DNA from: Sedimenticola sp.
GTDB lineage: Bacteria; Pseudomonadota; Gammaproteobacteria; Chromatiales; Chromatiaceae
Assembly (NCBI GenBank): GCA_026994195.1
Contig: JALWRH010000030.1
Location: 20-64,019, forward strand
Direction of reading: 5' to 3'
Length of the DNA: 64,000 nt
The notes below the pieces were generated by a model. That model saw nothing but the letters and a program-made list of their open reading frames with translations, was not told the origin of the DNA and made no database searches. A program made the translations under genes and the position numbers. How positions within the stretch are numbered: the stretch's first letter is position 1; each line of letters opens with the position of its first letter. This document shows positions 1-64,000 of this stretch, one piece after another.

Positions 1-510
1 GCCATGGCCGGGGGATACGAGTTACGCTGGTGGTACATGCTGCCTGTCACCATGCTATCCATGGCAGGCTTCCATCCAGCATTCCTGGGTCTTGCCCGCC
101 GGCTCCCCGGCCGCATAGGCGCGAGCTTCGCCAAGGTCACCCTGCCCGACTTCTCCCGCATGGCCTGGCTCTATCTCTATTATCTGGCTTTTTGGTGCCT
201 GTTCGGCCTGGTGTTTGCCCTGTTCGTGGACATGCTGCATCCCCTGTCCGGAAAAGACTGGTTACCCGTCGGCTCCAGCATCGCCCTGGGATTTTTTGCC
301 GGTTTTGTCATGCTTTTCGTCCCCGGCGGCATCGGCGTCCGGGAATCCGCGCTCTTTCTGCTGCTGGAGCCCTGGATATCTGCGCCCGACGCGCTGCTGG
401 TTTCCCTCGGCTCACGTCTGTGGATCATGGCGGGGGAAGGATTGTCCCTGGTTCTGGCCGAAGCCCTGTTTCAACTCAGAAAACACCTCAGCCCCATCCG
501 GCGGACATAA
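1..510 (+). CDS. C-terminal part of a polytopic membrane protein of the flippase-like / lysylphosphatidylglycerol-synthase TM-region (UPF0104) family; 5' end outside the window
   Basis: The frame is open to the window edge (track ORF 4..510). It has hydrophobic helices and the near-C-terminal motif FVPGGIGVRESALFLLL typical of this family. Stop TAA at 508-510. Confidence 0.55.
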   Translation, partial: AMAGGYELRWWYMLPVTMLSMAGFHPAFLGLARRLPGRIGASFAKVTLPDFSRMAWLYLYYLAFWCLFGLVFALFVDMLHPLSGKDWLPVGSSIALGFFAGFVMLFVPGGIGVRESALFLLLEPWISAPDALLVSLGSRLWIMAGEGLSLVLAEALFQLRKHLSPIRRT

Positions 511-513
511 GAC

Positions 514-1641
514 TCAGGAGCTTTCCCTGGCCTGCCGGGCCGGTTGGGTATCCAGTTGCACTTCCTGTGCCACTTCGATGAAGGACGGACGAATGCCCGT
601 GCGCATACAGTCGTAGCAGGCGATATCGGACTTTTCCAGCGGCAGCTTCTTGCGCGTTCTGGCGATGATCCTTCTGGAGGTGCGGAAATGGTCGTTGTTC
701 CATATTTCCATGAAGGAGCCGTCGTCGATATTGCCAAAATCGTCCTTCTTGAAAAAGGTGTAACAGCAGGGTGCCACGCCACCATCGGCACGGACATTCA
801 GGTGGGACCAGGGACGGTCGCAGTTGTACAGGCGTTCCGGATTGCCCAGGTCGGTGCGGTATCTGGGATCCGTCGCGGCCCAGTTTTCGTCCTCGACGTA
901 GGCGGGCAACGGCGTAAACTTGTTGATGCCCATTTCATAGGCCATTCTTTCCGTGGCTTCCAGTTCGTGTTCGTTGTGCCGGAACACGATGAACTGCCAT
1001 TCCACGAATGGCTTCCCCGAAGCATGTTCCCGCCGCTGGGCAAGCAGATCCCGCACATTGGCCATGACCTTGTCGTAATCCCCGCCACGGCGGTATATCT
1101 CATAGGTTTCCCTGCTACCACCGTCTATGGCCACCATCATATAATCGATGCCCGAATCCAGTAAACGCTTGTTGTAGGCAGGCGTCATAGCCGTTGCATT
1201 GGTAGAAAGCATGACGTAGATGTTCTTCTGCTTGGCGTATTCGATGATCTTGATAATGTCCTTGTTCAGCAACGGCTCCCCCCATGTATAGACCTGCAGA
1301 AAATAGAGATAGTCGCCTACCTGGTCCAGTATCTTCTTCGCTTCCTCGAACTTCATGTGGCGCACGTCCCGGCCGCCGGAAATGCCTTTTCCCGTGAGGC
1401 AAAACGGGCATTTCAGGTTACACACATTGGTGACTTCCATGACGAACAGATAAGGATAGCAGTGCACAGTCTCCGCGCCCTTGCGCATGGCATGGTGAAC
1501 CTTGATGAAGTTCAGCAGTTTCTTAGGCGAGTTGTTGAACAGGAAAGCCTGCACATGGGAAAAACTGAGGCGACTGGCGAAAAACCGGCGTGACAGCCAG
1601 TTGACGCTGCGAAACAGCCATTTTCTGATTCCATTTTTCAA
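514..1641 (-). CDS. radical SAM enzyme with C-terminal SPASM/twitch-type cysteine-rich domain
   Basis: 375-aa ORF with the CNLKCPFC (CxxxCxxC) radical-SAM motif. C-terminal Cys cluster GVAPCCYTFF ... DIACYDC. There is a 4-nt gap to the upstream methyltransferase gene. Confidence 0.85.
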   Translation of the reverse strand: MKNGIRKWLFRSVNWLSRRFFASRLSFSHVQAFLFNNSPKKLLNFIKVHHAMRKGAETVHCYPYLFVMEVTNVCNLKCPFCLTGKGISGGRDVRHMKFEEAKKILDQVGDYLYFLQVYTWGEPLLNKDIIKIIEYAKQKNIYVMLSTNATAMTPAYNKRLLDSGIDYMMVAIDGGSRETYEIYRRGGDYDKVMANVRDLLAQRREHASGKPFVEWQFIVFRHNEHELEATERMAYEMGINKFTPLPAYVEDENWAATDPRYRTDLGNPERLYNCDRPWSHLNVRADGGVAPCCYTFFKKDDFGNIDDGSFMEIWNNDHFRTSRRIIARTRKKLPLEKSDIACYDCMRTGIRPSFIEVAQEVQLDTQPARQARESS

Positions 1642-1645
1642 GAAT

Positions 1646-2398
1646 TCATCTCCTCAGTATCAGAACATAGGTGGGAAGCAGCCGGTAAAACAGCTTCCAG
1701 AGCCACATGGGAACACGTTCCAGCTTTCCTCCCCGGGGAATCATATCCCTGGCGTGGAAACGATCCGGGTTCCCTATGACGCGCAGGGTGTAGTCTTCAA
1801 CGCGGAAATCCCGGATCAGTTTGCGTATGCCGCCATAGGTACGCAGATTCTCATAATAACAGTCGCCTTTTCCGAACAGTTTCATGTATCGGTGGGCTAG
1901 AAACTTGGGCAGCCAGGAAAGAAAAGGCAAGTGATAATGCGGCTCCATGGGGATCCAGCGTGACGCCGCGCCCAGGTAACAGACACCCTCGTCCGAAAGC
2001 ACCCGTCTTATCTCCTGGAACAGGCGGACTGGATCGGGAACGTGTTCATAGACATGGTTGCAGATGACAAGATCCACGGAACCATCCTTCAGGGGAAGAT
2101 GCATGGAATCCCCATCCACATAATGCAGATTGTCCTGTTGGCGCTGCTGGTGGGCGATTTTCAGGGCATGCAGGTCGATATCCAGGCCCAATACGTCCTC
2201 GAAAAAAGGGGCGATGGCCGAGGTGAAAAAACCACCCGAGCAGCCGACATCCAGGGCCAGCCGTTTTCTGTCATCGCCTATGCCGCCGGCCTCCCGCAGG
2301 ATGGCCAGCATCTTGTCCACCTTGTGACGCTTGTACTCATAGTCGAGCAAGATGGGGGATTTTAGAGAGAGGTCATTCTGGTACTCGAGATTGTTCAT
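1646..2398 (-). CDS. class I SAM-dependent methyltransferase
   Basis: LDVGCSGGFF SAM-binding motif I and DLVICNHVYEHV motif. The track ORF opens at 2446, but the ATG at 2398 forms an ATGA overlap with the upstream stop, so I chose it as the start. Confidence 0.8.
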   Translation of the reverse strand: MNNLEYQNDLSLKSPILLDYEYKRHKVDKMLAILREAGGIGDDRKRLALDVGCSGGFFTSAIAPFFEDVLGLDIDLHALKIAHQQRQQDNLHYVDGDSMHLPLKDGSVDLVICNHVYEHVPDPVRLFQEIRRVLSDEGVCYLGAASRWIPMEPHYHLPFLSWLPKFLAHRYMKLFGKGDCYYENLRTYGGIRKLIRDFRVEDYTLRVIGNPDRFHARDMIPRGGKLERVPMWLWKLFYRLLPTYVLILRR

Positions 2399-4260
2399 GA
2401 GCTGAGATGCCTGTGATACCAATGACAGAAAACGTAGATAGTCCACAGCTTGAAGCCATGATCCGCGCGCCCCCCCTGATGTTGCCGCCAGAGCGTCGCC
2501 ACTTCATCCATGTTCAGAATGTCCGAGGCAGTTCTGCCTTCCAGCACCAGTGCCTGAAAGGGTTCACGGAGACGTTCTCTGAACCAGCATCCCAAGGGAA
2601 CGGAAAAACCGTGTTTGCCCCGCTGCAATACGGACGCGGGAAGCTGCCGGCCATAACAGCTCCGGACAATATATTTCTGCTTGTTGCCCCGGATCTTCTG
2701 CTCCAGGGGCAAGCCGGCGGCAAACTCCACCAGACGGTGATCCAGAAACGGGTTCCTGACTTCCAGGCCATGCTGCATGCTCATTCTGTCCACTTTCACG
2801 AGGATGTCTTCCGCAAGATAGGTCTGTTGATCTGCCACCATCATGCGGCTCACGGGATCCAGTTCCTGCAAATGAAGATCCGTGACAAAATCAAATGTCT
2901 CCGATTCCGCCAGACCGCCGCGCAACAGCCGCCGCCGCTCCTTCAGGCTGAAAGTCTGAGCCAGAGGGTCACCAGGGGATTGCGCCATTCTGGAGATCAT
3001 CCCATACAGGAGCTTCAGTTTTTTGACCGGGTTGTTTCCATAATAGGAGGCAGTTTCGGGCAGGGCTTGGACCAGTCTTTCCATCAGGCCACCCTGCAAC
3101 CAGTGCGGCGGCAGGGGCAGGCGTCGTAACAGCCACCGGGCATAGTATCTTCTGTATCCGCCGAACAGCTCATCCACCCCGTCACCGGAGAGCGCCACGG
3201 TAACATCCTTTCTGGCGAAACGACACAAATTCCAGGTCGGTACCGCTGAAGGGTCGGCATATGGCTCACCAAAAGCATCCAGAATCCGATCCAGCTGCTC
3301 CGGTTCATCCCTGTCTGCAAATTCCAGCTTTTGCTCTATGCCCAGCAGCCGGGCAGCCTCCTGGGCCTCCGTACTCTCATCATAGCTGCCATCCCTAAAC
3401 CCCATGGTGAACGCCCGCACATCCTGCCCAAGAGCCTTTACCACACCGGCAACCAGGGACGAATCCAGTCCGCCGCTGAGAAATACCCCCAGAGGCACAT
3501 CCGCCCGCAAACGCATGCGTACGGAGTCCTCCAGAAGAAAGCGCAGTTCCTCACACCAGTCAGTCTGGTTCCCGATGCGATCTTCCCGCAGGGGAAGCTG
3601 CCAGTAGCGGCTGATCTCAGTCCGGCCGTTCCTCCACCAGAGTTTGTGAGCCGGTGGCAGCTTTCTTATGCCAGACCAGATGCTTCTTTCCTGTCCAATG
3701 AACTGATGGGCAAAATAATCACTCACCGCCCTTGCATCTAGGCGGCGTTCAATGAAGTCGAAATGCCCTAGGGCGGGAAGTTCGGAAGCAAACGCCAGCT
3801 GTTCTTTCCCCTCCGCATAATACAGGGGTTTTTCACCCAGACGATCGCGGGCCAGAAACAGGGACTTCTCCTGCCTGTCCCACACGGCAAAGGCAAACAT
3901 GCCATTGAGTTTCTCCAGGCAGGCCTCGCCGTATTCCACGAACAGCTTCATCAGCACTTCCGTGTCCCCGCTGCTGCGAAAAACATGGTTCCTGGCCTGC
4001 AGCTCCTTCCTCAGCTCCTGGTAATTATAGATTTCACCATTGAAAACCATGCAGTAGCGCCCACAGTCCGAGAACCAGGGCTGCGGACTGCCTTCCAGGT
4101 CGATGATGCTAAGACGCCTGTGCGCCAGGCTGCAATGGGGCAGATCGACCTGTCCACTGCCGTCCGGTCCACGATGCGCCAGCAGCTGGCTGCCCGCCGC
4201 CACGGCCGCCACATCGGCAGCCGGCGCTGTTGCAAGCACGTGTCCCACCAGGCCGCACAT
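2395..4260 (-). CDS. asnB: asparagine synthase (glutamine-hydrolysing) family amidotransferase
   Basis: 621 aa with the N-terminal MCG nucleophile Cys2 (Ntn glutaminase domain). SGGLDSS PP-loop ATP pyrophosphatase motif. Full-length AsnB architecture. Confidence 0.9.
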   Translation of the reverse strand: MCGLVGHVLATAPAADVAAVAAGSQLLAHRGPDGSGQVDLPHCSLAHRRLSIIDLEGSPQPWFSDCGRYCMVFNGEIYNYQELRKELQARNHVFRSSGDTEVLMKLFVEYGEACLEKLNGMFAFAVWDRQEKSLFLARDRLGEKPLYYAEGKEQLAFASELPALGHFDFIERRLDARAVSDYFAHQFIGQERSIWSGIRKLPPAHKLWWRNGRTEISRYWQLPLREDRIGNQTDWCEELRFLLEDSVRMRLRADVPLGVFLSGGLDSSLVAGVVKALGQDVRAFTMGFRDGSYDESTEAQEAARLLGIEQKLEFADRDEPEQLDRILDAFGEPYADPSAVPTWNLCRFARKDVTVALSGDGVDELFGGYRRYYARWLLRRLPLPPHWLQGGLMERLVQALPETASYYGNNPVKKLKLLYGMISRMAQSPGDPLAQTFSLKERRRLLRGGLAESETFDFVTDLHLQELDPVSRMMVADQQTYLAEDILVKVDRMSMQHGLEVRNPFLDHRLVEFAAGLPLEQKIRGNKQKYIVRSCYGRQLPASVLQRGKHGFSVPLGCWFRERLREPFQALVLEGRTASDILNMDEVATLWRQHQGGRADHGFKLWTIYVFCHWYHRHLSS

Positions 4261-5438
4261 CAGTCGGCACCCCCGATCTCCTGATAAATACGGGTGCAGG
4301 CATCGGCGGACTGCTCCCAGGTCAGGCCCATATCCAGAATCCGCTGCCTGCCGTTCCTGCCCATGGTCTGCGCCAGCTCCCTGTCCCCGGCCAGACGTTC
4401 GATGTGAGCCGCCAGACTGCTCTCATCACCCGCCGGGAAAAGCAGGCCAGTGGAAGCATGCTGCACCAGCTCGTCCACGCCTGGAATGTCGCTGGCAAGC
4501 ACAGGCATGGCTGCTGCCATGGCCTCCAGAACCACATTGGGCCTGCCCTCGCTGTAGCTGGACAACACCAGGACATCATGCCTGGCGAGCTGCTCATGCA
4601 CTGCCTCCGGCTGCAGGGCACCGAGGAACCGGACCCGATGTGCGATACCCAGATCCTCCGCCAACTGCTGTAAAGCGGCTTGTTCCGGACCTTCGCCCAC
4701 GATGCTCAAGCTGATTCCCGGTACCGCGGCTAGCGCTGCAAGGGTCACCTCCACCCCTTTTCGGGGAATGAGGCTTCCCACGGCAAGCAGGCGCAATTCT
4801 TCCTCATTCGTCTCCTTTCTTTCCAGCTGGAGCAGCGCTCCGTTCACACCATTCTCCACCAGACGCAACTTCCCGGCCTGCTCCGGAAACATTTCCTGCA
4901 GTTTTTCGACGATGGCGTTACTCACGCCGATCACCCGCTCACAGCGGGACAGGCAGGCCTTCAGAATCCAGCGATCAATTCCCTTTTTCGCTCCCCGGGT
5001 CATATCCTCACCACGCAGGCTCACCACCACTGGCACCCCCAGCAGCCTGCCGGCAAATCCCGCCACCAGGCCACATATTGCCCAGTTGGCATGAATCACA
5101 TCCATTTTCCTTCCATGCCTCAGGCAACTGAGAAACATGCCTGCCAGAAACGGGGGCACCAGCAGATACAGCCAGGGCGTTTTTTTCAGGGCTACGGGTA
5201 TGCCGCCAGGCACGTGCGCCAACCGCTGCCAGCTGCGCAGTGCGTAGCGGTAGGGCAGGACAACGGGTTCCTCACCGCGGAAAAGCGTGTCTTGTAGACT
5301 TCGCTTCCGCCAGTCCGCGGGAACGATCACCCGGACAGCATGTACTCGCATCAGGCTGCGGGCCAGGCGGGCCACGAAAATACCGCTGGACGACATGGGG
5401 TCCAGTGGATAGGAAGTGGTCACGAGCAGGACGCGCAT
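4260..5438 (-). CDS. glycosyltransferase, GT4/GT1 (GT-B fold) family
   Basis: 392 aa. N-terminus MRVLLVTTSYPL. C-terminal EGRPNVVLEAMAAAMPVLASDIPG (E-x7-E region) typical of GT4. Its stop overlaps the asnB-like ATG (TGATG). Confidence 0.85.
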   Translation of the reverse strand: MRVLLVTTSYPLDPMSSSGIFVARLARSLMRVHAVRVIVPADWRKRSLQDTLFRGEEPVVLPYRYALRSWQRLAHVPGGIPVALKKTPWLYLLVPPFLAGMFLSCLRHGRKMDVIHANWAICGLVAGFAGRLLGVPVVVSLRGEDMTRGAKKGIDRWILKACLSRCERVIGVSNAIVEKLQEMFPEQAGKLRLVENGVNGALLQLERKETNEEELRLLAVGSLIPRKGVEVTLAALAAVPGISLSIVGEGPEQAALQQLAEDLGIAHRVRFLGALQPEAVHEQLARHDVLVLSSYSEGRPNVVLEAMAAAMPVLASDIPGVDELVQHASTGLLFPAGDESSLAAHIERLAGDRELAQTMGRNGRQRILDMGLTWEQSADACTRIYQEIGGAD

Positions 5439-5450
5439 GAGTGGAAAATA

Positions 5451-6224
5451 TCAGCTTTCGCGCCGGGCGATGACAAAATGGCCGAAAACCGCGGCATCAT
5501 TGAAACGCAGGGCCAGAAAGGGCATGGCAAGGATATTGTTCACCAGGCAGGCGGCATACACGGGGATGGCCAACACCAGGCCTATCAGGTATTGCCGCCC
5601 CAGCGCCCTGGCCACCAGCTCCAACAGGGACAGGTTCATCATCTGCAGGGCCACGATCACGGAATTGCCATGGCTGTTAAGGTATTCGATCTCGAATCCC
5701 GCCTGGCTCAGTTCAGCCTTCAGCCCATGCACCGTGAAGCGGTGGTAGTCATTGGGCGCATCATGCACCGGATAGATGAAAGGAACGGAAAGATAGAGGC
5801 GCCCTCCCGGAACCAAAACCCGGCGGCATTCCCTGATGACCCGTGCATACTCAAAAATATGCTCGATCACTTCCAGCAGTACCACTTTGTTCATACTACT
5901 ATCCGGAACCGGCAAGGCCCGGGCATCACCATACACATCCGGCCGGACCTGGTAACGGGCATTAGTGTCCGGATAATCCAGCCGGATGATCCGGGCGCCC
6001 GGCCCCAGCAGGGAGGAAAGATCACTGTCGCCGCTGCCAACATCCAGAATCCAACCGGCATCCTTTCCTTTCAGCGCCTTTCTCGACAAGGCATGAAACC
6101 GGTCTGAAAGCCATTGCGGATGAAATGGGGTTCCCTTGAGTACACGCAGACGGCGCAACCAGACGGCCGCCCGTGTTGCTTCCTCGGGTGAACTCGAACC
6201 AGACTCCATACTTTCCCCCGCCAC
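5451..6224 (-). CDS. class I SAM-dependent methyltransferase
   Basis: ILDVGSGDSD motif I, later VVLLEVIEHI and LVPGGRLYLS motifs. 257 aa. Confidence 0.8.
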   Translation of the reverse strand: MAGESMESGSSSPEEATRAAVWLRRLRVLKGTPFHPQWLSDRFHALSRKALKGKDAGWILDVGSGDSDLSSLLGPGARIIRLDYPDTNARYQVRPDVYGDARALPVPDSSMNKVVLLEVIEHIFEYARVIRECRRVLVPGGRLYLSVPFIYPVHDAPNDYHRFTVHGLKAELSQAGFEIEYLNSHGNSVIVALQMMNLSLLELVARALGRQYLIGLVLAIPVYAACLVNNILAMPFLALRFNDAAVFGHFVIARRES

Positions 6225-6228
6225 CTGC

Positions 6229-7170
6229 TCAGGGATCCTCCGTACCCCGATAATGCAAGGCCGACACCTGTTCTGAAAGTATCCCTATCAAAAAGGTCAA
6301 CAGGGAAGACATGAGCAGCAGGGCGCTCATGTTGGTGAAACGATGCAGAACAAGGTAGGTATAACCATAGTATCCAACCCCGATGAGCATGAGCACAAGG
6401 CTTACAGGCAGGAACAATCTCATGGGCGAGAAAAGTGTGCCTATCTTTAGAATAATAATGAAAAACCGGATGCCGTCCCGAAACAGGCGTATATGGCTGC
6501 TGGTGGAATCCTGGCGGTTCCGTGCGGAGATAGGGACATAGCTCACTGGAAATCCCGCCCTGAAAAAAGCCATGGTACTGGTCGTCGGATAGGAAAAGCC
6601 ATTGGGAAGAAGATAAAGGAACTTTCTGAAACTCTCGGCATCGACCACGCGAAATCCCGATGTAAGATCCTCAATGCGATATCCGGTCATTATCGTCGCC
6701 AACCGACTATAAAAATGGTTGGCCCAACGGCGCCACCAGGAGGCATGGGTAGCTGTTTTTCTTGCTCCCACGACCATTTTATAGCCATGCTTAAACTTCT
6801 CCAGCAGTCGTGGAATATCCTGGGGATCATGTTGCCCGTCCGCGTCCATGAACACTAACAATCTTCCCTTCGCTGCACGCGCTCCAGCCTTGATTGCGGC
6901 GCCGTTTCCCATACTATACGGGTTGCGAATGACTTGCGCCCCCAGGGAAAGGGCAATGTCACCCGTACCATCATCGGAACCGTCGTCGACTACCAGTATT
7001 TCCGCTTTGGGAAGCACTTCCTTGATCCTTGGAAGCAATACAGGGAGTGACGCGGACTCGTTTTTTGCCGGTAGCACAACAGTGATGTCGGATAGCATTG
7101 TTCCCAGAAACACGCTCGTCAAATTGTAGCTTGATAATAGCATGCCTAACTGCAAAGTGGTTTTCTCCAT
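6229..7170 (-). CDS. GT2 glycosyltransferase of the polyprenyl-phosphate sugar synthase type (GtrB/ArnC/DPM1-like) with C-terminal TM helices
   Basis: VVLPAKNE ... VVDDGSDDGT ... FMDADGQH (DxD) motifs, plus two hydrophobic C-terminal helices. The start is uncertain; ATG 7098 (MLSDITVVLPAKNE) is an alternative. Confidence 0.85.
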   Translation of the reverse strand: MEKTTLQLGMLLSSYNLTSVFLGTMLSDITVVLPAKNESASLPVLLPRIKEVLPKAEILVVDDGSDDGTGDIALSLGAQVIRNPYSMGNGAAIKAGARAAKGRLLVFMDADGQHDPQDIPRLLEKFKHGYKMVVGARKTATHASWWRRWANHFYSRLATIMTGYRIEDLTSGFRVVDAESFRKFLYLLPNGFSYPTTSTMAFFRAGFPVSYVPISARNRQDSTSSHIRLFRDGIRFFIIILKIGTLFSPMRLFLPVSLVLMLIGVGYYGYTYLVLHRFTNMSALLLMSSLLTFLIGILSEQVSALHYRGTEDP

Positions 7171-7651
7171 ACAATCAATCTAGAAAACATCAGTGGCCGA
7201 AACAAATACAGCCAACCACATCTGCTCCCTGTACCGGAAAGTCCCAGCAAACCATGACCGTCTCAATTTCGAGTTGTAATGCTCGGTAGAGAAAACACCC
7301 ATTTGGGAACCATTCCCGGATCAAAAAGGCATGTTCAAAATAGAACGCAAACAGCCACTGACAAGTGAATACCTACCTAGGGTTATGCACTGAACAAGCA
7401 CAGAAAAACTATTGGACATTCAGTCAATTCCAGAACAGAATGTAAGTAATTCATGTATTGAACCTGGGAGAATTCATGGGGCATATCGCTCGAACAACCG
7501 ATCCGTCTGGCCCGGTGCTGTTCTACAATACTGATCATTCAATGGAGCTTTATTGACAAAGGCCAGCACAAGCATGCACTTAACACCTCAGTTTCCATTC
7601 ACTCCTGATTGCTCCATGACTTCGAGCCTTTTTGTTGTGCGCTGAAACATT

Positions 7652-9367
7652 ATGACTAACGACAAGAATACATCCCTGAAAGGATTTTCCCGCTACTTGG
7701 TGAATGCAGGATTGCTGGATCTCGAAACAGCACTGGAAGCCGAAAAGAACGCCAAAGAAGAGAATGTCCCGCTGATCACTCATGTGGTTCAAACGGGGCA
7801 GGTTTCTTCCAAAAAAATTGCTGTGCTTGCTCACCAGGAATTCGGTTTGCCACTGTTCGACCTGGATGCCATAAGCAAGGAAAACCTCGCACTGAAGGAA
7901 GTGGAAGCCGATCTTTTCAATAAACATCATGTCCTTCCCCTGATCAGGCGGGGAAACAGGCTGTTCCTGGCTGTGTCCGACCCGACCAATCAGGAGGCAA
8001 CAAAGGAAATTCAGTTCAGTACCGGACTCGCTATTGAAACCATTCTGGTCGAAGAAGAAAAACTGGCCGTCATGTTGGAAGAAGCTTCCCGCTCCCAGGA
8101 AGCCGCCATGGGCGCCATGCTGGAAGAGAACCTGGAGAATATTGATTTTGGCCTGGATGGTGATGGTGAAGTTGATGAGGAAGGTCAAAAGGAGATCGAT
8201 GAAGCTCCTGTCGTTCGTTTCGTCAACAAGATATTGCTGGACGCTATCAACAGCGGGGTCTCGGACATTCATTTTGAACCTTACGAAAAAAGCTATCGCA
8301 TACGCTATCGCCAGGACGGCCTGCTCTTCGAGAAAGCCAGTCCCCCCGTCAACATTGCCCAGCGCCTTTCTTCCCGCTTGAAAGTCATGGCGCGTCTCAA
8401 CATCGCAGAACGCCGGGTTCCCCAGGATGGGCGCATCAAGCTCAAGATTTCCAAGCATCAGGCCATCGATTTCCGGGTCAACACCTGTCCTACCGTGTAT
8501 GGCGAGAAAGTTGTCCTGCGTATTCTCGATGCTTCAGCCGCCACACTGGGCGTAGATGCCCTGGGCTTCGAGGAAGATCAGAAAAAACTTTTCATGGATG
8601 CAATCAAGAAACCCTATGGAATGATTCTGGTCACCGGGCCAACAGGTAGCGGTAAAACCGTATCCCTGTATACCGCCCTCAACATCCTCAACGATCCCCA
8701 GGTGAATATCTCCACAGCAGAGGATCCGGTGGAGATCCAGGTTGAGGGTATCAACCAGGTCAACATCAACACTGCCAGCGGACTGCATTTTGCTGATGCA
8801 TTGCGCGCATTTCTACGTCAGGACCCCGATATCATCATGGTGGGTGAGATACGTGACCTGGAAACCGGAGAAATTGCGGTCAAGGCTGCGCAAACCGGCC
8901 ACATGGTGCTCTCCACCCTGCACACCAACGATGCACCCCAAACCCTTACCCGCCTTGCCAACATGGGCATACCGCCGTACAACATCGCTTCCTCGGTCAA
9001 CCTGATCATGGCCCAGCGTCTTGGCAGGCGCCTGTGTGAGCATTGCAAGGAGGTCGAGGATCTGCCGCGCACCGCCCTTCTCGAGGAAGGCTTTACCGAA
9101 GCTGAAGTAGCAGCCGGCCTTACCATCTACAAAGCCGTTGGCTGCGACAGGTGCAACAATGGCTACAAAGGCCGTGTGGGCATTTTCGAGATCCTGCCGG
9201 TTTCAGAAGGTATCGCTCAGATGATCCTGGAAGAAGGAAATGCTATGCAGCTCAAGGAACAGGCCTTGAAAGAAGGCTATTATTATGATCTTCGGACAGC
9301 TGGTTTGTTGAAAGTGAAGAATGGCATCACCAGCCTGGAAGAAATCAACCGAATCACCAAGGACTAG
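7652..9367 (+). CDS. pilB: type IV pilus assembly ATPase PilB
   Basis: 571 aa. N-terminal GSPII/MshEN-like domain, Walker A GPTGSGKT, and the Cys tetrad CEHC ... CDRC. Followed by pilC and pilD. Confidence 0.95.
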   Translation: MTNDKNTSLKGFSRYLVNAGLLDLETALEAEKNAKEENVPLITHVVQTGQVSSKKIAVLAHQEFGLPLFDLDAISKENLALKEVEADLFNKHHVLPLIRRGNRLFLAVSDPTNQEATKEIQFSTGLAIETILVEEEKLAVMLEEASRSQEAAMGAMLEENLENIDFGLDGDGEVDEEGQKEIDEAPVVRFVNKILLDAINSGVSDIHFEPYEKSYRIRYRQDGLLFEKASPPVNIAQRLSSRLKVMARLNIAERRVPQDGRIKLKISKHQAIDFRVNTCPTVYGEKVVLRILDASAATLGVDALGFEEDQKKLFMDAIKKPYGMILVTGPTGSGKTVSLYTALNILNDPQVNISTAEDPVEIQVEGINQVNINTASGLHFADALRAFLRQDPDIIMVGEIRDLETGEIAVKAAQTGHMVLSTLHTNDAPQTLTRLANMGIPPYNIASSVNLIMAQRLGRRLCEHCKEVEDLPRTALLEEGFTEAEVAAGLTIYKAVGCDRCNNGYKGRVGIFEILPVSEGIAQMILEEGNAMQLKEQALKEGYYYDLRTAGLLKVKNGITSLEEINRITKD

Positions 9368-9372
9368 AATAG

Positions 9373-10620
9373 ATGGCGACGAGAACGGTAGTTAAAAAAA
9401 CCGCGAAAAAACCAAAGGCGGAAAAAACCTACAGTTATGCCTGGACCGGCACAGACCGCAGAGGAAGAAAAGTCAAAGGGAAAGCCAGGGCTTCCAATGA
9501 CGCCCTTGTCCGGGCAGACCTGCGTCGTCAGGGAGTCACCCCTGTCAAGGTTCAGAAAGAAATAAACATAAGCTTTGGCAAACCCAAGATACGAAGCAGT
9601 GATATTGCCGTATTTTCCCGCCAGCTGGCCACTATGATGAGAGCCGGCGTGCCCCTGGTTCAGGCTCTGGATATTGTGGGGAAGGGGCACAACAACCCCG
9701 CCATGCAGGAAATGATCATGTCCATAAAGGCGGATATAGAAGGCGGTACGTCCCTGACCAACGCCCTGCGCAAACATCCCATGTATTTCGACGATTTGTT
9801 CTGTAACCTGGTGGAAGCCGGTGAACAGGCCGGTGTGCTGGAAACATTGCTGGAGCGTATCGCCACCTACAAGGAAAAAACAGAATCCATCAAGAAGAAA
9901 ATCAAAAAGGCCCTGATTTACCCCGCTGCCGTACTCAGTGTGGGCATCCTGGTTACTGCCATCATCCTCATATTCGTAGTCCCGGTATTTGACGAACTTT
10001 TTGCAAGTTTTGGCGCTGAGTTGCCCGCATTCACCCAGATGGTGGTCAACATGTCTGAATTCATCAGGGACAACTGGGTATTTGTCATTCTTGGCATTGC
10101 CGCGGTGATCATCATACTCTCGACGCTGTGGAAACGATCACCAAAATTCCGGGAAATCATTGATCGCTCATTGCTCAAAGCCCCGGTATTCGGTCCTATC
10201 ATGCACAAATCCGCTCTGGCGCGCTTCGCCCGCACCACCTCCACCATGTTCGCCGCCGGTGTCCCCATGGTGGAAGCGCTGGATTCCGTGGCTGGTGCAA
10301 CGGGCTCCGTGGTATACGGTAACGCTGTCAAGGAGATGCGTGAAGACATCGCAACCGGACAATCCCTGCGCCTGGCCATGGAACAACAACGCTTGTTTCC
10401 CCACATGGTCAAACAAATGGTCGCCATTGGCGAGGAATCCGGCGCCCTGGATGAAATGTTGGGCAAGGTGGCCGATTTTTATGAAGAGGAAGTGGACAAC
10501 GCCGTCGACTCCTTGAGCAGCCTAATGGAGCCCCTCATTATGGTTATCCTCGGCACGCTGGTTGGCGGACTGGTGGTGGCCATGTATCTGCCTATCTTCA
10601 AGCTGGGCGCTGCGATCTGA
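9373..10620 (+). CDS. pilC: type IV pilus platform protein PilC (GspF family)
   Basis: 415 aa with two GspF-type repeats and three TM segments. Position between pilB and pilD. Confidence 0.95.
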   Translation: MATRTVVKKTAKKPKAEKTYSYAWTGTDRRGRKVKGKARASNDALVRADLRRQGVTPVKVQKEINISFGKPKIRSSDIAVFSRQLATMMRAGVPLVQALDIVGKGHNNPAMQEMIMSIKADIEGGTSLTNALRKHPMYFDDLFCNLVEAGEQAGVLETLLERIATYKEKTESIKKKIKKALIYPAAVLSVGILVTAIILIFVVPVFDELFASFGAELPAFTQMVVNMSEFIRDNWVFVILGIAAVIIILSTLWKRSPKFREIIDRSLLKAPVFGPIMHKSALARFARTTSTMFAAGVPMVEALDSVAGATGSVVYGNAVKEMREDIATGQSLRLAMEQQRLFPHMVKQMVAIGEESGALDEMLGKVADFYEEEVDNAVDSLSSLMEPLIMVILGTLVGGLVVAMYLPIFKLGAAI

Positions 10621-11495
10621 TGGAGGAAGTGTTTGCCCAAGGGGCAATCCTTTATCCTTTGGGTTTCATTCTCGGACTGCTGGTAGGCAGCTTCCTGAAT
10701 GTTGTCATCTTCCGGCTTCCCAGGCGCATGGAGCAGGATCTGAAGGATGCCTGCGAGGAACTGGCGGGGAAGGAAGTGGAATACCGCCCCAACAAGTGGT
10801 TTGGTCTTGCCTGGCTCATGCACCCGCCCTCCAGTTGTATGTCCTGTGGACACAGGATACGTGCCTGGGAGAATATCCCGGTCATCAGCTGGCTATTGCA
10901 GAAGGGCCGTTGCACTGCCTGCGGCACCCGCCTGTCGGTACAGTATCCCGTTGTGGAACTGCTAAGCGCAGTATTGTCTCTGGCCGTCGTCTGGCACTTT
11001 GGATTTACCTGGCAGGCCCTGGCCGCTTTGCTCCTGACCTGGGCACTGCTGGCCATGAGCGTCATCGATATACGCCTGCAGATCCTTCCTGATGTGCTGA
11101 TACTGCCCCTGGTCTGGCTGGGGTTGTTGTTGAACCTGCAGGGCATGTTCACGGATATTCAGTCAGCCATCTATGGCGCCGTGGCCGGATACCTGTCACT
11201 TTGGTTCCTGTTCCACCTGTTTCTTCTGATGACCGGCAAGGAAGGCATGGGCTATGGGGACTTCAAACTTTTTGCCCTCTTTGGCGCCTGGCTGGGCTGG
11301 CAATTCTTGCCGCAGATCCTTCTCGTATCTGCCGTTGTGGGTGCGGTCAGCGGCCTGGGCATGATCCTGTTCCTTGGGCGAGACAAGAGCATCCCCATTC
11401 CCTTTGGTCCCTACCTGGCAGCAGCGGGCTGGATCGCCATGATCTGGGGAGAGGACATCAACCGCAGCTACCTGCAGTTTGCCGGCCTTCAGTAG
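10620..11495 (+). CDS. pilD: prepilin peptidase / N-methyltransferase PilD
   Basis: Cys motif CMSCGH ... CTACG, aspartyl protease motif GMGYGDFKLF, polytopic membrane profile. Confidence 0.95.
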   Translation: MEEVFAQGAILYPLGFILGLLVGSFLNVVIFRLPRRMEQDLKDACEELAGKEVEYRPNKWFGLAWLMHPPSSCMSCGHRIRAWENIPVISWLLQKGRCTACGTRLSVQYPVVELLSAVLSLAVVWHFGFTWQALAALLLTWALLAMSVIDIRLQILPDVLILPLVWLGLLLNLQGMFTDIQSAIYGAVAGYLSLWFLFHLFLLMTGKEGMGYGDFKLFALFGAWLGWQFLPQILLVSAVVGAVSGLGMILFLGRDKSIPIPFGPYLAAAGWIAMIWGEDINRSYLQFAGLQ

Positions 11496-11506
11496 GGTTC
11501 TGGTCC

Positions 11507-12112
11507 ATGTTGAAGATTGGTCTTACCGGCGGCATCGCCAGCGGGAAGACGGCAGTCAGCGACCAGTTCTCCCGGCTGGGCGTGCCTGTCATCGACACCG
11601 ACATCATCAGCCGGGAACTGGTGGAACCCGGCAAGCCGGCTCTGCAACAGATTGCCGATCAGCTTGGAGAAGCTTTCATTCAGGAAGATGGAAACCTGAA
11701 CCGCAGGGCTTTGCGCCAGCATATTTTCTCCCATCCCGGCGCAAGAACCCTTCTGGAAGGGATTCTTCACCCGGCCATACGCCGGGAGGTCACGCAACAA
11801 CTGCGCGCCCTCACCAGCACACCCTACGCCATCGTGGTCATCCCCTTGCTGGTAGAAAACGGGCTGCAGGATATGGTCGACCGGGTGCTACTGGTGGATG
11901 CACCCGAGGAACTCCAGATCAAGCGGGTCTGCCAGCGGGATCAAATATCCCCAGAGCAGGCCAGGAGCATACTGAATGCCCAGGCCTCCCGGGATCAAAG
12001 ACTCGCCGCGGCGGATGATATCCTGGAAAATACCGGAGACATGGATACCCTGGCCGCCTGTGTGGAAACTCTTCACAAGCAATACCTTTCTCTTGCCCGG
12101 CCAAGGAACTGA
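11507..12112 (+). CDS. coaE: dephospho-CoA kinase
   Basis: MLKIGLTGGIASGKT P-loop at the N-terminus. The track ORF (from 11201) is an in-frame upstream extension that overlaps pilD. ATG at 11507. Confidence 0.9.
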   Translation: MLKIGLTGGIASGKTAVSDQFSRLGVPVIDTDIISRELVEPGKPALQQIADQLGEAFIQEDGNLNRRALRQHIFSHPGARTLLEGILHPAIRREVTQQLRALTSTPYAIVVIPLLVENGLQDMVDRVLLVDAPEELQIKRVCQRDQISPEQARSILNAQASRDQRLAAADDILENTGDMDTLAACVETLHKQYLSLARPRN

Positions 12113-12199
12113 CACCCACTATCACTGTCACAGTGTATATTCCCGTTTGAACCCCGGTGGCATCTGATAGACAATAGCCACAACATTGCCACTGGCCGG

Positions 12200-12976
12200 A
12201 TGCCTGTTTTGCATAACTCACTGTTGTTTGAACATCCCCTCAATGAACGGACTCGCACCCTGCTGCGTATTTCCCACCTGTTCGAGCAGTTCGAATACCA
12301 CCTGCCCGCTTCCAGCCCCTGGCAGAGCCGTGCAGCCATTCAGGCCCTTCTCGACATCACCAGCATCCTGGGCCGGGCGGATATCAAGCAGGAGCTGATC
12401 AAACAACTGGAACAGCAGAAGAAATCCCTGGAACGCATTGGCGGCAACCCGGGCGTGGACCAGGTCCGCCTGCATCAGGTTCTGGAAGACATTGGGCGCA
12501 TGAGCGAGCGGCTGTTCACGACCAGCCGTCAGCTTGGAGACAGCCTGCGCAAGAACGATTTTCTCAAAAGCATTGCCCAGCGCGCGCCCATCCCCGGAGG
12601 CGGTTTCGAATTCGACCTGCCCCAACTGCACTATTGGCTCAACCTGCCTCACACCGAAAGGGTCATGCAACTCGATGACTGGCGTCATGAAATCAGCGTG
12701 GTGCAGGAAACGGCTGACCTGCTCCTGGGTATTCTCCGCAACAGCAATGTGTTCCGTTCCCGTTCCACTAGTGAGGGTTTCTTTCAGCAGAGTCTGGACA
12801 AGAACCGGCGCGTCGATCTGATCCAGGTCGTACTGCCGGCAGAATCCTTTCTGTATGCTGAGATCAGTGGCAACAAACACCGCTTTTGCATACGGTTCAT
12901 GGAAAGCGGCAACTGGGAACAGCCGGAACAAACCAGCCAGGAAGTCTCTTTCAAACTCAAGACCTGCGCCATATGA
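12200..12976 (+). CDS. zapD: cell division protein ZapD
   Basis: N-terminal [24 protein letters not shown] signature; 258 aa. Conserved coaE-zapD-yacG order. Confidence 0.85.
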
Positions 12977-13158
12977 ATACCAAGCCCGGCAAGGACCAAG
13001 CGCCTCCCGTTACCGTCAACTGCCCCACCTGCAGCGCCCCGGTCACCTGGGACGAGAGATCACCCTGGCGCCCTTTCTGCAGCCGTCGATGCCAGTTAAT
13101 CGACCTCGATGAATGGCTCACGGACGACGACGAGGAGCCTGGGGTCAAACAGGAATAG
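12973..13158 (+). CDS. yacG: DNA gyrase inhibitor YacG (zinc finger)
   Basis: [10 protein letters not shown] ... [19 protein letters not shown] 12973 overlaps the zapD stop (ATGA). The track ORF from 12886 is an upstream extension. Confidence 0.9.
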
Positions 13159-13193
13159 CGCTTGGCCAATGCCATTGGCTTTCAATAATCATC

Positions 13194-13263
13194 TGTAGGT
13201 CGGGCTTCAGCCCGACAACGGCGGCCACTACGGAGCAATGTCGGACTGAAGTCCGACCTACGG
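13194..13263. repeat. REP-like double-hairpin intergenic element, copy 1
   Basis: TGTAGGTCGGGCTTCAGCCCGACA - 23-nt spacer - TGTCGGACTGAAGTCCGACCTACGG. Near-identical arms recur at 50078-50147 and 63492-63564. Confidence 0.9.
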
Positions 13264-13335
13264 AAATCAATGAGTCAGGTGCATTTCCACAGGCTGAAGG
13301 TATCCCGGGTCAAAGATACTGTCAGCGCCGCAAAA

Positions 13336-14226
13336 CTACGTGATTGCACCGGGCCATAGCCCCCGGATGCCGGCGATCCCCTGGGCCCCGGCCTGCCAGC
13401 TCTTTTCCAGAAACTGTGGGGTCATGCCCCCCAGGGCATACACCGGCAAAGGAAGCTCTGCCACGAGTGCAGAAAAACCCTCCCACCCCAGAACCTCCGC
13501 ATCAGGATGGCTGGCCGTGGGGAGCACCGGGGAGAGCAGGGCAAAATCCACTCCCCTGTCCCGGGACAGGGCCAGTTCTTCCGCATCATGGCAGGAAGCT
13601 CCGAGCAGCAGGCCGGAAAGGTTTTCGGTGCTGCGCAGGCGGCGCCGGTCCAGGTGCAGGCCATGGGCGCCGGCTTTCTCCAGCAGCGCCAAAGAGCCGT
13701 TTACCAGCATTCTGGCGCCATATTCCTCGCACAACCGGCGTGAGGCCCGGGCCAGGTTCTCCAGATCCTTATCTGCCAGGCCAAAAACGCGAAACTGCAC
13801 CAGGGAGATCCCCCCGGCCAAAGCCCTGCGCAGCTCCTCGAGAAACCGGGCTGGCTCTGTGGCTGAAGGCGGAGTGATCAGGCAGGTATCGGGTAACTGA
13901 ATGGCCTTGACCACAGGCACATCAGCGGCGGGCATGGGCCTGCCGGCCAGCTCCTGAGCCGCAACCCATGACAGTGGCTGACCTTCCAGCCCCCTGGGCT
14001 CGCCCCGCCAACGGTCCACCCGCCAGGTATCCAGCAGAACCTTGCGATCCTCATAGGCATGAGCGATACGAATCAAAGGCCGGGCATCCAGCACATCCAC
14101 GCCCAGCTCCTCTTTTAGTTCCCGGGCGAGGGCCTGGCGCGGGGATTCCCCCGGCTCCACTTTCCCCCCGGGAAACTCCCACAAACCACCCTGATGCGTA
14201 CCTGTCCTGCGCCGGGCAAGCAACAC
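13336..14226 (-). CDS. mutT: Nudix (MutT-type) hydrolase fused to a ThiE/TenI-like domain
   Basis: Nudix box GGKVEPGESPRQALARELKEELGV. The C-terminal half resembles thiamine-phosphate synthase/TenI (VYALGGM). The true start is probably upstream of the GTG at 14226 (see findings). Confidence 0.85.
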   Translation of the reverse strand: MLLARRRTGTHQGGLWEFPGGKVEPGESPRQALARELKEELGVDVLDARPLIRIAHAYEDRKVLLDTWRVDRWRGEPRGLEGQPLSWVAAQELAGRPMPAADVPVVKAIQLPDTCLITPPSATEPARFLEELRRALAGGISLVQFRVFGLADKDLENLARASRRLCEEYGARMLVNGSLALLEKAGAHGLHLDRRRLRSTENLSGLLLGASCHDAEELALSRDRGVDFALLSPVLPTASHPDAEVLGWEGFSALVAELPLPVYALGGMTPQFLEKSWQAGAQGIAGIRGLWPGAIT

Positions 14227-14278
14227 CTTGCCGTCCGGGCCTGTCAGAACACCGGCGGCTACGTGTACCAGGGGTATT

Positions 14279-15484
14279 TCAGGTTCGGTATTCAGCGTTG
14301 ATCTTCACGTAGTCGAAGGACAAATCACAGGTGAGGATACGGGCGGATGCCTGCCCCCTGCCAAGGGCAATGCGTATGGTGAAGGCTTCCTGCTCCACCA
14401 CGGCCTGTCCGGCAGCCTCCGTGTAGGCAGGATCCCTTCCACCCCGGCTCACGATGCACAGATCATCAAGCCAGATACGCACCCTGCCAATATCCAGATC
14501 CGGCACTCCCGCACGGCCCACCGCTGCAAGAATCCGCCCCCAGTTGGGGTCGGAAGCAAACAAGGCTGTTTTCACCAGGGGGGAATGGGCCACGGTGTAG
14601 GCCACATCCCGGGCCTGGTTTTCGGAATCGGCTTCTTCCACCCGGATTTCCACCTGCTTGGTGGCGCCTTCACCATCAGCGATGATGGCGTGGGCCAGTT
14701 CCATGCAGACTTCGTTCACGGCTTGCCTGAAAAGCCGTCCGGCATCGCTTTGGGCATCCTCCACGGCCACACCGGAAACGCCACTGGCCAGCAGGACGCA
14801 GGCATCATTGGTAGACGTATCACCATCCACGGTAACAGAGTTGAAAGAAGGCGCAACAGCCTCCTGGAGCACCTGCTGCAGGATCTTCCGGCTGCACGCT
14901 GCGTCCGTGGCCACATAGGCCAGCATGGTGGCCATATCCGGACGAATCATGCCCGACCCCTTGCACATGCCCGTAACAGCAATGGATTTCCCGGCCACTT
15001 CGATACGGCGGCTGGCCAGCTTGGGAACGGTATCCGTGGTCATGATGGCTTTCGCGGCCTGTTCCCAGTTCTTCCCGTCCAGAGCGGACAACAGGCCGGG
15101 TATGGCCTGGGCAAAAGGTTCTGTGGGAAGGTCTTCACCAATTACGCCTGTGGAGAAAGGCAAAACCTGATTCATGGCCACGCCAGTGGCCGCTGCCAGC
15201 AGGCGGCAGGTCTCGAAACTGGCTGCAAGTCCGGCCTCGCCGGTGCCTGCATTGGCATTGCCAGAATTGATGAGCAGGTAGCGGGGCGGAATCTTTTCAA
15301 GGTGCTGCCGGGCAACCAGCACCGGTGCTGCGCAAAAGGCGTTCCGGGTGAATACCGCCGCCGCTGTACCGCCTTCGGCCAGTTCCATGAGCACCAGGTC
15401 ATCGCGACCCTGGTAGCGAATGCCCGCCGCACCCGCCGCCAGGCGGATACCGGGCACGGGAGCGATCTCAGCCATGCCGGCCAT
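14279..15484 (-). CDS. argJ: bifunctional ornithine acetyltransferase / N-acetylglutamate synthase ArgJ
   Basis: 401 aa. KGSGMIRPDMATMLAYVATDA contains the autoproteolytic A-TML site. The ATG overlaps the secA TAA (TAATG). Confidence 0.95.
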   Translation of the reverse strand: MAGMAEIAPVPGIRLAAGAAGIRYQGRDDLVLMELAEGGTAAAVFTRNAFCAAPVLVARQHLEKIPPRYLLINSGNANAGTGEAGLAASFETCRLLAAATGVAMNQVLPFSTGVIGEDLPTEPFAQAIPGLLSALDGKNWEQAAKAIMTTDTVPKLASRRIEVAGKSIAVTGMCKGSGMIRPDMATMLAYVATDAACSRKILQQVLQEAVAPSFNSVTVDGDTSTNDACVLLASGVSGVAVEDAQSDAGRLFRQAVNEVCMELAHAIIADGEGATKQVEIRVEEADSENQARDVAYTVAHSPLVKTALFASDPNWGRILAAVGRAGVPDLDIGRVRIWLDDLCIVSRGGRDPAYTEAAGQAVVEQEAFTIRIALGRGQASARILTCDLSFDYVKINAEYRT

Positions 15485-18282
15485 TACTGAAGCTTGCCGT
15501 GGCAGTGCTTGTATTTCTTGCCTGAACCACAGGGGCAGGGCTCGTTGCGGCCCACTTTGCGGTCCGGGCGCACGTAGGGCTGCTGCGCTTCGCCGGCAGC
15601 TTCCTGTTCCTGTGCAGCCGGCTCTTCGGGTAGGCCTTCGAAGGCATCATGCTTGAATTCGAACTCATTTACCTGGGGCTCCATTTCCAGCGGAGGCGCA
15701 TCCGCCAGCTGAATCTTGCTCAGGATCTCCACTACTTCCCGTTTGATGGCATCCAGCATGCTGGAGAAAAGCTCGAAAGCTTCCCGTTTGTACTCCTGCT
15801 TGGGGTTCTTGGCGGCAAAACCGCGCAGATGAATACCCTGGCGCAGATAGTCCATGGCGGCCAGGTGTTCCTTCCAGTGGGTATCGAGGGTTTGCAGCAT
15901 GACCGCTTTTTCGATGTAGCGCATCTGTTCTTCACCCGCCAGGGCAACCTTCTCCTGGTAGACTCTTTCCAGCTCTTCCAGAATACGCCTGCGCAAGGGC
16001 TCCTCATGCAGATCGTCTTCCTCATCCAGCCACTTTTGAATCGGCAGATCCAGATCGAAACGCTCTTTCAGCGCTTCTTCCAGGCCGGAAATGTCCCACT
16101 GCTCCTCGATGCTCTGGGGAGGAATATAGCTGTTGATCACTTCATCGAGCACTTCCTCGCGCAGGGCGGCAATGGTGTCGGATATATCCTCACTGTCCAT
16201 GAGCTCGTTGCGCTGCTCATAGACCACCTTGCGCTGGTCGTTGGCCACGTCATCATATTCCAGCAACTGTTTGCGGATATCGAAGTTGCGGCCTTCCACC
16301 TTGCGCTGGGCATTCTCGATGGCCTTGTTCACCCAGGGGTGCTCAATGGCCTCGCCTTCCTTCATGCCAAGTTTCTGCATCAGTTTACCCACCCGCTCAG
16401 AAGCAAAGATGCGCATCAGATTGTCTTCCAGGGAAAGATAGAAACGGCTGGAGCCAGGATCGCCCTGACGACCGGATCGGCCCCGCAACTGATTGTCGAT
16501 ACGCCGGGACTCGTGGCGCTCGGTGCCTATGACCCGCAGGCCACCAGCTTCCAGCACCTTGCGATGGCGTTCTTTCCAGGCCTGTTGCACGGCCTGTTTC
16601 TGTTCTTCGTCCGCATCCGCCCCCAGGTCTTCTATTTCCACATCCATGTTGCCGCCCAGCACGATGTCCGTACCCCGGCCGGCCATGTTGGTGGCGATGG
16701 TCACCGCGCCCGGCAGACCGGCTTCGGCAACGACCCGCGCTTCCCGTTCATGTTGCTTGGCATTGAGCACCTGATGCTCGATACCCGCCTTGTTGAGCAG
16801 CTCGGACACCAGTTCGGACACCTCGATGGAAGCCGTGCCCACCAGCACCGGCTGGCCGCGTTCCACGCAGTCGCGAATATCTTCCACGATGGCATTGAAC
16901 TTTTCCTCGGCGGTGAGATACACCAGGTCGGTCTGATCGTCCCGCTGCATGGGCTTGTTGGTGGGAATCACCACGACCTCCAGACCATAGATCTGCTGGA
17001 ACTCGTAGGCTTCCGTATCCGCCGTACCGGTCATTCCCGCCAGCTTGTCGTACAGGCGGAAAAAATTCTGGAAGGTGATGGAGGCCAGGGTCTGGTTCTC
17101 CTGCTGGATCTCCACGCCCTCTTTGGCTTCCACAGCCTGGTGCAGGCCTTCAGACCAGCGCCGCCCGGGCATGGTGCGGCCGGTGAACTCGTCCACGATG
17201 ATGATCTGCCCATCACGGACGATGTAATCCACATTGCGCTGGAAGATCACATGGGCGCGCAGGGCCGCCATGACATGATGCATAAGCATGATGTTGGCCG
17301 TGTCGTACAGGCTGGCATTCTCATCCAGCAGCCCCATTTCCGTGAGCATCTGCTCCACATGTTCATGGCCTTCATCACTGAGAAAAACCTGCTTGGCCTT
17401 TTCGTCCACGGAATAGTCCCCAGGACCAAAATCCGGCTTGCCTTCCTCGTTGGTGATGGGATCCTGGCGGGTCAGGCGGGGGATGATCTGGTTGATCTTC
17501 TGGTACAGCTCAGAGCTGTCATCCGCCGGGCCGGAGATGATCAGAGGCGTACGCGCCTCGTCGATGAGGATGGAATCCACCTCATCCACCACTGCGTAGT
17601 GGCGGCGCTGCACCCGCTGGCCAGCTTCGAAAGCCATGTTGTCTCGCAGGTAGTCAAAACCGAATTCGTTGTTGGTGCCATAGGTGATGTCGCAGTCGTA
17701 AGCTTCCTTGCGGCTCACGTTCACCAGGAAACGGTGTCCGCTGGCACTGCCATCCGCATCCGGGTCGAAGCGGTAGGAGCTGCTGTCGGGGCCGGAACCG
17801 CCGGAAGAATTGATAACGCCCGTACTCATGCCCAGGAAGTGGTACAGCTTGCCCATCCAGGAAGCATCCCGGCGCGCCAGGTAGTCGTTCACCGTGACCA
17901 CATGCACGCCCTTTCCTTCCAGGGCGTTGAGATACACCGCCAGGGTCGCCACCAGGGTCTTGCCCTCACCCGTGCGCATTTCAGCGATCTTGCCCTGATG
18001 CAGCACCATGCCGCCAATGAGCTGCACATCGAAGTGCCGCATGCCCAGCACCCGGATACTGGCTTCGCGTACTACGGCAAAAGCTTCTGGCAGCAGTTTG
18101 TCCAGAGATTCACCCTCTTTCAGACGCTGACGGAATTCCTCCGTCTTGGCACGTAGCTCATCGTCAGAAAGCGGCTTGATGGAATCCTCAAGCGCATTGA
18201 CCTTTTCGACTTCCTTGAACATGCGTTTGACCAGCCGCTCATTGCGGCTGCCAAACACTTTTTTTGCGATTTTATTGAACAT
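15484..18282 (-). CDS. secA: preprotein translocase ATPase SecA
   Basis: 932 aa. [13 protein letters not shown] Walker A, DEAD-like [19 protein letters not shown], and C-terminal zinc finger [14 protein letters not shown]. Confidence 0.97.
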
Positions 18283-18447
18283 GAAGCTTGGGACCTTCCA
18301 GAACCAGAAAAATACACCACGACAAACAGCGCAGGAACACGGCCATTATTCAGTGGAAAATAAAACGGGAATGATACCGCAAAAGCAGAGTTTTTACCGG
18401 AAAAACAAGGGAAAAAGCCTGAACCCGGAAGCACAAACCGGAAACTT

Positions 18448-19347
18448 TCATCCCCCCTTTATGAATCGTGCAGGATTGACAACCTTGTTGCCCTTGATCA
18501 CTTCAAAATGCACATGGGGCCCACTGGAGCGGCCCGTGGATCCAAGCATGGCAATGGGCTCGCCCTTTTCAACCCTGTCCCCCACCTCGACCAGGTTTTC
18601 CTGGTTGTGGGCGTAGCGGGTCACATAGCCGTCTGCATGGCGGATTTCCACCACATTGCCATAACCAGTCATACGCCCGGATTTGGTGACCACGCCTGCA
18701 GCGACAGCCAGAACTTCACTACCCTGCTTGCCCGCAAAATCGATGCCTTTGTGGTATTTTTTCTTACCGGTGAAAGGATCGGTGCGACGGCCGAAGCCGG
18801 AGCTTATATAACCGTGTTTCAGGGGACGACCGGAAGGAATGACCTGATCCCGCACTTTGCGGCGCGCCAGCAGATCTTCCAGCAGCAGCAGTTTGTGTTC
18901 CCTGTCGCGGAAAGCACGGGTCAGACGCGCCAACTCCGATTCAAGATCGGAAGTGAGCACGGGCTCCTGGGTATCCTGATCGACACCCCCCTGAGGCGGT
19001 TCCGAGGAGAAATCAAACTCCTGCTCATCCAGTTTTCCCACCGCCACCAGACGCTCGCCAAGGGCATTCAGGCGCAGAAGATTGGCGCGCAGACTGCCGA
19101 TACGCAATGCCAGCGCATCCAACTCGGCTTCCATATCGTCACGCAAAGCAGCAAGTTCACGTTTCTCCGCAGCTATGGCATCCATGGCCGCCTGAATATC
19201 CTGATCCTTTGCCACTTGTACCGACTGCATACAGCCATACTGATACCCGGAGAACAGAGCCAGGCCAACAAGGGCCAGCAATACCAAACCATTTCTGACG
19301 GACCAGAAAGACGCGGCGGCATTGTTGTTCTTGTCACTCTCGGACAT
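18448..19347 (-). CDS. M23 family murein endopeptidase with N-terminal TM and coiled-coil region
   Basis: HKGIDFAG ... GSTGRSSGPHVHFEV LytM-type metal site. I prefer ATG 19347 (MSESDK), because the track GTG start at 19377 would overlap the divergent gene. Confidence 0.85.
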   Translation of the reverse strand: MSESDKNNNAAASFWSVRNGLVLLALVGLALFSGYQYGCMQSVQVAKDQDIQAAMDAIAAEKRELAALRDDMEAELDALALRIGSLRANLLRLNALGERLVAVGKLDEQEFDFSSEPPQGGVDQDTQEPVLTSDLESELARLTRAFRDREHKLLLLEDLLARRKVRDQVIPSGRPLKHGYISSGFGRRTDPFTGKKKYHKGIDFAGKQGSEVLAVAAGVVTKSGRMTGYGNVVEIRHADGYVTRYAHNQENLVEVGDRVEKGEPIAMLGSTGRSSGPHVHFEVIKGNKVVNPARFIKGG

Positions 19348-19361
19348 CGTATAATCAACCC

Positions 19362-19808
19362 ATGATAAAAAAACCACACAAGGTGGCCGAGGTACTGGAA
19401 GATGGAGACCAACTGGGCCATCTCAAGCGTATGCTGAAAAAACAGCAGGCGCTACTGGAACAGGTCAGGAAAATCCTGCCGGATCCCTTGAAAGCGCACT
19501 GCCTGCATGCCCGAATCGATGCACAACGTCTGATTCTGCATACTGATTCAGCGGCCTGGAGTACGGGACTGCGCTTTCATGCCCCGCACATCCTCAGGGA
19601 ACTCAAGCTCCTGGCGCCAAACCTGAAACAGGTTGATATCCGTATCTTGCTCGAACAGGACATCAGACCCGGAAAAAACCGGCGAAGTTCCCTGTCCGGG
19701 GAAACCGCCACACTGATCCGTGAACTGGCCGATGGCCTTGCAGATCCGGATCTACGCGCCGTTTTCAAACGCCTGGGCAGATCCTCCAGGGATGAAGAGA
19801 CCGGATAG
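19362..19808 (+). CDS. DUF721 / DciA-like protein
   Basis: 148 aa. Conserved position between the M23 peptidase/secA and lpxC, as in Pseudomonas. Pattern LHARIDAQRLILHTDSAAWSTGLRFHAPHILREL fits the DUF721 profile from memory; no search was run. Confidence 0.6.
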   Translation: MIKKPHKVAEVLEDGDQLGHLKRMLKKQQALLEQVRKILPDPLKAHCLHARIDAQRLILHTDSAAWSTGLRFHAPHILRELKLLAPNLKQVDIRILLEQDIRPGKNRRSSLSGETATLIRELADGLADPDLRAVFKRLGRSSRDEETG

Positions 19809-19817
19809 CGACCTCAA

Positions 19818-20732
19818 TCAGGAGGCGTGAACCGGCGCGATATAGGAAATGGGAACCAGCCCGTCCTCTTCCTCGAAGGTCACTTCCTCCCAGGCTTCCG
19901 GAGTCGCCACCAGCTTGTTCAAGAGCTTGTTGTTCAGCGCATGTCCTGACTTGTATCCATAGAAAGCGCCAATCAGGCTGTGCCCCAAAAGGTAGAGATC
20001 GCCGATGGCGTCCAGAATCTTATGCTTGACGAACTCGTCTTCATAACGCAGGCCGTCATCATTCAGAACCCGGTAGTCATCCACCACAATGGCATTGTCC
20101 ATGCTGCCACCCAGCGCCAGGTTCTTGTCCCGTAACATCTCGATTTCCCTGAGGAAACCGAAAGTGCGCGCACGGCTCACTTCCTTGACGAAAGAGGTGG
20201 AAGAGAAATCGATACTGGAAAACTGGGTTTCCTCGGTGAATACGGGGTGGTCGAAATCGATGCCGAAACTGACCTTGAAACCCTCGAAAGGCTCGAAGCG
20301 CGCATACTTGTCGCCATCGCGCACTTCAACGGATTCCTTGATACGGATGAATTTTTTCAGGGCATTCTGTTCTTCCACGCCGGCAGACTGGATCAGGAAA
20401 ACGAATGGCCCGGCGCTGCCGTCCATGATGGGTACTTCGGGGGCGCTGACGTCCACGTAGGCATTGTCGATACCCAGCCCGGCAAACGCAGACAACAAGT
20501 GCTCTACAGTGGAAATCTCCACTCCATCCTTTTCCAGGGTGGTGGACAACTGGGTATTCCCCACGTTTTCGGCGGTCGCAGGAATATCCACGGGTTCAGG
20601 CAGATCAACCCGTCGGAACACGATACCCGTGTCCGCCGCAGCGGGACGCAGGGTCAGGAATACCTTTTCACCCGTATGCAGGCCTACTCCGGTAGCCCGG
20701 ATAACGTTTTTCAGTGTTCTTTGCCTTATCAT
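19818..20732 (-). CDS. lpxC: UDP-3-O-acyl-N-acetylglucosamine deacetylase
   Basis: [25 protein letters not shown]-terminus; 304 aa. Located downstream of ftsZ. Confidence 0.97.
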
Positions 20733-20861
20733 CAGCGCTCTTTCTCCGCCCCGGCCAAATACCGTTAAGAAACAAAATACCCTAGGGAACCCATCGACAG
20801 GACTCAGGGATTTCCCTAATCTACCCTGTTTCTACCCCAATTGCAAATCTCTGCCCCGCTG

Positions 20862-22073
<1,212 letters not shown>

Positions 22074-22141
22074 TTGTCTTACTCCTGTCGTCTGCCTGTA
22101 TGCTCCTGCCGGGGAGCCGCTTAAACCCAATTCAATAAATT

Positions 22142-23371
22142 CTAGAAATTCCCCTGGAACCAGCTTTTCATCCGTTCCCAGGTTGCCCGCAATGCGCCCT
22201 TGTTCTCATGAGGCACATTGATGTAACTGTTTTGCTGCCCAAACAGCAGCAGGCCCACACCTGTCGCATGTATGGGATTGCGCACCACATCCACCAGGCC
22301 GGTGACATACTGGGGAATCCCCAGCCGCACCGGCATATGGAATACTTCTTCTGCCAGATCCACCAGCCCTTCCATCTTGGAACTGCCACCCGTGAGCACG
22401 ATGCCACCGGCAATCAGATGCTCAAAGCCGGAGCGGCGCAGCTCCTCCTGCACCAGGGTCAGCAGCTCTTCATAACGGGGCTCCACCACTTCCGCCAGGG
22501 TCTGGCGGGACATGCGCCGGGGCGCCCGGTCGCCAATGCTGGGCACCTCGATGGTTTCGTCTGCCGAAGGCAGTTTGCTCAGGGCGCAGGCATAGCGCAG
22601 CTTGATCTCTTCGGCATGGTGGGTGGGCGTGCGCAGGGCCACGGCAATATCATTGGTGACCTGATCTCCTGCAATGGGGATCACTGCCGTGTGCCGGATG
22701 GAACCGCCGGTGAACACGGCAATATCCGTGGTGCCGCCGCCGATATCCACCAGGCATACCCCCAGCTCTTTTTCCTCTTCATCCAGCACCGAATAGCTGG
22801 AGGCAATCTGTTCCAGGATCAGGTCCTGCACTTCCAGGCCACAGCGGCGCACACATTTGATGATGTTCTGGGCGGCGCTTACCGCCCCGGTGACCATATG
22901 CACCTGGGCTTCGAGGCGCACACCGCACATGCCCACGGGTTCATGTATGCCTTCCTGGTTGTCGATGATGAATTCCTGGGGAAGGATATGCAGGATGCGC
23001 TGATCCGCCGGTATCGGCACTGCCCGCGCCGCATCGATGACCCGTTCCACGTCTCCCGGCGTCACCTCGCCATCATTGATGCCCACGATGCCATGAGAAT
23101 TGAGGCTGGATACGTGACTGCCCGCAATGCCGGCGTACACAGACTCGATCTCCACACCGGACATCAGTTCCGCCTCTTCCACCGCACGTTGAATGGACTG
23201 CACGGTGGACTCGATATTCACCACCACGCCTTTCTTCAGGCCATGGGAAGGATGGGTGCCGATACCGATGATCTCGATCTCCCCATCGGCCGTCACCTCA
23301 CCGACGATTGCCACGACCTTGGACGTGCCTATATCCAGCCCCACGACAATTTTCTTGCCTGCTTTTCTCAT
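22142..23371 (-). CDS. ftsA: cell division protein FtsA
   Basis: Actin-like motifs [15 protein letters not shown] and [15 protein letters not shown] 23371 forms an ATGA overlap with the ftsQ stop. Confidence 0.95.
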
Positions 23372-24105
23372 CAGCTTCGTTCCTCTGACCGCCAACTCAC
23401 GGCAAAACCCTGTTCATAGCGCAGATCCACGGTTTGCGGCCTGCGCGGCTCCTGTTCCAGTACCGGATAGGCATTGAGCAGGCGCCCGATGCGCGCATCC
23501 ATATCCTCTTTGCCCACAACAATGCGGGTGCCGTCCGCCAGCTCCAGCCGCCACTCGCCCCGCTTGTCCAGGATCACAGCGCCTATGGACAGGCCCTGCC
23601 GCCTGAAACGCGGCTGCTCCCTGACAAAGAAATCCAGCATCAGGGATGCCTTGTTGTCATCACCGCGGAAACGCAGGGGCAGGCGCTTCTTCAATCCCTT
23701 GCGAGGGTAGAACACCTTGCCTTGCTCATTCATCAGGCCCTGCTCACCCCAATGGGCTATGGCCTGTTCTTCCGTAACATCCACCACCAGACGGTCCGGC
23801 CATACCCGGGTGATACGGGCATCCGCCACCCAGGGAGAACCCATGACTGCCTCCCGCAGACGCTTGAGATCCAGACCGAAAAAACCACCATCAATCGCCT
23901 TGGCCAACGCCTGCTCGACACTCTCCCTGTCCAGGTTGCGGAACTCTCCCTTCACCTGAATGGCCTTAATAGGCAGAGTACGGGGGTCGAGCAGGTAGCG
24001 GCTCAATCCCCAGCCACCCGCGACCAGCACCAGGGCAAATCCCGCCAGGCCGATCAGCCGCCAGTGCCGGAAAATCACTCCTTGTCTGCGCGTCTTGGCC
24101 TTCAC
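23371..24105 (-). CDS. ftsQ: cell division protein FtsQ
   Basis: Single TM (LIGLAGFALVLVAGGWGL) followed by POTRA-like and FtsQ-type domains. I prefer the GTG at 24105, which has GGAGG 7 nt upstream and a GTGA overlap with the ddl stop. The track start at 24141 lacks an SD. Confidence 0.88.
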   Translation of the reverse strand: MKAKTRRQGVIFRHWRLIGLAGFALVLVAGGWGLSRYLLDPRTLPIKAIQVKGEFRNLDRESVEQALAKAIDGGFFGLDLKRLREAVMGSPWVADARITRVWPDRLVVDVTEEQAIAHWGEQGLMNEQGKVFYPRKGLKKRLPLRFRGDDNKASLMLDFFVREQPRFRRQGLSIGAVILDKRGEWRLELADGTRIVVGKEDMDARIGRLLNAYPVLEQEPRRPQTVDLRYEQGFAVSWRSEERS

Positions 24106-25028
24106 GCATCCGCCTCCAGGGAATCCCGGAGAATGCGCCATACCAGGGCCGGGAAATCCATGCCCGCCGCGGCGGCCGCCATAGGCACCAGACTGTGACT
24201 GGTCATGCCCGGCACGGTATTCACTTCCATGAGCCAGGGCTGGCCCTCCGCATCCATCATGAAATCCACCCGGCCCCAGCCCTGCGCACCCACCGCACGA
24301 AAAGCCCGCAGGGCAATTTCCTGCATGCCGTTCTCGGCATCGGGGGACAGGCCACAGGGAATGTGGTAGCGGGTAGTGTCGTCCTTGTATTTGGCCTCGT
24401 AGTCATAGAATTCATGGGGCGTTTCCAGGCGTATAACCGGCAGGGCCTGAGTACCCAGAATGGTCACCGTGTACTCGTCGCCTTCTATCCAGCGTTCCGC
24501 CAGCACTTCGTCATCAAACTGACGGGCCATCACCCAGCCCCGGCGCAGGCTTTCTGCATCACTGGCCTTGCTGATGCCGATGCTGGAGCCTTCATGAACC
24601 GGCTTCACCACCAGGGGAAAGCCCAGGGCGCCGGCCATATCCAGGCTGTCCTCATCGCGGATCAACAGGTATTCTGGCGTGGGCAGTCCCATGCCGGACC
24701 AGAGGCGCTTGCAACGCACTTTGTCCATACCCAGGGCCGAACCCAGCACACCGCTGCCGGTGTAGGGAATCTGCAGGGTTTCCAAAATGCCCTGAATCAC
24801 GCCATCCTCACCCCCGCGTCCATGCATGATGATGAAAGCACGATCATAGTGGCCTGCTTCCAGCACCTGGCAGATATCCCGTCCGGCATCCACCCCATGA
24901 GCATCCACGTCCCTTTCCCTGAGCGCCGCCAGTACCGCGGCACCGCTTTCCAGGGAAACATCCCGTTCTGCGGACCAGCCACCCATGAGCACGGCCACCT
25001 TGCCGAAAGCAGAAGACTCGGGTTTCAT
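24102..25028 (-). CDS. ddl: D-alanine--D-alanine ligase
   Basis: VAVLMGGWSAERDVSLESG N-terminus and ATP-grasp core. 308 aa. ATGA overlap with the murB stop. Confidence 0.95.
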   Translation of the reverse strand: MKPESSAFGKVAVLMGGWSAERDVSLESGAAVLAALRERDVDAHGVDAGRDICQVLEAGHYDRAFIIMHGRGGEDGVIQGILETLQIPYTGSGVLGSALGMDKVRCKRLWSGMGLPTPEYLLIRDEDSLDMAGALGFPLVVKPVHEGSSIGISKASDAESLRRGWVMARQFDDEVLAERWIEGDEYTVTILGTQALPVIRLETPHEFYDYEAKYKDDTTRYHIPCGLSPDAENGMQEIALRAFRAVGAQGWGRVDFMMDAEGQPWLMEVNTVPGMTSHSLVPMAAAAAGMDFPALVWRILRDSLEADA

Positions 25029-25924
25029 GCAGGCTCACCCACGATGTGCACTTCCGGCTGCAGGCGGATACCCGTCTGCGCTTCTACGATTTTCTGAACG
25101 TGCTGAATCAACCCTTCCACATCCGCAGCCCGGGCTGTGCCGGTGTTGACAATGAAATTGGCATGTTTCTCGGAAATCCGGGCGCCGCCGATCTGGAAAC
25201 CTTTCAGGCCGGCCGCTTCGATGAGCCGCGCCGCGTAATCTCCGGGAGGGTTGCGGAATGTGGAACCCGCACTTGGCTGGCCAATAGGCTGGCTGGCATT
25301 GCGCTTTTTCAACAGCTTCTGCACTTCTTCGCGCTCGGCTTCCGCATCACCGGGCTCCAGCTGGAGCTCACAACCGATGAACCACTCTTCTTCCGGCGCC
25401 ACCACTTCCCGGTAAGCCACCTTGTATTCCAGAGGCGTGCGCCTGTGGATCACGCCCTGGCGGTCGATGGTCTGCACATTGATGACCCGCTCCCAGGTCT
25501 CGCTGCCAAAGGCGCCGGCATTCATGGCCAGGGCGCCACCCATGGTACCGGGAATACCCGCCAGAAAAGCCGCACCGCACAAACCCGCCCGGGCGGCATG
25601 CCTGGCAACCAGGGCTGTCGGCGCACCGCCCCCGACCCGCAGGCGGTTGGGGGTCAGAACTTCGATACTGTCCAGGCGGCCCTGCATGGCAATGACCGTG
25701 CCGTTGAAGCCGCCATCCCGCACCAGTAGATTACTGCCAAGCCCCAGCCACAGAATCGGCTCAGCCGCGGGCAGGGACTTGAGGAAATCCGACAGGTCCG
25801 CCTCGTCCGCAGGTTGAAAGTAAAACCGCGCCGGGCCGCCCACCCGCCAGGTGGTATGCCGCGACATGGGTTCATCCATCAGCAACATCGTGTAATGGCC
25901 CGCTGTTTCAGCGTTGCTCCTCAT
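25025..25924 (-). CDS. murB: UDP-N-acetylenolpyruvoylglucosamine reductase
   Basis: HTTWRVGGPARFYF and GSTFRNPPG motifs. ATG 25924 is preceded by AGGAGGA. The track ORF extends to 25984. Confidence 0.92.
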   Translation of the reverse strand: MRSNAETAGHYTMLLMDEPMSRHTTWRVGGPARFYFQPADEADLSDFLKSLPAAEPILWLGLGSNLLVRDGGFNGTVIAMQGRLDSIEVLTPNRLRVGGGAPTALVARHAARAGLCGAAFLAGIPGTMGGALAMNAGAFGSETWERVINVQTIDRQGVIHRRTPLEYKVAYREVVAPEEEWFIGCELQLEPGDAEAEREEVQKLLKKRNASQPIGQPSAGSTFRNPPGDYAARLIEAAGLKGFQIGGARISEKHANFIVNTGTARAADVEGLIQHVQKIVEAQTGIRLQPEVHIVGEPA

Positions 25925-26074
25925 GAGCCTTCCTCCTCTTTGGCAAAGATGCCGTTTCCCGGCTGCCGGATTGCTCCCGGACAACCTCTGTCACCCACCC
26001 GGGCTGGGGGAACTGGCGTGCCGCCAGTGATTCACCACAACCCATATGCAGATACCTGATCACATCCCGCTGTT

Positions 26075-27514
26075 TCATTTGCACCAGTCCTCCGACAGCT
26101 GCGCTGCCATCTGTCCAATATTGCCCGCCCCCATCATGAGCACGATGTCGCCCTCATGGACAACCCCCTTGAGTACCTCCGGCAGATCCGCGAGCTGGCC
26201 CACGAATACCGGATCGATCTGCCCCCGGGCGCGTACCGCCCGGCTCAGAGCCCGGCCATCCGCATCCGCCATGGGTTGCTCTCCGGCGGCATATACTTCG
26301 TTCAACACCAGCACATCGGCTCCGGACAGCACTTCCACGAAATCTTCGAAAGCATCCCGGGTACGGGTGTATCGATGGGGCTGAAACACCAGTACCAGAC
26401 GCCGCTCTGGCCACCCCTGGCGCACAGCCTGCAAGGTGGCCGCCACCTCCCGGGGATGATGACCATAGTCATCTACCAGCATGAAACCACCACGACCGAA
26501 ATCACAGTGTTCATGCACCTGGAAACGCCGTCCTATACCCTGGAAGTTTGCCAAAGCCTGCTGTATGGCTTTTACGGAAACACCCATTTCCAATGCCACG
26601 CCAATAGCCGCCAGGGCATTGAGCACATTGTGCTGACCAGGCAGATTCAGGCTCACCTCGAAGGGCACCTGTCCCCTGCCCTGCACGGTAAACCGGGAAC
26701 TCTGGCCCTGGTAGCGGATATCCACTGCGCGCAGATCCGCCTCCTTCCGGGTGCCGTAAGTGAGCACCTGGCGCGTGAGCCGCGGCAGAAGCTTGCGCAC
26801 TTCTTCATCATCGACACATAACACCGCCAGTCCGTAAAAAGGCAGGTGATGCAGGAATTCCACGAAGGCATCCTGCAGGCGAGAGAAATCCCCGCCATAA
26901 GTGCCCATGTGATCCCGGTCCACGTTGGTGACCACCGCCATCATGGGCTGCAGATAGAGAAAGGATGCATCACTCTCATCCGCTTCCGCCACCAGTATCT
27001 CCCCGGTGCCCAGACGCGCATAGCTGCCCGCAGCATTGAGCCGGCCGCCAATGACGAAGGTAGGGTCCATGCCACCCTCGATGAGCAGGCTGGCCGCCAG
27101 GCTGGTGGTGGTTGTCTTGCCATGGGTGCCAGCCACGGCGATGCCATAGCGGAAACGCATGATCTCCGCGAGCATTTCAGCCCGGGGAACCACGGGAATG
27201 CGCTGTTCACGGGCCGCCCGCACTTCCGGGTTCTCATCGGTGACCGCGCTGGATATGATCACTGCATCCACACCCTGGACATGACTTTCTGCATGACCGA
27301 TGTGAATGCTTGCGCCCTGTTCCTGCAGGCGGCGGGTGGCGGCATTTTCCGCAAGATCAGAACCACTGACCTCGTACCCAAGATTGAGCATCACCTGGGC
27401 AATGCCATTCATGCCGGAGCCCCCGATGCCCACGAAATGCAGGCGGCGCATGCGTCCCATGGCTTCGGCGGCATGGACGCGGGGGGCATTGCTCATGTCA
27501 CGAATATCGCTCAT
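26075..27514 (-). CDS. murC: UDP-N-acetylmuramate--L-alanine ligase
   Basis: [14 protein letters not shown] and [10 protein letters not shown] motifs. ATG 27514 forms an ATGA overlap with the murG stop. Confidence 0.95.
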
Positions 27515-28581
27515 GTTTTCACCTGCGCCGCGCATTCATCAGCCACCTGCTGCGTCGCCTGAGGACGCCCCAGGCTTCGGGCGGCCATGGCCATCTCCAG
27601 CAGCCTGTTGCGGTCGCCCAGAAGTCCGGTCAGTTGCTGCGCCAGGGCATCCGTCTCGATTGATGCCTGGGGCTGCAGCACAGCAGCACCTGCCTGTACT
27701 AGGTACTGGGCATTGCGTGTCTGGTGATCATCAACAGCATAAGGAAAGGGCACCAGCACCGAGGCCACGCCCACTGCCGCCAGTTCGGAGATGGTCAGGG
27801 CGCCCGCCCGGCAGATCACCAGGTCGGCCCAGGCCAGGGCCTGGGCCATATCATCGATGAACTCACTCACCCGGGCGTCCAGATCCAACCCGGCATACAG
27901 GGCATCGGCCATGGCGGCTTTGCCCCGGCCTGCCTGGTGGCGGACTTCCAGGGGCAGACCCACCCGGGCCAGGGCGGGAGGAATCTCTTCATTGAGGGCC
28001 AAAGCTCCCAGGGAACCGCCAATGACAAGTACCCGGAGAGGGCCTGTGCGACCCTTCAGGCGCTGCTGGGGCGGCGCCACTGCCAGAATATCCGCACGCA
28101 CTGGATTGCCTGTTTCCACGGCGCCCGCAGAGGCAGGGAAACTGCCGGGAAAGGCTTCCAGCACCCGGGCGGCTATCCTGGCCAGCCAGCGGTTGGTCAG
28201 CCCCGGAATAGTATTCTGCTCATGGATCACCAGGGGGATGCCCAGCACCCGGCTCATGAGTCCGCCGGGACCGGTCACGAAGCCTCCCATGCCCAGCACC
28301 ACCTGGGGACGGCAACGGCGCAGCACCTTGCCCGCCTGCCCCATGGCGCGCAGCAGGCGGAAAGGTGCCAGCAGCAGTCCGCCCACACCCTGGCCCCGCA
28401 GCCGGTAAGCGGAAATACTGTGCAGGGGAAAACCTTCGGGCGGCACGGTACGCGCTTCGAAGCTTTCCGGTGTCCCCATCCAGTCCACGTCCCAGCCGCG
28501 CGCCCGCATCTCCCGGGCTACAGCCAGGGCGGGGAAGACGTGACCGCCGGTGCCACCGGCCATGATCATCAGGCGCGCCAT
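27511..28581 (-). CDS. murG: undecaprenyldiphospho-muramoylpentapeptide beta-N-acetylglucosaminyltransferase
   Basis: [19 protein letters not shown]-terminus; 356 aa. Confidence 0.96.
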
Positions 28582-29738
28582 GGCGGACCTCCCGGGCCTG
28601 TCTGCCCCGTGCTGTTCTCCCAGTGAATACGCAACAGCACACCAATGGCCAGACAGGCGATGATCATGCTATTGCTACCGTAACTGATGAAGGGGAGGGT
28701 TAGCCCCTTGGTGGGCAGCATGCCCACGTTCACCCCAATATTGATAAACGCCTGCATACCCAGCCACAGGCCAATACCATAGGCCACATAAGCCGCAAAA
28801 CGCCGCTGCAGGGCCTCTGCTCCTGCGCCAATGCTGAAGGCCCGCCACACCAGGATGGCAAACAGGGCAATGACCGTAAGCGTCCCCACCAGACCGAATT
28901 CCTCGCCGATCACCGCCATGATGAAATCTGTATGAGCTTCCGGCAGGTAAAACTGCTTTTGTATGCCATTGCCCAGGCCCACGCCTGTCCATTCCCCCCG
29001 GCCAAAAGCGATCAGTGCCTGGGAAAGCTGGTAGCCCGAATTCTGGGGATCGGCCCAGGGATTGAGAAAAGAGGTCACCCGTTCCAGGCGGTAGGGTGAA
29101 GTGATCACCAGCACTGCGCCCCCCATTACTGCCAGCAGGAGCAACAGCGCAAACTGCCATAAGGGAGCCCCCCCGAGAAACAGCAGTCCCAGGGCCGTGG
29201 CAAGCAGCACCACGGTAGTACCGAAATCCGGCTGGGCCATGAGCATGAACACCGCCACGGACAGCAGCAGCAGGGGCTTGATCACCCCCCAGACGCTGTG
29301 CGCCACTTCCACCTGACGCCTGACCAGGTAACCCGCCATGTAAAAGATCATGAACAGTTTCATGAACTCCGATGTCTGCAGATTGAAAGGCCCCAGGGCC
29401 ACCCAGCGGGTCGCACCGTTTACGGTTTTTCCCACGCCGGGAAGAAGCACCACCGCAAGCAGCAGCAAGCCAAAGAAATACAGCCAGGTACTGCCTTTCT
29501 CCCACCAGCCGCTGGGAATCTGTAAAGCGGCGAATGCGGCGATCACACCCAGACTCAGGGCAATCATGTGCTTGCTCAGATAACGGAAGGAGCCGCTGCT
29601 TCCCGCCAGGTGCAGAGAAGCGGAACTGACCATAACGATACCCAGGCCGATGAGGGCCAGCACCGCCAACAGCAGCATCCAGTCCAGGGCGGGAGCTTGG
29701 CGCGCGGTCATGGGCAGGGCGCGGGTGGCGGCGCTCAT
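28569..29738 (-). CDS. ftsW: SEDS-family peptidoglycan polymerase FtsW
   Basis: Polytopic, with the PTKGLTLPFISYGSNS motif. Position between murD and murG. Confidence 0.95.
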   Translation of the reverse strand: MSAATRALPMTARQAPALDWMLLLAVLALIGLGIVMVSSASLHLAGSSGSFRYLSKHMIALSLGVIAAFAALQIPSGWWEKGSTWLYFFGLLLLAVVLLPGVGKTVNGATRWVALGPFNLQTSEFMKLFMIFYMAGYLVRRQVEVAHSVWGVIKPLLLLSVAVFMLMAQPDFGTTVVLLATALGLLFLGGAPLWQFALLLLLAVMGGAVLVITSPYRLERVTSFLNPWADPQNSGYQLSQALIAFGRGEWTGVGLGNGIQKQFYLPEAHTDFIMAVIGEEFGLVGTLTVIALFAILVWRAFSIGAGAEALQRRFAAYVAYGIGLWLGMQAFINIGVNVGMLPTKGLTLPFISYGSNSMIIACLAIGVLLRIHWENSTGQTGPGGPPWRA

Positions 29739-31099
29739 TGGCAGATCCTCCTCACGCTGGCCTTAAATTTGTCGCCGCGGTCCTCGAATCCTTTGTACAT
29801 ATCAAAGCTTGCGCAGGCCGGTGACAGCAACACGCGATCACCGGCCTGGGCCAGGGTAGCTGCCTGCTGCACGGCAGCATCCATGTCCTCTGCTTCCACG
29901 ACGGCGATATCGCTGTCCAGGTGGCGGCGGATCTGACCCCTGTCCCGCCCCATGAGCACCACAGCCCGGGCAAAGCGCTTCAGGGCGGCGGCCAGGCCGG
30001 AAAAATCCGCGCCCTTGCAATCTCCACCGGCAATGAGCACGGTGCGGCTGCCATCGCCTTTGTCCAGCCCTTGCAGTGCGGCAATGGTGGCGCCCGGATT
30101 GGTTCCCTTGGAATCGTTGTACCAGGCTACGCCTTCATGGCGGCAGACATATTCCGTGCGATGCGCCAGCCCGGGAAAAGCCGCCAGCACTTCCAACATG
30201 ACATCCATGGGCAGGTCCAGCAGGCTGCCCATGGCGAGGCAGGCCAGGGCATTGGCCAGATTGTGGCGGCCGGGCATGCGCAGTTCCGCAGTCCGCATCA
30301 GGCGCCTGCCACCACGGCACAGCCAGGTATCCCCGCCTTCACTACACAGGCCGAAAGTACTCTCATTCTCCGGCACATCCAGGGTAAAGAACAGGGCGCC
30401 GGGCGTCCTGGGCATGGCTGCCACACGCGCATCATCCAGGTTGTATACCCCAGACTGTGCCTGGGCGTAGATGCGGGCCTTGGTATCGGCATAGGCTTCC
30501 AGGGAGGGATAGCGATCCATGTGATCCGCCGATATGTTCAGCACTGCCGCCACCGCGGGCGTCAGGGAATGAACCGTCTCCAGCTGGAAGCTGGACAGCT
30601 CCAGGACATAGAGCTCGTTGTGCACGTCGAGAAGATCCAGCACCGGCTCGCCAAGGTTGCCCCCGACGGCTGTGCGCCGGCCCGCCGCCAGGGCCATCTG
30701 CCCCAGCAGGGTGGTGACAGTGCTCTTGCCGTTGGAACCGGTGATGGCCGCCACGGGCGCCTGGACTTCCCGGGCAAAGACCTCTACATCCCCCATCACC
30801 GGCACGCCCTTCTCCAGGGCGTGGCGCACAGCGGGGGTTTCCAGAGACACGCCAGGGCTCAGCACCAGCATATCGGCCGCCCCGAACAAGTCTTTATCAA
30901 AGCCCCCCAGGAACAGACCCACGTCCGGCAGTTCCCGGCGCAGGGCTTCCAGTCCCGGAGGCTGCTCACGGCTGTCCGTGACCGCCACCTGCAGACCACG
31001 GGCGCTCAGATAGCGGGCGCAGGACAGGCCGGTCTTGCCCAGGCCCACGATGAGAACCCGGTCCGGCAACTGCTCGGCTTGGAAAGCATTCGCCATCAT
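29735..31099 (-). CDS. murD: UDP-N-acetylmuramoylalanine--D-glutamate ligase
   Basis: [17 protein letters not shown] and [12 protein letters not shown] motifs; 454 aa. Confidence 0.96.
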
Positions 31100-32178
31100 C
31101 GTATCTTCAGACTCGCAAGGCCGATGAGCACCAGGATGACCGTGACAATCCAGAAGCGCACGATGACCCGCGGCTCTGGCCAGCCTTTGAGCTCAAAATG
31201 ATGATGCAGGGGCGCCATGCGGAAAATGCGCCGTCCGGTCAGTTTGTAGGAACCCACTTGCAGGATGACGGATACGGTCTCCACCACGAAAACACCCCCC
31301 ATGATGAACAGCACCAGTTCCTGACGCACGGCCACGGCCACGACACCCAGGGCCGCTCCCAGAGCCAGGGCTCCCACATCGCCCATGAATACCTGGGCAG
31401 GATAGGCGTTGAACCACAGGAAACCCAGTCCCGCGCCTACCAGGGCGCCACAGAAGATTGCCAGCTCCCCCACTCCGGGGAGGTAAGGAATGAGCAGATA
31501 TTTGGACAGATAGAGATGACCCGAGACATAGGCAAACACGCCCAGAGCCCCGGCTACCATCACCGTAGGCAGAATCGCCAGGCCATCCAGGCCGTCAGTG
31601 AGATTCACGGCATTGGAAGTGCCCACGATGACAAAATAACTGAGCAGGATGAAAACCGGCCCCAGATTCAGCACCACATCCTTGAAGAAAGGCACGATGA
31701 GCTGGGTCTCCGCCGGCACGTTGGCCGTGACGTACAGGGCCACCGCCGCCCCAAGACCGAACACGGACTGCCCCAGATACTTCCAGCGCGCAGGCAGTCC
31801 TTTCGAATCCCGCAGCACCAGCTTGCGGTAGTCATCGATGAGCCCGACGATGCCAAAGGCCAGGGTCGTAAGAAGCACGATCCAGATATAGCGGTTTCCG
31901 AGATCCGCCCACAGGAGCACGGCAATGGACACCGCCACCAGGATCAGGGCGCCGCCCATGGTGGGGGTGCCCGCCTTGGAGAAATGACTCTCGGGGCCGT
32001 CATCGCGCACGGTCTGGCCAATCTTGTACTGGCTCAGGCGGCGGATCATCACCGGCCCCACCAGGAAGGAGATCACCAGGGCCGTGAGCACACCAAGGAT
32101 GGCGCGCAGGGTGATGTAATGAAACACTTTGAAGGCAGGATCGAATTGCGCCAGGTAGTCCGCCAGCCAGATCAACAT
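31096..32178 (-). CDS. mraY: phospho-N-acetylmuramoyl-pentapeptide transferase
   Basis: [10 protein letters not shown]-terminus and [13 protein letters not shown] motif; 360 aa. Confidence 0.97.
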
Positions 32179-33542
32179 GTTTCATCCTCCCTGCACAGGG
32201 CCTGCACCACTTCTTCCATGGCCGCGGCCCGGGAACCTTTGACCAGTATGGTATCCACGCTATGAAGAATTCTTCCCAGTTGCGCCAGCAGTCTGGTCCG
32301 GCTGGGAAAATGCTGCCCTCCCTCGCCAAAGGCCCGGCTGCAATGGGCGCTGAGCTCGCCGCAGGTGAACAGAAACTCCAGGCCACTCTGCCTGGCCAGC
32401 TGCCCCAGTTCTTCATGCAGGGCCGCCGCCCCGGAACCCAGTTCTCCCAGGTCGCCCAGCACCAGCACCCGGCGCCCCGGCGCCTGGCTCAACAGCTCGA
32501 TGGCCATGCGCACAGAATCCGGATTGGCGTTGTAACTGTCGTCGATGACACGCACGCCCCCAAAACCCCTCCGGCTCTGCAGGCGTCCCTTTACGGGCTG
32601 CAGGCCGGCCAGGCCAGCCTCGATATCTTCCCGGGAAGCACCCAGCACCTGGGCGGCGGCAATGGCCGCCAGGGCATTCATGCGGTTGTGTTCCCCCGGC
32701 AACTGCAAATGGATATCCAGTTCGCCATCAGGCGTCTGCACGGAAAACCGGCTGTAGAAGCCTGCATCGTCCCAGATCAGCTGCACCCGGGACTCAGGAC
32801 TGCGGATATCCGCATCCGGCCCCAGGCCAAATCCCAGCCGGGCGTGATCCCCGGCCAGTTCCCGCCACAGGGGCGCAAAGGCATCATCGGCGTTGTATAC
32901 GAACACCCCATCCCTGGCGAGGCCGTTGAGAATCTCCGCCTTGGCCCGGGCCACGCCTTCAAGATCGCCGAAACCTTCCAGGTGGGCACGACCGGCATTG
33001 TTGAGAACCGCCACGTCCGGGCGGGCCATGCGGCTGAGGTAATCGATCTCGCCGGGATGATTGGCGCCCAGCTCCACCACAGCAAAGATCTCGTTCTGCA
33101 GGCGGCACAGGGTCAGAGGCAGCCCGATATCGTTGTTCAGATTCCCCAGGGTCGCCAGGGTGCTGCCCTTGCGCGCCAGGATGGCGGCCAGCATCTCTTT
33201 CACCGTGGTCTTGCCGTTGCTGCCGGTCACTGCCGCCAGTCTGGAACCCCAGCGCCGGCGCCAGGCGGAGGCCATACGGCCCAGGCCAATCCGGGTATCC
33301 GGCACTTTGAGTTGCGGCAGATCCCCGGCGCAGTTTTCGCTCACCATGACGGCAACCGCGCCCTGGCGGGCAGCGTCTTCGAGAAAATCATGACCATCGA
33401 AACGCGGTCCCTTCAGGGCCACGTAAAGATCCCCGGGGTGCAGGGAGCGGCTGTCGGTGCTCACCGAAGCAACACTCACATCCTTGCCCCGCACTTCACC
33501 CTGGGTGGCTTCAGCCAGTTCCGAAAGGCGGAATTCAATCAT
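32172..33542 (-). CDS. murF: UDP-N-acetylmuramoyl-tripeptide--D-alanyl-D-alanine ligase
   Basis: [14 protein letters not shown] motif; 456 aa. Located between murE and mraY. Confidence 0.96.
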
Positions 33543-35062
33543 TCCCCGCCTCCCAGGTGACTGCGCACCTGCTCCAGATCGCTGAAGGGCAGGCGCAAAT
33601 CTCCTACTTGCTGGTAAGTCTCATGTCCCTTGCCCGCCACCAGAACGACATCGCCGGGACGGGCTTGCGCCAGAGCCTCGGCAATGGCCCTGGCCCTGTC
33701 CGGTTGCACCCGCACTTCCCCCGGCTGCTCCATGCCTTCGAGAATATCAGCGATGATGGCGGGAGAGGCCTCGTGACGGGGATTGTCATCGGTGACCACG
33801 ACCCTGTCAGCCATGGCCTCAGCCAGAGCACCCATCTGCGGACGTTTGCCCCGGTCACGGTCGCCGCCACAGCCGAACACACAAACGAGTTTTCCCCGGC
33901 AGTGGGCGCGCAGGGAAGAAAGCGCCTTGCCCAGGGCATCGGGTGTATGCGCATAGTCCACCACCACCAGCGGCTGGTCGCCTCCACCGAAAGTCTGCAT
34001 GCGCCCGGGTACGGTTTTCAGTTTTTCCAGGCGGGTCACGGCCTCTTCCATGGGCATCCCCCAGCCCAGCAGCACCCCCAGCACCAGCATCAGGTTGCTG
34101 GCATTGAAATCACCCACCAGGCGGCTTTCGATACGCGCCTGTCCCCAGGAAGAGGCAATCTCCAGGATCAGTCCCCGGGAACCCGGCTGAAGACTTTCCA
34201 AGCGCAGGAATTCGTCCGCCCCCAGGGTACGTCCCCCGCCATGACAGGCGATAGTGCGCACCTTTCCTTCAAGTTGCTCCAGCAACTCGGCGCCCACTTC
34301 ATCGTCCGTGTTGATCACCGCCAATTGCAGGCCGGGCGTTTGGAAAAGGCGCTGCTTGGCGGCGGCATAGGCCCGCATAGAGCCGTGATAATCCAGATGG
34401 TCGCGGCTCAGATTGGTGAATACGGCAGTATGGAAGGGCACAGCCGCCAGGCGGTGTTGATCCAGGGCATGGGATGATACTTCCATGGCCACCGCTCCCG
34501 CACCCTGTTCCCTGAGGCTGGCAAGAATACGCTGGGCTTCGACGGCATCCGGCGTGGTATGCGTGGCTGGCTGCAGGTCATGGGGAAAACCGTTTCCGGT
34601 GGTGCCGGTCACGGCGCAATGCCAGGACGGTGGTAATGCCTGTGCCAGGAACAGGCTGACACTGGTTTTTCCATTGGTGCCGGTTACACCCAGCATGCGC
34701 ATGTGCTGCGCGGGATTCCCATAGAAGCGCGATGCCAGGCCACTGGCCAGAGCGCCCAGGTTCTCCACCGGCAGAACCGGCACGGAAGCATCCAGATTCA
34801 AAATATCGGCTTCGGACAGTGCTGCAGAAATCTCGGCCAGCACCAGGCTTGCGCCCCGTTCCAGGGCCTGGGACAAATGTGTCAGACCATGTCCCTGGCT
34901 GCCCTGCAAAGCCATGAACAGCCAGTCCGGCTGCACCTTACGGCTGTCCAGGGCGAGTCCCATGAGTGGGCGGTTTTCCCATCCGCCGCGAGGCAGGGGC
35001 AGATCGGACAGCAGTTCTCCTGCCAGCCAGGCGGATTCAGGTTGTTGCGCTTTTGCCATCAA
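33539..35062 (-). CDS. murE: UDP-N-acetylmuramoyl-L-alanyl-D-glutamate--2,6-diaminopimelate ligase
   Basis: GVTGTNGKTSVS P-loop and the VVTDDNPR (DNPR) DAP-specificity motif. Confidence 0.96.
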   Translation of the reverse strand: MMAKAQQPESAWLAGELLSDLPLPRGGWENRPLMGLALDSRKVQPDWLFMALQGSQGHGLTHLSQALERGASLVLAEISAALSEADILNLDASVPVLPVENLGALASGLASRFYGNPAQHMRMLGVTGTNGKTSVSLFLAQALPPSWHCAVTGTTGNGFPHDLQPATHTTPDAVEAQRILASLREQGAGAVAMEVSSHALDQHRLAAVPFHTAVFTNLSRDHLDYHGSMRAYAAAKQRLFQTPGLQLAVINTDDEVGAELLEQLEGKVRTIACHGGGRTLGADEFLRLESLQPGSRGLILEIASSWGQARIESRLVGDFNASNLMLVLGVLLGWGMPMEEAVTRLEKLKTVPGRMQTFGGGDQPLVVVDYAHTPDALGKALSSLRAHCRGKLVCVFGCGGDRDRGKRPQMGALAEAMADRVVVTDDNPRHEASPAIIADILEGMEQPGEVRVQPDRARAIAEALAQARPGDVVLVAGKGHETYQQVGDLRLPFSDLEQVRSHLGGGE

Positions 35063-36822
35063 GGCCTGACCTCCCCACCTGCCAGGCGCACGGCCTGCTG
35101 TGGTGCCAGCTTGTCCGGCCGCACATTGAGGATGCGCAAGGCATCATCCATGACCGCAGAGAACACCGGCGCGGCCACCAGGCCGCCATAGTACTCCTTG
35201 CCGCGGGGCTCGTTGATCATGACCACCACGACCAGGCGCGGATCGCTGGCAGGCGCCATTCCGGCGAACAGCGACAGATATTTACGCTGGGAATATCCGC
35301 CCTTGCCCGCTTTCTTCACGGTGCCGGTCTTGCCCGCCACCCGGTAACCGGCGACCGCCGCCCTTGGCGCCGTACCGCCAGGAGTCACCACGGATTCCAT
35401 CATATGGCGCACCGCCCGCGCTGTTTTCTTGCTGAAAACCCGCTTGCCCTGAGGAGCCTGCTCACGGCGCAGCAGGGTAACCGGCAGCCGCACGCCGTCA
35501 TTGGCCAGGGTGGCATAAGCCTGGGCCAGTTGCAGCGCTGAAACCGATATGCCATAACCGAAAGAAAGGGTGGCCTGATCGATACGCGCCCAGTTGGCGG
35601 CGGGGCGCAGCTGACCTCCTGCCTCTCCCGGAAAACCTGTGTCAGTGCGCTGGCCGAAACCCAGGGCGGCCAGATAGTCGTGAAACTTGTCCCTGGGCAG
35701 GGACAGGGCGATTTTGCCCGCCCCTACATTGCTGGACTTTTTGATAATGGTCTCTATATCCACCTTGCCCAGGTCTTTGTGATCCTTCACCTGGTGCCGG
35801 CCAACCTTGAAGTAACCGGGACTGGTATCGATTTGCGAATTCTCGCGAATGATGCCCAGATCCAGGGCTGCAGCGATGGTCAGAGGCTTCATGGTGGAAC
35901 CCGGCTCAAACACATCCGTGACAGCACGGTTGCGCATACGCCCATCCACCCGGGTGCGCGTGGCATTGGGGTTGTAACCAGGCTGATTGGCCATGGCCAG
36001 CACCTCCCCGGTCTTTGCATCGAGCATAACCACGGAGCCGGAAAGGGCATTGTGGCGATTGATGGCAGCCTTGAGTTCCCGGTAGGCAATGTATTGCAGG
36101 CGCTGATCCAGACTCAGGGCGAGATTCTTGCCTGGCTGGGGCATGCGCAGGCTCTCTACATCCGCCACGACCTGACGCCGGCCATCACGCAACACCCGCA
36201 TCAGACCCGGCTTTCCCGCCAGCTGGTCATTGAACGCCAGTTCCAGTCCCTCCCGGCCAATATCGTCCACATCCGTAAAGCCGATGACATGGGCAAAGGT
36301 CTCGCCATCGGGATAGAAACGCCGGTATTCCCGTATGGACTGCAAACCGTGGATGCGGTGCTCCCGGGCCAGTTCCATAACTTGGCGGGCATCATCCGGC
36401 GGCATGCGCCGCTTGAGATAGACAAAATGCTTGTGGCTGTATCGCGCCAGTTTGCGCCGCAGGTCATCCAAGCCCAAGTCGAGCGCTTGGGCCAGAGGCG
36501 CCAGAGTGTTGGCATCCGGACGCAGCAGGCGGGGATTGGCGGCAATGGAATCGACGGGAGTGCTCATGGCCAGCACCACACCGTTGCGGTCAGTGATCGC
36601 CCCCCGGTGAGCAGGCACCTTGACCCGGTCCAGGTAGCGATGATTTCCTTCTGACTGCAGGAAATCCCGTTCGAAGATCTGCTGATCCACGGCACGCCAG
36701 ATCAAGGCGGACACAGCCACCATGAATAGGCTGAGCACCACACGCCGGCGGCCCACATAGGCCTTGGGCATGGCTTCCGCCTGCTTGTGCCTCTTTGCGC
36801 GTTTTTCCCGTCTAGCCGCCAT
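35059..36822 (-). CDS. ftsI: peptidoglycan D,D-transpeptidase FtsI (PBP3)
   Basis: N-terminal TM. Active-site motifs STMKP (SxxK), SSN and KTGT. 587 aa. Confidence 0.96.
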   Translation of the reverse strand: MAARREKRAKRHKQAEAMPKAYVGRRRVVLSLFMVAVSALIWRAVDQQIFERDFLQSEGNHRYLDRVKVPAHRGAITDRNGVVLAMSTPVDSIAANPRLLRPDANTLAPLAQALDLGLDDLRRKLARYSHKHFVYLKRRMPPDDARQVMELAREHRIHGLQSIREYRRFYPDGETFAHVIGFTDVDDIGREGLELAFNDQLAGKPGLMRVLRDGRRQVVADVESLRMPQPGKNLALSLDQRLQYIAYRELKAAINRHNALSGSVVMLDAKTGEVLAMANQPGYNPNATRTRVDGRMRNRAVTDVFEPGSTMKPLTIAAALDLGIIRENSQIDTSPGYFKVGRHQVKDHKDLGKVDIETIIKKSSNVGAGKIALSLPRDKFHDYLAALGFGQRTDTGFPGEAGGQLRPAANWARIDQATLSFGYGISVSALQLAQAYATLANDGVRLPVTLLRREQAPQGKRVFSKKTARAVRHMMESVVTPGGTAPRAAVAGYRVAGKTGTVKKAGKGGYSQRKYLSLFAGMAPASDPRLVVVVMINEPRGKEYYGGLVAAPVFSAVMDDALRILNVRPDKLAPQQAVRLAGGEVRP

Positions 36823-37096
36823 GTTGCTCCTTGATGATTACTATCTCGTCTGCCCTTGGCATCCGCATTTTCAACTGTTGCCGGGCGCTGGCTTCGATAT
36901 GGGCCGGCGTCCCCCAGGTTCCATGCTCCAGGAGCAACTGCTCCCATTCGATATCCACTTCATCGATCTGCCTGTCCAGCGCTTTCAAATCCCGGAACAA
37001 CACCCGGGAACGGTATTTGCTGTGTACCACCGCTATGGCCGATACCAGCACCGCCAGCGTCAATAGCGCCAGCATGACCCTGCGCGAAGTCTTCAT
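36812..37096 (-). CDS. ftsL: cell division protein FtsL
   Basis: 94 aa, single TM (MLALLTLAVLVSAIAVV) followed by a coiled coil. Lies between rsmH and ftsI. Confidence 0.9.
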   Translation of the reverse strand: MKTSRRVMLALLTLAVLVSAIAVVHSKYRSRVLFRDLKALDRQIDEVDIEWEQLLLEHGTWGTPAHIEASARQQLKMRMPRADEIVIIKEQHGG

Positions 37097-38031
37097 GCGC
37101 GCTTTTCAGCCACCCGCATAATGGCGCTGCGCGCCCTCGGGTTCTCCTCCAGCTCCTGTTTTCCTGCACGTACCGCCTTGCCCACTGTCTTCAGCACACC
37201 GGGCTTCAGATCCCGCTGCAACACCGGCACGCTCCGGGGCATGACATCACCGCGGGACTGCTCCCGCAGGAAACGCTTTACGATACGGTCTTCCAGGGAA
37301 TGAAAGCTGATCACCACCAGGCGTCCGCCCCCTGCCAGCACTTCCACGGCCTGACGCAGGCCATCGCGCAATTCATCCAGCTCCCGGTTGATATGGATGC
37401 GAATGGCCTGAAAACTGCGCGTGGCTGGATGTTTGTGCCGCTCCTTCACCGGACTGGCCCGTTGGATCAGGTTCGCCAGCTGCAAGGTGGTATTCAACGG
37501 CTCGGCGCCACGCTGTTCCACAATGGCCCGAGCAATACGCCGGGAAAAGCGCTCCTCGCCAAACTCCCACAACACCCGGGCAATTTCCTTTTCTTCCGCT
37601 GTCGCCAGCCATTGCGCTGCGCTCATGCCAGAACTCCTGTCCATGCGCATGTCCAGGGGACCGTCCTGCTGAAAGCTGAACCCCCGGTCGGGTTCATCCA
37701 GCTGCGGAGAGGAAACCCCCAGATCCAGTAAAACAGCCTGCACCTTTCCCACTACAGAAAATTCTTCCGCAATCTCTTTCAAACCGGCGAAGCTGCTGTG
37801 CCTCAGGTGCAAGCGCGCTTCCCCAGAAAACCTTTCCTTTCCATATTCAATAGCCGATTCATCCTTGTCCAACGCAATGAGGCAGCCCTGCTCGCCCAGG
37901 CGCTCCAGTATGGCGCCACTGTGCCCGCCACGGCCAAAAGTGCCATCCATGCAGCAACTGTCGGGCTGAATATTCATTGCATCTATGGCTTCCTCGAACA
38001 GTACCGGCCTGTGCAGATCCAAACCAGTCAT
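37093..38031 (-). CDS. rsmH: 16S rRNA (cytosine1402-N4)-methyltransferase
   Basis: DGTFGRGGHS motif; 312 aa. Located downstream of mraZ. Confidence 0.96.
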   Translation of the reverse strand: MTGLDLHRPVLFEEAIDAMNIQPDSCCMDGTFGRGGHSGAILERLGEQGCLIALDKDESAIEYGKERFSGEARLHLRHSSFAGLKEIAEEFSVVGKVQAVLLDLGVSSPQLDEPDRGFSFQQDGPLDMRMDRSSGMSAAQWLATAEEKEIARVLWEFGEERFSRRIARAIVEQRGAEPLNTTLQLANLIQRASPVKERHKHPATRSFQAIRIHINRELDELRDGLRQAVEVLAGGGRLVVISFHSLEDRIVKRFLREQSRGDVMPRSVPVLQRDLKPGVLKTVGKAVRAGKQELEENPRARSAIMRVAEKRA

Positions 38032-38493
38032 CTACAGGGCCAGATTCACCAGATCTTCCGACAGATCCGATTCATCTCCCGGCATCACCGTCTCCAGACA
38101 GTCATCGCGGGTGGCAATCCAGGCGGACTCTGCCCAGATCTCAAACTTGTTGCCCTGGCCAACCAGCGCCACCGGCTTTTCCATGCCGGCATATTCACGC
38201 AGACTGGCGCTGAGCAGGATGCGTCCCTGGCTGTCCAGCTCCAGTTCTGAGGCATGACCCAGCAACAGGCGCTTCAGGCTCTTGTTCTGCTTTTTCAGAT
38301 CAGGCAGGGAAATCACCTTGCGGGCAACTTCCTGCCATTCGTCACGGGGATACAGCCACAGGCAACGCTCGTAAGGATTCACCGTCACCACCACGCCGGC
38401 GCTCTCAGGGCCGACCAGCTCTTTCCGGTACCGGACCGGAACAGCCAGACGCCCCTTGGCATCCAGATTCAAGGTGTTGATCCCTACAAACAC
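38032..38493 (-). CDS. mraZ: transcriptional regulator MraZ
   Basis: Two SpoVT/AbrB-like repeats (NLDAKGRLAVP and ELDSQGRILL). GTG at 38493 gives the canonical (M)FVGINTLNLDAKGR N-terminus, with AAGGGG 5-6 nt upstream. The track ORF extends to 38583. Confidence 0.9.
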   Translation of the reverse strand: MFVGINTLNLDAKGRLAVPVRYRKELVGPESAGVVVTVNPYERCLWLYPRDEWQEVARKVISLPDLKKQNKSLKRLLLGHASELELDSQGRILLSASLREYAGMEKPVALVGQGNKFEIWAESAWIATRDDCLETVMPGDESDLSEDLVNLAL

Positions 38494-38495
38494 AA

Positions 38496-38524
38496 TTACC
38501 CCTTTTTCCCCACAATTCCCCACA
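38496..38524 (-). promoter_or_regulatory. putative MraZ operator: three direct repeats with 10-nt periodicity
   Basis: The minus strand reads TGTGGGGAAT TGTGGGGAAA AAGGGGTAAT. GTGGGGAA boxes lie at 38516-38523 and 38506-38513, with a degenerate third box at 38496-38503, between the predicted -10 and the mraZ start. E. coli MraZ binds GTGGG-type repeats at this spacing. Confidence 0.5.
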
Positions 38525-38533
38525 TTGATGTGA

Positions 38534-38562
38534 ATAATAGGCCCTACACCCCACGGGGTCAA
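38534..38562 (-). promoter_or_regulatory. sigma70-type dcw promoter (Pmra-like)
   Basis: Minus strand has TTGACC (38562-38557), a 17-nt spacer, then TATTAT (38539-38534), about 40 nt upstream of the mraZ start. Confidence 0.55.
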
Positions 38563-38728
38563 GGCAATACCAGGAAAAAACACTTAAATCTCAAGACCTT
38601 ACGAAGGATACCCTAAAACAGAAAAAAGGAATCGCAAACAGCAGCCTGCAGATGCAAGTTAAAGTGATTTATTAGGAATGAAGGATAAATGGGGATAAAA
38701 AATGTGCGCCGGGTAACACGCAGAAAGG

Positions 38729-39300
38729 AAAGGGGAAGACGGTCTGTAAGCCGGGTTCTGTCAGCAATCGAAATTGCCGTGATAGTCATTCATCTGGGAC
38801 GCCCGTCACCGGACGCCTCAAGCAACCTACCCGGAAGCAACTGCGGGCAGCAGCATAAGCTTCCCTATTTGGTCTTGCTCCAGCCGGGGTTTACCCTGCC
38901 ACTGCCGTTACCGGCAGCGCGGTGCGCTCTTACCGCACCTTTTCACCCTTACCTGCCAAGGGAAGCTCTGATTGATTCTGTACGAAGCAGATTATGCCTG
39001 AAATGTTCGAGAACAAGGCGGAGTTCGCAGCCAATAGCACACGCTATTGGCAAGAACTTCAAAGCTTGCCGCTCCCAGCTCACGCCCCTCACCTACATCC
39101 CTGTAGGCGACGCAGTTATCGGGCATTTCAGGTATGAGATGCGAGTTCACGAATCAATCAGAGCTTCCCAAGACAGGCGGTATATTTTCTGTGGCACTTT
39201 CCGTAGGCTCGCGCCTCCCAGGCGTTACCTGGCGACTTGCCCTGTGGAGCCCGGACTTTCCTCTGTTGCATGGCAACAGCGACTACCTGACCGTCTTCCC
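38729..39300 (-). ncRNA. rnpB: RNase P RNA, bacterial type A, with greatly expanded P12
   Basis: The minus strand carries GAGGAAAGTCCGGGCTCCACAGGGCA (P4 5' strand, plus 39241-39263), GGTAAGGGTGAAAAGGTGCGGTAAGAGCGCACC, CAAATAGGG, AGATGAATGACT and ACAGAACCCGGCTTA (P4 3' strand, plus 38747-38761). P1 pairs GGGAAGACGGTC (39300-39289) with GACCGTCTTCCC (38744-38733). Position between rsmI and mraZ matches Pseudomonas. Confidence 0.92.
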
Positions 39301-39306
39301 AAGGAG

Positions 39307-39335
39307 AACATAATGGCAACGAGAGGAAATTGCAA
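39307..39335 (-). promoter_or_regulatory. putative sigma70 promoter of rnpB
   Basis: Minus strand has TTGCAA (39335-39330), a 17-nt spacer, TATGTT (39312-39307), then 6 nt to the G at 39300 that begins P1. Confidence 0.45.
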
Positions 39336-39341
39336 GGCTGA

Positions 39342-40199
39342 TCAACGCCTTTCCAGCGCCAGTTTGTACAACCGGTTTTTCTTCTCGCCCGTAATATGCG
39401 CTGCCAGGGCCGCGGCCTGTTTCAGGGGCAACTCCTCCAGCAACAGATCCAGTATGCGCAGAGCCTCTTCATCCGGAAGATCCCTGTCCCGGCGGGGAGC
39501 CCCGGCAATGAGGATCACAAACTCTCCCCGCTGACGCTGGGTATCCTCTTCCACCATGGCCAACACCCCATCCAGGGAGCCTTGCATGATATCTTCATGT
39601 TGCTTGGTCAGCTCCCGGGCCACACAGATCTCCCGATCCCCGCCAAGCACCTCGCACATGTCCCGCAGGGCATGCAGGATACGATGGGAGGATTCATAGA
39701 ACACCTGTGTCGGGTATTCCCCGGCAAGAACCTCCAGACGCTCACGGCGGGCGCTGGAGCTGCGGGGCAGAAAGCCATGAAAACAGAAGCTGTCCACAGG
39801 CAGGCCGGAAACGCTGAGAGCCGCCACCAAGGCACTGGGGCCAGGAACCGGAGACACCCCAATGCCGGCTTCCCGGCAGGCGCGCACCAGGGGAAATCCC
39901 GGATCACTGACCAAAGGTGTGCCGGCATCAGAGATCAGGGCCAGGTCCTCCCCTTGTTGCAAGAGCTTCAGCAAGCCTTTGAGAGCCTGCCGCTCATTGT
40001 GCTCATGCAAAGCCAGCATGGGCGTATCGATGCCGTGATGCTGCAGCAGGCGGCGGCTGTGGCGGGTATCTTCCGCGGCAATGCGGGATACCGCCTTCAA
40101 CACCGCGATTGCGCGCAGGCTGATATCATCCAGATTCCCGATGGGGGTGGCAACTATATAAAGTGTGCCCGGCTTATTTGACACTTCGCCCTCCCGCAT
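39342..40199 (-). CDS. rsmI: 16S rRNA (cytidine1402-2'-O)-methyltransferase RsmI
   Basis: GTLYIVATPIGNLDDIS tetrapyrrole-methylase-like N-terminus. I prefer ATG 40199, because the track start at 40244 would overlap the divergent lpoA start. Confidence 0.9.
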   Translation of the reverse strand: MREGEVSNKPGTLYIVATPIGNLDDISLRAIAVLKAVSRIAAEDTRHSRRLLQHHGIDTPMLALHEHNERQALKGLLKLLQQGEDLALISDAGTPLVSDPGFPLVRACREAGIGVSPVPGPSALVAALSVSGLPVDSFCFHGFLPRSSSARRERLEVLAGEYPTQVFYESSHRILHALRDMCEVLGGDREICVARELTKQHEDIMQGSLDGVLAMVEEDTQRQRGEFVILIAGAPRRDRDLPDEEALRILDLLLEELPLKQAAALAAHITGEKKNRLYKLALERR

Positions 40200-40238
40200 C
40201 GGATACTCTGCTGCCTTGTAACTCGTGGCAAATGGACA

Positions 40239-42194
40239 ATGCACAGCAGACAGTATTCACGGCTTTTCCTCGTTTCATTCGTATTATTGGCGCTGATCAC
40301 AGGATGCGAGACCAGGCCGACCCGGCAAACGCCTCCCGTAGACCCCCAGGCGGCTCATGCCGCCAGCCTCTACGAGCAGCAGCGCTACCAGGAAGCCGCC
40401 GACCTGTACGAGGATCTGGCAAATCGCGCCATTCCCGGCAACCGCGATCTCTACCGGCTGCTGGCAGCCGACAGTCTGATTCATGACGGCCAGCTTGACA
40501 AGGCCGAAGCCCTGCTGGGCCCCATACAGGCACCCAGCCTTCCCCCCGCACAGCAGTTCAGGCTGGATCTGGTGCAGGCCCGTCTCGCCCTGGAGCGTCA
40601 CCAGCCCGAAGCCGTGCTGAAACGGCTCCGCCTCCTTCCGCCAAACGCCTCACGGGACGCAGCCATCCGTTATCACAGCCTGCGCGCCGCCGCCCTGAAA
40701 GCGCTGCAGCAGAAACTGCCTTATGTACGGGAGCTGATTGCTCTGGACAAGCTGCAATCCGATGAGGAACAGCAATTGCAGACCCAGCTCGGCATTCTGG
40801 ATACCCTGACCCGGTTCAAGCCCCAGATCCTTCAAGAGCAGCTGTCCGGCACAGACAGTACCACCCGGGGCTGGATGGAACTGGCCGCCCTGTTGCGGGA
40901 TTTTCCCGGCACACCCGAGGAGATCATCGCGCCGTACCGCGAGTGGCGGGATCTGTTTCCCGATCACCCAGCCCTGCCGCAACTGATCACCAGCTACTAC
41001 AACCAGCAACAGCAAAGAGCCCCCTTGGAAGTCAGTCAGATCGCCGTTCTGCTTCCCAGGAGCGGTCCCTATGCCAGAGCTGCCGCAACCATCCGTGACG
41101 GGTTGATGGCCGCCTGGTATGCCGATCCCAACGAAAACCGCCCTCCGCTTAAGTTCTATGATTCCAGCAACCCGGAACAGGTCTGGCCCTTGCTCAACCA
41201 GGCTGCCGATGACGGGGCCAGTATCGTGATCGGCCCCCTGGCCAAACCTGCCGTGGCGCAGCTGGTGCGTGCAGGCGATCTGCCGCTTCCCGTACTTGCC
41301 CTGAATCAGGTGGACATCGACAGCATTCCACCCCAGGGACTGTATCAGTATGCCCTTTCTCCCGAGGACGAAGCACGCCAGGTGGCCGTCTGGGCCGCGT
41401 GGCAGGGCTACAGCCAGCCAGCGCTGCTCTATCCATCCACCTCCCTGGGCAAACGCATGGCGCAAAGCTTCATGGAAGAATGGCGTGAACTGGGAGGAAG
41501 CAGCGTGCGCACCCAGGCTTACGACCCCGCCAGCGGCGATTATTCGACGCCGGTAGCCGAACTGGTCATGGCCCGGCAGCGCAAAGCGCAGCTGGAAAAG
41601 CTCAAAGAAGCGCAGGAAAAAGCCAAAGAGGAAGGCCTGACAGAGATCGACTACCAGCTGCCACCCAGGGGCATCGATTTTGTGTTTGCCATCGGCAACA
41701 AACAGCAGATGCGCCAGATCCGTCCCATGGTGCAGTTCCACTACGCTGAAGACCTGCCCGTGTTCAGCACCTCCCGCGCCTGGGATGGCCGCCTCAGTCA
41801 CGATGAAAGCTTCGATTTTGCCGGCCTGATGCTGCCGGAAATGCCCTGGATACTGGACGAAGAAGCCAAAGACCCCCTGTCCCGCGCCAACCTGGAAGCC
41901 CAACTGCCTCCCCGGGGACGCAAATACCTGCGCCTGCTGCCCATGGGCATAGACGCCTACAAGGTGGCGCCGTTGCTGCGGCGTCTGGAAAGCAGCAATA
42001 CGGAATCCTTCCCCGGGCGCACAGGCATTCTCTACCTGAATCCCCAGCGCCAGCTGCTGCGGCGTATGACCTGGATTTCCCTGCAGATTCCTCCCAAGGT
42101 ACTGGGCGTCACGCCCGATGCCGCCAGTGTGCAGGTGATACCGGCAGAAACTCCCGACCCGGCCCATGAAAGCTCCTCACCTGCGCAAAGGTGA
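40239..42194 (+). CDS. lpoA: penicillin-binding protein activator LpoA (lipoprotein)
   Basis: Lipobox LLALITGC, a TPR-like N-domain, and a C-terminal type-1 periplasmic-binding-fold region (IAVLLPRSGPYARAAATIRDG). Conserved rsmI / lpoA-yraN-diaA neighbourhood. Confidence 0.85.
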   Translation: MHSRQYSRLFLVSFVLLALITGCETRPTRQTPPVDPQAAHAASLYEQQRYQEAADLYEDLANRAIPGNRDLYRLLAADSLIHDGQLDKAEALLGPIQAPSLPPAQQFRLDLVQARLALERHQPEAVLKRLRLLPPNASRDAAIRYHSLRAAALKALQQKLPYVRELIALDKLQSDEEQQLQTQLGILDTLTRFKPQILQEQLSGTDSTTRGWMELAALLRDFPGTPEEIIAPYREWRDLFPDHPALPQLITSYYNQQQQRAPLEVSQIAVLLPRSGPYARAAATIRDGLMAAWYADPNENRPPLKFYDSSNPEQVWPLLNQAADDGASIVIGPLAKPAVAQLVRAGDLPLPVLALNQVDIDSIPPQGLYQYALSPEDEARQVAVWAAWQGYSQPALLYPSTSLGKRMAQSFMEEWRELGGSSVRTQAYDPASGDYSTPVAELVMARQRKAQLEKLKEAQEKAKEEGLTEIDYQLPPRGIDFVFAIGNKQQMRQIRPMVQFHYAEDLPVFSTSRAWDGRLSHDESFDFAGLMLPEMPWILDEEAKDPLSRANLEAQLPPRGRKYLRLLPMGIDAYKVAPLLRRLESSNTESFPGRTGILYLNPQRQLLRRMTWISLQIPPKVLGVTPDAASVQVIPAETPDPAHESSSPAQR

Positions 42195-42513
42195 AGCCGC
42201 CGAATCCCTGGCCTGCCGCTGGCTGGAAAGCCAGGGACTGGTTCTGCAGGCGCGCAACTACCGCTGCCGAGCCGGTGAGATCGACCTGATCATGGAAGAC
42301 GGCGAGACACTGGTATTCGTCGAAGTGCGCTACCGCAGCCACCCCGGATACGGCAGCGCAGCAGAATCCGTGACCCCGGCCAAGCAACTGAAGCTGCTGC
42401 GCACGGCACAGCATTACCTGCAGCAATTGCCTCATACACCGCCCTGCCGATTCGATATAATCGGCATCGAGCCGGAGCAGCCTGTCCAGTGGATACGCAA
42501 TGCTCTGCAGTAG
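42166..42513 (+). CDS. yraN: YraN family (UPF0102) endonuclease-like protein
   Basis: 115 aa with GEIDLIMEDGETLVFVEVRYR, typical of UPF0102. Confidence 0.88.
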   Translation: MKAPHLRKGEAAESLACRWLESQGLVLQARNYRCRAGEIDLIMEDGETLVFVEVRYRSHPGYGSAAESVTPAKQLKLLRTAQHYLQQLPHTPPCRFDIIGIEPEQPVQWIRNALQ

Positions 42514-44519
<2,006 letters not shown>

Positions 44520-44574
44520 CACCCCAAGGTATTTTAGGGTAATATCAAAAAAACCTTCCCCAGCGGAGCCGCTT

Positions 44575-46008
44575 ATGTCAAAGAAAGCTGTTTTCCTTCC
44601 CCTTCTGGCCACGCTCCTTACTGGCACCAACCTGCAGGCGGACGAAATGATCTCAGATATCGACGACCAGACCGGGCTGGCCGTAACCATCTACAACGAA
44701 GACCTGGCGCTCATCCGGGATCAACGCGCCATGGATCTGCCTGACGGCACCCTGGACCTGGCCCTGCGCGGCGTCAGCGCCCGGATGCGGCCGGAAACCG
44801 CCCTGTTACGCAGTATCACTCCACCAGGCGGCCTCCAGGTGCTGGAGCAAAACTTCAATTTCGATCTGCTCACCCCGGACAAGATGCTGGAGAAATATAC
44901 CGGCAAGACCGTAGAGATCGTTCGCATGAATCCCGCAACCGGCAAAGAGACCCGGGAAGCCGCCACAATACTCAGCACCAATGAAGGCGTAGTGGCGGAA
45001 ATCGGCGGGCAGGTGGAAACCAACCCACAGGGACGCTGGATCTTTCCCCGCATACCAGAGAATCTGCGTGACCGTCCCACTCTCGTAACCCGTCTGAACA
45101 CAAAGGATGCCGGCAGGCGGGAACTGGAACTTACCTATCTGTCCGGAGGACTGGCCTGGAAAGCCGACTATGTGGCCAACCTGAACCAGGACGACAGCTC
45201 CCTGGATCTTGCAGGCTGGGTGACCCTTACCAACAAGAGCGGCACCACCTATCCCAATGCCCGCCTGCAACTGGTGGCGGGGGACGTACATCAAGTTCGG
45301 GAGAACATGCGCTACCTGAGAAAAGCCAACGTCATGGCCGTAGCTGAAGCCGCCCCGGCACCCATGGCCGAAGAGAGCCTGTTCGAATATCACCTGTACA
45401 CCCTGAACCGTCCCACCACCATCGCGGACAACCAGACAAAGCAGGTGGCCCTGCTCAACGCCAGCGGCATTCCCGCCCATAAAGAGCTGATTTTCCAGGG
45501 CCAGGACTATTACTACCGCAACCGTTACAACAGCCTGGGACAAAAACTCAAGGCAACCGCCTACGTCAGCTTTGACAATCGCGAAGAAAAAGGCCTGGGC
45601 ATGCCCCTGCCCAAGGGCATTGTACGGGTGTACAAGCAGGACAGCTCAGGTCATGCCCAGTTCGTGGGGGAAGACCGCATCGATCACACCCCAAAGAATG
45701 AGCAGGTGCGCCTCAGGCTGGGAGAAGCCTTCGATGTCACCGCCAACAAGAAACAGATCAACTATAAGAAGGTCAACTATGGCCACCCTTACAGCTACGC
45801 CGCCGAAAGCACCTTTCGCCTGGAGCTGAAGAATGCCAAGAAAACGGCAGTGACGGTGAAGGTGCGCGAACCCATTCCCGGCGACTGGGAAATCAAGCGC
45901 GAATCCCACCGCCACCGGAAGGTGGCCGCCGGTCTGGCGGAATGGGAAATAACGCTCCCTGCTGAAGGCAATGTCACCCTGGAGTATCAGGTACTGGTGA
46001 GATACTGA
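44575..46008 (+). CDS. secreted DUF4139-family protein
   Basis: Signal peptide MSKKAVFLPLLATLLTGTNLQA. Beta-rich 477-aa protein with N-terminal LAVTIYNEDLALIRDQR and central LTYLSGGLAWKADY segments, recalled as typical of DUF4139/DUF4140. No search was run. Confidence 0.6.
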   Translation: MSKKAVFLPLLATLLTGTNLQADEMISDIDDQTGLAVTIYNEDLALIRDQRAMDLPDGTLDLALRGVSARMRPETALLRSITPPGGLQVLEQNFNFDLLTPDKMLEKYTGKTVEIVRMNPATGKETREAATILSTNEGVVAEIGGQVETNPQGRWIFPRIPENLRDRPTLVTRLNTKDAGRRELELTYLSGGLAWKADYVANLNQDDSSLDLAGWVTLTNKSGTTYPNARLQLVAGDVHQVRENMRYLRKANVMAVAEAAPAPMAEESLFEYHLYTLNRPTTIADNQTKQVALLNASGIPAHKELIFQGQDYYYRNRYNSLGQKLKATAYVSFDNREEKGLGMPLPKGIVRVYKQDSSGHAQFVGEDRIDHTPKNEQVRLRLGEAFDVTANKKQINYKKVNYGHPYSYAAESTFRLELKNAKKTAVTVKVREPIPGDWEIKRESHRHRKVAAGLAEWEITLPAEGNVTLEYQVLVRY

Positions 46009-46010
46009 TC

Positions 46011-47435
46011 ATGCCCGGCGCACGCCATCTGCTCTCTACAGCAATCTTGCTGTTCTGGTCATGGCCGGTGCATGCCAATGAAACACCCCTGGATTTGACC
46101 GGCCACTGGGCCGGCTACCTGTCCCTGGGCGTCTTTTTCCTCGCCTATCTGTTCGTCATGGCGGAAGAGTTTACCCACCTGCGCAAATCCAAGCCCGTGA
46201 TGCTGGCCGCAGGCATCATCTGGGCCAGTATTGCCTTGGTGTACCAGATCCATGGCTACACCACGGAAGTCGAGCATGCCGTGCGCCACAACCTGCTGGA
46301 ATATGCAGAACTGATGCTGTTTCTGCTGGTGGCCATGACCTACATAAACGCCATGGACGAACGCCTGGTGTTCGAAAAGCTGCGCATATGGCTGGTGCGC
46401 AAGGGATTGGGATTCAGGGCGCTGTTCTGGGTAACGGGTCTTCTGGCCTTTTTCATCTCGCCCATCGCGGACAATCTGACCACCGCCCTGCTCATGTGCG
46501 CCGTGGTGCTCGCCGTGGGTGGCGACAACAGCAGGTTCATCCTTCTGGCCTGTATCAACATCGTGGTTGCTGCCAACGCCGGAGGCGCATTCAGCCCTTT
46601 CGGTGACATCACCACTCTCATGGTATGGCAGAAAGAGATCACAACACCCCAGGGAATGATTGATTTCTGGTCTTTCTTCGCCCTGTTCTTCCCTTCCCTG
46701 GTCAACTGGCTGGTGCCGGCATTCATCATGGGGCTGGCGGTGCCCAACGAGCACCCGGAGCCCCTCTCGGAGGCCGGCGTCACCAAGCGGGGGGCGAAAC
46801 GCATCGTCATACTGTTCCTCCTCACCATCGCCACAGCAGTGGTGTTCCACAACTTCCTGAGACTGCCGCCGGTGGTGGGCATGCTCACCGGCCTGGCTTA
46901 TCTGCAATTCTTCGGCTATTACCTGCGCAAAACCCGCACCAAAGACGAAACCCCCGAAGCGGCAGCCCATGCCGGACATATCGGCGACCCGGTGGCATTC
47001 GATATATTCACCAGTGTCGCCAGAGCCGAATGGGACACCCTGTTTTTTTTCTACGGCGTGGTGTTGTGCGTCGGCGGGTTGGGATTCATCGGCTATCTCA
47101 CCCTGGCCTCGGATATCATGTACAACCAGTGGGGCGCTACGGTAGCCAACATCGCCGTAGGGGTGATGTCCGCCATCGTGGACAACATTCCGGTGATGTT
47201 CGCCGTACTGACCATGCTGCCGGAGATGTCCAACGGGCAGTGGCTGCTGGTGACCCTCACCGCTGGCGTGGGCGGCTCCCTGCTTTCCATCGGCTCCGCC
47301 GCCGGCGTCGCCCTGATGGGACAGGCCCGGGGCAAATACACCTTCTTCGGTCACCTGAAATGGGCCCCCATCATCGCCCTGGGCTATGGATCCAGCATCC
47401 TTACCCACATCTGGCTGAACCAGCACTTGTTCTGA
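46011..47435 (+). CDS. nhaD: Na+/H+ antiporter NhaD family
   Basis: 474 aa, polytopic. Segments FFISPIADNLTTALLMCAVV and SAIVDNIPVMFAVL are typical of NhaD (ArsB/NhaD superfamily). Confidence 0.8.
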   Translation: MPGARHLLSTAILLFWSWPVHANETPLDLTGHWAGYLSLGVFFLAYLFVMAEEFTHLRKSKPVMLAAGIIWASIALVYQIHGYTTEVEHAVRHNLLEYAELMLFLLVAMTYINAMDERLVFEKLRIWLVRKGLGFRALFWVTGLLAFFISPIADNLTTALLMCAVVLAVGGDNSRFILLACINIVVAANAGGAFSPFGDITTLMVWQKEITTPQGMIDFWSFFALFFPSLVNWLVPAFIMGLAVPNEHPEPLSEAGVTKRGAKRIVILFLLTIATAVVFHNFLRLPPVVGMLTGLAYLQFFGYYLRKTRTKDETPEAAAHAGHIGDPVAFDIFTSVARAEWDTLFFFYGVVLCVGGLGFIGYLTLASDIMYNQWGATVANIAVGVMSAIVDNIPVMFAVLTMLPEMSNGQWLLVTLTAGVGGSLLSIGSAAGVALMGQARGKYTFFGHLKWAPIIALGYGSSILTHIWLNQHLF

Positions 47436-47598
47436 GGCCTACCCCCGTTCGAGCCCATTGTTTCCGCTCAATTCAGAAGCCTGTAGGGTTGTGATATAGT
47501 TTGAGGCGATCAGGGTTCAATCGTTAAGGGCGTTGTGGGGCAACAGCGCATTTAACCGTTCAACTATACTGTATTTCTATCTATTTCCGGAGGATCAT

Positions 47599-48471
47599 AT
47601 GTCCAAGAAACATCCAGTCGTTGTTGTAACCGGCTCATCCGGTGCTGGTACCACCACCGTCAAACGCGCTTTCGAGCACATATTCACCCGTGAAGGCATC
47701 AAGGCAGCTATCGTGGAGGGCGACAGCTTTCACCGCTACGACCGTGCAGAGATGAAGGTGAAAATGGCGGAAGAACATCTGAGCCATTTTGGCCCGGAAG
47801 CCAACCGTTTCGACAAGATCGAAGAACTTTTCAAAGTCTATGGTGAAACAGGACGTGGTGAAAAGCGTTACTACCTGCACAGCCAGGAAGAAGCCGACGA
47901 GCACAATGCACGACTGGGCTGCGACAAGAAACCCGGAGAGTTCACTCCCTGGGAAGAGATCCCCGAAGGCACAGACCTGCTGTTCTACGAAGGTCTGCAC
48001 GGCATGGTAGTTACCGATGAGAACAACGTGGCCGGCCAGGTCGATCTGGGTATCGGCGTGGTGCCGGTAGTCAACCTCGAGTGGATCCAGAAAATCCACC
48101 GCGACGCCAAAGAGCGCGGCTATTCTGCTGAAGCAACAGTGGAAACCATCATGCGCCGCATGCCGGACTACATCAACCACATCACGCCCCAGTTCTCCCG
48201 CACGGATATCAACTTCCAGCGAGTGGCCACGGTGGATACCTCCAACCCTTTCATCGCCCGGGACATTCCCACCCCGGATGAAAGTTTCGTGGTGATTCGT
48301 TTCGCCGACCCGGAAAAGTTCGATACCGACTTTCCCTACCTGCTGAACATGATTCCCGACAGCTTCATGTCCCGGCGCAATACCATTGTGGTGCCCGGTG
48401 GCAAAATGGGCTTCGCCATGGAAATCATCCTCGGCCCCATCATCGACAAGATGATGCATGAGCGCGGCTGA
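47599..48471 (+). CDS. prk: phosphoribulokinase
   Basis: MSKKHPVVVVTGSSGAGTTTVKRAFEHIF P-loop N-terminus and bacterial type PRK length (290 aa). ATG 47599 is preceded by GGAGGA. The track ORF starts upstream at 47533. Confidence 0.93.
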   Translation: MSKKHPVVVVTGSSGAGTTTVKRAFEHIFTREGIKAAIVEGDSFHRYDRAEMKVKMAEEHLSHFGPEANRFDKIEELFKVYGETGRGEKRYYLHSQEEADEHNARLGCDKKPGEFTPWEEIPEGTDLLFYEGLHGMVVTDENNVAGQVDLGIGVVPVVNLEWIQKIHRDAKERGYSAEATVETIMRRMPDYINHITPQFSRTDINFQRVATVDTSNPFIARDIPTPDESFVVIRFADPEKFDTDFPYLLNMIPDSFMSRRNTIVVPGGKMGFAMEIILGPIIDKMMHERG

Positions 48472-48493
48472 TTTTCCTCAACCACGCGGTTCT

Positions 48494-48530
48494 GGCCATC
48501 TTGCCTTCTGTACGGGCAAGATGGCCTTTT
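48494..48530 (+). terminator. rho-independent terminator of prk
   Basis: A 12-bp perfect stem pairs GGCCATCTTGCC (48494-48505) with GGCAAGATGGCC (48515-48526). The loop is 9 nt and is followed by TTTT. Confidence 0.8.
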
Positions 48531-48580
48531 GCCAATTGGCCTGTTATCGACCCCGAGGTGCTTTCCCATGTTGTCCATTT

Positions 48581-48654
48581 AGCCGGCGACCAAATATATT
48601 GCCCTCTGCCGCCCTGTTTGAAGCACTGAGGGCGATATATTTGGTCGCCGGCTT
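48581..48654. repeat. long inverted repeat (26-bp arms, 1 mismatch, 22-nt loop)
   Basis: AGCCGGCGACCAAATATATTGCCCTC (48581-48606) pairs with GAGGGCGATATATTTGGTCGCCGGCT (48629-48654). It lies between the prk terminator and the next transporter gene. Confidence 0.8.
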
Positions 48655-48685
48655 AATAAAAGCCTGCTGTAGCCGTTAGGTAGGA

Positions 48686-50065
48686 ATGTATTCAGAGATA
48701 CTTGGTGAAACTATGGAAGCAATTACCGAAACCCTGACCTGGAACAGCAGCATGGCCGTCTCCGGCCTCATATTGGCCGTTACCTTCATCGGCATATTCA
48801 CCGAAGGGGTACACGGTTTCCATCGCACCAAGTTCGCCATGGGCGGCGCAGCCATGATGGTATTGGCTGGACAGCTGATGGGATTCTATGACCCCCAGAT
48901 GGCCCTGGATGCCATTGACTGGAACGTGGTGCTCCTCCTGGGCGCCATGATGACCATCGTAGCCATCATGATCCCCACGGGCGGTTTCCAGGTGCTGGCC
49001 TACCGCATTGCGGATTTCAGCAAGGGACGCCAGTTTCTACTCATGGCCCTGCTGGGTACAGCGGTAACGGTATTTTCCCTGCTCCTGGACAACGTCACCA
49101 CCGTGGTCATCTTCGGGCCACTTATCGTTCTCATTGCCAAGGCCCTGAAAACCTCGCCGGTTCCCTACCTGCTGGCCGCGGCCCTGTTATCCGACACGGG
49201 GGGCGTGGCCACTCTGGTGGGGGATCCGCCCAACCTGATGATCGGCTCTGCAGCGAACATTGATTTCAACACCTTCCTCATCAAGATGGGCGGTTTGGTG
49301 TTGGTAGCCTGGATCGCCATCCTGATTGCACTGAAATTCCTGTTCCACAAGGAGCTCAGCGGTGAGACCGCGCACCCCAGTTTCGAAGACCGGGAAAAAC
49401 TGATCGATCCCCACACCTGGCGCATGTCCCTGCTGGTCTTGATCGTCATGGTGGTGTTTTTCATTTTCCATCATCATCTTCATTGGGAACCTTGGGTGGT
49501 TGCGGTACTGGGCCTGTCCATTCTGCTGCTGATCTCAAAGAATGTGGACATGGACGACACCCTGGAAGACGTGGAGCTGAGCCTGCTGATGTTTTTCATG
49601 TCCCTGTTCGTTCTGGTGGGCGGCGTGGAACACAGTCATTTCCTCAAGTACATTGGACAGTTCATCCGTCCCTTCGTGGAATCCGATCTGCTCCTCGCGT
49701 CCATCCTGCTCATGTGGGCCGCCGCCATTCTTTCCGCCATGATCGACAATATTCCCTTCACTGCCGCCATGATCCCCATCATCATGGGTATGGAACAGCA
49801 GGGCATCAACGTCTCTCCCCTGTGGTGGTCACTAGCGGTCGGCGTGGGCATGGGCGGCAATGGCACGCATCTGGGCTCCACTGCCAACGTGTTCATCGTC
49901 ACGCTTTCTGAACGTATTGCCCGGGAAACCGGCAATGAGGATTGGCGTATCACGCCGGGGCTGTGGTTCCGCAAAGGCACACCTGCCATGCTGCTCACCC
50001 TGGTGACCTCTTCGCTCCTGATGTGGCTGTTCTTTGATTTCTTCGACCAGCCCATTCCCCATTGA
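48686..50065 (+). CDS. ArsB/NhaD-superfamily anion/ion permease
   Basis: 459 aa, polytopic. LLLDNVTTVVIFGPL and SAMIDNIPFTAAMIPII repeats are typical of the superfamily. An alternative start is ATG 48713 (MEAITE). Confidence 0.75.
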   Translation: MYSEILGETMEAITETLTWNSSMAVSGLILAVTFIGIFTEGVHGFHRTKFAMGGAAMMVLAGQLMGFYDPQMALDAIDWNVVLLLGAMMTIVAIMIPTGGFQVLAYRIADFSKGRQFLLMALLGTAVTVFSLLLDNVTTVVIFGPLIVLIAKALKTSPVPYLLAAALLSDTGGVATLVGDPPNLMIGSAANIDFNTFLIKMGGLVLVAWIAILIALKFLFHKELSGETAHPSFEDREKLIDPHTWRMSLLVLIVMVVFFIFHHHLHWEPWVVAVLGLSILLLISKNVDMDDTLEDVELSLLMFFMSLFVLVGGVEHSHFLKYIGQFIRPFVESDLLLASILLMWAAAILSAMIDNIPFTAAMIPIIMGMEQQGINVSPLWWSLAVGVGMGGNGTHLGSTANVFIVTLSERIARETGNEDWRITPGLWFRKGTPAMLLTLVTSSLLMWLFFDFFDQPIPH

Positions 50066-50077
50066 TTATTGCGGATA

Positions 50078-50147
50078 TGTAGGTCGGGCTTCAGCCCGAC
50101 AATGGCGGTCACAAACGGAGCGTTGTCGGACTGAAGTCCGACCTACG
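50078..50147. repeat. REP-like double-hairpin intergenic element, copy 2
   Basis: TGTAGGTCGGGCTTCAGCCCGACA - spacer - TGTCGGACTGAAGTCCGACCTACG. It lies between the convergent permease and dxs genes. Confidence 0.9.
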
Positions 50148-50190
50148 ACTATGGTTTTTCCATCATCAAGGGTGTGGCCAGATATAGCAG

Positions 50191-52065
50191 TTAGAAGCGG
50201 GCAAGCCGCTGACGCAGTGATGAGAGAATCTGCGCAGCAGTAAGTCCCGCCATCTCCAGCTGCTCGTTCTGGGTAGCCTGCTCCAGGTACTTGTCGGGCA
50301 GACCAAACTGCATAAGGGGAACCTGGATGCCAAGGGCATTGAGCGCCTCGGCCACTGCGGAACCGGCGCCTCCCATGAGGGCATTCTCCTCCAGGGTCAC
50401 CAGCAGTTCATGGCAGACGGCCATGTCTTTCACCATTGCCGTATCCAGGGGCTTGACGAAACGCATATTGATGACGGTGGCGTCCAGTTCCTGCGCCACC
50501 TCCATGCCCGTGGTGACCATGCTGCCAAAACACAGCAGCGCCACACGGCGGCCCTCCCGGCGGATTTCTCCCTTGCCCCAAGGCAAAGTCGCCGCATCAG
50601 CCACCACTTCCATCCCCGGCCCCTTGCCTCTTGGATAGCGCACCAGGGCGGGCCCCGGGTATTCCCAGGCGGCCTGAAGCATGTGGTGGCACTCGTTTTC
50701 ATCCGCAGGTGCCAGTATGCACATATTGGGAATGCAGCGGGCATAGCTCAGATCATAGGCCCCGGCATGGGTGGCCCCATCAGCGCCCACCAGCCCTGCT
50801 CGATCCACGGCGAAGGTGACATCCAGGTTTTGCAGGGCCACGTCGTGAATCAGCTGGTCATAGGCCCGCTGCAGGAAAGTGGAGTAAATAGCCACCACAG
50901 GTTTGAGACCATCGCAGGCCATGCCTGCCGCCAGGGTCACGGCATGCTGTTCGGCAATGCCCACATCGAAATAACGGCTGGGGAAATCAGTGGCAAACTG
51001 TACCAGGCCTGAACCCTCGCACATGGCGGGGGTGATCGCCAGAAGCCGTTCGTCTTCTGCGGCCTGCTTACAGATCCAGTCGGAGAATACTTGGGTATAG
51101 GTCTTGCCGCTGCTGCCAGAACCATTCTGCTGCCCCGTATCCGGATCAAAAGGCCCGACACCGTGATAGACGCAGGGATCACCTTCTGCCGGGGCAAAAC
51201 CCTTGCCTTTCTGAGTGACCACATGGAGAAAGCGCGGGCCATGCATCTGTTTCATGTTGCGCAGGGTCTGCACCATCAGGGGCAGATCATGGCCATCGAT
51301 AGGGCCAATGTAATTGAAGCCCAGTTCCTCGAACAAAGTGCCGGGAATGAGCATGCCTTTCATATGTTCTTCCCAGCGATCCATGAGGTTGCGCATGCCG
51401 GGCATCACGCCCAGAACATTCTTACCGCCCTCGCGCATACGGTTGTAAAAGCGGCTGGACAACACCCGAGCCAGGTAATTACTCACCGCCCCCACGGGGT
51501 TGGAGATGGACATGTCGTTGTCATTGAGAACAACCAGCAGATCCATATCCAGAGAACCGGCATGGTTCAGGGCCTCGAAGGCCATGCCCGCAGACAAGGC
51601 ACCATCTCCGATGACGGCAATATGCTCACGTTGTATGCCTTCCTGCTTGGCCGCCACCGCCATGCCCAATGCTGCGCTGATGGACGTGCTGGAATGACCG
51701 GCGCCAAAGGCATCGTACTCCGACTCACTGCACTTGAGGAAACCGGACAGCCCTCCTTTCTGGCGCAGACTCTCCATCCGTGCGCGGCGGCCCGTGAGTA
51801 TCTTGTGCGGGTAGGCCTGATGACCCACATCCCAGACCAGCTTGTCCCTGGGGGTGTCGAATACATAGTGCAGCGCCACAGTAAGCTCCACCACACCCAG
51901 GCCCGCGGCCAAGTGGCCACCGGTGCGGGACACGCTCTTCACCAGGAACTCGCGCAGCTCGTCCGCAAGGGGCTGCAGCTGTCCCATATCCAGCAGACGC
52001 AGATCTTCCGGCAGGTCGACCTGTTCTAGCAAGGATGAGGATGACTGCTCGCTGGTGCTGGACAT
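50191..52065 (-). CDS. dxs: 1-deoxy-D-xylulose-5-phosphate synthase
   Basis: 624 aa. [21 protein letters not shown] and TPP motif [18 protein letters not shown]. Confidence 0.97.
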
Positions 52066-52132
52066 AGGGTAGAATGCGCTTGTGAATTATCCACAGGGGT
52101 AATTTATTATTCTAACAGTTTAGAGCGAGGCC

Positions 52133-52684
52133 ATGACTGAAAAACTGTCCGCACGCAAGTTGCGCGAACGGCGGCGCGAACAAATGCTGCGCGCTTACGA
52201 AAAGAACCGGCGGCGCAATCTGCTGGCCAGTCCCGGAAAACATGACTTCGTTATCGTTCTTGACCATCTCAAGGCCGGATACAATGTGCCCAAGATCTTC
52301 CGCAGCGCCGAGGCCTTTGGCGCCCATGAAGTGCAGCTCATCGACATTGGGCCTTTCGACCCTTCCCCGGCCAAAGGCGCATTTCGCCAGGTGCCGGCGC
52401 GATTCTTCGATGATTTCAGGCAAAGCCGCGAGGATCTGCATGACAGAGGCTATACCCTGTATGCCCTGTCCCCCAACAGCAGCCATACCCTGAGCGAAAC
52501 CGTGCTGCCCGGCAAGAGCGCATTCATTTTCGGCCATGAAGAGATCGGCCTGAGCTTTGATCCAAAAGACTACCCGGACATCCACTTGCTGCGCATCCCA
52601 CAGTTTGGCCGGGTGGAAAGCCTCAACGTGAGCATCGCAGCCTCCATCGTCATGTACGAATACACCAGGCAGCAGCAGGCATGA
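52133..52684 (+). CDS. TrmH/SpoU family RNA 2'-O-methyltransferase
   Basis: NVPKIFRSAEAFG, FIFGHEEIGLS and VESLNVSIAASIVMYE SPOUT motifs. Confidence 0.85.
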   Translation: MTEKLSARKLRERRREQMLRAYEKNRRRNLLASPGKHDFVIVLDHLKAGYNVPKIFRSAEAFGAHEVQLIDIGPFDPSPAKGAFRQVPARFFDDFRQSREDLHDRGYTLYALSPNSSHTLSETVLPGKSAFIFGHEEIGLSFDPKDYPDIHLLRIPQFGRVESLNVSIAASIVMYEYTRQQQA

Positions 52685-53430
52685 TGCTGTTCAGAATCAT
52701 CTGGCGTTTCCTGTTGCTGCTGCTGCACACGCTGTACGGCATCTGGCTGAGTCTGAGCATTCACAAGAGAAAGGCTCCCGATGGCGTGAGCTTTCCCGAT
52801 CCCCAACCTGTGGCGCGCTGGTCAGCCCGCCTGCTGGCCATTCTTGGAGTGGAGGTTGTCGTCCATGGAGAGATTCCTGAGGAAAGCGGCCTGCTGGTGG
52901 CCAATCATGTTTCCTGGCTGGACATTCCTGTGATCAATTCCCTTACGGGGGCGGCCTTCTTGTCCAAAAACAGCATCCGTTACTGGCCGGTGATCGGCTG
53001 GTTTGCCGTGGCCTCGGGCACGCTGTTCATCCGCCGGGGCAGACATGACGCGAAACGCATCGCCGAGGCGATTGCCACCCGTCTGACAGAAGGCCGGCGC
53101 ATGGCCATTTTTCCGGAAGGTACGACATCCGACGGCAGGGAAGTACGGCGCTTCTTTCCGCGGCTGTTCAGCGCCGCCATCGACACCGGTGCCCCGGTCA
53201 TCCCCGTGGCCTTGTGCTACCGGGACAACGGGCAGCCGGACACCCTGGTGCCCTATACCAAAGGACGCAGCTTCTTTCGCATTCTGCTGGGCATTCTGGC
53301 CCGTTCCCGCAGCCAGGTGCATGTGTGCTTTTCCGGTGTTCTGCCTGCTTCCGAGTACGACCGCAAAGGACTGGCGGAAGCATCCCGCAAGATCATTCAG
53401 GACGCGCTGGCAGATCCCTCACTGACCTGA
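52681..53430 (+). CDS. lysophospholipid (1-acyl-sn-glycerol-3-phosphate) acyltransferase family protein
   Basis: NHVSWLD (HX4D) and FPEGTTS motifs with an N-terminal TM. ATGA overlap with the preceding gene. Confidence 0.85.
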   Translation: MMLFRIIWRFLLLLLHTLYGIWLSLSIHKRKAPDGVSFPDPQPVARWSARLLAILGVEVVVHGEIPEESGLLVANHVSWLDIPVINSLTGAAFLSKNSIRYWPVIGWFAVASGTLFIRRGRHDAKRIAEAIATRLTEGRRMAIFPEGTTSDGREVRRFFPRLFSAAIDTGAPVIPVALCYRDNGQPDTLVPYTKGRSFFRILLGILARSRSQVHVCFSGVLPASEYDRKGLAEASRKIIQDALADPSLT

Positions 53431-54746
53431 AGAATGGTCTTGTCCCTGATCAGAGGGGTGAGCAAGGCAAACACCACTGCCGTCACCGCCATGAGAATCG
53501 TGAAGAACCAGTAGTACTGCGCCCCTTCCAGCATCACTGTTCCATCCTCGTTCTGGATGAAGAAATTGACCAGGCTGGTGAAGATATTGCCCAGGGACAC
53601 AGAGAGCATGAACAAGGCCATGATAAAGGATTTCATGGCCCGGGGCGCCTGGGTGTAAGAATACTCCAGGGCGGTGATAGACACCATGACTTCACCGCAT
53701 GTGAGCACCAGGTAGGCCAGCAGCTGCCATGAAACACCAGGCGTGCCGCCGGCATCGATGCGTTCCTGGGCCAGGGAAGAGATAGCGAAAGCCGCCGCCG
53801 CCAGGCCAAAGCCCATAGCCACCTTGCGCATGGGCGTCAGCCTGATGAGCTTGCCCAGGGCCGGGTAGATGACATAGCTGAACAGGGGAATCAGGACAAT
53901 GATCAGTAATGGGTTCACCGCCTGAATCTGGGACGGCAGCATCTCAAATCCCAGGAAATGCCGGTCCATCTGCTCAGCCTGCAGCACCCAGGACGATCCC
54001 GTCTGATCATACAACGACCAGAACACGGCAATGAACACATAGATCATTCCCAACCGGCCAAAGACCCGCAGGCTTTCGCGTGAAAAGGCCTCTTTAAGAA
54101 AAGCCTTGCCCGAAGGGGGTACATGCACAAACTTGTTGCGTCCCGCCCAGAACATCAGTGTCGCCAGGGCCATAAGCATACCGGGAACACCGAAAGCCCA
54201 GTGAGGACCGTAGTGTTTGAGCAGCCATGGGGTAAGCAAAGTGGACACAAAAGCTCCCACGTTGATGGCCATATAGAACCAGCCGAAGGTACGGCTGATC
54301 AGCCCCCGGTTGCTGTGGCCGAACTGGTCCCCTACATGGGCGGACACGCAGGGCTTGATCCCTCCGGCGCCCAGAGCAATGAGTCCCAGGCCTATGGCCA
54401 GACCCACGCGGGTATCATCCAGCGCCAGAGCCAGATGGCCAGCGCAATACACCAGGGACAGCAGTAAAATGGTCTTGTACTTGCCCCACCATACGTCAGC
54501 GAGAATCGCGCCCAGCAAAGGCGTAAAATACACAGCGGATACAAACAGGTGATACCAGCCCTTGGCATCTTCATCACTCATGGTCGCCAACTCGCCCCCG
54601 GCGCCCATGAGATACTGGGTCATGAACACCACCAGAATGGTGCGCATCCCATAGAAGCTGAACCGCTCTGCAGCTTCGTTGCCAATAATATAGGGAATGC
54701 CGCCAGGCATGCCTTTCTGGTCCAGGGGACGGGTAAGGTAGCTCAT
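53397..54746 (-). CDS. proton-dependent oligopeptide transporter (POT/PTR2, DtpA-like)
   Basis: ERFSFYGMRTILV and polytopic MFS profile. I chose ATG 54746; the track start at 54788 is a TTG. The start is uncertain. Confidence 0.85.
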   Translation of the reverse strand: MSYLTRPLDQKGMPGGIPYIIGNEAAERFSFYGMRTILVVFMTQYLMGAGGELATMSDEDAKGWYHLFVSAVYFTPLLGAILADVWWGKYKTILLLSLVYCAGHLALALDDTRVGLAIGLGLIALGAGGIKPCVSAHVGDQFGHSNRGLISRTFGWFYMAINVGAFVSTLLTPWLLKHYGPHWAFGVPGMLMALATLMFWAGRNKFVHVPPSGKAFLKEAFSRESLRVFGRLGMIYVFIAVFWSLYDQTGSSWVLQAEQMDRHFLGFEMLPSQIQAVNPLLIIVLIPLFSYVIYPALGKLIRLTPMRKVAMGFGLAAAAFAISSLAQERIDAGGTPGVSWQLLAYLVLTCGEVMVSITALEYSYTQAPRAMKSFIMALFMLSVSLGNIFTSLVNFFIQNEDGTVMLEGAQYYWFFTILMAVTAVVFALLTPLIRDKTILQVSEGSASAS

Positions 54747-54794
54747 GTTTGTGATGGGTTCTTGACCAGTTTTTTGAGTTGAGCGCAAAGTATA

Positions 54795-55871
54795 ATGGCT
54801 TCAGCAGCGCAATACGATTACCTCATCATCGGCCAGGGTCTGGCGGGCAGCCTGCTGGCCTGGCGCTTGGCGCAACACAGCGCCCGGGTACTGGTACTGG
54901 ACGACGGACATGCCACGGCGTCATCCATGGTGGCGGCTGGTCTCATCAATCCCCTGGCCGGCATGCGCTTCAACCATTCCCCCCATGTGCACCAATGGCT
55001 GCAAACCCTGGAACAGACCTATGACGAACTGGCCGGGCTGGCCGGACAGCCCTTCCTGCAACGGCTGGACATGGTGCGCCTGTTCCGTTCCGCCGAACAG
55101 ATTCGCTTCTACCAGCGCCAGAAGGACAGGAAGGATACCCATGACCTGCTCGGGAAACGCCTGGACGCGGATCACTTTCCCCAGCCCGTGCATGCCCCCT
55201 GGGGCGGCTTCGAGCAATACCGGACAGGCTGGGTACGGCTGCCCAAACTGCTGGCCTTCATGGCGGACTGGCTGCGGGAAAGAAACATGCTGCGCGAGGA
55301 AAAGCTGTGTTATGAAGACCTGGAACTTCAGGCAGGACAGCTGTCATGGAAAGAGATTACCGCAGACCAGGTGATTTTCTGCGACGGCTACCGCTCCATG
55401 CACAACCCCTGGTTCCACTGGCTGCCCTTCGCCCCCGACCAGGGCGAGATCCTGACCCTGAAGCGCTGTAGCGACGCCCCCCTGCCGGATCGCATCGTCA
55501 ACGGCGCCACCTGGCTGCTACCCGTGGATGAGGAACGTTACCGCCTGGGCGCCACCCACTATCACGACCGCCAGGACAACCGGGCCACGGAAGAAGGGAA
55601 ACAGAAACTCCTGGCGGGCATGGAAGCGCTGTTGCGGCATCCGGACGCCCTGGCCCTGGAGAAGAATGAAGCCGGCGTGCGCCCGGCCACCGCCGACCGT
55701 CAGCCCTTCATCGGCACCCACCCGGAACTGCCCCGGCTGCACATGTTCAACGGCTTCGGCGCCCACGGCAGTCTGACCATTCCCTGGTACGCGCAGCGCA
55801 TGGTGGAGTGGCTGCTGCAGGGGAAGCCTTTGCCGGGCAATGCCGATATCCGGCGCCGGATCATAGCATAA
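54795..55871 (+). CDS. FAD-dependent oxidoreductase (DAO family)
   Basis: N-terminal Rossmann YDYLIIGQGLAGSLLAWRL; 358 aa. Confidence 0.8.
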   Translation: MASAAQYDYLIIGQGLAGSLLAWRLAQHSARVLVLDDGHATASSMVAAGLINPLAGMRFNHSPHVHQWLQTLEQTYDELAGLAGQPFLQRLDMVRLFRSAEQIRFYQRQKDRKDTHDLLGKRLDADHFPQPVHAPWGGFEQYRTGWVRLPKLLAFMADWLRERNMLREEKLCYEDLELQAGQLSWKEITADQVIFCDGYRSMHNPWFHWLPFAPDQGEILTLKRCSDAPLPDRIVNGATWLLPVDEERYRLGATHYHDRQDNRATEEGKQKLLAGMEALLRHPDALALEKNEAGVRPATADRQPFIGTHPELPRLHMFNGFGAHGSLTIPWYAQRMVEWLLQGKPLPGNADIRRRIIA

Positions 55872-55948
55872 GGGGCCGGAGTCAAATCAGTGTGATATCG
55901 CACAAACTCAACGACTCAGGAAATTTGACTCCGCCCCCTGGGGTTCCA

Positions 55949-56467
55949 TCAATCAGCCGCATTGAAAAGATTCAACAACCCCATCATTAATTCCACCGGC
56001 GCCGGGGGGCAGCCAGGAATGTACAGATCCACGGGCAACACGGCTTCCACGCCACCACGGGTGGCATAGTTGTCCCGGCCAAACAGGCCACCGTCACAGG
56101 CGCAGTCGCCACAGGCTATCACCCATTTGGGCGCGGGCGTGGCTTCCCAGGTGCGCAACAGCGCTGTTTCCATGTGCCGGCTCACGGGGCCGGTGACCAG
56201 CAAGATATCCGCGTGGCGCGGTGAGGCGACGAAGTGGATGCCAAAACGTTCCACGTCATAGTAAGGGTTGTTCAGGGCGTGAATCTCCAGCTCGCAGGCG
56301 TTGCAGGAACCGGCATCCACTTCACGGATGGCAAGGCTGCCGTTGAAACGTTTGTCCACCAGGCGTTTGACCTCTATGCCCAGCGCTTCCAGCGCTGCAT
56401 CGCTGCTGGTGGGTGCTTTTTCCGTGAGCACCCCTGTCTTCAGGGTTTTGCGCAGTATTCTATACAT
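55949..56467 (-). CDS. NuoB/HycG-like small subunit of a group-4-hydrogenase-related complex (EhrS-like)
   Basis: GSCNACELE, VIACGDCACDGG and YIPGCPP motifs, so the four Cys of the proximal [4Fe-4S] cluster are retained. ATG 56467 forms an ATGA overlap with the large-subunit stop. Confidence 0.88.
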   Translation of the reverse strand: MYRILRKTLKTGVLTEKAPTSSDAALEALGIEVKRLVDKRFNGSLAIREVDAGSCNACELEIHALNNPYYDVERFGIHFVASPRHADILLVTGPVSRHMETALLRTWEATPAPKWVIACGDCACDGGLFGRDNYATRGGVEAVLPVDLYIPGCPPAPVELMMGLLNLFNAAD

Positions 56468-58056
56468 CAGAGATCCTGCCCTGAGTAGGAGCCGTTGACC
56501 GACTTGTTGCACACGGGGAAGTCCGGGACAATGTTGCCCATGACGATACGCTCCAGGGCCGGCCAGGTATGCCAGCTGGGGTCACGGGGAAAGAAGCGCG
56601 CCACCTTGCCCCCGGCATCCAGGCGCACATAGGTGATGATCTCGCCCCGCCAGCTTTCGACGAAACCCAGACCTTCACAAGGTGCCTGGGGTGGCTGCCA
56701 CCGGCATTGCAGCTCTCCCGGCTCCAGAGCATCCAGCAGTTCATCCATCCATTCCAGACTGCGGCGTATCTCTTCCATGCGCAGCTGTACCCGCGCCATG
56801 ACATCACCATCCGCCAGGCAGACTGTTTTCATGGGCTGCCGGTCATAGGGCGGATAAGGGTTGCTCGCGCGCAGGTCGAAAGCCTGACCACTGGCCTTGC
56901 CCACGTAACCCGTGCAGCCCAGGGCCCGGGCCGTGGCCGGACGCAGCACGCCGGTATTGAGCAGCCGGTCTTCCAGGGAAGGCTGATCAAGTAGGATATC
57001 GAACAGCTCGTTGGTTTCTTCCATGAGCCGTTGATGATCCTGCTTCAGGCTTTCCCGGGCCCGGGTATCCAGGTCCACGGCCACACCCCCTGGCAGCAGC
57101 AAATCCATGAGCAGGCGATGTCCGAACAGTTCCTGGTTGCGGCGCAGCCAGTTCTCGCGCAGGCGCGAGCACTGGTAGAGCGCAAAGGCGAATCCCACGT
57201 CATTGCAGATGGCGCCAATGTCCCCCAGGTGGTTGGCGACGCGCTCCCGCTCGCATAACAGGCCGCGCAGCTGCTGGGCGCGTCTGTCCACCCGGCAGCC
57301 GACCGCGCGTTCCAGGGACTGGCAGGCAGCCCAGGCATGGGCCACGGTGCTGTCGCCCGATACCCGCCCCGCCAGACGCACCAGCGCTGCAGCATCCCGG
57401 CCCTGGGCGGCTTTCTCTATGCCCTTGTGTACATAGCCCAGACGCTGTTCCAGACTGAGAATCTCCTCCCCCACCGCATGGAAGCGAAAATGCCCCGGCT
57501 CGATGATGCCGGCATGCACCGGCCCCACGGGAATCTCACACACGCCTTCGCCCTTTATATGCTGAAAAGGATAGCCACCATCTGCCGGCGCGGGCTGTCC
57601 GCCCTGGTCTGCCGGAAGGTGAAAATCCGCCCGCAGGGGATAGGATGATTCCGGCCAGGCCTGATGGCGGGTCCAGCGGCGTTCATCCGGGGAATCACTG
57701 AACACCAGCCCCAGCATATCCTGGGCATGCCGCTCGGGACGGTCGGCAATGGGATAGGAAGGCACATGGGAGGGCAGCACTGGCGTGTCCGCGTCAACCG
57801 CCGTCTGCAGCACCACATAGTCCCCGGCATGTTCCAGACAGGCATATACGCGGATATGGTCTTCATGCTCATCGCCCCACAGGCCGCACCAGCGGTATTC
57901 CAGCAGCGAAGCCTGTCGCGCCGCCCGGCCCCAGTCCTCGGCATCGATCTCCAGCACGTGCGCGGGCGCCAGCCGTTGCGCGGAGCCCCGGCGCACCAGC
58001 ACATGCTCATCTTCGAGTTGGGCCAGGTATTCTGAAAGCCAGTCGAAGCGACCCAT
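56467..58056 (-). CDS. fused NuoC-NuoD / HycE-like large subunit lacking Ni-Fe ligand cysteines (EhrL-like)
   Basis: PVGPVHAGIIEPGHFRF and LGYVHKGIEK core motifs. The L1 position reads RVSGDSTVAH and the C-terminus reads FPVCNKSVNGSYSGQDL. There is no CxxC in the 529 aa. Confidence 0.85.
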   Translation of the reverse strand: MGRFDWLSEYLAQLEDEHVLVRRGSAQRLAPAHVLEIDAEDWGRAARQASLLEYRWCGLWGDEHEDHIRVYACLEHAGDYVVLQTAVDADTPVLPSHVPSYPIADRPERHAQDMLGLVFSDSPDERRWTRHQAWPESSYPLRADFHLPADQGGQPAPADGGYPFQHIKGEGVCEIPVGPVHAGIIEPGHFRFHAVGEEILSLEQRLGYVHKGIEKAAQGRDAAALVRLAGRVSGDSTVAHAWAACQSLERAVGCRVDRRAQQLRGLLCERERVANHLGDIGAICNDVGFAFALYQCSRLRENWLRRNQELFGHRLLMDLLLPGGVAVDLDTRARESLKQDHQRLMEETNELFDILLDQPSLEDRLLNTGVLRPATARALGCTGYVGKASGQAFDLRASNPYPPYDRQPMKTVCLADGDVMARVQLRMEEIRRSLEWMDELLDALEPGELQCRWQPPQAPCEGLGFVESWRGEIITYVRLDAGGKVARFFPRDPSWHTWPALERIVMGNIVPDFPVCNKSVNGSYSGQDL

Positions 58057-59525
58057 TACAAGCCCTCCCCTGCAATCAGCAGCGTTACCTCATTGAGCCA
58101 GCCATAGAGCACGGCGGGTATGGCCAGCCCCAGCCACAGCACGGCCAAAAGATGCACCAGCACCGGCAGCATGTTGGCGGATACCGCCGACTGCCCTTCG
58201 GGAGCTGCGCCATACACCATGGGCTGCACGTTGCGGAACAGCCCGGCAAAGGCAATGCCCAGGCCACTCAACAGCAGCACCGTCAGCCAGGGCCAGCTCT
58301 GGATGGTGGCGCTGAGAATCAGAAACTCGCTGGTGAAGACTCCAAAAGGAGGAAAGCCGGCAATGGCCGCCACGCCGATGAGCAGGCCCCAGCCCACGCC
58401 GGGCTGGGTGCGGATGAGTCCACGGATGTGCTCGATACGCTGGGTGCCGGCAATATGGCTGGCATGGCCCACGGTGACAAAGATGGCGGATTTGGTGAGG
58501 GAATGCACGAGCATGTGCAGCAGGCCGGCAAAGGTGGCCAGGGGCCCTCCCATGCCAAACGCAAAGGTCATCAACCCCATGTGTTCGATGGACGAATAGC
58601 TGAACATGCGCTTGATGTCCCGCTGGCGCTGCAGGGACAGCACCGCCACCATGAAGGACAGCAGACCGAATCCCATCATGAGCATCCCGGCCATGGCGGG
58701 CATGTCCGTGCTGTGCAGCGAACCATCCACCAGCATCTTGAAACGCACCACAGCGTACAAAGCCACGTTGAGCAGCAAGCCGGAAAGCACCGCCGACACG
58801 GGGGTGGGACCTTCGGAATGGGCATCCGGCAACCAAAAATGCATAGGCACCAGCCCCACCTTGGTGCCATAACCCACCAGCAGAAAAACGAAGGCAATGC
58901 TCATCACCCGGGGATCCAGCTCTCCGGCATGCTGGTAGAGTACCCGCCAGCTCAGGCCGGCTTCCGCGTCCGGCAATACCTGCTGGGCGGCAAAATACAC
59001 CAGCACCGTGCCAAACAAGGCCAGGGCAATGCCCACGCCACAGAGAATGAAATATTTCCAGGCAGCCTCGATGGATTCCGGCGTGCGGTACAGGCTCACC
59101 AGCAGCACCGTCGCCAGGGTCGCGCCTTCCACCGCCACCCAGAGGATGCCCAGGTTGTCACTGGCCAGAGCCAGCAGCATGGTGAACAGAAACATCTGGA
59201 ACATGGCATGGTAGAGGCGCATGCGCTGGCGTGTCAGGCGCCCCTGCTCGCAGACATCCTTCATGTAGGGTCGGGAAAATATGGCCGTGGTCAGACCGAC
59301 GAAGGTCGTGAGCATGATCAGGTACACATTGAAGGCATCGATCTGGAATCCCGCCACGGCCAGGCTGCCGCCAGCATGAACCAGCACCGCCAGCCACAGG
59401 GAGGCCAGAAACTCCAGGGCGCAGAAAAACACATTCAGCCAGCCGCTCACCACCAGGCTGGAGGTCAGGGCCAACAGCATGCTGCCGGCCACGGGCAGCA
59501 GCAGGACCAGCCAGAATGCGATCAT
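58056..59525 (-). CDS. NuoM/NuoN/HyfF-like antiporter-type membrane subunit
   Basis: 489 aa, polytopic. WLPDAHSEGPTPVSAVLSG motif of the Mrp/complex I antiporter-like family. Confidence 0.85.
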   Translation of the reverse strand: MIAFWLVLLLPVAGSMLLALTSSLVVSGWLNVFFCALEFLASLWLAVLVHAGGSLAVAGFQIDAFNVYLIMLTTFVGLTTAIFSRPYMKDVCEQGRLTRQRMRLYHAMFQMFLFTMLLALASDNLGILWVAVEGATLATVLLVSLYRTPESIEAAWKYFILCGVGIALALFGTVLVYFAAQQVLPDAEAGLSWRVLYQHAGELDPRVMSIAFVFLLVGYGTKVGLVPMHFWLPDAHSEGPTPVSAVLSGLLLNVALYAVVRFKMLVDGSLHSTDMPAMAGMLMMGFGLLSFMVAVLSLQRQRDIKRMFSYSSIEHMGLMTFAFGMGGPLATFAGLLHMLVHSLTKSAIFVTVGHASHIAGTQRIEHIRGLIRTQPGVGWGLLIGVAAIAGFPPFGVFTSEFLILSATIQSWPWLTVLLLSGLGIAFAGLFRNVQPMVYGAAPEGQSAVSANMLPVLVHLLAVLWLGLAIPAVLYGWLNEVTLLIAGEGL

Positions 59526-60205
59526 GAATGCTCCTCCCGTTCACTGAGCCGGTTCAAACGATCAACGTCCAGGGACTCGATGCTTTCGCTGATATGGAAG
59601 AAAAAGATGCCGAACAGCACCGCCGCCACCAATACGTCGAAGGCGACACCCAGTTCCACCACCAGGGGCATGCCGCGGGTAGAGGCCACCGCCGCCAGGA
59701 ACAGGCCGTTCTCCATGGACATGAAACCCAGCACCTGGGCAATGACCTGGCGGCGCGATACCATCATCCACAAGCCCAGCAACACCACGGAAAGACTGAT
59801 GGCCACGATGTTGCGCGTGTCGCCCAGCCCCAGCTTCTCTATGGGCAGTGATACCCAGTAGGAAAAAATCACCAGGGCGGCGCCGGTGAGCAGCAACACG
59901 GCCGGATGGGCAATATTCTCCACCAGACGCTCCATGTTCAACTGACGCACCAGGCGATGCAGCATCCAGGGAATCAGCAGGCTCTTCAGCCCCAGGGTGA
60001 GGGCGGCAGACAGGTACAGGTGGGACGTATGGCTGGAATAGGCCACCAGAGCGGTGACCAGAGCCACCCCTGCCCCCTGCCAGGCAAAACTGTGGATGGC
60101 CGATGTCAGGCGGGTCTGGGCCAGCAAGGCGAAGGAGGTGAACAGCACCAGGGCCGCCAGCACCGCGATGCCCTGTTGCAGAAGGGGCAGATGGCTCATG
60201 TTCAT
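59522..60205 (-). CDS. HyfE-like small membrane subunit
   Basis: About 227 aa starting MNMSHLPLLQ (ATG 60205, ATGA overlap with the upstream stop). GFMSMENGLFLAAV ... PLVVELGVAFDVL resembles hydrogenase-4 component E. The track ORF has a 90-codon upstream extension. Confidence 0.75.
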   Translation of the reverse strand: MNMSHLPLLQQGIAVLAALVLFTSFALLAQTRLTSAIHSFAWQGAGVALVTALVAYSSHTSHLYLSAALTLGLKSLLIPWMLHRLVRQLNMERLVENIAHPAVLLLTGAALVIFSYWVSLPIEKLGLGDTRNIVAISLSVVLLGLWMMVSRRQVIAQVLGFMSMENGLFLAAVASTRGMPLVVELGVAFDVLVAAVLFGIFFFHISESIESLDVDRLNRLSEREEHS

Positions 60206-61167
60206 GTCCCGGTCTCCAGGATGATGTGGGAGAACAGGCCCAGCAGGGTCAGAAGAAAAGCCAGGTTGAGATACTGGGGCACGCGGAACAGGCGCATCTT
60301 GGCCAGCACGGTTTCCATCACCGCCACCACCACGCCCAGCAGCAGCAGCTTCACGGTCACCGCCAGCAGTCCCATGAGCAGGGCGCCCGCCGTGTCCCCC
60401 GTGGCGATACCCCAGGGAAAGAACAGGTTGACGATGAGCACTCCGTAAAGCATAAGTTTGAGCTGAGCCGCCCATTCCATGAGGGCCAGATGGCGTCCGG
60501 AATATTCCAGAATCATGGCCTCGTGGATCATGGTCAGCTCCAGATGGGTGGCCGGATTGTCCACGGGAATACGCCCGGTTTCCGCCACCGCCACCAGCAT
60601 CAGCCCCAACAGGGCAAACAGGAAGGACGGCCGCAGTATCAACCCGTTGGCCAGGTTGAAATCCACCACGGAAGAAAGATTGGTGCTGTGGGCGCTCATG
60701 GCCAGGGTGAACACCGCCATAAGCATGGCCGGTTCCGCCAGGGCGGAAACCATCATTTCCCGGGATGAGCCCATGCCGCCGAAACTGCTGCCCACATCCA
60801 TTCCCGCCAGGGCGAGGAAGAAACGTCCCAGCGCCAGCAGCCCCACCAATACGATCATGTCCGCCGCCATGGCGGAAGGCAGGTTAGTGGCCAGCAAAGG
60901 CACCAGGGACACGGCCACCAGGGCACTGGCAAAAACCACATAGGGCGCCGCCCGGAACACCAGGGATGCGGTATGCGCCACCAGGGCTTCCTTGCCGAAC
61001 AGCTTGTACAGATCCTGCAGGGGCTGGATGATGCGCGCGCCCCGGCGGTTCTGCAGGCGCGCTTTCACAAAGCGGATCCAGCCCGCCAGCAGGGGCGCGC
61101 CCAGCAGGAACAGGATGCCCTGCAGAAGCACGATGAGCCAGCCGGAAAGACTCAGGAAATCAGCCAT
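60202..61167 (-). CDS. NuoH/HycD/HyfC-like membrane subunit
   Basis: LQNRRGARIIQPLQDLYKLFGKE and GMDVGSSFGGMGSSREMMVSALAEP motifs. ATG 61167 (MADFLSL). Confidence 0.85.
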   Translation of the reverse strand: MADFLSLSGWLIVLLQGILFLLGAPLLAGWIRFVKARLQNRRGARIIQPLQDLYKLFGKEALVAHTASLVFRAAPYVVFASALVAVSLVPLLATNLPSAMAADMIVLVGLLALGRFFLALAGMDVGSSFGGMGSSREMMVSALAEPAMLMAVFTLAMSAHSTNLSSVVDFNLANGLILRPSFLFALLGLMLVAVAETGRIPVDNPATHLELTMIHEAMILEYSGRHLALMEWAAQLKLMLYGVLIVNLFFPWGIATGDTAGALLMGLLAVTVKLLLLGVVVAVMETVLAKMRLFRVPQYLNLAFLLTLLGLFSHIILETGT

Positions 61168-63158
61168 AACAGCACCACCAGGGTTCCCAGGGTCCAGCCC
61201 AGATAGTTTCTCAAATGCCCGGTCTGCAGCCTTCCCGCCACGCGGCCGGCCTGGAGAACAGAGCGTATTACCGGCGCGTACAACCAGCCCCACAGGCGGT
61301 CACCCACCTGCAGGCTGTGACGCAACTGGCCGCTCTCATCATGTTTCACGCTTTCATCGATGGCAAACAACATGCCGAACACCCGGCGTATGGGCTGGGA
61401 GAATGCCGTGGCGGTGTACTGCATGCGGGCGTTCAGGGGAGAGAAGCCACAATCCCAGGCATCGCAACGGCGTACCTGGCGCACACCGCCCCGGCGCAAT
61501 ATCAGCGCCGCCAGCCACCAGGCCGCCAGCAGCCCCAACAGCACCAGGCCTGCCGAATAACTGGCGGTCTGCCCCCCCAGGGGCGTCAGCCACAGCCAGC
61601 CATGGGCCATGGCCTTGTCCAGACCCGTATGCAGCAACTGCCGGGGGATGGCATCGATAAGATGGATCATGGTAGTGGGCAGAACCCCCAGCAGCAGACA
61701 CAACAGGGCCAGAAAGCCCTGCCCCAGACGCATGCCCATATCAACCTCTCGCGCCTTGCGCGCCTGCTTGCTGCGCGCCTGACCGAGGAAACTCACCCCA
61801 TACACCTTGACGAAACAGGCCGCGGCCAGGGCGCCGGTCAGAGCGAGTATGGCGGCTGCCACAGGTATCAGGCTGCGCAACACGCCGTTCTCCAGAGACC
61901 AGGCCTGCAGGGCGGTCTGAAATGTCAGCCACTCCGAAACGAAGCCGTTGAACGGCGGCAGCGCCGCAATGGATATGCAGCCCACGAGAAAGAACAGGCC
62001 GGTCCAGGGCATCAGCCTGAGCAGGCCGCCCATGTGTTCCATGTCCCGCTGATGGGAGCTGTGCAGCACCGCGCCGGCGCCCAGGAACAGCAGGCTCTTG
62101 AACAGGGCATGGTTGATGGTATGGTACAGGGCCGCCACCAGTCCCAGGGCCGCCAGCAGGTGATGCCCGGCGCCCTCGAAGACCATGGACAGTCCCAGGC
62201 CGATGAAAATAATGCCGATATTTTCCACGGAATGATAGGCCAGCAGGCGCTTCAAATCGTGCTGCATCAGGGCATAGAGCACCCCCATGAGAGCGGATAT
62301 GCTGCCCACCAGCAGAACCGCCACGCCCCAGCTCCACTGAATACCGCCCAGCAGATCGAAACTGAAGCGGATGAAGCCATAGACCGCCACCTTGAGCATC
62401 ACCCCAGACATGAGGGCGGAGATATGGGAAGGCGCCACGGGATGCGCCTCGGGCAGCCAGGCATGCACCGGCAGCAATCCGGCCTTCATGCCGAAACCGA
62501 GGAAAGCCAGGGCAAAGGCCACCGTGGCCCAAAGACCGCCCACCTGAGCCGAGCGCATGGCATCAAAGGCAAAGCCGTGGCCATTGCCCGCCAGAACCCC
62601 ATAGCCGAGGAGAATACACAGGGCGCCGATCTCCGCCATCATCAAATACAAAAAACCTGCCCGGCGGTTAGCCGCGTTCTCATGCTGAAAGGTCACCAGG
62701 AAATATGAAGAAAGGGACATGAGTTCCCAGGCCACCATGAACAGGAAAGCGTCATCCGCCAGGACCACCAGCTGCATGCCCGCCACAAACAGCCCGGTGA
62801 AACCGCCCAGCACCGCCATGGAACCCCGGCCATGTTCGAACTCACGCAGGTAGCCCGGCGCGTAGAACGCCACCGCCACGCAAACCACGCCGATCAGCAG
62901 CAAAAAGAAACCGGACAACATGTCCAGACGCACATGCCAGGCCAGCCATGGCAGGCCAAAAGGCAGTTCCGCCGTGAAAACAGCGCCGCCGGACAGCAAC
63001 AACTGCATCCCGGCTACGGCCACGAGAAGCCCGGAAAGGCCCAGCAGGGGAATCACCAGCCAGCGGGTCAAAACGGAATAATGGGAACTGAACAGGGCAA
63101 AACCGGCAGAGAGCAACGCCAGTACGACACCAAGCAACGCGAGATTCAGTGCTTCCAT
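61152..63158 (-). CDS. NuoL/HycC/HyfB-like antiporter-type membrane subunit
   Basis: About 668 aa, polytopic. WLPEAHPVAPSHISALMSG motif. ATG 63158 (MEALNL) lies 2 nt after the XRE gene stop; the track start at 63164 is a TTG. Confidence 0.88.
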   Translation of the reverse strand: MEALNLALLGVVLALLSAGFALFSSHYSVLTRWLVIPLLGLSGLLVAVAGMQLLLSGGAVFTAELPFGLPWLAWHVRLDMLSGFFLLLIGVVCVAVAFYAPGYLREFEHGRGSMAVLGGFTGLFVAGMQLVVLADDAFLFMVAWELMSLSSYFLVTFQHENAANRRAGFLYLMMAEIGALCILLGYGVLAGNGHGFAFDAMRSAQVGGLWATVAFALAFLGFGMKAGLLPVHAWLPEAHPVAPSHISALMSGVMLKVAVYGFIRFSFDLLGGIQWSWGVAVLLVGSISALMGVLYALMQHDLKRLLAYHSVENIGIIFIGLGLSMVFEGAGHHLLAALGLVAALYHTINHALFKSLLFLGAGAVLHSSHQRDMEHMGGLLRLMPWTGLFFLVGCISIAALPPFNGFVSEWLTFQTALQAWSLENGVLRSLIPVAAAILALTGALAAACFVKVYGVSFLGQARSKQARKAREVDMGMRLGQGFLALLCLLLGVLPTTMIHLIDAIPRQLLHTGLDKAMAHGWLWLTPLGGQTASYSAGLVLLGLLAAWWLAALILRRGGVRQVRRCDAWDCGFSPLNARMQYTATAFSQPIRRVFGMLFAIDESVKHDESGQLRHSLQVGDRLWGWLYAPVIRSVLQAGRVAGRLQTGHLRNYLGWTLGTLVVLLWLIS

Positions 63159-63160
63159 GC

Positions 63161-63412
63161 TCAACCCTTGCGTTTCAGGCGCACACCGCGCCCACGGGCC
63201 TGGCTGGGCGCATCTTCGGCAATGAGTTCAACCCCCGCCTGTTCCAGAGCCGCCACCACTTTCATCAGGGTATCCACAGTGCCGCCGACCACGCCATCCG
63301 AAGATTCCATGCGCTGAATGGTAGGCAGGGATACCCCCGACAGCTCGGCCAGGGTCTTTCTGTCCATATCCAGCAAAGCGCGCGCTGCGCGTAATTGGGC
63401 GCCACTGATCAT
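63161..63412 (-). CDS. XRE-family helix-turn-helix transcriptional regulator
   Basis: 83 aa. ISGAQLRAARALLDMDRKTLAELSGVSLPTIQRMES is a classic Cro/C1-type HTH. Confidence 0.85.
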   Translation of the reverse strand: MISGAQLRAARALLDMDRKTLAELSGVSLPTIQRMESSDGVVGGTVDTLMKVVAALEQAGVELIAEDAPSQARGRGVRLKRKG

Positions 63413-63440
63413 AAAGAGATAGCAATGAATATCCTATAGG

Positions 63441-63459
63441 TTGATATATTTTATATCAA
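63441..63459. promoter_or_regulatory. perfect palindrome overlapping a candidate promoter of the XRE/complex operon
   Basis: TTGATATA-TTT-TATATCAA lies 28 nt upstream of the XRE ATG. Minus-strand reading gives TTGATA, 17 nt, then TAGGAT. A further TTGATAT half-site is at 63484-63490. Confidence 0.4.
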
Positions 63460-63491
63460 TACAGGACAAAAAAGGAAGCTTGATTGATATT

Positions 63492-63564
63492 TGTAGGTTG
63501 GGCTTCAGCCCGACAACATCAGCCGCGAACAGGAGAGAATGTCGGACTGAAGTCCGACCTACGG
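63492..63564. repeat. REP-like double-hairpin intergenic element, copy 3
   Basis: TGTAGGTTGGGCTTCAGCCCGACA - 26-nt spacer - TGTCGGACTGAAGTCCGACCTACGG, followed by TTTTTT. Confidence 0.9.
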
Positions 63565-63698
63565 TTTTTTCATGCCCCCGCACGCGGGGAAGGGTTTGGG
63601 AGGGGGTGTACGGACAATTATCCCCTCACCCTAACCCTCGGCAACCGCTCCATGCGTTACTCTGGAAATAGCGCGCACCGGTAAAAAACCGGCCTGGA

Positions 63699-64000
63699 TC
63701 AGGGCACGACCTGATCGATCACCAGCTCCACGGGCTTTCCTGAAGCAACATCCACGATGACTTCACCGCTCTGCAGGTCGCCACTGGAAGCCATGGGCTG
63801 ATTGCCCTTGGCAATGCGCGCCGCCAGTTTGAGTTGCGGATAATCCGACAGTTTGCTGCCGGGCTGCAGCATGTTGCTGTCGTCCAGGGTGAGTTCCGCA
63901 GGCAGATCTCCCGCCGTGAGCCGAATCGCCGCCACGGGCATGGGACGTCCGCCCACCTGCTTGGCGAAAATAAACAAACGATCGCCAGGCTTGGCTTTGT
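63699..64000 (-). CDS. ccmI: C-terminal part of a cytochrome c-type biogenesis protein CcmI/CycH-like; 5' end outside the window
   Basis: The frame is open to the window end. The tail FIFAKQVGGRPMPVAAIRLTAGDLPAELTLDDSNML ... AARIAKGNQPMASSGDLQ resembles the CcmI C-terminal domain from memory; no search was run. Confidence 0.5.
   Translation of the reverse strand, partial: KAKPGDRLFIFAKQVGGRPMPVAAIRLTAGDLPAELTLDDSNMLQPGSKLSDYPQLKLAARIAKGNQPMASSGDLQSGEVIVDVASGKPVELVIDQVVP

Follow-up and report, generated by a model that had tools for sequence, protein, structure and literature searches.

An operon of the Ehr/Hyq type in Sedimenticola sp. encodes a hydrogenase-derived membrane complex without a Ni-Fe site

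The window analysed here is a stretch of 64,000 nucleotides of Sedimenticola sp. DNA (contig JALWRH010000030.1). As read from the ORFs, six translationally coupled ehr genes are located on the minus strand at 55949-63158, and the operon comprises seven genes once the 83-aa helix-turn-helix (HTH) gene at 63161-63412 is counted. The original prediction had described a six-gene operon; the six genes stand, but the seventh, a conserved regulator gene, had been missed. The locus is almost certainly a seven-gene operon of the hyqRBCEFGI/ehrABCDLS type, in which an XRE regulator is followed by six Ehr/Hyq complex genes. Its features are the following:

63161..63412, minus strand: hyqR-like HTH gene, 83-aa XRE-family helix-turn-helix protein (Pfam HTH_3), first gene of the operon
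61152..63158, minus strand: ehrA/hyqB, 668-aa NuoL/HyfB/HycC-type antiporter-like subunit
60202..61167, minus strand: ehrB/hyqC, 321-aa NuoH/HycD-type subunit, 16-nt overlap with ehrA
59522..60205, minus strand: ehrC/hyqE, 227-aa HyfE-like membrane subunit with a NuoK-like C-terminal half, ATGA with ehrB
58056..59525, minus strand: ehrD/hyqF, 489-aa NuoM/N/HyfF-type antiporter-like subunit, ATGA with ehrC
56467..58056, minus strand: ehrL/hyqG, 529-aa HycE/NuoC-NuoD fusion derived from a hydrogenase large subunit, TAATG with ehrD
55949..56467, minus strand: ehrS/hyqI, 172-aa NuoB/HycG-type small subunit, TGATG with ehrL
63440..63460, minus strand: candidate operator/promoter, 21-bp block ATTGATATAAAATATATCAAC

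The predicted lengths of the six proteins (668, 321, 227, 489, 529 and 172 aa) were borne out by the ORF layout, and an independent gene caller gave the same lengths on identical metagenome scaffolds. The ATG at 63158 yields an EhrA of 668 aa, an alternative TTG start at 63164 one of 670 aa. The 16-nt overlap of ehrA and ehrB (61152-61167), the ATGA overlaps at 60202-60205 and 59522-59525 and the TAATG at 58054-58058 were all seen on the minus strand as claimed; the ehrL/ehrS junction, given as ATGA, reads TGATG (56465-56469, 1-nt overlap), a minor error. Pfam and NCBIfam returned the same subunit types for the six proteins as had been proposed.

Pfam scans of the approximately 40 further ORFs of the window identified the dcw cluster, secA, lpxC, pilBC, prk, dxs, ccmH/cycH and others, and no nif gene. 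No NuoI-type, hyp/hycI, formate dehydrogenase or CODH gene was found in the window by these scans, in agreement with the original prediction. NuoI-type and maturation genes are also absent next to the operon, and none recurs in the flanks of 80 related genome loci. The prk gene is located 7.5 kb from the operon both here and in Thiolapillus brandeum; among the related loci this linkage is confined to the Thiolapillus lineage.

EhrL was aligned to E. coli HycE (PDB 7z0s_E, E=9e-70). The L1 cysteine columns of HycE correspond to S233 and S236 of EhrL and the L2 columns to S523 and G526, showing that all four Ni-Fe cysteines are replaced, as had been claimed. EhrL contains 13 cysteines, yet neither a CxxC (the absence of which had been predicted) nor a CxxxC. 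A family-specific aspartate, D235, lies between the two L1-position serines, and I185 and G234 occupy the positions of the Nqo4 quinone ligands His38 and Tyr87. EhrL retains the hydrogenase-type coupling loop GPxHAGxIEPGHFRF. The AlphaFold model of EhrL (pTM 0.84) has HycE (7z0s_E) as its top fold match (TM 0.84); its pLDDT falls below 50 just where the pocket lies (residues 150-209 and 506-529), so that the model supports no argument about accessibility. The Ehr complex is not a Ni-Fe hydrogenase, and from its residues it is predicted not to be a canonical quinone reductase.

The small subunit EhrS (Pfam Oxidored_q6) matches HycG with E=2e-37. The four [4Fe-4S] cysteines attributed to it are indeed present: C55, C58, C122 and C153 match the ligands of HycG, MbhJ and Nqo6 and are invariant in 70-72 loci. 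EhrA scores 847 bits, above cutoff, with the NCBIfam model NF005086 ("hydrogenase 4 subunit B") and contains Pfam Proton_antipo_M; its best solved relative is HycC (7z0s_C, E=4e-67). EhrD reaches 715 bits with NF005045 ("hydrogenase 4 subunit F"), again above cutoff, and its best solved relatives are the MBS subunit 6u8y_H, MbhH and MrpD. The TM5 Glu, TM7 Lys, TM11 Lys and TM12 Glu of both proteins are invariant across the compared loci (EhrA E145, K225, K256, K354 and E409 in 55-57 loci; EhrD E133, K222, K345 and E400 in 74-76). EhrB (Pfam NADHdh) is closer to HycD (7z0s_D, E=7e-46) than to complex I ND1 (about 6e-10), and its Glu and Arg residues in the E-channel region do not vary in 63-66 loci. 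EhrC scores below cutoff both with the NCBIfam HyfE model (86.9 bits) and with Pfam Oxidored_q2 (23.3 bits), and PDB sequences gave no match; its E165 and E184 are the same in all 70 loci compared. The loci (55-76 per residue set) represent alpha-, beta- and gammaproteobacteria as well as further lineages, and most of the proteins on which conservation was assessed share at least 50% identity.

The Cys-less large subunits form one clade in a neighbour-joining tree with HycE-type sequences as root; the tree does not place the founding Geobacter and Mycobacterium Ehr sequences. The Cys-less set comprises 81 clusters at 50% identity, plus nine with one Cys, and exceeds its 4-Cys sisters (18 clusters) in size and diversity. 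Its signature at the two CxxC motif positions is [SA]-G-D-[ST] and S-Y-[SA]-G, with D235, S523 and G526 conserved in 89%, 90% and 93% of sequences; the 4-Cys relatives carry V/A/I, C and C there. The clade also includes alphaproteobacterial proteins of the P0133 type, which are 504 aa long and whose C491 and C497 agree with the published HyqG numbering. The operon is syntenic with that of T. brandeum (83% identity). Beside the six ehr genes, the HTH gene is the only conserved gene in the 80 loci, and no conserved redox partner gene was found in their flanks. Recurrent neighbours are transporters: SulP genes of two subfamilies adjoin or interrupt the operon in 11 loci, twice between ehrD and ehrL, and a CNNM/CorC-type gene lies directly upstream in four. 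The loci are enriched in CBB-type chemolithoautotrophs and methanotrophs; heterotrophs are also common carriers (Rhizobium, Burkholderia, Cupriavidus and Azospirillum plasmids).

Assignment to the Ehr family, as originally proposed, is upheld by a group-4-hydrogenase-type large subunit lacking the L1/L2 cysteines, a NuoB-type subunit with cluster ligands, and the presence of a NuoH-like and two antiporter-like membrane subunits. The predicted gene order A-B-C-D-L-S matches the published ehrABCDLS (PMC6688271). For Ehr complexes, PMC6688271, PMC4758237 and PMC7894505 cite Coppi (2005) and Marreiros et al. (2013). Ehr/Hyq is a membrane assembly of six subunits that resembles complex I and derives from hydrogenases; both the Ni-Fe site and the NuoI-type ferredoxin subunit have been lost. 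The copy described here is an ordinary member of this known and widespread family. The family had been called uncharacterised. Reviews up to 2023-2026 do call its function unknown, but hyqRBCEFGI of Azorhizobium caulinodans has been deleted, studied and linked to H2 recycling and evolution: diazotrophic growth is slower in the deletion mutant, and H2 evolution that depends on hyq, measured in vivo only, was reported under microaerobiosis (PMC2650096, PMC3357923). The same authors consider a Ni-Fe site in Hyq "uncertain, if not unlikely" (PMC2650096, PMC3357923). Hyq was described as a six-subunit "core complex I" with a HyqG without CxxC motifs. New here are the grouping of the Cys-less large subunits in one clade and their signature, the invariant pump residues and cluster ligands, and the 80 loci without a conserved redox partner gene but with recurrent SulP and CorC-type transporters.

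The Sedimenticola operon shares with Hyq all seven genes in the same order (regulator, HyfB-, HyfC-, HyfE- and HyfF-like, NuoCD-fused, NuoB-like), a regulator gene that overlaps or abuts the first structural gene, a large subunit without CxxC motifs and a small subunit with CxxC...C...C. All seven proteins are 38-62% identical to those of a Rhizobium hyq-type operon. In contrast to hyq, the sequence upstream of the operon contains no sigma-54/NifA-type promoter, the host is a sulfur-oxidising gammaproteobacterium instead of a rhizobial diazotroph, and the operon is chromosomal and adjoins ccm genes. HyqG Cys-497, one of three called "completely conserved", is Gly522 in EhrL, and Cys-491 and Cys-258 vary across the wider family. 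Geobacter Ehr differs in having two EhrA paralogues, and in Mycobacterium tuberculosis an unrelated regulator gene (Rv0081) comes first.

In E. coli FHL-1 (PDB 7Z0S)/Hyf, four subunits find their nearest solved relatives (HycE, HycG, HycD, HycC), and the EPGHFR coupling loop and CxxC-type binding of the proximal cluster are shared. Several features of FHL and Hyf are missing here: the four Ni-Fe cysteines, a NuoI-type subunit (HycF/HyfH), further Fe-S subunits, a partner formate dehydrogenase and maturation by hyp/hycI. Pyrococcus furiosus MBS/Mbx (PDB 6U8Y) is a hydrogenase-derived respiratory complex that has lost H2 production; among solved structures, EhrD matches its antiporter-like subunit best, but MBS is only a distant sequence relative of EhrL (2e-24). 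MBS keeps a NuoI-type subunit and has more membrane subunits than Ehr. Part of the Ni-Fe cysteine set is also kept in MBS. Complex I/NDH-1 has homologous equivalents of NuoB, C, D, H, K, L and M, and the antiporter-like Lys/Glu residues are kept; Ehr lacks NuoA, a separate NuoJ gene, NuoN, NuoI and the N-module, binds its cluster by CxxC in place of a tandem CC, and has Ile and Gly for the quinone-ligating His38 and Tyr87. The Mrp Na+/H+ antiporter resembles Ehr in its MrpA/MrpD-type subunits and a NuoK/MrpC-like element. Subunits of the NuoB/NuoD/NuoH type and an Fe-S cluster are missing from Mrp, and MrpB, E, F and G are missing from Ehr.

The reading we favour, at somewhat less than an even chance, is that the operon encodes a redox-coupled or redox-gated ion translocator. 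The membrane arm (EhrA, EhrD, EhrB, EhrC) keeps every canonical Lys/Glu of a proton/sodium path, and the complex may, tentatively, be an ion-translocating machine; the original proposal of an ion-translocating module coupled to a redox or non-redox reaction agrees with these residues. The cytoplasmic EhrL-EhrS head retains a single [4Fe-4S] cluster beside a remodelled pocket. Since there is neither a wire subunit nor a conserved partner gene, we propose that a diffusible one-electron carrier of the cytoplasm could directly reduce and oxidise the EhrS cluster; a redox change at the EhrL pocket would then reversibly drive or gate H+/Na+ movement through the membrane arm. For a vectorial redox pump, one cluster with no second redox site would be a strange foundation. 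This counts against the model, which also leaves unexplained the H2 chemistry to which the Azorhizobium genetics point. The ion-transporter neighbours fit a purely ionic function equally well. Such a function, an Mrp-like non-redox cation/proton antiporter or ion-homeostasis module with EhrL-EhrS as structural cap or regulatory plug and a structural cluster, is rather unlikely in our view, although it would account for the missing electron-input subunit and redox partner, the transporters as commonest neighbouring families and the matches of EhrA and EhrD to MrpA and MrpD, and Kruse et al. place ehrABCDLS among pH-homeostasis candidates. Mrp antiporters function without a NuoB/NuoD head, and MrpB/E/F/G equivalents are missing here. 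The cluster cysteines, the coupling loop and D235, in the former active site, show little or no variation, which argues for selection on the EhrL-EhrS head itself.

We consider it improbable that the complex is an "endo-hydrogenase" as proposed for A. caulinodans, a reversible H2:quinone oxidoreductase with a non-canonical, Cys-free catalytic site. The shared operon architecture with orthologous regulator and subunits, the growth and H2 phenotypes and the position of the P0133-type proteins speak for it; EhrL, however, has no Ni-Fe ligand left and lacks both Nqo4 quinone ligands, EhrB is much closer to HycD than to NuoH, hyp/hycI is absent from the window and non-recurrent beside related operons, the sigma-54/NifA-type promoter is missing, and the Azorhizobium authors themselves doubt a Ni-Fe site and measured the activity in vivo only. 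By analogy with cyanobacterial NDH-1/Cup and with DAB, the complex might energise inorganic-carbon uptake, either through vectorial hydration of CO2 or by supporting a bicarbonate transporter. This is very unlikely: autotrophs and methanotrophs are enriched among the loci, SulP genes (a family that includes BicA) are recurrent and prk is nearby, but the operon encodes no carbonic-anhydrase-like, CupA-like or DabA-like protein, SulP models do not separate BicA from sulfate or dicarboxylate carriers, prk linkage is lineage-specific and heterotrophs are common carriers. Loss of the catalytic metal site and the electron-input subunit could also mark a decaying hydrogenase operon without function, and one paper treats Ehr of Geobacter KN400 in this way (PMC13194489). 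Conservation effectively refutes this relic reading, given seven intact, translationally coupled ORFs, maintained synteny and identity with T. brandeum, dozens of invariant functional residues and a Cys-less clade that outnumbers its 4-Cys sisters; moreover, all Ehr subunits were detected in Geobacter proteomes.

The stop codon (TGA) of the HTH gene lies 3 nt before the ehrA ATG, and among 52 assessable loci, 27 have the gene immediately upstream of ehrA. Its product is 63% identical to that of the HTH gene heading the hyq-type operon of Rhizobium ruizarguesonis pTA1_4, which overlaps hyfB (ATGA), and is its orthologue. Among solved structures, the HigA antitoxin and a C-protein regulator come closest. 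In an alignment with the orthologous T. brandeum intergenic region, ATTGATATAAAATATATCAAC is the sole long perfectly conserved block. It contains a 19-bp perfect palindrome, TTGATATA-AAA-TATATCAA, and overlaps the -35 hexamer of a sigma-70-like promoter (TTGATA-17-TAGGAT, 63459-63431). The HTH protein probably autoregulates the operon by binding this palindrome. Other loci carry different AT-rich palindromes, of the GATGT-N5-ACATC type, at the same place.

The minus strand carries seven intact, tightly packed open reading frames between positions 55949 and 63412. The original prediction described a six-gene operon here; the six genes, ehrA to ehrS at 55949-63158, are confirmed, but a unit of only six is not, since a helix-turn-helix (HTH) gene adds a seventh. 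The proposed junctions, an overlap of 16 nt, two ATGA overlaps and a TAATG, match the reading of the minus strand, and only the ATGA proposed for ehrL/ehrS had to be corrected to TGATG.

Layout of the operon
63161-63412, minus strand: gene for an 83-aa XRE-type HTH protein (Pfam HTH_3), stop codon 3 nt before the ehrA ATG
61152-61167, minus strand: ehrA/ehrB junction, overlap of 16 nt
60202-60205, minus strand: ehrB/ehrC junction, ATGA
59522-59525, minus strand: ehrC/ehrD junction, ATGA
58054-58058, minus strand: ehrD/ehrL junction, TAATG
56465-56469, minus strand: ehrL/ehrS junction, TGATG, overlap of 1 nt

Direct reading placed a purine-rich stretch 8-11 nt upstream of every start in the operon, and an independent gene caller applied to identical metagenome scaffolds gave the same lengths (83, 668, 321, 227, 489, 529 and 172 aa). 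Terminator-like sites inside the operon were at chance level (9 versus 7.3 expected), and Rfam detected no RNA elements in or near it. An apparent knockout of ehrD in the otherwise identical metagenome scaffold L085 (6433-6532) was set aside, because it consists of a 55-nt duplication with a join of ~100 nt and is most likely an assembly artefact.

Assignment of the six structural genes
ehrA: HyfB (NCBIfam NF005086, 847 bits, above cutoff)
ehrB: NuoH/HycD (Pfam NADHdh, 140 bits, above cutoff)
ehrC: HyfE (weak, under the Pfam and NCBIfam cutoffs)
ehrD: HyfF (NCBIfam NF005045, 715 bits, above cutoff)
ehrL: fusion of NuoC and NuoD/NiFeSe_Hases (Pfam Complex1_49kDa 126 bits and Complex1_30kDa 61 bits, above cutoffs; NiFeSe_Hases also matched)
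ehrS: NuoB (Pfam Oxidored_q6, 115 bits, above cutoff)

Among solved structures, subunits of the E. coli formate hydrogenlyase (HycE 9e-70, HycG 2e-37, HycD 7e-46, HycC 4e-67) are the nearest relatives, ranking before MBH/MBS and then complex I. Sequence and structure searches of the PDB returned nothing nearer to EhrL than HycE (about 32-35% identity), and no sequence match to EhrC. The AlphaFold model of EhrL (pTM 0.84) has HycE as best fold match (7z0s_E, TM 0.84); its fold is confident and its pocket is not, which makes it uninformative on cavities or cluster exposure.

Three claims about the redox sites could be verified by alignment: loss of the cysteines in the N- and C-terminal Ni-Fe ligand motifs (L1 and L2) of the large subunit, lack of any CxxC in this 529-aa protein, and a four-cysteine cluster site in the small subunit. 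In the HMMER alignment, HycE 'drvCgiCgfah' lies over EhrL 'grvSgdStvah' at L1 and 'dpCysCt' over 'ngSysGq' at L2, showing that all four Ni-Fe ligands are lost (S233, S236, S523 and G526). The 13 cysteines of EhrL form neither a CxxC nor a CxxxC, and the protein ends two residues past the L2 position, thus lacking a C-terminal extension for a maturation protease. EhrS C55, C58, C122 and C153 match the positions of the proximal-cluster ligands in HycG, MbhJ and Nqo6, and the first pair is a CxxC of hydrogenase type. In contrast to complex I (Nuo/NDH-1), which has a tandem-Cys N2 ligand in NuoB and the quinone ligands His38 and Tyr87 (Nqo4 of T. thermophilus), EhrL carries I185 and G234 at the latter positions, in a hydrogenase-like (GPVHAGIIEPGHFRF) and not NuoD-like sequence.

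The operon also differs from group 4 [NiFe]-hydrogenases (Hyf/Hyc/Ech/4f), which have the four Ni-Fe cysteines, a 2x[4Fe-4S] subunit of NuoI/HycF/EchF type and hyp/hycI genes. Pfam scans of ~40 further open reading frames bore out that the window contains no NuoI-type ferredoxin, hyp, hycI, formate dehydrogenase or CODH gene, and no nif gene was found either. Mrp antiporters consist of an MrpA-G set without a redox head, whereas this operon has only MrpA/D-like and NuoK-like parts, plus a NuoB/C/D/H head. A group-4/NuoD-type large subunit devoid of the L1/L2 cysteines, a NuoB-type small subunit, NuoH-like and Mrp/NuoL-type membrane subunits and the order ehrABCDLS define Ehr complexes, and all are present; the assignment to Ehr from composition and gene order agrees with the order printed in PMC6688271.

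The name Ehr (Ech- or energy-converting-hydrogenase-related) is credited to Coppi (2005) and Marreiros et al. (2013) where these are cited in PMC6688271, PMC4758237 and PMC7894505. Papers from 2014 to 2026 describe an Ehr large subunit without CxxC motifs and a function that is unknown. The earlier statement of an uncharacterised role is incomplete: the hyq operon of Azorhizobium caulinodans, not named in the original prediction, has been studied genetically. hyqRBCEFGI comprises a regulator and six genes 'orthologous to hyfB, C, E, F, G, I', whose product was presented as a core form of complex I with six subunits; deletion slows diazotrophic growth, the promoter is NifA-dependent, and hyq-dependent H2 uptake and evolution were reported in vivo (PMC2650096, PMC3357923). 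The authors noted that neither CxxC motif is found in any HyqG protein, and called a Ni-Fe site 'uncertain, if not unlikely' (PMC2650096, PMC3357923). R. leguminosarum is named among the hyq carriers (PMC2650096).

We linked the window to Hyq through the published HyqG residue numbers and a Rhizobium plasmid copy. An alphaproteobacterial large-subunit homologue of 504 aa (P0133) carries its cysteines precisely where published, at 491 and 497, and groups with the window protein in the Cys-less clade, which indicates that Hyq and Ehr are two names of one family. HyqG Cys-258 and Cys-491 correspond to C284 and C516 of the window protein, whereas the 'conserved' Cys-497 corresponds to G522. The seven-gene layout headed by a small regulator gene is shared with Hyq. 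The window operon is thus a gammaproteobacterial member of the Ehr/Hyq family; the finding is real and correctly classified, and concerns an ordinary, well-preserved member of a known family and not a new type of system.

To place the large subunit, 1.84 billion representatives were scanned with HMMER, yielding 917 proteins at E<=1e-30; the full-length sequences among the best 150 of these were aligned and counted as clusters at 50% identity. Within this set, 81 have a cysteine at none of the four ligand positions, 11 are intermediates, most with one cysteine, at the first position, and 18 retain the full set, within CGxC and ELCYxCxDR motifs taken as group-4f-like from the literature alone (two of the 18 are HycE-type). 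In a neighbour-joining tree rooted on the HycE type, the Cys-less sequences group with the single-Cys ones in one clade (90 leaves) and the four-Cys sequences fall outside, which is consistent with a single loss of the cysteines followed by a large radiation. The Cys-less clade includes Nitrospirota, Actinobacteria, Gemmatimonadota, Hydrogenedentota and Binatia. The former active site has not degenerated within this group.

Residues at the former Ni-Fe site (EhrL numbering)
Position 233: S or A in Cys-less proteins; C in four-Cys relatives
Position 234: G in 95%; mostly G in four-Cys relatives
Position 235: D in 89%; V, A or I in four-Cys relatives
Position 236: S, T, E or N; C in four-Cys relatives
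Position 523: S in 90%; C in four-Cys relatives
Position 524: Y in 89%; mostly Y in four-Cys relatives
Position 526: G in 93%; C in four-Cys relatives

Invariance was scored over 55-83 loci that represent alpha-, beta- and gammaproteobacteria together with a few further phyla. The four EhrS cysteines, the EhrL loop GPxHAGxIEPGHFRF, EhrA E145, K225, K256, K354 and E409, EhrD E133, K222, K345 and E400, the EhrB glutamates and EhrC E165 and E184 are all invariant. Invariant residues in every part argue for purifying selection on the whole machine, head and arm, and the chance that the complex is a non-functional relic is negligible.

The only gene conserved beside the six in 80 related genome loci is the HTH gene, which occupies the same place in 27 of the 52 loci with an assessable upstream region. 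Among solved structures, its product is most closely related to a HigA antitoxin and to a C-protein regulator. On Rhizobium ruizarguesonis pTA1_4, a gene annotated as 'helix-turn-helix transcriptional regulator' shares an ATGA with hyfB, and its product has 63% identity to that of the window gene. Comparing the two operons, identity of the HTH protein (62-63%) exceeds that of every structural subunit (EhrD 58%, EhrS 57%, EhrB 55%, EhrA 46%, EhrL 44%, EhrC 38%). Such conservation between gamma- and alphaproteobacteria raised the idea that it is itself a structural subunit, which we rejected, since it is missing from the other 25 of the 52 loci and looks like an ordinary DNA binder of XRE/HigA type.

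Upstream of the HTH gene lies a perfect palindrome of 19 bp, TTGATATAAAATATATCAA, overlapping a sigma-70-like -35 hexamer. In the alignment of this region with Thiolapillus brandeum, only one long stretch is perfectly conserved, the 21-bp block that contains the palindrome. ATTGATATAAAATATATCAAC is the putative target of the HyqR-like protein. Other loci have different AT-rich palindromes in the same place, of GATGT-N5-ACATC type. Judged from the sequence, autoregulation by the HTH protein through this candidate operator is a reasonable inference. The sigma-70-like site with its palindrome differs from the NifA/sigma-54 promoter of Azorhizobium hyq; no NifA/sigma-54 site (TGGCAC-N5-TTGCA type, up to two mismatches) was found in 63413-63700, although this is a weak, sequence-only test.

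The 80 loci come from sulfur oxidisers, purple sulfur bacteria, methanotrophs, Nitrospinota, Methylomirabilis, Burkholderiales and others, and no NuoI-type or hyp/hycI gene recurs in them. In ~42 loci, the two closest open reading frames on either side were surveyed with Pfam, and no recurrent redox partner emerged; SulP anion permeases were the commonest family. SulP genes adjoin the operon in 11 loci and belong to two subfamilies only ~23% identical, of which just one has a STAS domain; this suggests that they were recruited independently. At four loci, a gene for a CNNM/CorC-type (CBS-domain) cation transporter lies directly upstream of ehrA on the same strand. Several other 'conserved' neighbour clusters were discarded as shadow frames of real genes, such as cluster 52 over the SulP gene.

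Transporter genes beside ehr operons (L numbers denote related loci)
L066 8236-9852 and L073 8260-9876 (Methylocaldum): SulP inside the operon, between ehrD and ehrL
L069, L071, L074 and L078: SulP upstream of ehrA
L011, L032, L046, L049 and L060: SulP adjoining the operon
L049 280-1761, L057 3252-4529, L060 3440-4735 and L079 2808-4130 (Sulfurifustaceae, Muproteobacteria, Acidiferrobacterales): CNNM/CorC-type gene

Copies on plasmids or chromids of Rhizobium, Azospirillum, Burkholderia, Cupriavidus and Methylocalor indicate that the ehr module is mobile. The copy of Candidatus Methylocalor cossyra (L083, plasmid 2, 96074-103860) lies on a 148-kb plasmid, is flanked by several transposase genes and has an extra 103-aa open reading frame, with no function assigned, between hyfF and the large-subunit gene. 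A divergent DUF1275/YoaK membrane-protein gene is found upstream in the Rhizobium (L081 2522-3274) and Burkholderia (L082 2905-3672) copies, with a universal stress protein gene near the former and a 'twin transmembrane helix small protein' gene near the latter. A solitary full-length homologue of ehrL (58-62% identical), with an asparagine-synthase-like gene on one side and pucC on the other, was observed in L013 (5512-7104), L023, L039 and L047; these loci, from Chromatium weissei, Chromatium okenii and a Thiocystis violascens MAG, contain no other ehr gene.

Any mechanism has to start from an ion-translocation arm that is complete, a single conserved [4Fe-4S] site and a conserved polar Cys-free pocket, with no electron wire, canonical quinone ligands or conserved partner gene. 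Our tentative preference is a redox-coupled or redox-gated ion translocator. A diffusible cytoplasmic carrier would address the EhrS cluster directly, and the redox change of the cluster at the pocket would couple, via hydrogenase-type loops, to H+ or Na+ movement, acting as a reversible pump or a redox gate. A plain Mrp-like role in ion homeostasis with a purely structural cluster would suit the transporter genes found as neighbours; selection on the head speaks against it, and we consider it rather doubtful. The 'endo-hydrogenase' proposed for Hyq is less probable still: it has the in vivo genetics of Azorhizobium behind it, and conflicts with the missing metal ligands, hyp genes and quinone ligands. 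Uptake of inorganic carbon (CO2), to which prk, the bias towards autotrophs and the SulP genes might point, is ranked very low because a carbonic-anhydrase-like part is lacking and the family is common in heterotrophs.

Beyond these readings, the [SA]-G-D-[ST] / N-x-S-Y-[SA]-G pocket by the cluster might serve as an active or ion-binding site of a new type, which we regard as a long shot. It could be a Cys-free centre behind the H2 phenotypes of Hyq, or a redox-switched cation site, where a single cluster without an electron wire would toggle a complex-I-type membrane arm on and off. Either version, if true, would be a coupling principle so far undescribed in the complex I superfamily.

The role of this stripped-down head bears on the evolution of complex I from hydrogenases and on the minimal machinery for coupling a redox event to ion pumping. 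Among the full-length sequences of the best 150 of 917 matches, the Cys-less clade has 81 clusters at 50% identity, against 18 for its true-hydrogenase sisters. Members of the family are found in sulfur oxidisers, methanotrophs, nitrifiers, rhizobia and Burkholderia; published work adds Geobacter and Mycobacterium tuberculosis, in the latter as part of the dormancy regulon. To this the window operon adds no new kind; what the analysis adds is the identification of Ehr with Hyq, a conserved regulator with its candidate operator, the signature of the former active site, an apparently single origin of the Cys-less clade, the lack of a conserved redox partner and the recurrent transporter neighbours.

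Pfam assigned the further window genes to the dcw cluster, ftsZ/A/Q, secA, lpxC, pilB/C, coaE, zapD, dxs, a POT transporter, a DAO-family oxidoreductase, the end of ccmH/cycH and prk (47533-48471, flanked by two CitMHS permease genes). The best protein match is Thiolapillus brandeum (83%), whose complete genome shares the order ccmEFGH-cycH / HTH / six ehr / DAO / POT / acyltransferase / SpoU / dxs / CitMHS / prk / CitMHS, so that the window derives from a close relative of this vent sulfur oxidiser. Since T. brandeum is cultured and fully sequenced and has identical synteny, the role of the head is open to experiment. The placement of prk between two CitMHS/ArsB-superfamily permease genes is seen at 46011-50065 of the window and at 17787-21590 of the T. 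brandeum locus (L087), and two additional CitMHS genes are among the ehr neighbours at other loci.

A REP-like 23-mer, GTAGGTCGGACTTCAGTCCGACA, occurs in six copies in the window (0 expected), each itself a hairpin, arranged as three inverted intergenic pairs (13195-13261, 50079-50146 and 63493-63562); the last pair, 5' of the operon, is not present in the orthologous T. brandeum region. The RNase P RNA (RF00010, 331 bits; 38731-39298, minus strand) measures 568 nt against a model of 367 positions and thus must carry insertions of ~200 nt relative to the class A consensus.
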